Shown here in pieces: positions 1 through 17,909 of a stretch of 17,909 nt of DNA; position 1 is the first letter of the stretch; each line of letters starts with the position of its first letter. Both the position numbers and the translations under genes were made by a program. Source of the DNA: Mycolicibacterium xanthum. GTDB lineage: Bacteria; Actinomycetota; Actinomycetes; Mycobacteriales; Mycobacteriaceae. The notes beneath the pieces were generated by a model. The model did not search any database and had not been told where the DNA came from. It saw only the letters and a list, made by a program, of their open reading frames with translations. The stretch lies in the NCBI RefSeq assembly GCF_019710635.1, contig NZ_JAIFZS010000041.1, positions 1-17,909 of the forward strand. The letters run 5' to 3'.

Positions 1-274
1 CGCCACGCGATCCCTTCCAAGATCAACCGGTGATCGCTGAATCTGTTGCCCCGCTTACCTACATCCGAGGGCATAACCGACTCGACGGCCGACCAGAACC
101 CATCAGAAATCACACCCATCCGCGTCACGGTCACAATCGTCGCCGGTCAAGGCGCGAATATTACGGAGACACGCCCTAGTCCGATGGGAAGTGGATCTAC
201 TGGTGTGGCCTTCGTCGATGTAGCCATCGCTGATGCGGGCATGCGCGTTTGAAGGTGGGCTGGTCGCCGGAAGC

Positions 275-1045
275 TCAGAAGGGCGTTGGGATGGATTGGG
301 GCCAAGGCCCGGTTCTCTGCTCGATGTCGCCGGTCATGACACGCTTGGGTAACGTCACTTTCTTCCTCTTCACGGGCTCGTATGGGATCTGGCTGAGCAA
401 GTGGCTGATGATGTTGAGACGCGCCTTCTTCTTGTCGTCGGTGTGGGCCACATGCCACGGCGCCCACACCGTGTCGGTCGCGGCGAACATCGCATCGCGC
501 GCCCGCGAGTAATCGTCCCAACGCGCGTATGACGCCAAGTCCATGTCCGAGAGCTTCCAGATCTTGCGCGGATCCCCGATGCGGCTCTGCAGCCGGCGCG
601 TCTGTTCGTCGGCGCTGACCTCGAGCCAGTACTTGATGAGCCTGATGCCGGACTCCACAACCGCCTGTTCGACCGCGGGTGCGTTCTCGAGGAACCGCTC
701 AGCCTCGTCTTCCGTGCAGAAACCCATGACGCGTTCGACACCGGCGCGGTTGTACCAACTGCGGTCGAAGATCACGACCTCTCCTCCGGCAGGAAGGTGT
801 GGGATGTAACGCTGGACATACATCTGGGTCTTCTCGCGTTCGGTGGGCGCCGGCAGCGCGACGACGCGGAACACCCGTGGACTTACCCGTTCGGTGATCG
901 CCTTGATCGCGCCGCCCTTGCCCGCGGTGTCTCGGCCCTCGAACACGATGCAGACCTTCGCACCTGTGTCTTTGACCCACTCTTGCATCGCCACCAACTC
1001 GCCATGCAGGCGTCGCAACTCGTGCTGGTATTCCTTCTCATTCAT
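275..1045 (-). CDS. ppk2: Polyphosphate kinase 2 (PPK2) family protein; intact reading frame from an internal ATG
   Basis: 256-aa ORF with PPK2 motifs: Walker A-like FEGRDTAGKGG, ERVSPRVFRVVALPAPTEREKTQMYVQRYIPHLPAGGEVVIFDRSWYNRAGVERVMGF, and the FLENAPAVEQAVVESGIRLIKYWLEVSADEQTRRLQSRIGDPRKIWKLSDMD region. Confidence 0.93.
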   Translation of the reverse strand: MNEKEYQHELRRLHGELVAMQEWVKDTGAKVCIVFEGRDTAGKGGAIKAITERVSPRVFRVVALPAPTEREKTQMYVQRYIPHLPAGGEVVIFDRSWYNRAGVERVMGFCTEDEAERFLENAPAVEQAVVESGIRLIKYWLEVSADEQTRRLQSRIGDPRKIWKLSDMDLASYARWDDYSRARDAMFAATDTVWAPWHVAHTDDKKKARLNIISHLLSQIPYEPVKRKKVTLPKRVMTGDIEQRTGPWPQSIPTPF

Positions 1046-1076
1046 CTTCGGGCGCGCTCATTCATCTTCGGGCGCG
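1037..1076. repeat. Perfect tandem duplication, 2 x 20 bp (CTCATTCATCTTCGGGCGCG)
   Basis: 1037..1056 and 1057..1076 are identical on the + strand. Confidence 0.98.
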
Positions 1077-1167
1077 TGCGATCGGCACCCGCCAGCGCCG
1101 TGGCGGGCGGTGAGTCTGCCGCACGGCGGCGCTTGTCCTTGGTCTTCGCCTTCTTCTGCTTAGCCAC
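1042..1167 (-). other. Out-of-frame 5' leader ORF that looks like the original PPK2 N-terminus, displaced by a 20-bp tandem duplication
   Basis: GTG at 1167..1165 preceded by GAGGAG; reads VAKQKKAKTKDKRRRAADSPPATALAGADRTRPKMNERARR*; its stop overlaps the ATG at 1045 (ATGA). Removing one 20-bp unit gives ...RTRPKMNEKEYQHELRRL, in frame with PPK2. Confidence 0.7.
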
Positions 1168-1220
1168 GCCTGTTCAGCTCCTCAATGACGGACGCTACTG
1201 CTGATCTTGCGCTTCCATGG

Positions 1221-3998
1221 TCATCGTTCCGTCAGGATGCGACCGGCGGATGGGGCTACGGCACGTTCGATGTCGAGTGCAGCGGCCCGTGGCTCGCGGC
1301 GCCGACGCGCCCACTTGCCGGTCTCCACGACGAGCGGCAACGCGAGTGCGAGCCCGATGGCAGCCAGCCATTGCGAACCGGTGAGGGCCGTCGTGAGCAG
1401 TCCCTTCTGCAGGCTCGGCAGTTGTGTCGCGAAGAAGATCAGAATGATCGGGACCAGCGACACCGCAAGCGCGGTGAGGATCGGTGGCGCCAGACCGCTG
1501 GCGGGGTCGCGTCGGTTGGTCGCGGCGTTGAAGACCGTACCGAGACCCATCACAACGAATGTCATCGTCAGTGACACGCTGGCGCGGCCGGTGCTGGGCT
1601 GATCGGGGCCAGCGACGAGTGGCACGAAAGCGGCGGCGGCGAGCACCGCGCCGTAGACGATCCACAACATCACCGCCGAGCGGTTCGCGATCGGCCTCTT
1701 CGGGTCACGGGGCGGGCGTCGCATGACGTCGGGATCCCCGGGGTCGAGCGCGATCACGACAACACCCGACGAGGTAACGAACACGAGCAGGTAGAGGACC
1801 ATCAGGGGGGTCAGTGCGACCCCCTCGTTGACGTTGAAGACGGTAGCTGCCAGGAAAAGGATCACCAGCGCCAGCAGTTGTGTCATCTGGTAGCGGACGT
1901 AGCAGACGACCTTCTCGTAGACCCGCCGACCGATCGCGACCGCGTTGACCAGGGTGCCGAAGTTGTCGTCGGTGAGGATCATCCTCCCCGCCTGCTTGGT
2001 GACCTCGCTACCCGAGCCCATCGCAACGCCGATGTCGGCCTGCTTCAATGCCGCCGCGTCGTTGACGGCGTCTCCGGTCATGGCGACGATCAGCCCCTGT
2101 TCCTGCATCACGCGGGTGAGACGGAGTTTGTGTTCGGGAGAGACTCGGCCGAACACGTGCAACTCGGCCAATCGTGTCGAAAGTGCGTGGTCCGACAGTG
2201 CTTGCAGCTCGCTTCCGCTCGTGGCTCCCGGTCCGAGCCCGAGGTCTCCGCCGATCGCCTTGGCGGTCACCACATGGTCGCCGGTGATCATGCGTACATC
2301 GATGCCGGCGCCGAGCGCGGTGCGGACCGCCGCCTTGGCCTCCGCGCGCAGCGGGTCGATGATGCCGACCATCGCGACGAAGTCGAGGTCGTGGGTCAGC
2401 GCCATCGGGTCAGTCGCCATCAGGTCGAGTTCGTCATCGTCGACGAAGCGGAAAGCGAACGCGAGAACGCGCAGGCCGCGCTGCCCCATTCGTTCGTTGG
2501 CGGCCTCGATGTCCGGGTGTGCGTCGGCGATCGGCACGTGAGTGTTGTTCAGGGGTCCCGCGGAACGGGCGCAGCGGGCCAATACGACGTCGGGGGCGCC
2601 CTTCATCAGCTCTATGACACGGTCGCGTCCGTCGAACGTGACCCGGTGGAAGGTGGCCATGAACTTGTAGTCGGCGTCGAACGGCACCTCGGCGAGTCGG
2701 CGATAGGTCCGCCGCGTCTCCTCGGCGTCGATGTTGAGCTTGGCGGCCAGCACGACAAGCGCGGCCTCGGTCGGATCACCGACCACCGAGCCGTCGTCGG
2801 CGACGGTGGCGTCGCTGTCCAAGACCATTCCCAATGCGAGGTCGGTGAAATCCGGCAGCGACATGCCGGCGGCGGACCTGATTGCACCGCTCTTGCGGTA
2901 GCCCTCGCCGTCGACGCTGAACCAGGCACCGTTTGCGTAGATGGCCGACACCATCATCTGGTTCATCGTCAGTGTTCCGGTCTTGTCGGTGTTAATCGCG
3001 CTCGTCGCACCCAGGGTTTCGACGTCGGTGAGGTTCTTGACAATCGCATTGGCGTCGGCGAGCTGCTTTGCGCCCATCGACAGCAGTCCGGAGACGAATG
3101 CCGGCAGACCGGTCGGGATCGCGGAGATCGCCACCGCGGTCCCGAGCAAGAAGAGTTCCTGTGCGTCAGCGCCACGCACGGCACCGATGACGACGATGAC
3201 AGCGACCGCGGTCCAGGCAATGAAGCCGAGGACCTTGGTGAGGGAATCGAGCTCTTTCTGCAACGGCGACCGCGTCCGTGTCACCGCTGTGAGCATCGTC
3301 GCGATCTGACCCATCTGGGTGTGCATACCGGTCGCGGTGATGACCATCGAGGCGGTGCCACGGGTCACCGAGGTGTTCTGGAACAGCATGTTAGTGCGGT
3401 CCCCGAGCGCGACTTCGGCGCCGGGGAGCGCGCCGGGATCCTTACTTACCGGCGCACTTTCGCCGGTCAGCGCTGCCTCCTGGGTTTGCAGCGTCGCCGA
3501 ACGGACGATGCGGCCATCGGCGGGGACGATGTCACCGGCCTCGACCTGCACCACGTCACCCGGCACAATGTCGGCCGCCGGTATCAACGTGAGCACGCCG
3601 TCACGCATGACCTTCGCCTGTGGTACTTGCAGATTCGACAGCGCGGTTACGCTCGCCCTGGCCTTCAACTCTTGACGCGAACCGAGCACGACGTTGAGCA
3701 GGATCAGCACGGCCACGATGACTGCCGTCGGGATCTGGGCGATCGCGAAGCTCACCGCCGATACCGCGACCAACATGATGTTCATCGGATTGGCGAACTG
3801 CCCGGCGGCGATCACCCACACCGACGGTGGCTTCTCGGTGGTGATCTCGTTGGGCCCGTACCGAGTCAGCCGGTTCATGGCTTCCGTGCTGCTGAGTCCC
3901 GAAGCCGTATCGGTCCCCAGAGACTCCGCAACGTCGGTGGCGGCACGCACATACGGTGGCAGCTCCTCACCACCGGCGGTCGGCATCGAGTCGCTCAT
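1221..3998 (-). CDS. Cation-translocating P-type ATPase (P2-like architecture, substrate unclear)
   Basis: 925-aa ORF with the DKTGTLTMNQM phosphorylation motif, the LTGES actuator motif, the MITGDH and TGDAVNDAAALKQADIGVAMG hinge motifs and several hydrophobic helices. Confidence 0.95.
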   Translation of the reverse strand: MSDSMPTAGGEELPPYVRAATDVAESLGTDTASGLSSTEAMNRLTRYGPNEITTEKPPSVWVIAAGQFANPMNIMLVAVSAVSFAIAQIPTAVIVAVLILLNVVLGSRQELKARASVTALSNLQVPQAKVMRDGVLTLIPAADIVPGDVVQVEAGDIVPADGRIVRSATLQTQEAALTGESAPVSKDPGALPGAEVALGDRTNMLFQNTSVTRGTASMVITATGMHTQMGQIATMLTAVTRTRSPLQKELDSLTKVLGFIAWTAVAVIVVIGAVRGADAQELFLLGTAVAISAIPTGLPAFVSGLLSMGAKQLADANAIVKNLTDVETLGATSAINTDKTGTLTMNQMMVSAIYANGAWFSVDGEGYRKSGAIRSAAGMSLPDFTDLALGMVLDSDATVADDGSVVGDPTEAALVVLAAKLNIDAEETRRTYRRLAEVPFDADYKFMATFHRVTFDGRDRVIELMKGAPDVVLARCARSAGPLNNTHVPIADAHPDIEAANERMGQRGLRVLAFAFRFVDDDELDLMATDPMALTHDLDFVAMVGIIDPLRAEAKAAVRTALGAGIDVRMITGDHVVTAKAIGGDLGLGPGATSGSELQALSDHALSTRLAELHVFGRVSPEHKLRLTRVMQEQGLIVAMTGDAVNDAAALKQADIGVAMGSGSEVTKQAGRMILTDDNFGTLVNAVAIGRRVYEKVVCYVRYQMTQLLALVILFLAATVFNVNEGVALTPLMVLYLLVFVTSSGVVVIALDPGDPDVMRRPPRDPKRPIANRSAVMLWIVYGAVLAAAAFVPLVAGPDQPSTGRASVSLTMTFVVMGLGTVFNAATNRRDPASGLAPPILTALAVSLVPIILIFFATQLPSLQKGLLTTALTGSQWLAAIGLALALPLVVETGKWARRRREPRAAALDIERAVAPSAGRILTER

Positions 3999-4359
3999 CG
4001 CCGATGGATATTACCCGGCGATTGCCGGGGTTGCGGGGGTGAATCGCGACGGTGACAGTGGCAAATCCGTGTCGCCGGCAGCACCGGTTCCATGTTGCCC
4101 CGATGCATCGAGTTGGGCCGTTACCGTCTTGTCGAACGCAACACGTTCAAGGTCGGTCAAGTCGGACTCGGTCAATACCGGTATCTCAGTGGCCGTCAAA
4201 CGTGGAGGACACAGTCGAATATGCGGTTGTTAACGTTTACACCCTGAACCGCCCACGCCAGCTCTCACGTTCCTTCCATACATGTACAAAATCCCGCAAT
4301 CATGCATCGAGCTGTTCGTCCGAATCAGCATCCGACAGACAGACGCCGGGGCCTTGCAT

Positions 4360-5376
4360 TCACGCCGTTTTGGGGGTCGGTTTCCAGGTCACCGCTGTGC
4401 CCGCCATCTGGAACTCGATCGGATCAGCGGGCCGGAACCTTCCCGAGATCTCGCCGGCAGCGTCAAGATCTGAGGCCAGGTCGAACATCTGAACCGGGGC
4501 GCCTTCTTGCAGATCCAGCTTTTCCAGATCGACCCATACGACGTTGGGCATATTCGTCAATTCGAAGTAGTACCGCCGGTGCGTGAGATCGCAGATCGTC
4601 CGCCACTGTGTCGGCGAGACGTTCGGCTTGACGGGATCCACGAAGCCGATCGGCGTGGCCATGTTCCGGATCACGCTGAGCACACCGGCGACGGCCTCTT
4701 GATACGACGCCGGATTCTGCGGCAGCTGGGTCAGGTAGTAGGCGCCCCGAACGAAACGATCTTCGGCTTCGGCGGTTCCCGGCAAGGGTTTCTTACCGCC
4801 CAGCCCCTCGTACTGCTTGAGCAGAATCAACTGCTCGTCGTAGGTCGGCGAATTCGTTACCACCGTGAACTGCGGCCCGTGATGGATCACGGGCTGGCCA
4901 TCGAGGATTTCGATGACGGCCGAATCACCGGTCGCGTCAGCCAGCGAGAGATGCATCGGCGCATCCGCCAGCTTGCCAAGGTGGATCATCTCGAACGAAC
5001 GCACCTGCAAGGACTTGGTCGCCTCGACCGCCTCGGCGACCGTCGCACAATTGTCCAGATAGTACTGAGCCCACAGCGAAACCGAGAGCCCGAGTCGTGC
5101 GGGATCGCGATCGCCGTACCGTGTTTCCGCCAGGTAGAGCATGCTCGCGGTCAGGCCCGCTGCGTTCATGCCATCAGGGACCGCGCAGTCCCAGACCGCC
5201 GCCACGACGCTGCCGTACTTCGAGGTCCACGTGATCGGATTGGTCTCGACCAGCCCCTCCCGCTCGACGCCGGCCGGAATCGCGTAGAGCTTGGTTCCCA
5301 TCCGCTCGGTCCAATCCATGTTCCGTCCGACAAGAACGGGCTGTCCTTCCACCTGCCACATCACTCGCGAGCACAT
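4360..5376 (-). CDS. Linear amide C-N hydrolase, choloylglycine hydrolase / penicillin V acylase-like (Ntn hydrolase)
   Basis: 338-aa ORF beginning MCSRVMW (candidate catalytic Cys2), with GRNMDW, DGMNAAGL and VVTNSPTYDEQL segments typical of this family. Confidence 0.88.
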   Translation of the reverse strand: MCSRVMWQVEGQPVLVGRNMDWTERMGTKLYAIPAGVEREGLVETNPITWTSKYGSVVAAVWDCAVPDGMNAAGLTASMLYLAETRYGDRDPARLGLSVSLWAQYYLDNCATVAEAVEATKSLQVRSFEMIHLGKLADAPMHLSLADATGDSAVIEILDGQPVIHHGPQFTVVTNSPTYDEQLILLKQYEGLGGKKPLPGTAEAEDRFVRGAYYLTQLPQNPASYQEAVAGVLSVIRNMATPIGFVDPVKPNVSPTQWRTICDLTHRRYYFELTNMPNVVWVDLEKLDLQEGAPVQMFDLASDLDAAGEISGRFRPADPIEFQMAGTAVTWKPTPKTA

Positions 5377-5414
5377 GGCCTATCTCCCTTCGGGTGTCTT
5401 GGATCGGTCATTCG

Positions 5415-6857
5415 CTAAACAGGTTCTTCAATCCCGAAATGTTCCAACGCGCCGTGGATGCAGCATTCGTAGTGACTTCTCTCATCCGGCAGCATCTGTC
5501 CTCCCGGCGGCTTCGGCAGTTCGTTGAGGCTTTTGTAGGGCTGGCCCTTCGTCTGTTTCTTGAAGTCTTGCCAGGCGGCCTTGATCAATGCCGGCTGGGT
5601 GAGGAGATCCAGCCCGGTGGCTGCCATCGTCTTGGCTGCCTGGATGGTCGCCTTGTGCCCGATGCTCATGCCGTGACACGCGGTGCAACCCCACTGATGC
5701 GGCGAGATGCCCTGCGGCCACGCTGCGTGGACGACTCCCATGGTCGGCACGTTCCAGCTGACGTCGCCGACATCGGACGAGCCGCCGACCTCCACCTTGG
5801 ATGTTGGCATTCCCGCCATCGCAGTGGCCATCCCCGTCTCGGGCAGGTCCATCTCCTTCTGGATCGCTTTGGCGTAGACCTGCTCGTCGTCGGTCCACTC
5901 GATCGGGAAGTACCGTTGCATGTGGCCGTACATGTTCTCGGCGAGCGGGTCATTGCCCACCACATCCAATGTTCCGGTGATCAAGGTGACCGTTTCCGTG
6001 GTCTGCGTTGACAACGCCGCGCCCTTGGCCATATCGATCAGCCAGTTCTTGTACTCCGTCACGTTCTCCGCACTCGGCCCCCGGTAACGGATGAGCACCT
6101 TGGCGTAGTCGGGAATGACGTTGACCGCCGTGCCCCCTTCCAGAATCTGATAGTGCAGCCGCGCGGTTGGCAGCATCTGCTCACGCATCATGTTGGCGGC
6201 GACGAGAAAGATCTCGACGGCATGCAGGGCGCTGCGGCCTTGCCAGGGAGCCTGGCCGGCGTGGGCAGTCACCCCGTTCCACTCGACGATCAAATCGACC
6301 ATGGCCGTGGAGTGAAAATTCCATACCGTGTTCAACGGTCCGGGATGATTGTGCAGGCAGGCGTCGAGTCCCTGGAAGGCCCCAGCCTGGGCCATGTAGT
6401 TCTTGCCGGTCATCTTTTCTTCGGCCGGACAGCCGAAGACCTTCATGGTGCCGGGAATCTCTTCCTTGTCCATGTGTGTCCTCAGCGCAATCGCGGCGCC
6501 GATCGACGTGGAGCAGATCAGGTTGTGCCCGCAGCCGTGGCCGTTGGTGTTGCCGCTCGGCGCCGGTGTCTTGGTGGGCTTGGTGTCGTTGCCGAGCCCG
6601 GGCAGAGCGTCGTATTCGACCAAGATGCCGATCGTGGGTGATCCGCTACCCCAGGTTGCGATCCACGAAGTGTCGAGTCCGCCGATGCCTCGATCGCCGA
6701 TCGCGAAGCCGTGTTTTTCCAACATCGCGGAGGCGTAGGCCGAGCTCTTCGTTTCTCCGAAACCCAATTCGGCGAACTCCCAGACATGCTGCGCGAGATC
6801 CCAGATCTCGTCGGCCACTGCGTCCACTTCGTTGCCGAGTTTTGAATAGTCAGACAT
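5415..6857 (-). CDS. M20-family amidohydrolase/peptidase, p-aminobenzoyl-glutamate hydrolase subunit B (AbgB)-like
   Basis: 480-aa ORF with VEYDALPGLG, GHGCGHN, CPAEE, TAHAGQAPWQGRSALHAVE, ILEGGTAVNVIPD, EVGGSSDVGDVSW. It lies 38 nt upstream of the C-N hydrolase on the same strand. Confidence 0.9.
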   Translation of the reverse strand: MSDYSKLGNEVDAVADEIWDLAQHVWEFAELGFGETKSSAYASAMLEKHGFAIGDRGIGGLDTSWIATWGSGSPTIGILVEYDALPGLGNDTKPTKTPAPSGNTNGHGCGHNLICSTSIGAAIALRTHMDKEEIPGTMKVFGCPAEEKMTGKNYMAQAGAFQGLDACLHNHPGPLNTVWNFHSTAMVDLIVEWNGVTAHAGQAPWQGRSALHAVEIFLVAANMMREQMLPTARLHYQILEGGTAVNVIPDYAKVLIRYRGPSAENVTEYKNWLIDMAKGAALSTQTTETVTLITGTLDVVGNDPLAENMYGHMQRYFPIEWTDDEQVYAKAIQKEMDLPETGMATAMAGMPTSKVEVGGSSDVGDVSWNVPTMGVVHAAWPQGISPHQWGCTACHGMSIGHKATIQAAKTMAATGLDLLTQPALIKAAWQDFKKQTKGQPYKSLNELPKPPGGQMLPDERSHYECCIHGALEHFGIEEPV

Positions 6858-7355
6858 GGGACCGCCACTTTCTTCAAGAATGATCAGGCCCGGAGGCCTC
6901 GATCAACGCATGTTCGCCTCGCTGCTGAATTGGCATGGCTCCGCCGGTGTGAACTCGGCTGACACCGGCGCCAAGAACGTTGGAACCGAGTGCCTCGAGT
7001 CTCTCGTCCCCGCTCCCTTGTCCAGGTTCAGCATGTCCAGGTCGATCCAGAAGATCACGGGCCGCAGCGTTGCCGAATGCTAACGCCCGAATTCGTGATC
7101 ACTCACCGTCCGCCAGAGCGTGGCGGAGGTGTTGGTTGCGCCGACGAGGTCTGCATTCGACGGAGCTTCGGTGCATCATCTCGCGTGAACCTGCCTCTTC
7201 AGATAGCAGTGTCCGCTTGACACTGCCAAACGTCACGATGTCCTGATCGGCGTCCACCGAAGTCCATGAGAATCACGTGCGAAGGCCGCAAGTAAGACAC
7301 GATCGAGCAAGAGCGCGACATGTCAGCGCCGAGAATTTCTGAAGGAGACCACGAC

Positions 7356-9017
7356 ATGAGCACCGGGGCCGTGACCGTTTATCTTGCCCGCAAGGTCCGC
7401 ACGATGGATCCCGGACGCCCGGAGGCGGAGGCCGTGGCCGTCCTGGATGGACGCGTCCTGTGCACTGGGACCCGGGAGTCGATGCAGCCGTGGCTGTCGG
7501 CTCATGAGGTCGTCGTTGACGACACTTTGAAGGACAAGGTCATCCTGCCCGGGTTCATCGAACCGCATACGCATTTCTGGATGTCGGCCGGGTTCGTGTC
7601 GATGGAATTCATCGGGCCGCTCCCGTGGCCGGCGCCCGGCGGCATGAACAAGCCTTTGTCGACGTTCGACGAGGTCATCGCCCATCTGCGCAAACTCCAT
7701 GAGCAGGAAAAGGATTTGACGAAACCGATCATCGCCTGGGGATACGACGAGGCGCAGCAGGGCGGCACCCTCAACCGTGACACGCTCGACCAGATTACTT
7801 CGGAACGCCCGATCTGGATCCTGTCGTGGGCGCCGCATTTCTACTACTTGAACAGCGCCGCGCTCGAGCGTGCGAACATTCCGGATGACCTGGACAGTCC
7901 CAACGTCCACCGCGATCCCGGCGGCCGGCTCACCGGCGTCTTCACCGAGCCGGCGGGCTTTGCGCTGAGTTGCGCTCCCGTTATTGATGAGATCACCCGG
8001 CTCTGCAGCGTCGAAGGTCTGAAGTTCATGGCCGCAATCGCCAATCGGGCAGGGGTGACCACGGTTTCGGACATGATGTTCGGTGTCATCAACGTCGACG
8101 CTGAATTGCAGGATCACCAGGAAGCGACTGCCGATCCCTCGTTCCCGGTCCGGATGCGCCTGGTGCCACATGCGGCGTCGTTCGCCAAGGCCCACGGTGA
8201 CAAAGCGGTCGACGTCATCGAGGACCTGCGCACACAGGAAACCGACAAACTCTATTTCCGTGGCGTCAAGTTCCAGACCGACGGCTCGTTTCCGTTGATG
8301 GGTTCGCGGGTGAACTTCCCAGGTTATCTCGACGGCACGAATGGCCAGACCGCCGACACCGACATCGTCAACGGCATGCTGCCGTATTGGAAGACCGGTA
8401 TCCAGATCCACTGCCATGCCAACGGAGACAAGGCGATTGACGACACGCTGGATGCGCTGGCGCAGCTCCAGGCAACCCATCCGCGGTTCGACCACCGATT
8501 CGCGATCGAGCACTACTCAATCAGCAACCCGATGCAGGCGCGCCGCCTGAAGGCTCTCGGCGGGGTGGCCAGCGTGAACAACTACTTCTGCCACTTCCGC
8601 GCCCTGCTGCACCGCACCCATGCCTACGGACCAGACCGCTCCGACACCGTGGCGCGGCTGGGCACCCTGCAGCGTGAAGGGGTCATCTTCGCGCTGCACT
8701 CCGACTACCCGCTGGTGGTCGTGCCGATGCATCCGCTCACCGCGGTCTACACCGCAGCGACCCGGATCGCCGAAGACGGTGAAACCGTGGTGGCCCCGGA
8801 CGAGTGCATCGGGGTCGAGCGCGCGGTTCGCGCAGTGACCATCGACGCCGCCTACATCCTCGGAATGGAGGACCAGATCGGCAGCCTGGAACAGGGCAAG
8901 TTCGCCGACTTCACCATCCTCGACCAGGACCCCTTCGAGGTCGATCCCACACACATCAAAGACATCCCGATCTGGGGCACCGCCTTGTCGGGCACGCTGT
9001 TCAAGGCCAAACAGTGA
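7356..9017 (+). CDS. Amidohydrolase-3 (YtcJ-like) family metal-dependent hydrolase
   Basis: ORF open from 7320; the ATG at 7356 is favoured because it is preceded by AAGGAGACC. Motifs: VILPGFIEPHTHFWMS, IQIHCHANGDKAIDDTLDAL, RFAIEHYSI, HSDYPLVVVPMHPLTAVYTA, GSLEQGKFADFTILDQDPF. Confidence 0.92.
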   Translation: MSTGAVTVYLARKVRTMDPGRPEAEAVAVLDGRVLCTGTRESMQPWLSAHEVVVDDTLKDKVILPGFIEPHTHFWMSAGFVSMEFIGPLPWPAPGGMNKPLSTFDEVIAHLRKLHEQEKDLTKPIIAWGYDEAQQGGTLNRDTLDQITSERPIWILSWAPHFYYLNSAALERANIPDDLDSPNVHRDPGGRLTGVFTEPAGFALSCAPVIDEITRLCSVEGLKFMAAIANRAGVTTVSDMMFGVINVDAELQDHQEATADPSFPVRMRLVPHAASFAKAHGDKAVDVIEDLRTQETDKLYFRGVKFQTDGSFPLMGSRVNFPGYLDGTNGQTADTDIVNGMLPYWKTGIQIHCHANGDKAIDDTLDALAQLQATHPRFDHRFAIEHYSISNPMQARRLKALGGVASVNNYFCHFRALLHRTHAYGPDRSDTVARLGTLQREGVIFALHSDYPLVVVPMHPLTAVYTAATRIAEDGETVVAPDECIGVERAVRAVTIDAAYILGMEDQIGSLEQGKFADFTILDQDPFEVDPTHIKDIPIWGTALSGTLFKAKQ

Positions 9018-10105
9018 CGCCCGATGCGAAGACACCCCAACAGGGCGGGTTGGCCGCCGATCCCTATACCACAGCCCAGGAAGCACAGCAGGCACTGTCC
9101 GGAATGGTCTTCGCGGCACTCAAGAACCGGGGACGCAAAATACGCGCGCCGGAACGGTCCCTGCCGCTGACCATCATCGGTGGTTTTCTGGGCTCGGGAA
9201 AGACGACGTTGTTGAACCATCTGCTCACCGAACCGCACGGACGCCGCCTCGTGGTGCTGGTCAACGACTTCGGCCGGATCAACATCGACGCGGCCCTGGT
9301 GGCCTCCCAGACCGACGACATGATCACCCTCACCAACGGTTGCGCCTGTTGCGCCGTGTCAGCCGACCTGACCAACACGTTGATCGAACTCGCCGAGCGT
9401 GACGTGGCCCCCGAGACGATCGTGCTCGAGGCCAGTGGCATCGCCGACCCGACCGGGATCGCGCAGACCGCGCTGACCAACCAGGCAGTCCACCTCGACG
9501 GCATTCTGGTTGCGATCGACGCCGAAACCCTTCACGAGCGCGCCGAGAATCCGCTGACCAGCAGGCTGTTCGGCAACCAGATCGCGGCTGCCGACCTGAT
9601 CGTGCTCACCAAAGTCGATCTGATCGACGAAGCGCAGCAGGCCCTGACATGGGAATGGCTCGCAACTCACCACCCCGACAAATCCGTCGTCGAAGCAATA
9701 GGGGGAGACATTCCGCCGGAGGTCGTCTTGCGCGTCAACACAACGCGCGGCATGCAAACCGCGGCTGGGGATCCTGAGGACCACGCACGCGCCTTCGAAA
9801 GCGTGAGTGTGACGATCGACGATCCGCTCGAGCGCGACCATCTGCACGCGTTCTTCAACAGCCTGCCGAAGGCGCTGCTGCGCGCTAAAGGTGTACTGCA
9901 CCTGGTGGACACGACCACACATCGCACGATCTACCAACGCGTAGGCGCACGCTGGAGCTGCACACCAGGCCAGCCATGGGAAGACGAGAGGCCGCGCTCG
10001 AGCCTTGTCTTCATCGGCCCACCGGGACTGCTGGACCCAACCACTACAAGAGTGCGCCTCGAGGCGTGCGTGGCAGGCCGCAATGCTGCGATGGACTCGG
10101 CCTGA
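9014..10105 (+). CDS. CobW/P47K-type G3E GTPase (putative metallochaperone), GTG start overlapping the upstream stop
   Basis: GTG 9014..9016 overlaps TGA 9015..9017. Motifs: GGFLGSGKTTLLNHLL (P-loop), VLVNDFG, NGCACCAV (CxCC), VLEASGIADP, LTKVDLID. Confidence 0.92.
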   Translation: MTPDAKTPQQGGLAADPYTTAQEAQQALSGMVFAALKNRGRKIRAPERSLPLTIIGGFLGSGKTTLLNHLLTEPHGRRLVVLVNDFGRINIDAALVASQTDDMITLTNGCACCAVSADLTNTLIELAERDVAPETIVLEASGIADPTGIAQTALTNQAVHLDGILVAIDAETLHERAENPLTSRLFGNQIAAADLIVLTKVDLIDEAQQALTWEWLATHHPDKSVVEAIGGDIPPEVVLRVNTTRGMQTAAGDPEDHARAFESVSVTIDDPLERDHLHAFFNSLPKALLRAKGVLHLVDTTTHRTIYQRVGARWSCTPGQPWEDERPRSSLVFIGPPGLLDPTTTRVRLEACVAGRNAAMDSA

Positions 10106-10184
10106 GAACTTGTGCCATGCGCGTTTCGACCACGGTGCACAGTGAATGTCTGCTCCTCGATCTGATTGGTGGCTGAGGGAGATC

Positions 10185-10868
10185 ATGGGAGCCGAAATCG
10201 CACCGCTGAGTACCAGCATCATGATGATCACCTACTTCGGCGATGTCGTGTTCGCGGTCAGCGGCGCACTGACGGCAGCCCGCTACCGGATGGATGTGCT
10301 CGGGTTCGTGTTGATCGGCACCATCACCGGGATCGGCGGCGGAACCCTCCGTGACCTGCTGCTGGGTCGCACCGTCTGGTGGACACAGAACCCGCTCGAG
10401 CTAATCCTCTGCATGGTGGCCGCCCTGGCGACCTTTCTGGTGATCAGAAGCCACATCAGCTACCGGAAGGGAATGATCTGGGCCGACGCCCTCGGCTTGT
10501 CGGCGTTCGGAGTCGTCGGCTGCCACATCGCTCTTGAATTCGGCGCGCCGTTTGTGATCGCGGTCTTCATGGGCATGGTGACCGCGACCGGAGGCGGGAT
10601 CATTCGTGATGTGCTCACCAACACCCAGCCCATGATCACGAGCGGACAGCTGTATGCCACCGCCGCACTACTGGGGTCGCTTACCTACGCTGGTCTGCGC
10701 CATTTCGGCGCCCCCGAAATCCCCACAGAACTGGGATCAGTCCTAGCAGCATTCGTCCTGCGGGCGTTGGCGATAACTCTCGACATCCGCATGGGCCCAC
10801 CCGGCGAATTCATTCGGTTCGGGAAACACCAGAATGGCCAGTCCGGAGGCCGCGGCTCCTCGAGTTGA
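10185..10868 (+). CDS. Trimeric intracellular cation (TRIC) channel / UPF0126 (YadS-like) family membrane protein
   Basis: ORF open from 10146; the ATG at 10185 has AGGGAG upstream. Internal duplication of FAVSGALTAARYRMDVLG...GTITGIGGGTLRDLLLG and GLSAFGVVGCHIAL...GMVTATGGGIIRDVL, multiple transmembrane helices. Confidence 0.88.
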   Translation: MGAEIAPLSTSIMMITYFGDVVFAVSGALTAARYRMDVLGFVLIGTITGIGGGTLRDLLLGRTVWWTQNPLELILCMVAALATFLVIRSHISYRKGMIWADALGLSAFGVVGCHIALEFGAPFVIAVFMGMVTATGGGIIRDVLTNTQPMITSGQLYATAALLGSLTYAGLRHFGAPEIPTELGSVLAAFVLRALAITLDIRMGPPGEFIRFGKHQNGQSGGRGSSS

Positions 10869-12032
10869 GGCGATCGGAGTGACATGCGCCGGTCTGACCT
10901 CCCGGACCCACTTCGCACGGCGCCGAAACAAATACGGGATGAAGTCAGCCAGGTACGCCGCTGAGGTGGGCGGCGCAGCCGCGCTACTCTTCCCGGCGGG
11001 CCCCGGCGCCGTCCTGGTGACGTTGCATATCCGACTACTGCATATTCCGGTGACCACAGCATCAGCGCGGGGAGCCCGCTGACGGCTATCCAGATTCGAA
11101 GCGAGGCGATCAGGGAATACCTGGAGCGTCTCGCTGGGCAGCTCGCCGAAGACTCGGCGGTAGAGCCCGGAAAACCGTCCCGGGTGCCAGAATCCCCAGC
11201 GCATAGCCACATCGGTGACCGTGCTGTCCGCGGTGTTCGCCATTCGTAGATCATGGCGGGCGCGATGGAGATTCCTGGCCCGGAAGAATGCGGTCGGCGA
11301 CACACCGAACTCCCTGTCGAATGCGGCCCTGATCCAACGGTCGGTCACGCCAATGGTGGCGGCCAGGGCCGACACCCGCGGACTCGGGCCGATTTGGTCG
11401 GCGGCTTCGAGACACGAACGGACGATTCGCGCCGATGCCTTCAACCTCGGTTCCGCCGGAACCGTCCCCGCGAGGGCGTCGTCCAGCGTCGTTCGCAAGT
11501 CGGCTTCCAGTACCGGGAGCAGTTCCGGAGTCACGATGCCGCTAAAAAGACAATCACAGACCGTCCTCAACAGGAGTCCCAACCGAGCGACCTCGTCGTC
11601 TTCCGTCACCGTGAGGCCGTCGGCTCCCGCGGTACCGGCCTCATCATGGGGAACGGTGAGGGCGGCAAAAGTGAGCGGCTGGCGGGCCGTACCACCGTGT
11701 TCACATCCGGGCGTGTAACGCCACAGGGACCGCGGATCGAGTTCGACACCGTTCCAGGAACCCTCGGCCAGGGTAAGGGGAACACCGATCACATCCGTGC
11801 CGGGATTCACCTCGCCGAACGTGACCAGAGGGAAGTCAAACGCACCAAAACTCGCCGATGTGTCGCCGAGTTGGAGCCCCCCGACGGTGACGTGGCCCCG
11901 AGTATTGGTGAGTTGGGCCGCTTCCAGAGGAATACCCGCGATGGCTTCCTCGATGACCTCGATATCGGTTCCGCGCACAACCATCGCCGGAACCGACCGC
12001 TCGCGCTGTGGGATATCGGTCCGGCCGGCCAC
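10743..12032 (-). CDS. AraC-family transcriptional regulator (with an unusual C-terminal extension)
   Basis: 429-aa ORF; C-terminal HTH region SALAATIGVTDRWIRAAFDREFGVSPTAFFRARNLHRARHDLRMANTADSTVTDVAMRWGFWHPGRFSGLYRRVFGELPSETL. Confidence 0.85.
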   Translation of the reverse strand: MAGRTDIPQRERSVPAMVVRGTDIEVIEEAIAGIPLEAAQLTNTRGHVTVGGLQLGDTSASFGAFDFPLVTFGEVNPGTDVIGVPLTLAEGSWNGVELDPRSLWRYTPGCEHGGTARQPLTFAALTVPHDEAGTAGADGLTVTEDDEVARLGLLLRTVCDCLFSGIVTPELLPVLEADLRTTLDDALAGTVPAEPRLKASARIVRSCLEAADQIGPSPRVSALAATIGVTDRWIRAAFDREFGVSPTAFFRARNLHRARHDLRMANTADSTVTDVAMRWGFWHPGRFSGLYRRVFGELPSETLQVFPDRLASNLDSRQRAPRADAVVTGICSSRICNVTRTAPGPAGKSSAAAPPTSAAYLADFIPYLFRRRAKWVREVRPAHVTPIASTRGAAASGLAILVFPEPNEFAGWAHADVESYRQRPQDECC

Positions 12033-12063
12033 AACTCGACCCTAACGAAATCGCGCGGTTCGA

Positions 12064-12083
12064 GTTCTGTTTCGGAACAGGAC
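12064..12083. promoter_or_regulatory. Imperfect inverted repeat GTTCTGTT-TCGG-AACAGGAC in the divergent araC-like / MBL intergenic region
   Basis: 8-nt arms with 7/8 pairing around a 4-nt spacer, 32 nt upstream of the AraC-like start. Confidence 0.4.
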
Positions 12084-12186
12084 CGCCACTGCCATAGCGC
12101 TGGTTCCCAAGGCCGCCGACGTCCGTTCTCAATGAAGTCGGCGGCACATCACAAGTCCGCCAGCGATAGTCTCGACAGTTCCGATA

Positions 12187-13511
12187 GTGGATATCGCGCC
12201 GAACGTCAGTGTGAAAAACTCCGCGATTGTGACCACGATGCCGACGAACCCATACGGCGGCGGCCCAGGCACTGGGATCAGCCTGCCCGAATACTTCAAG
12301 CCGACCCCCTCGGTGCAGAGCCGCAACCAGTACTACCCGGGCACCGAAGAACTCGGTGCTGACGAGATGCGGATCTCGTTCGTCGGTTCGACACCGTTCC
12401 CGCCGCGGCGCGACCAGGCGGGAACATCGATCATGGTCGAGCTGGGCAACGGTGAGCGGCTGTTCTTCGACTTCGGTCCCGGTTGTCTGCGCAACATCAT
12501 CTCGATGCAGGTGCCGCAGCAAGAAGTCAACGACATCTTCATCAGCCACCTGCACGTCGACCACTACCACGACATCTCCTACCTCCTCCCGTTCTCCGCA
12601 TGGTCGGGTCGCTACCTTCCACTTCGCGTCCACGGCCCGTCCGGCCGGACCCCGAACTGGGTACGCAAGCAATGATCGACGGAATGAAGCAGATGCTTCG
12701 ATGGCATCTGGAGGCCTTCGATCACTTCCCGATCGGCGATGGGTACGAAGTCGATGTGAACGAGTTCGACTGGAAGGATGAGAACGGCGTCTGTTTCGAC
12801 CGCAACGGCACCCAGGTCAGGCACTGGCGGCGATCACACGCCAAGGACGGGGCGAGCGCGTATCGACTCGACTGGAATGGGCTCAGCTTCGTGTGGACAG
12901 GTGACGGCCGACCCGACGAATTAACCGCGAAGTACGCCGCAGGTGTTGACGTGTTCGTCACGGAATGTCAGAACGACACTGCGAGATTGATCCAGCAGAA
13001 GTACGGGGTCCCCGAATGGCTCTACGACTACACCATTGACACCCATCACACCCCGCACTATGCGGCCGGCTACCTGATGAAGCAGGTCAACCCACGAATC
13101 GGCATGGTGACCCACTTTGAGTTCGAAGAGGATCTGATTGCCGAGACTGTGGCCGGAATTCGGGCCCACTGGGACGGGTTCTTCGCGTTCGGCGCCCCCG
13201 ACGTCGTGACGGTCAATGTGACCTCGGATGCGATCTGGATCCGCAAGGCAGTGCTCCCGGGTCTGACCGGCGCGCGAATTCCTGACTTCCGCAAGCTATT
13301 GGGCACAAAGGATGTACCTGAGGAATTAGATCTGCCCCGTCCTCGCCTGCCCCGCGAAGAACAGCAAGAGCAGCACACCCGAGATCTAGAGATCGATCCA
13401 CACACCTACTACCCTCCCGACGTGTACAAGGAGCCGCTGGTCCGGCTACCTGATCCGCTGACGATGCCCATTCGGCAGATCATGGAGAACTTCGGGTATG
13501 ACCTCGACTGA
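12187..13511 (+). pseudogene. MBL-fold metallo-hydrolase (resembling the family some annotations name GntH) interrupted by an apparent 1-nt frameshift near 12650
   Basis: The frame from 12187 encodes ...ISHLHVDHYHDISYLLPFSAWSGRYLPLRVHGPSGRTP and stops at 12675. The continuation (ELGTQAMIDGMKQMLRWHLEAFDHFPIGDGYEVDVNEFDW...) is in the -1 frame and stops at 13511. HxHxDH metal motif present. The start could also be the ATG at 12238. Confidence 0.85.
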
Positions 13512-14490
13512 TGCGCACGACACCGAGGTGTCGACCGCATGTGGTCAGTTCGTACCGAATGATCTCGTACCGGTCACTGTGCTCACGGGGTTCCTCGGAG
13601 CGGGGAAGACCACCCTGCTCAACCGGCTCCTTGCCGGAGAGCACGGCCGCAAGATCGCCGTGCTCGTCAACGATTTCGGCGATATCAACATCGACGCGGA
13701 CCTCGTCGTGGGCGTCGACGACGAGATGATCTCGCTGGCCAATGGGTGTGTGTGCTGCGAAGTCCGCGACGATCTCGTGGCCGCGATCATCGCACTGCTC
13801 GAGCGCGACATCAGGCCGGACCACATCGTGCTCGAAGCAAGTGGCGTGGCCGAGCCGATGAGTCTGGCCATGACGTTCTCGCAGGAGATGTTCGCCGCCC
13901 AACTCCGGCTCGACGGGGTCATCACGGTGCTCGACTGCGAGCAGTTCCTGGATATCCCAGATCTGATGGAGCACAAGCTCCGCCAGATCGTCTGCGCCGA
14001 CCTCGTCGTACTGAACAAGACCGACCTTGTTTCTCTTGACCAACTCAACGAGGTGCAGGCATGGATCAACAATCGGGTACATCGGATCCGCTACGTTCCT
14101 GCCATCTACGGCGATGTACCGGTCGACGTGCTCATCGGCCTCAACAGGACTGACGACATTGCTCCGGTACACGACGGCGAAGACCCGCACGGTGCGCGAT
14201 TCACCACGGCCAGCTTCAGAACAACAGCACCGATGGACCCGCACCGGCTGATGAGGGTGGCAAAGGAGCTACCCGGCAGCGTCTACCGGATGAAGGGCGT
14301 GCTGGCCAGCACCGACGAACCTGATCGCCGCTCCATCCTGCAGGTCGTCGGGCGACGAGTGTCGATCACGCCAGACGCTCCGTGGTACCAAACAGCCCCG
14401 TCCACACGGATCGTCATGGTCGGGGCGAACAACATGCCCGCCGAGGACATCGTCACCCTGTTGCAGGGCTGTACTACCGGCCCCTTGTGA
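13498..14490 (+). CDS. Second CobW/P47K-type G3E GTPase, overlapping the MBL-fold gene by 14 nt
   Basis: 330-aa ORF: LTGFLGAGKTTLLNRLL, VLVNDFGDINIDADLV, NGCVCCEVRDDL (CxCC), VLEASGVAEP, LNKTDLV, and a C-terminal VYRMKGVLA...LQVVGRRVSI CobW-C-like region. Confidence 0.92.
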   Translation: MTSTDAHDTEVSTACGQFVPNDLVPVTVLTGFLGAGKTTLLNRLLAGEHGRKIAVLVNDFGDINIDADLVVGVDDEMISLANGCVCCEVRDDLVAAIIALLERDIRPDHIVLEASGVAEPMSLAMTFSQEMFAAQLRLDGVITVLDCEQFLDIPDLMEHKLRQIVCADLVVLNKTDLVSLDQLNEVQAWINNRVHRIRYVPAIYGDVPVDVLIGLNRTDDIAPVHDGEDPHGARFTTASFRTTAPMDPHRLMRVAKELPGSVYRMKGVLASTDEPDRRSILQVVGRRVSITPDAPWYQTAPSTRIVMVGANNMPAEDIVTLLQGCTTGPL

Positions 14491-14545
14491 GGGCCGTCCC
14501 CAGGTACCGGTACAACACCCGCACCCGAAAGATCGGCCGGTCCGG

Positions 14546-14665
14546 TCAGGGTTGCAATCGTATCCACACCTGCCGGTCCAGGAGCATCCCGACGAGCAAC
14601 GCGAAGGGGTTGGATTCCAGCACGGCATAAGCCGGTGGATCTTGGACCAGTGGGAGGTTCGGTAT
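14546..14665 (-). pseudogene. Degenerate N-terminal fragment of an actinobacterial HhH-GPD base-excision repair-like gene
   Basis: Minus-strand frame reads IPNLPLVQDPPAYAVLESNPFALLVGMLLDRQV and then WIRLQP*; resembles the conserved N-terminus (QDPxADALLxxNPFALLxGMLLDQQ) of this family. ATG replaced by ATA and truncated after ~34 codons. Confidence 0.5.
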
Positions 14666-14715
14666 GTCGGCCAGTGTAGGACTGTGCGGCGTGAGGCAGC
14701 CCACCCGAGCCGGCC
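14655..14715 (+). repeat. Left copy of an imperfect direct repeat flanking the methyltransferase/HgcAB-like pair
   Basis: aggttcggTatgtcggccagTGtaggac matches aggttcggCatgtcggccagCTtaggac at 16630 (25/28); a weaker match extends to gagccggcc/gagccggtc. Confidence 0.6.
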
Positions 14716-14818
14716 AACGTCGAGTTGGGGCAGCCGCATGTGAACGTTCGTGCTCGAAGGCGACGAAGTCGGGCTCCGGCCACATTTTGCCGTGGCGTGC
14801 GCCGATAATCGGACTGCG

Positions 14819-15478
14819 ATGACTAGTTTCGTCTGGATGAAGGTTCTGGAGTCGGCGCCGGAGCGCTATGACCGCGGCATCCGGATGCTGTCGGGCGGGC
14901 GCATCGCCGCGGTCTACGAGCGCATCGCCGATCTGGTTGCTGCACCTGGCAAACGAGTCCTCGATATCGGCTGTGGCACCGGCGGCGTAACGGTGGCCTG
15001 CGCGGCCCGCGGTGCGACCGTGACCGGCATCGACATCGATGCGGGCATGCTGGAGATGGCCCGAACCAAGCCGCGCTCCACATCTGGCAGCGCGGAGTTC
15101 GTACAGCTTGGCGCGGCGGAAATCGAGGATCGCTTTGCCGCGGAAAGCTTGGATGCGGTCGTGTCATGTCTGGCGCTGAGCGAGATGTCGCCCGAGGAGC
15201 AGGACTACGTGCTTCGCGCCGCTTATTCGTGTTTGGCCCCTGGGGGCGCGCTGGTAATCGCTGACGAGACGACACCGGAGGGACGCCTTTCGCGGCTCGG
15301 GTATCGCCTGCGGCGGCTGCCGCTCGCGGCGGCGACATATCTACTCACTCAGACCACGACCAGGCCGCTGCGTGGTCTGTGCGCACGAGTGCAGGCAGCC
15401 GGGTTCTCGATCGCTTCGAAGGAGCGGATGTGGTCGGGGAGGTTCCTGATCCTGCACGCATACAAGGCGCGGTCATGA
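14819..15478 (+). CDS. Class I SAM-dependent methyltransferase, likely the corrinoid-protein-associated type (CpaM-like)
   Basis: ORF open from 14750; the ATG at 14819 gives MTSFVWMKVLESAPERYDRGIRMLSGGRIAAVYERIADL. SAM motif VLDIGCGTGGVTVACAARGATVTGIDID, plus LAPGGALVIADE. Its stop overlaps the next start (ATGA). Confidence 0.85.
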   Translation: MTSFVWMKVLESAPERYDRGIRMLSGGRIAAVYERIADLVAAPGKRVLDIGCGTGGVTVACAARGATVTGIDIDAGMLEMARTKPRSTSGSAEFVQLGAAEIEDRFAAESLDAVVSCLALSEMSPEEQDYVLRAAYSCLAPGGALVIADETTPEGRLSRLGYRLRRLPLAAATYLLTQTTTRPLRGLCARVQAAGFSIASKERMWSGRFLILHAYKARS

Positions 15479-16590
15479 AGATCACCGACTTTCCTGCGTA
15501 CCTCCGCGACCGGGTGTTGGGCATGCTGCCGCACCGCGCCCCGACTGGGCTGATCCGCATCGGGAAGCCGGACCGCCACTCGCCGGTGCTGGTCACCGGT
15601 AACTTCACGCTCACCGTGCGACGCCTTCGCGATGCGCTGCGTGGCCATGATGCTTGGTTGCTGGTGGCCAACAGCAAAGGAATCGATGTGTGGTGCGCTG
15701 CAGGTGGCGGCCACCTCACCCATCACGACATCATTTCCGCGATCCGTACCTCGGAGCTCGCACATGAGGTCGACCATCGGGAAATCATCTTGCCGCAACT
15801 CTGCGCCACCGGCGTCGAGCGCCCTCCGATCACCGAAGCGACGGGATTTGCGACGCGGTGGGGACCGGCACGACTCGAAGACCTGCCGGCCTACCTCGAC
15901 CGCGGGGCGCAGACGATCAAGAGCGACCGCTCCATGCGTTTTCCGGCCTGGGAACGCCTGGAGATGGCGGTGCTGCTCGTTGTGCCGATGCTGATTGTCC
16001 TGCTTCCGATTTTGGCGGGTCTGTTCGGTTGGGCAACCATGGCGGTGGGAGGTGCGACCGTCGGCTTGTTCGTGGCCGCGTTGTTCGGCCTGCTTCCATG
16101 GCTGCAGGTTCGAGGGCGTCGGCGCTTTCTGACATTCGCCGGCTTCGCAGCGGGGGCCGGCCTTTTCGGTTGCGCATTGTTGTCAATCGTTGACGCGGCG
16201 ACACCGGCTCGCCTGACGGCGGTGAGCGTCGCGGCAGTCGCCGCGATCGCGGTTGCGTCGATTGATCTCGCCGGGTTCACGCCCTGGTATGGGAGCTATA
16301 TCAACACTTTCCACAACGAGGCGCACATCGAATTGATGGCCGCCCGTTGCACGGCTGCGGCGGAGTGTGTGCAGGTGTGCCCGCGAGACGTGCTCGAAAT
16401 GAACGAGACTCAAGACAAGGTGGAGATCAGGAAACCCGATTGGTGCATTCAATGCGGCGCCTGCATCGTGCAGTGTCCTACCGATGCATTGCGCTTCCGA
16501 TACGGCGACGGCCGCGTCGTCGAGGCGCCGACCATACGTCGGACACGCATGAACATGCTGGGGCGCCGCAGCGTCGAAATGCCTGATTGA
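15475..16590 (+). CDS. hgcAB-like: HgcA-like corrinoid-binding membrane protein fused to an HgcB-like ferredoxin domain (HgcAB-like fusion)
   Basis: 371-aa product: GNFTLTVRRL...WLLVANSKGIDVWCAAGGGHLTHHDIISAIRTSEL (cap-helix-like motif), about 4 transmembrane helices, then CTAAAECVQVCP and CIQCGACIVQCPTDALRF ferredoxin motifs. Confidence 0.85.
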   Translation: MKITDFPAYLRDRVLGMLPHRAPTGLIRIGKPDRHSPVLVTGNFTLTVRRLRDALRGHDAWLLVANSKGIDVWCAAGGGHLTHHDIISAIRTSELAHEVDHREIILPQLCATGVERPPITEATGFATRWGPARLEDLPAYLDRGAQTIKSDRSMRFPAWERLEMAVLLVVPMLIVLLPILAGLFGWATMAVGGATVGLFVAALFGLLPWLQVRGRRRFLTFAGFAAGAGLFGCALLSIVDAATPARLTAVSVAAVAAIAVASIDLAGFTPWYGSYINTFHNEAHIELMAARCTAAAECVQVCPRDVLEMNETQDKVEIRKPDWCIQCGACIVQCPTDALRFRYGDGRVVEAPTIRRTRMNMLGRRSVEMPD

Positions 16591-16629
16591 TCATCCACCG
16601 TGGCGAGAAGGCGGATGCACCGACGCTGA

Positions 16630-16689
16630 AGGTTCGGCATGTCGGCCAGCTTAGGACGACCGGACACCGAGGTAGTACCGGAGCCGGTC
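16630..16689 (+). repeat. Right copy of the imperfect direct repeat flanking the methyltransferase/HgcAB-like pair
   Basis: See 14655..14715. On the minus strand this copy retains ATG CCG AAC CTT (MPNL), parallel to the left copy's ATA CCG AAC CTC (IPNL). Confidence 0.6.
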
Positions 16690-17003
16690 TACGGGACCCC
16701 AGCAGCTACCGGTTGGCCATCATGGCCTGCTGCTGATCGGGCAGCACCCCGGCCAGCGGCGCCAAGGCGTTGTCGGTGAGCAGCTTGCCGAGCCCTGACC
16801 GACCGCAAGGTGCTGGACTGCCGGGTCCTATTCGGCGCCCAGAGTCGATGACTTCCGGCCCCGGCCGTGGCTGCCGCGAGTCTGTGACCCTCAGACGGCC
16901 CCGTCCCCTATCCCGAAACGAACTTCGTGATGATCATCGAGACGAAAAGATGGACAAGAACATGATGTAGTGACAACGGTCCACCAAGGGGCGAAAACGG
17001 GAA

Positions 17004-17909
17004 ATGGCTGCTGAATACTCTCTTGTCATCAACAAGGGTCGGGTGATGGACCCTGAGACCAATTTCGACGGCATCCGGAATGTCGGTATCGAGGACGGCA
17101 GGATCGCCGCCATCACGACGAAGAAGATCACCGGCGAGGAGACCGTTGACGCCGAGGGGATGGTGGTGGCCCCGGGCTTCATCGACACCCATTGGCACTA
17201 CCACCGGCCCTGGTCCAACAAACTCGCCCTGCGTGATGGACGGACCACCGTCCTGGACTTGGAACTCGGCACCCACGGTCCCTACATCGATGAGTGGTAT
17301 CGGGAGCGGAAAGGGAACTCCCAGTTGAACTACGGCCAAGCCGTCGCCCACGAGTTCGCCCGTTCCGAGGTGCTGGATGGTTTCACCGGAGCCCAGGACG
17401 TCCCCTCGGCGATCAAGAGCCGCGCCGTGGGAACGGGGTGGTCGATGAAACGCCCAAACCTCGAGGAGGGCAACAGGATTCTCCAACTGATCGATGAAGG
17501 ATTGCAGGCCGGTGGGCTCGGTATCGGCTCCACGCTCGGCTATATGCGCGACGGCGTATCCGCCCGCGAGTTCTTCGAGGTACAAAAACTTGCCGGTCTC
17601 TATGGTCGGCAGACCGCTGCCCACTTTCGTTATACGCCCGGGACAGAGGTCACCGAATCCAACGGTATCCAGGAATTGCTGGCGAATGCGGCAGCCCTGG
17701 GCGCTCCGGCCATGGCCTGTCACTTCAACAATCCGGGCTACAACCTGGTGCATGAGCTGCTGGCCCGAATGAGGGAGCGCGGCATGAACGTCTGGGGTGA
17801 GATCTACCCCTACGCCGCCGGGTCGACGGCCCTCAACGCCGTCTTCCTGGAACCGGAGATGTGGGTCGAGACTCTCGGCCACCGGTACGAGGACACGATC
17901 CAGGACGTG
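17004..17909 (+). CDS. Amidohydrolase family protein, divergent N-acyl-D-amino-acid deacylase (D-aminoacylase)-like; 3' end beyond the window
   Basis: Open frame from the ATG at 17004 to the window edge: MAAEYSLVINKGRVMDPETNFDGIRNVGIEDGRIAAIT...VDAEGMVVAPGFIDTHWHYHRP...GLQAGGLGIGSTLGYMRDG...ACHFNNPG. Confidence 0.85.
   Translation, partial: MAAEYSLVINKGRVMDPETNFDGIRNVGIEDGRIAAITTKKITGEETVDAEGMVVAPGFIDTHWHYHRPWSNKLALRDGRTTVLDLELGTHGPYIDEWYRERKGNSQLNYGQAVAHEFARSEVLDGFTGAQDVPSAIKSRAVGTGWSMKRPNLEEGNRILQLIDEGLQAGGLGIGSTLGYMRDGVSAREFFEVQKLAGLYGRQTAAHFRYTPGTEVTESNGIQELLANAAALGAPAMACHFNNPGYNLVHELLARMRERGMNVWGEIYPYAAGSTALNAVFLEPEMWVETLGHRYEDTIQDV

Follow-up and report, generated by a model that had tools for sequence, protein, structure and literature searches.

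A two-gene module in an actinobacterial genome links a SAM-dependent methyltransferase to a membrane-bound relative of the mercury-methylation proteins HgcA and HgcB. In the window (the whole stretch of 17,909 nucleotides analysed here), cpaM, which encodes a corrinoid protein-associated methyltransferase, is followed by a gene for an HgcAB-like fusion protein (Table 1). We give a probability of about one half to reading the module as a corrinoid methyl-transfer system of two proteins that is SAM-dependent and self-contained, a paralogue of mercury-methylating HgcAB. The two genes share an ATGA, in which ATG starts the fusion gene and TGA stops the methyltransferase gene, and this overlap suggests translational coupling. 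Third-position G+C is 0.76 in both genes, consistent with real coding of both in a contig with 62-65% G+C. The original prediction of two reading frames joined by ATGA in an actinobacterium agrees with the sequence: both frames and the overlap are present, and an identical protein is recorded for Mycobacterium sp. Y57.

Table 1. Features of the module and its flanks; positions refer to the window, residues to the fusion protein.
Feature	Position	Strand	Basis
Upstream intergenic region (328 bp), presumed site of the module's own promoter	14491..14818	+	Position
Left copy of the 28-nt direct repeat flanking the module	14655..14682	.	25/28 positions match 16630-16657
cpaM, class-I SAM-dependent methyltransferase (219 aa)	14819..15478	+	NF043040, Pfam, SAM motifs
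ATGA start/stop overlap of cpaM and the fusion gene	15475..15478	+	Direct sequence reading
HgcAB-like fusion gene (371 aa): corrinoid domain, four membrane helices, ferredoxin domain	15475..16590	+	NF043039, AF2, Foldseek
Predicted corrinoid (B12)-binding domain, residues 19-143	15529..15903	+	Homology to the CFeSP large-subunit C-terminal domain and HgcA
Cap-helix motif, D71-V-W-C74-A-A-G-G-G79	15685..15711	+	Conservation in homologues
Cys74, putative lower axial thiolate ligand of cobalt	15694-15696	+	Analogy with HgcA C93
Membrane domain, four predicted helices (residues 158-184, 186-205, 217-238, 244-268)	15946..16278	+	AF2, hydropathy
C-terminal HgcB-like ferredoxin domain, residues 283-343	16321..16503	+	Pfam, ferredoxin fold in model
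Fe-S motif 1, C292-x2-A295-x2-C298-x3-C302-P303	16348..16383	+	Sequence reading
Fe-S motif 2, complete, C324-x2-C327-x2-C330-x3-C334-P335	16444..16479	+	All four Cys invariant
Right copy of the direct repeat, 40 nt past the fusion-gene stop codon	16630..16657	.	Pair with 14655-14682

Could this arrangement be an accident of one genome? Of 79 testable loci, 78 encode CpaM immediately upstream of the fusion gene and in the same orientation, with hosts drawn from Actinomycetota, Alpha- and Gammaproteobacteria, Myxococcota, Acidobacteriota, Gemmatimonadota, Planctomycetota, Deinococcales, and Thermoplasmata/Bathyarchaeia; because gene order and strand recur across so many phyla, chance is not a credible explanation. 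The identical 4-nt overlap is found in 69 of 77 related loci, and a methyltransferase gene still lies directly upstream in relatives of merely 30-35% identity. The CpaM, HgcA-like, and ferredoxin parts also occur in natural single chains that pass both curated cut-offs: these triple fusions form at least 119 clusters (coverage 94-100%), some on contigs up to 2.9 Mb, and carry CpaM N-terminal to the B12 domain with linkers of ~20-70 residues; an AlphaFold2 (AF2) model of one has a pTM of 0.82. Exceptions are few: locus L042 has no CpaM upstream, and a subtype with an additional N-terminal membrane region has no methyltransferase neighbor in the single locus examined. The coupling of CpaM and the fusion protein is near-obligate, and this co-occurrence across genomes, together with the triple fusions, strengthens the earlier proposal of a functional SAM-to-corrinoid couple. 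Long open reading frames that span both genes in some loci (e.g., 6927-9116 in L044) are not fusions: the frames differ, and the fusion-gene frame simply stays open upstream in G+C-rich DNA. A TetR-family regulator is encoded directly upstream of the module in 25 of 80 loci.

The methyltransferase had been named CpaM in the original prediction, and the assignment holds: it scores 282.9 bits against NCBIfam NF043040 (cut-off 180), with the runner-up family, DVU_1556, at 61 bits only, and its N-terminus aligns to the family profile from residue 3 on. Pfam matches are to Methyltransf_25/11/12 and Ubie_methyltran. The SAM-binding residues D49, G51, G53, G55, and D72 are invariant among 76 orthologues, as are the equivalent positions in the triple fusions; judged by sequence, CpaM is a class-I SAM-binding methyltransferase with intact SAM motifs. 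Its closest characterized relatives are small-molecule methyltransferases: UbiE/MenG, UbiG, phosphoethanolamine N-methyltransferases, MitM, and Rv0560c. The score against the arsenite methyltransferase ArsM is low (NF008823, 36.9 bits; cut-off 263). The only Cys residue conserved in both the two-gene and the fused forms is C52, within SAM motif I, and C61 is replaced by Ala in the triple fusions; ArsM-like metalloid binding is ruled out because CpaM lacks a conserved Cys set.

The fusion protein matches NCBIfam NF043039 (HgcAB_like) with 389.3 bits (cut-off 285), aligning residues 10-340 to positions 4-350 of the 350-position profile. Pfam finds CdhD (PF03599) at residues 19-113 with 45.5 bits and 4Fe-4S ferredoxin families (Fer4_7, Fer4, Fer4_21) over residues 279-342; its AF2 model (pLDDT 85.5, pTM 0.80) comprises a corrinoid-type alpha/beta domain and a ferredoxin fold with four membrane helices between them. 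The earlier claim that an HgcA-like corrinoid/transmembrane part and an HgcB-like ferredoxin form a single chain is borne out, and the profile search establishes the relationship to HgcA and CFeSP on which that claim depended. The best PDB match of the model in Foldseek is the deposited HgcAB model 9a0b_A (E 1.8e-11), followed by CFeSP large subunits, on which the corrinoid domain superimposes with an rmsd of 2.2-2.6 A over ~128 columns. The family profile likewise finds the CFeSP chains 4djd_C, 2h9a_A, and 4c1n_A over residues 18-142 (E ~1e-10 to 1e-11). These chains align with the fusion over their C-terminal ~120 residues only: in full-length AcsC/CdhE, a [4Fe-4S] domain at the N-terminus and a TIM barrel precede the B12 domain at the C-terminus, and the fusion covers just positions 321-445 of the 450-position NF003195 profile (62.6 bits; cut-off 306).

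Within the corrinoid domain, W73, C74, A75, G78, and G79 of the cap helix are invariant in 65 homologues, and Cys74, by comparison with C93 of HgcA (PMC11588087), would supply the lower axial thiolate to cobalt. The membrane domain is modeled mostly with pLDDT values of 85-96, and a hydropathy scan likewise gives four hydrophobic segments; with this even number of predicted helices, the B12 and ferredoxin domains would lie on one side of the membrane. Three residues at the interface, R161, E163, and D264, are invariant or nearly so and are retained in the triple fusions.

The ferredoxin domain departs from the canonical pattern. In the window, the first Fe-S motif lacks the second Cys of CX2CX2CX3CP; this position is neither Cys nor Asp in all 81 clade members (Ala in 59, otherwise T, S, V, I, R, K, or Q), and one three-Cys motif is combined with one full motif in 120 of 120 close homologues. 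From this pattern, the first motif may be taken to hold a [3Fe-4S] or a site-differentiated cluster; a 7Fe-type ([3Fe-4S] plus [4Fe-4S]) ferredoxin and a [4Fe-4S] cluster bound by three Cys, with one iron site open, are equally possible. The ferredoxin domain of the window's clade probably contains one [3Fe-4S] or three-Cys cluster and one [4Fe-4S] cluster. The tail of the fusion protein has no Cys outside the Fe-S motifs, and none follows the last motif in 80 of 81 clade members.

How did the module reach its present location? Flanked by direct repeats, it looks mobile. The 20-nt core of the repeat has two matches in the window and none in 200 shuffles, weaker similarity carries on for ~40 nt, and analogous repeats flank the module in L014 (59 nt, the 3' end of tRNA-Leu) and L074 (136 nt). 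The module stands alone, with intergenic regions of its own, and was apparently brought in as a small mobile cassette that has nothing to do with the adjacent hydrolase and CobW-type GTPase genes. The closest relative of the upstream CobW gene for which DNA is available, in L081, is 88% identical in nucleotide sequence over 12599-14471 and lacks the module; the two sequences diverge completely from ~14471 on, so that this comparison gives no clean empty site. Genes nearby in the window encode two COG0523/CobW-type GTPases, a GntH-like MBL hydrolase, amidohydrolases, a UPF0126/glycine-transporter family protein, and an AraC regulator. A functional tie to them can be dismissed: save for single CobW hits, none recurs beside the module in 80 loci, and the CobW-type proteins score 195.7 and 152 bits, so far below the cut-off for true CobW (332) that they offer no evidence for B12 synthesis. 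Across the window, no Rfam family, the cobalamin riboswitch included, reaches its gathering score; around the module, a promoter scan found no sigma-70 consensus match or promoter-like site, and a terminator scan found one terminator-like site, inside a coding region, a count no higher than in shuffles.

In the proposed mechanism, (i) the ferredoxin domain would reduce cobalt to Co(I); (ii) CpaM would dock on the upper face of the corrinoid and move the methyl group of SAM to cobalt, yielding methyl-Co(III) with Cys74 as the lower ligand; (iii) an acceptor at the membrane interface would take over the methyl group, which would probably leave as a radical or carbanion equivalent; and (iv) the fused ferredoxin would re-reduce oxidized cobalt at each turnover. 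CpaM would be the counterpart of MeTr in the CFeSP system and of the SAM-binding reactivation module in MetH. The potential of a [3Fe-4S] cluster is usually too high for unaided formation of Co(I), which counts against this scheme, and we know of no class-I Rossmann methyltransferase that methylates protein-bound cobalamin. We infer that family members bind a corrinoid and use SAM, and that the methyl group flows from CpaM to cobalt; adjacency and gene fusion place the two proteins in a shared pathway but do not give the direction of methyl hand-over. The acceptor is probably something other than Hg(II). An extended proposal sees the window's subclade as a horizontally mobile cassette that is adapted to oxygen and carried by aerobic soil bacteria, with CpaM methylating protein-bound cob(I)alamin and the methyl group passing as a radical or carbanion to an electrophilic acceptor such as a metal or metalloid cation; it is a long shot.

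Genuine HgcAB offers the closest precedent: its cobalt, ligated by a Cys thiolate, is converted to methyl-Co(III) by SAM, HgcB supplies two electrons per cycle, and methylation by SAM proceeds without an extra methyltransferase, at 0.15 per s and with a Kd of 33 uM (PMC11588087). A dedicated loader such as CpaM is therefore not obviously needed. The original prediction held that the methyl group comes from SAM rather than from methyltetrahydrofolate; the coupling of SAM to a corrinoid is supported, but the contrast is outdated, as genuine HgcAB takes its methyl group directly from SAM (2024, PMC11588087).

Other known systems share parts of this logic. In CFeSP and MeTr of the Wood-Ljungdahl pathway (AcsCD/AcsE), the B12 domain is homologous (rmsd ~2.3 A over ~128 residues), Co(I) receives its methyl group from a separate methyltransferase that docks on the corrinoid protein, and reduction relies on an Fe-S cluster. 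However, the methyl group there comes from methyltetrahydrofolate via a TIM-barrel enzyme, as opposed to SAM and a Rossmann enzyme here, and CFeSP is a soluble heterodimer with its own N-terminal [4Fe-4S] domain that delivers the methyl group to the Ni center of acetyl-CoA synthase and uses up no electrons per turnover. MetH is alike in principle: its B12 module is visited by a SAM-binding module and an electron donor for reductive methylation of cobalt, and its modules lie on one chain, as in the triple fusions. Yet no sequence relationship was detected, the SAM module of MetH has another fold and serves for repair only, and MetH is soluble, with defined homocysteine and folate modules. In class B radical-SAM methylases and TsrM, with which Zheng et al. 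compare HgcAB, SAM also methylates cobalamin and the methyl group then moves to a non-nucleophilic acceptor; the membrane-embedded protein of the window differs in its B12 domain family and lacks a radical-SAM domain, its three-Cys motif lying in a ferredoxin fold rather than forming a CX3CX2C radical-SAM site.

Might the fusion protein simply methylate mercury, as an aerobic form of HgcAB with its two parts fused? Homology to HgcA and HgcB runs through its whole length: like the proteins of, e.g., Pseudodesulfovibrio mercurii ND132, it has a B12 domain with the Trp-Cys of the cap helix, a membrane domain after it, and a two-motif ferredoxin as electron supply, and in HgcAB the methyl group derives ultimately from SAM (PMC11588087). 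The details point elsewhere. The fusion scores 168.3 bits against the HgcA model NF040863 (cut-off 275) and 54 bits against the HgcB model NF040864 (cut-off 99), far below both curated thresholds. At high stringency, HgcA is recognized by the cap motif N(V/I)WC(A/S)(A/G)GK (Capo et al. 2022; motif list in PMC10087281); the window has DVWCAAGG, which keeps the Trp-Cys core and departs from the consensus mainly at the last position, GG in place of GK. Among 120 close homologues, NVWCAAGG is commonest and no listed variant ends in K. HgcA has five transmembrane helices and, in most cases, an N-terminal CC/CU extension (PMC11588087; bioRxiv 10.1101/2022.07.06.499078), whereas the fusion has four predicted helices and an N-terminus, MKITDFPAYL..., without Cys. 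In its HgcB-like part, the first motif reads C-x2-A-x2-C-x3-CP, one Cys short, and both Cys73 and the C-terminal Cys-Cys, described as crucial for methylation, are absent. Two proteins there are one chain here, almost always with a dedicated SAM methyltransferase attached and with aerobes among the hosts. Both tested cultured carriers of fused HgcAB, Pyrococcus furiosus and Methanococcoides methylutens, made no methylmercury (PMC4646819, PMC5893877), although the P. furiosus result is no proof that the fused protein is incapable of it (Podar et al., PMC4646819), and it would be strange for a gene passed horizontally among aerobes to yield a product of greater toxicity. By its scores and motifs the fusion is not a genuine HgcA/HgcB, and a role as mercury methylase is very improbable.

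What, then, would CpaM do if it did not load the cobalt? The corrinoid domain may load itself from SAM, with CpaM as a further methyltransferase, of the conventional kind, for that substrate or for the product, so that one pathway combines cobalamin-type with SAM-type (methyl cation) methylation. HgcAB needs no helper protein for methylation by SAM, the nearest characterized relatives of CpaM act on small molecules, and enzymes of consecutive steps are often adjacent or fused; but CpaM has no conserved residues that hint at a substrate site, no substrate-supplying gene is conserved nearby, and the 1:1 coupling, 4-nt overlap, and short-linker fusion resemble modular B12 enzymes, whose modules take turns on the cofactor. 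This division of labor is unlikely, if worth keeping in view. A reductive corrinoid enzyme, e.g., for dehalogenation of halomethanes or reduction of other electrophiles, whose product CpaM methylates or detoxifies, looks quite unlikely: it gives no reason why a SAM methyltransferase should be near-obligate and even fused to the B12 domain, and no dehalogenase-associated genes are conserved nearby. Heterologously expressed HgcAB does dechlorinate CCl4, according to a 2026 preprint (bioRxiv 10.64898/2026.04.26.720869) that deals with genuine HgcAB and has not been peer reviewed. A permanently fused ferredoxin would suit electron use at every turnover, the upstream TetR-family regulators suggest induction by an organic ligand, and cassette-like mobility is typical of detoxification genes. 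Finally, CpaM could be a maturation or cofactor-tailoring enzyme that methylates the lower ligand of the corrinoid or a residue of the fusion protein rather than acting in each cycle. SAM-dependent methyltransferases do tailor benzimidazole lower ligands, and adjacency by itself is compatible with such a role; however, a stoichiometric one-chain fusion in more than 100 clusters and translational coupling would be out of the ordinary for a maturation factor, and the surroundings hold no other conserved cofactor-biosynthesis genes; the idea is hardly credible.

Fused HgcAB proteins have been in the literature since 2015 (PMC4646819). Those of P. furiosus, M. methylutens, and OP8/OP9 (Podar 2015) belong to the same family and share the architecture of the window's protein, which falls into a distinct, highly conserved subclade (50-82% identity, about 371 aa, three-Cys first motif) whose members come mainly from soil Actinomycetota, Proteobacteria, Myxococcota, Acidobacteriota, and Gemmatimonadota. 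Databases already list the family: NF043039 and NF043040 are curated NCBIfam models, and UniRef names the identical protein "HgcAB-like fusion protein." The original prediction mentioned related fusions and associated methyltransferases in annotations; given the 2015 report, the models, and the UniRef name, it overrated the novelty. A literature search found no mention of CpaM, of its pairing, or of "HgcAB-like fusion," and the search on fused HgcAB found no mention of a methyltransferase partner, triple fusions, or flanking repeats. New here is the evidence for a near-obligate pairing of the fused protein with a SAM methyltransferase, or for their union in a single chain; the analysis also shows that the module has a mobile look and that a large subclade from aerobic soil lineages has lost cysteines associated with the handling of mercury.

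Environmental surveys of mercury-methylation potential routinely pick up fused HgcAB genes and then set them aside; the pairing with CpaM, the loss of cysteines, and the mobile behavior argue that these genes should not count as mercury methylators. The Mycobacterium sp. Y57 isolate, which carries the two-gene module, could serve as a practical host for knockout and expression. If the proposed mechanism holds, the module would exemplify a new route for placing a methyl group on cobalamin, and it might lead to a methylated product not seen before. If the extended proposal were also true, the polarity of the methyl group would be inverted by a reaction new for the class-I fold, bringing acceptors beyond the reach of SAM enzymes within range; organometal(loid) compounds would then have a biological route of formation under aerobic conditions, with a possible bearing on the unexplained appearance of methylmercury in oxic environments.

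The original prediction read two genes from the sequence, a methyltransferase gene joined through an ATGA overlap to a gene for an HgcAB-like fusion protein, and both are present at the stated coordinates (Table). Their third-position G+C is 0.76 in a window of 62-65% G+C. A 371-aa protein identical to the fusion is on record from Mycobacterium sp. Y57, so the guess of an actinobacterial host was right; it is named “4Fe-4S dicluster domain-containing protein” by NCBI and “HgcAB-like fusion protein” in UniRef. Profile searches, proposed as a check, place both partners in curated NCBIfam families: the 219-aa protein scores 282.9 bits with NF043040, “corrinoid protein-associated methyltransferase CpaM” (cut-off 180; the second-ranking family reaches just 61 bits), and the 371-aa protein scores 389.3 bits with NF043039, “HgcAB-like fusion protein” (cut-off 285). 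CpaM is also recognized by the generic Pfam domains for class-I SAM methyltransferases; its nearest relatives are UbiE/MenG-type, and D49, G51, G53, G55, and D72 (SAM binding) are invariant. In the fusion protein, Pfam finds a CdhD-type corrinoid domain (residues 19-113) and ferredoxin motifs (279-342), and the scores fall under the cut-offs for genuine HgcA (168 vs. 275), HgcB (54 vs. 99), and the CFeSP/ACDS gamma subunit (63 vs. 306).

The AlphaFold2 model of the fusion protein, made with 65 homologues as input (pLDDT 85.5, pTM 0.80), comprises an alpha/beta domain, four long helices (158-184, 186-205, 217-238, and 244-268), and a small ferredoxin fold; a hydropathy scan likewise gives four membrane segments. 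With an even number of them, the B12 domain and the ferredoxin would share one side of the membrane. The top PDB match is a deposited HgcAB model (9a0b_A; E 1.8e-11, 31% identity over 288 columns), followed by CFeSP large subunits, which match in the B12 domain only (about 128 columns, rmsd 2.2-2.6 A); this PDB comparison turned up no experimental structure of HgcA.

If the fold resembles HgcAB, how far does the likeness extend? In genuine HgcA, the cap helix reads N(V/I)WC(A/S)(A/G)GK, five helices cross the membrane, and most members carry an N-terminal CC/CU extension. In HgcB, both CX2CX2CX3CP motifs are complete, and Cys73 and a terminal Cys-Cys matter for methylation (PMC10087281; PMC11588087; bioRxiv 10.1101/2022.07.06.499078). 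The fusion protein keeps the Trp-Cys core (W73 and C74 are invariant) in a DVWCAAGG cap helix; the clade consensus is NVWCAAGG, and none of the variants listed for 120 close homologues ends in K. Unlike HgcA, it has four predicted membrane helices and no Cys in the N-terminus; unlike HgcB, it has no Cys beyond the last Fe-S motif, and motif 1 carries Ala in place of the second Cys (C292-x2-A-x2-C298-x3-C302-P). This position is neither Cys nor Asp in 81/81 subclade members (the 80 related loci and the window), with Ala in 59, and its lost Cys defines the whole subclade; the tail Cys is absent in 80/81. Two complete Fe-S motifs are found in more distant relatives and in all classifiable single-chain forms. 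The analogy of 7Fe ferredoxins suggests one [3Fe-4S] and one [4Fe-4S] cluster in the subclade ferredoxin domain; a three-Cys (open-site) [4Fe-4S] cluster at motif 1 is a possible alternative. Pyrococcus furiosus and Methanococcoides methylutens, which carry fused HgcAB, made no methylmercury in culture (PMC4646819; PMC5893877). Because of these negative cultures and of the motif, helix, and cysteine differences, we do not class the fusion protein as HgcA/HgcB.

In a collection of 185,579 species with a single genome apiece, 396 stretches matched, and the best 80 come from Actinomycetota/Acidimicrobiia, Gammaproteobacteria, Myxococcota, Acidobacteriota, Gemmatimonadota, Planctomycetota, Deinococcales, and Alphaproteobacteria (Stellaceae, Rhodomicrobiaceae, Rhodoblastus, Zhengella, and the isolate Allgaiera indica), as well as from the archaeal Thermoplasmata and Bathyarchaeia. 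In 78 of the best 80, a CpaM homologue (45-81% identity) on the same strand directly precedes the fusion gene, and the exact 4-nt overlap of the window recurs in 69/77. One of the two exceptions has just 115 nt of upstream DNA; L042, the only testable locus without CpaM, has repetitive DNA in its place. This DNA (L042 1-928) is tandemly repeated and element-like, abuts the fusion gene, and holds a stretch of ~50 codons twice. Even in relatives of 30-35% identity (L083, L084, and L086), a methyltransferase of ~220-250 aa abuts or overlaps the fusion 5' end; in L086 (30% identity), the pair is preceded, on its own strand, by genes for a radical-SAM protein and a 194-aa protein.

We searched 1.84 billion representative proteins exhaustively with HMMER and obtained 1,604 clusters at E <= 1e-3, 161 of them at E <= 1e-30. 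The most telling matches are proteins of 537-644 aa that unite CpaM, corrinoid, and membrane domains, and mostly also the ferredoxin, in one chain; the majority of these triple fusions score above both curated cut-offs. With one of them (P0189) as query, at least 119 further clusters were found (coverage 94-100%, identity 44-56%). Several of these lie on long contigs, the longest of 2.9 Mb, and the sources given for some are Draconibacterium, Calditrichaeota, and an Ignavibacteria-like vent metagenome bin. Triple fusions form a large family of their own. The AF2 model of P0189 (pTM 0.82) fits a defined arrangement of domains, with the lowest confidence in the cap helix, as expected with the cofactor absent. 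Fusion of this kind is classical Rosetta-stone evidence for CpaM and the corrinoid domain acting together. Judged by sequence, a membrane corrinoid protein with a ferredoxin of its own has a SAM-binding enzyme as its obligate partner, either encoded alongside it or joined to it in one chain. The searchable literature makes no mention of the obligate coupling or of the triple fusions; the association appears only in NCBIfam model names. An N-terminally extended subtype (P0179, P0192, P0210, and the protein encoded in L085) has an extra membrane region of 120-190 residues, lacks the methyltransferase neighbor in the single locus examined, and in some members ends in a Cys-rich tail (e.g., SCACVYC).

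What would the paired proteins do? In HgcAB, Co(I) is formed via the HgcB clusters and takes a methyl from SAM to give methyl-Co(III), in which the cap-helix Cys provides the thiolate ligand; the methyl departs as a radical or carbanion, and restarting the cycle costs two electrons (PMC11588087). In the reading we prefer, with a probability of about 0.5, CpaM would be the SAM-binding loader that methylates cobalt, a role functionally analogous to those of MeTr (the methyltransferase of CFeSP) and of the SAM module of MetH; the fused ferredoxin would re-reduce cobalt at each turnover, and the acceptor would bind at the membrane interface, the site of R161, E163, and D264, which are conserved in both two-gene and single-chain forms. 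The main weakness of assigning CpaM a loading role is that HgcAB reacts with SAM without a helper, which leaves room for an unlikely alternative, a second, conventional methylation of the same substrate by CpaM.

Reductive chemistry at the corrinoid, for example dechlorination of halomethanes, an activity lately claimed for HgcAB (bioRxiv 10.64898/2026.04.26.720869), with CpaM acting afterwards, seems doubtful. Mercury methylation is very improbable: the cysteines linked to it are missing, and the cultures tested made no methylmercury. An ArsM-like set of conserved cysteines is lacking in CpaM. In the neighborhood of the module, a TetR-family regulator (about 205-225 aa) lies directly upstream of cpaM, often overlapping it, in 25/80 loci (L017-L076, several phyla including Thermoplasmata), and its ligand might name the substrate class. 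The regulator is not in the window, and all-against-all clustering of the flanks of the 80 loci revealed no other recurrent neighbor. A P2/P3-type cation P-type ATPase lies within about 8 kb of the module in 12/81 loci (about 11 kb in the window, which is counted), in differing positions and orientations; at first impression, this seems more frequent than would be expected of a gene with a few copies per genome. The window neighbors, namely two COG0523/CobW-type GTPases, a GntH-like MBL hydrolase, several amidohydrolases, a UPF0126-type membrane protein, and an AraC regulator, do not recur beside the module in the 80 related loci, single CobW hits aside.

The GTPases score far under the true CobW cut-off and are therefore uninformative on B12. 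The MBL hydrolase matches “guanitoxin biosynthesis GntH” (350.6, cut-off 333) at profile positions 109-372 only, and the window holds no further guanitoxin genes; the label is probably over-specific. The contig is rich in metallohydrolases paired with metallochaperone-type GTPases. Gene boundaries around the AraC-type ORF are uncertain: it overlaps both a 369-aa ORF with no family match and the 3' end of the UPF0126/glycine-transporter gene, and its HTH stops 125 residues short of the C-terminus.

The module stands apart from its surroundings, with non-coding stretches of 328 bp before and about 410 bp after it; no riboswitch was found. Direct repeats surround it in three unrelated genomes. 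In the window, the repeat copies are 25/28 identical, and their 20-nt core had 0 occurrences in 200 shuffles; in L014, a perfect 59-nt repeat, which duplicates the 3' end of a neighboring tRNA-Leu(taa) gene, encloses only the two genes and promoter-like non-coding DNA; in L074, a 136-nt repeat is 87% identical. None of the three encloses an integrase, and the module resembles a very small cassette, mobile or flanked by att sites. The Mycobacterium fusion protein is 77% identical to that of a Stellaceae MAG, which points to horizontal transfer. The related contig L081 shares 88% nucleotide identity across the MBL and CobW genes and diverges completely from about 14471, placing the module at a synteny break; a clean empty site could not be shown by this comparison. 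L081, otherwise collinear, has no counterpart of ~160 nt that the window carries just upstream of the MBL gene.

Features of the module, its surroundings, and related loci or proteins
Feature	Position	Strand	Remarks
cpaM	14819-15478	+	219 aa from the originally predicted ATG
HgcAB-like fusion gene	15475-16590	+	371 aa
ATGA overlap	15475-15478	+	fusion start on cpaM stop; read in sequence
Fe-S motif 1	16348-16383
Direct repeat, 28 nt	14655-14682; 16630-16657		brackets module
P-type ATPase	1221-3998	-	also L016 9611-12793, L050 3040-5790
M20 and choloylglycine-hydrolase-family genes	4360-6857	-
Second COG0523/CobW-type GTPase	about 9158-10105		after 565-aa amidohydrolase (region 7320-10105)
UPF0126/glycine-transporter gene	10146-10868	+
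AraC-type ORF	10743-12032	-
369-aa ORF	11253-12362	+
Stretch without L081 counterpart	12440-12598
MBL-fold hydrolase	12483-13511		likely start 12672 or 12684; overlaps GTPase gene
COG0523/CobW-type GTPase	13498-14490
Further amidohydrolase	about 17004-17909	+	runs off contig
TetR regulator, example	L038 6710-7339	+
L014 repeat	6913-6971; 9214-9272		brackets module
L074 repeat	7121-7253; 9131-9265		flanks module
Radical-SAM and 194-aa genes	L086 2316-3245	+
N-terminally extended gene	L085 1751-3193
Triple fusions	P0160, P0163, P0181, P0183, P0189, P0199, P0222, P0271-P0389		about 540-640 aa

The kind is already catalogued: fused HgcAB has been recognized since 2015, and curated NCBIfam models exist for both partners. 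Since the window protein already bears the family name, it is a member of a known, uncharacterized kind, not a new system. Added here are a quantitative demonstration of the obligate coupling; the widespread CpaM-corrinoid-ferredoxin single chains; the three-Cys Fe-S signature and lost mercury-linked cysteines of a large subclade, mostly in aerobic soil lineages; and the cassette-like flanking repeats. A cultured Mycobacterium with a minimal two-gene module makes the question of what this family methylates easier to test.
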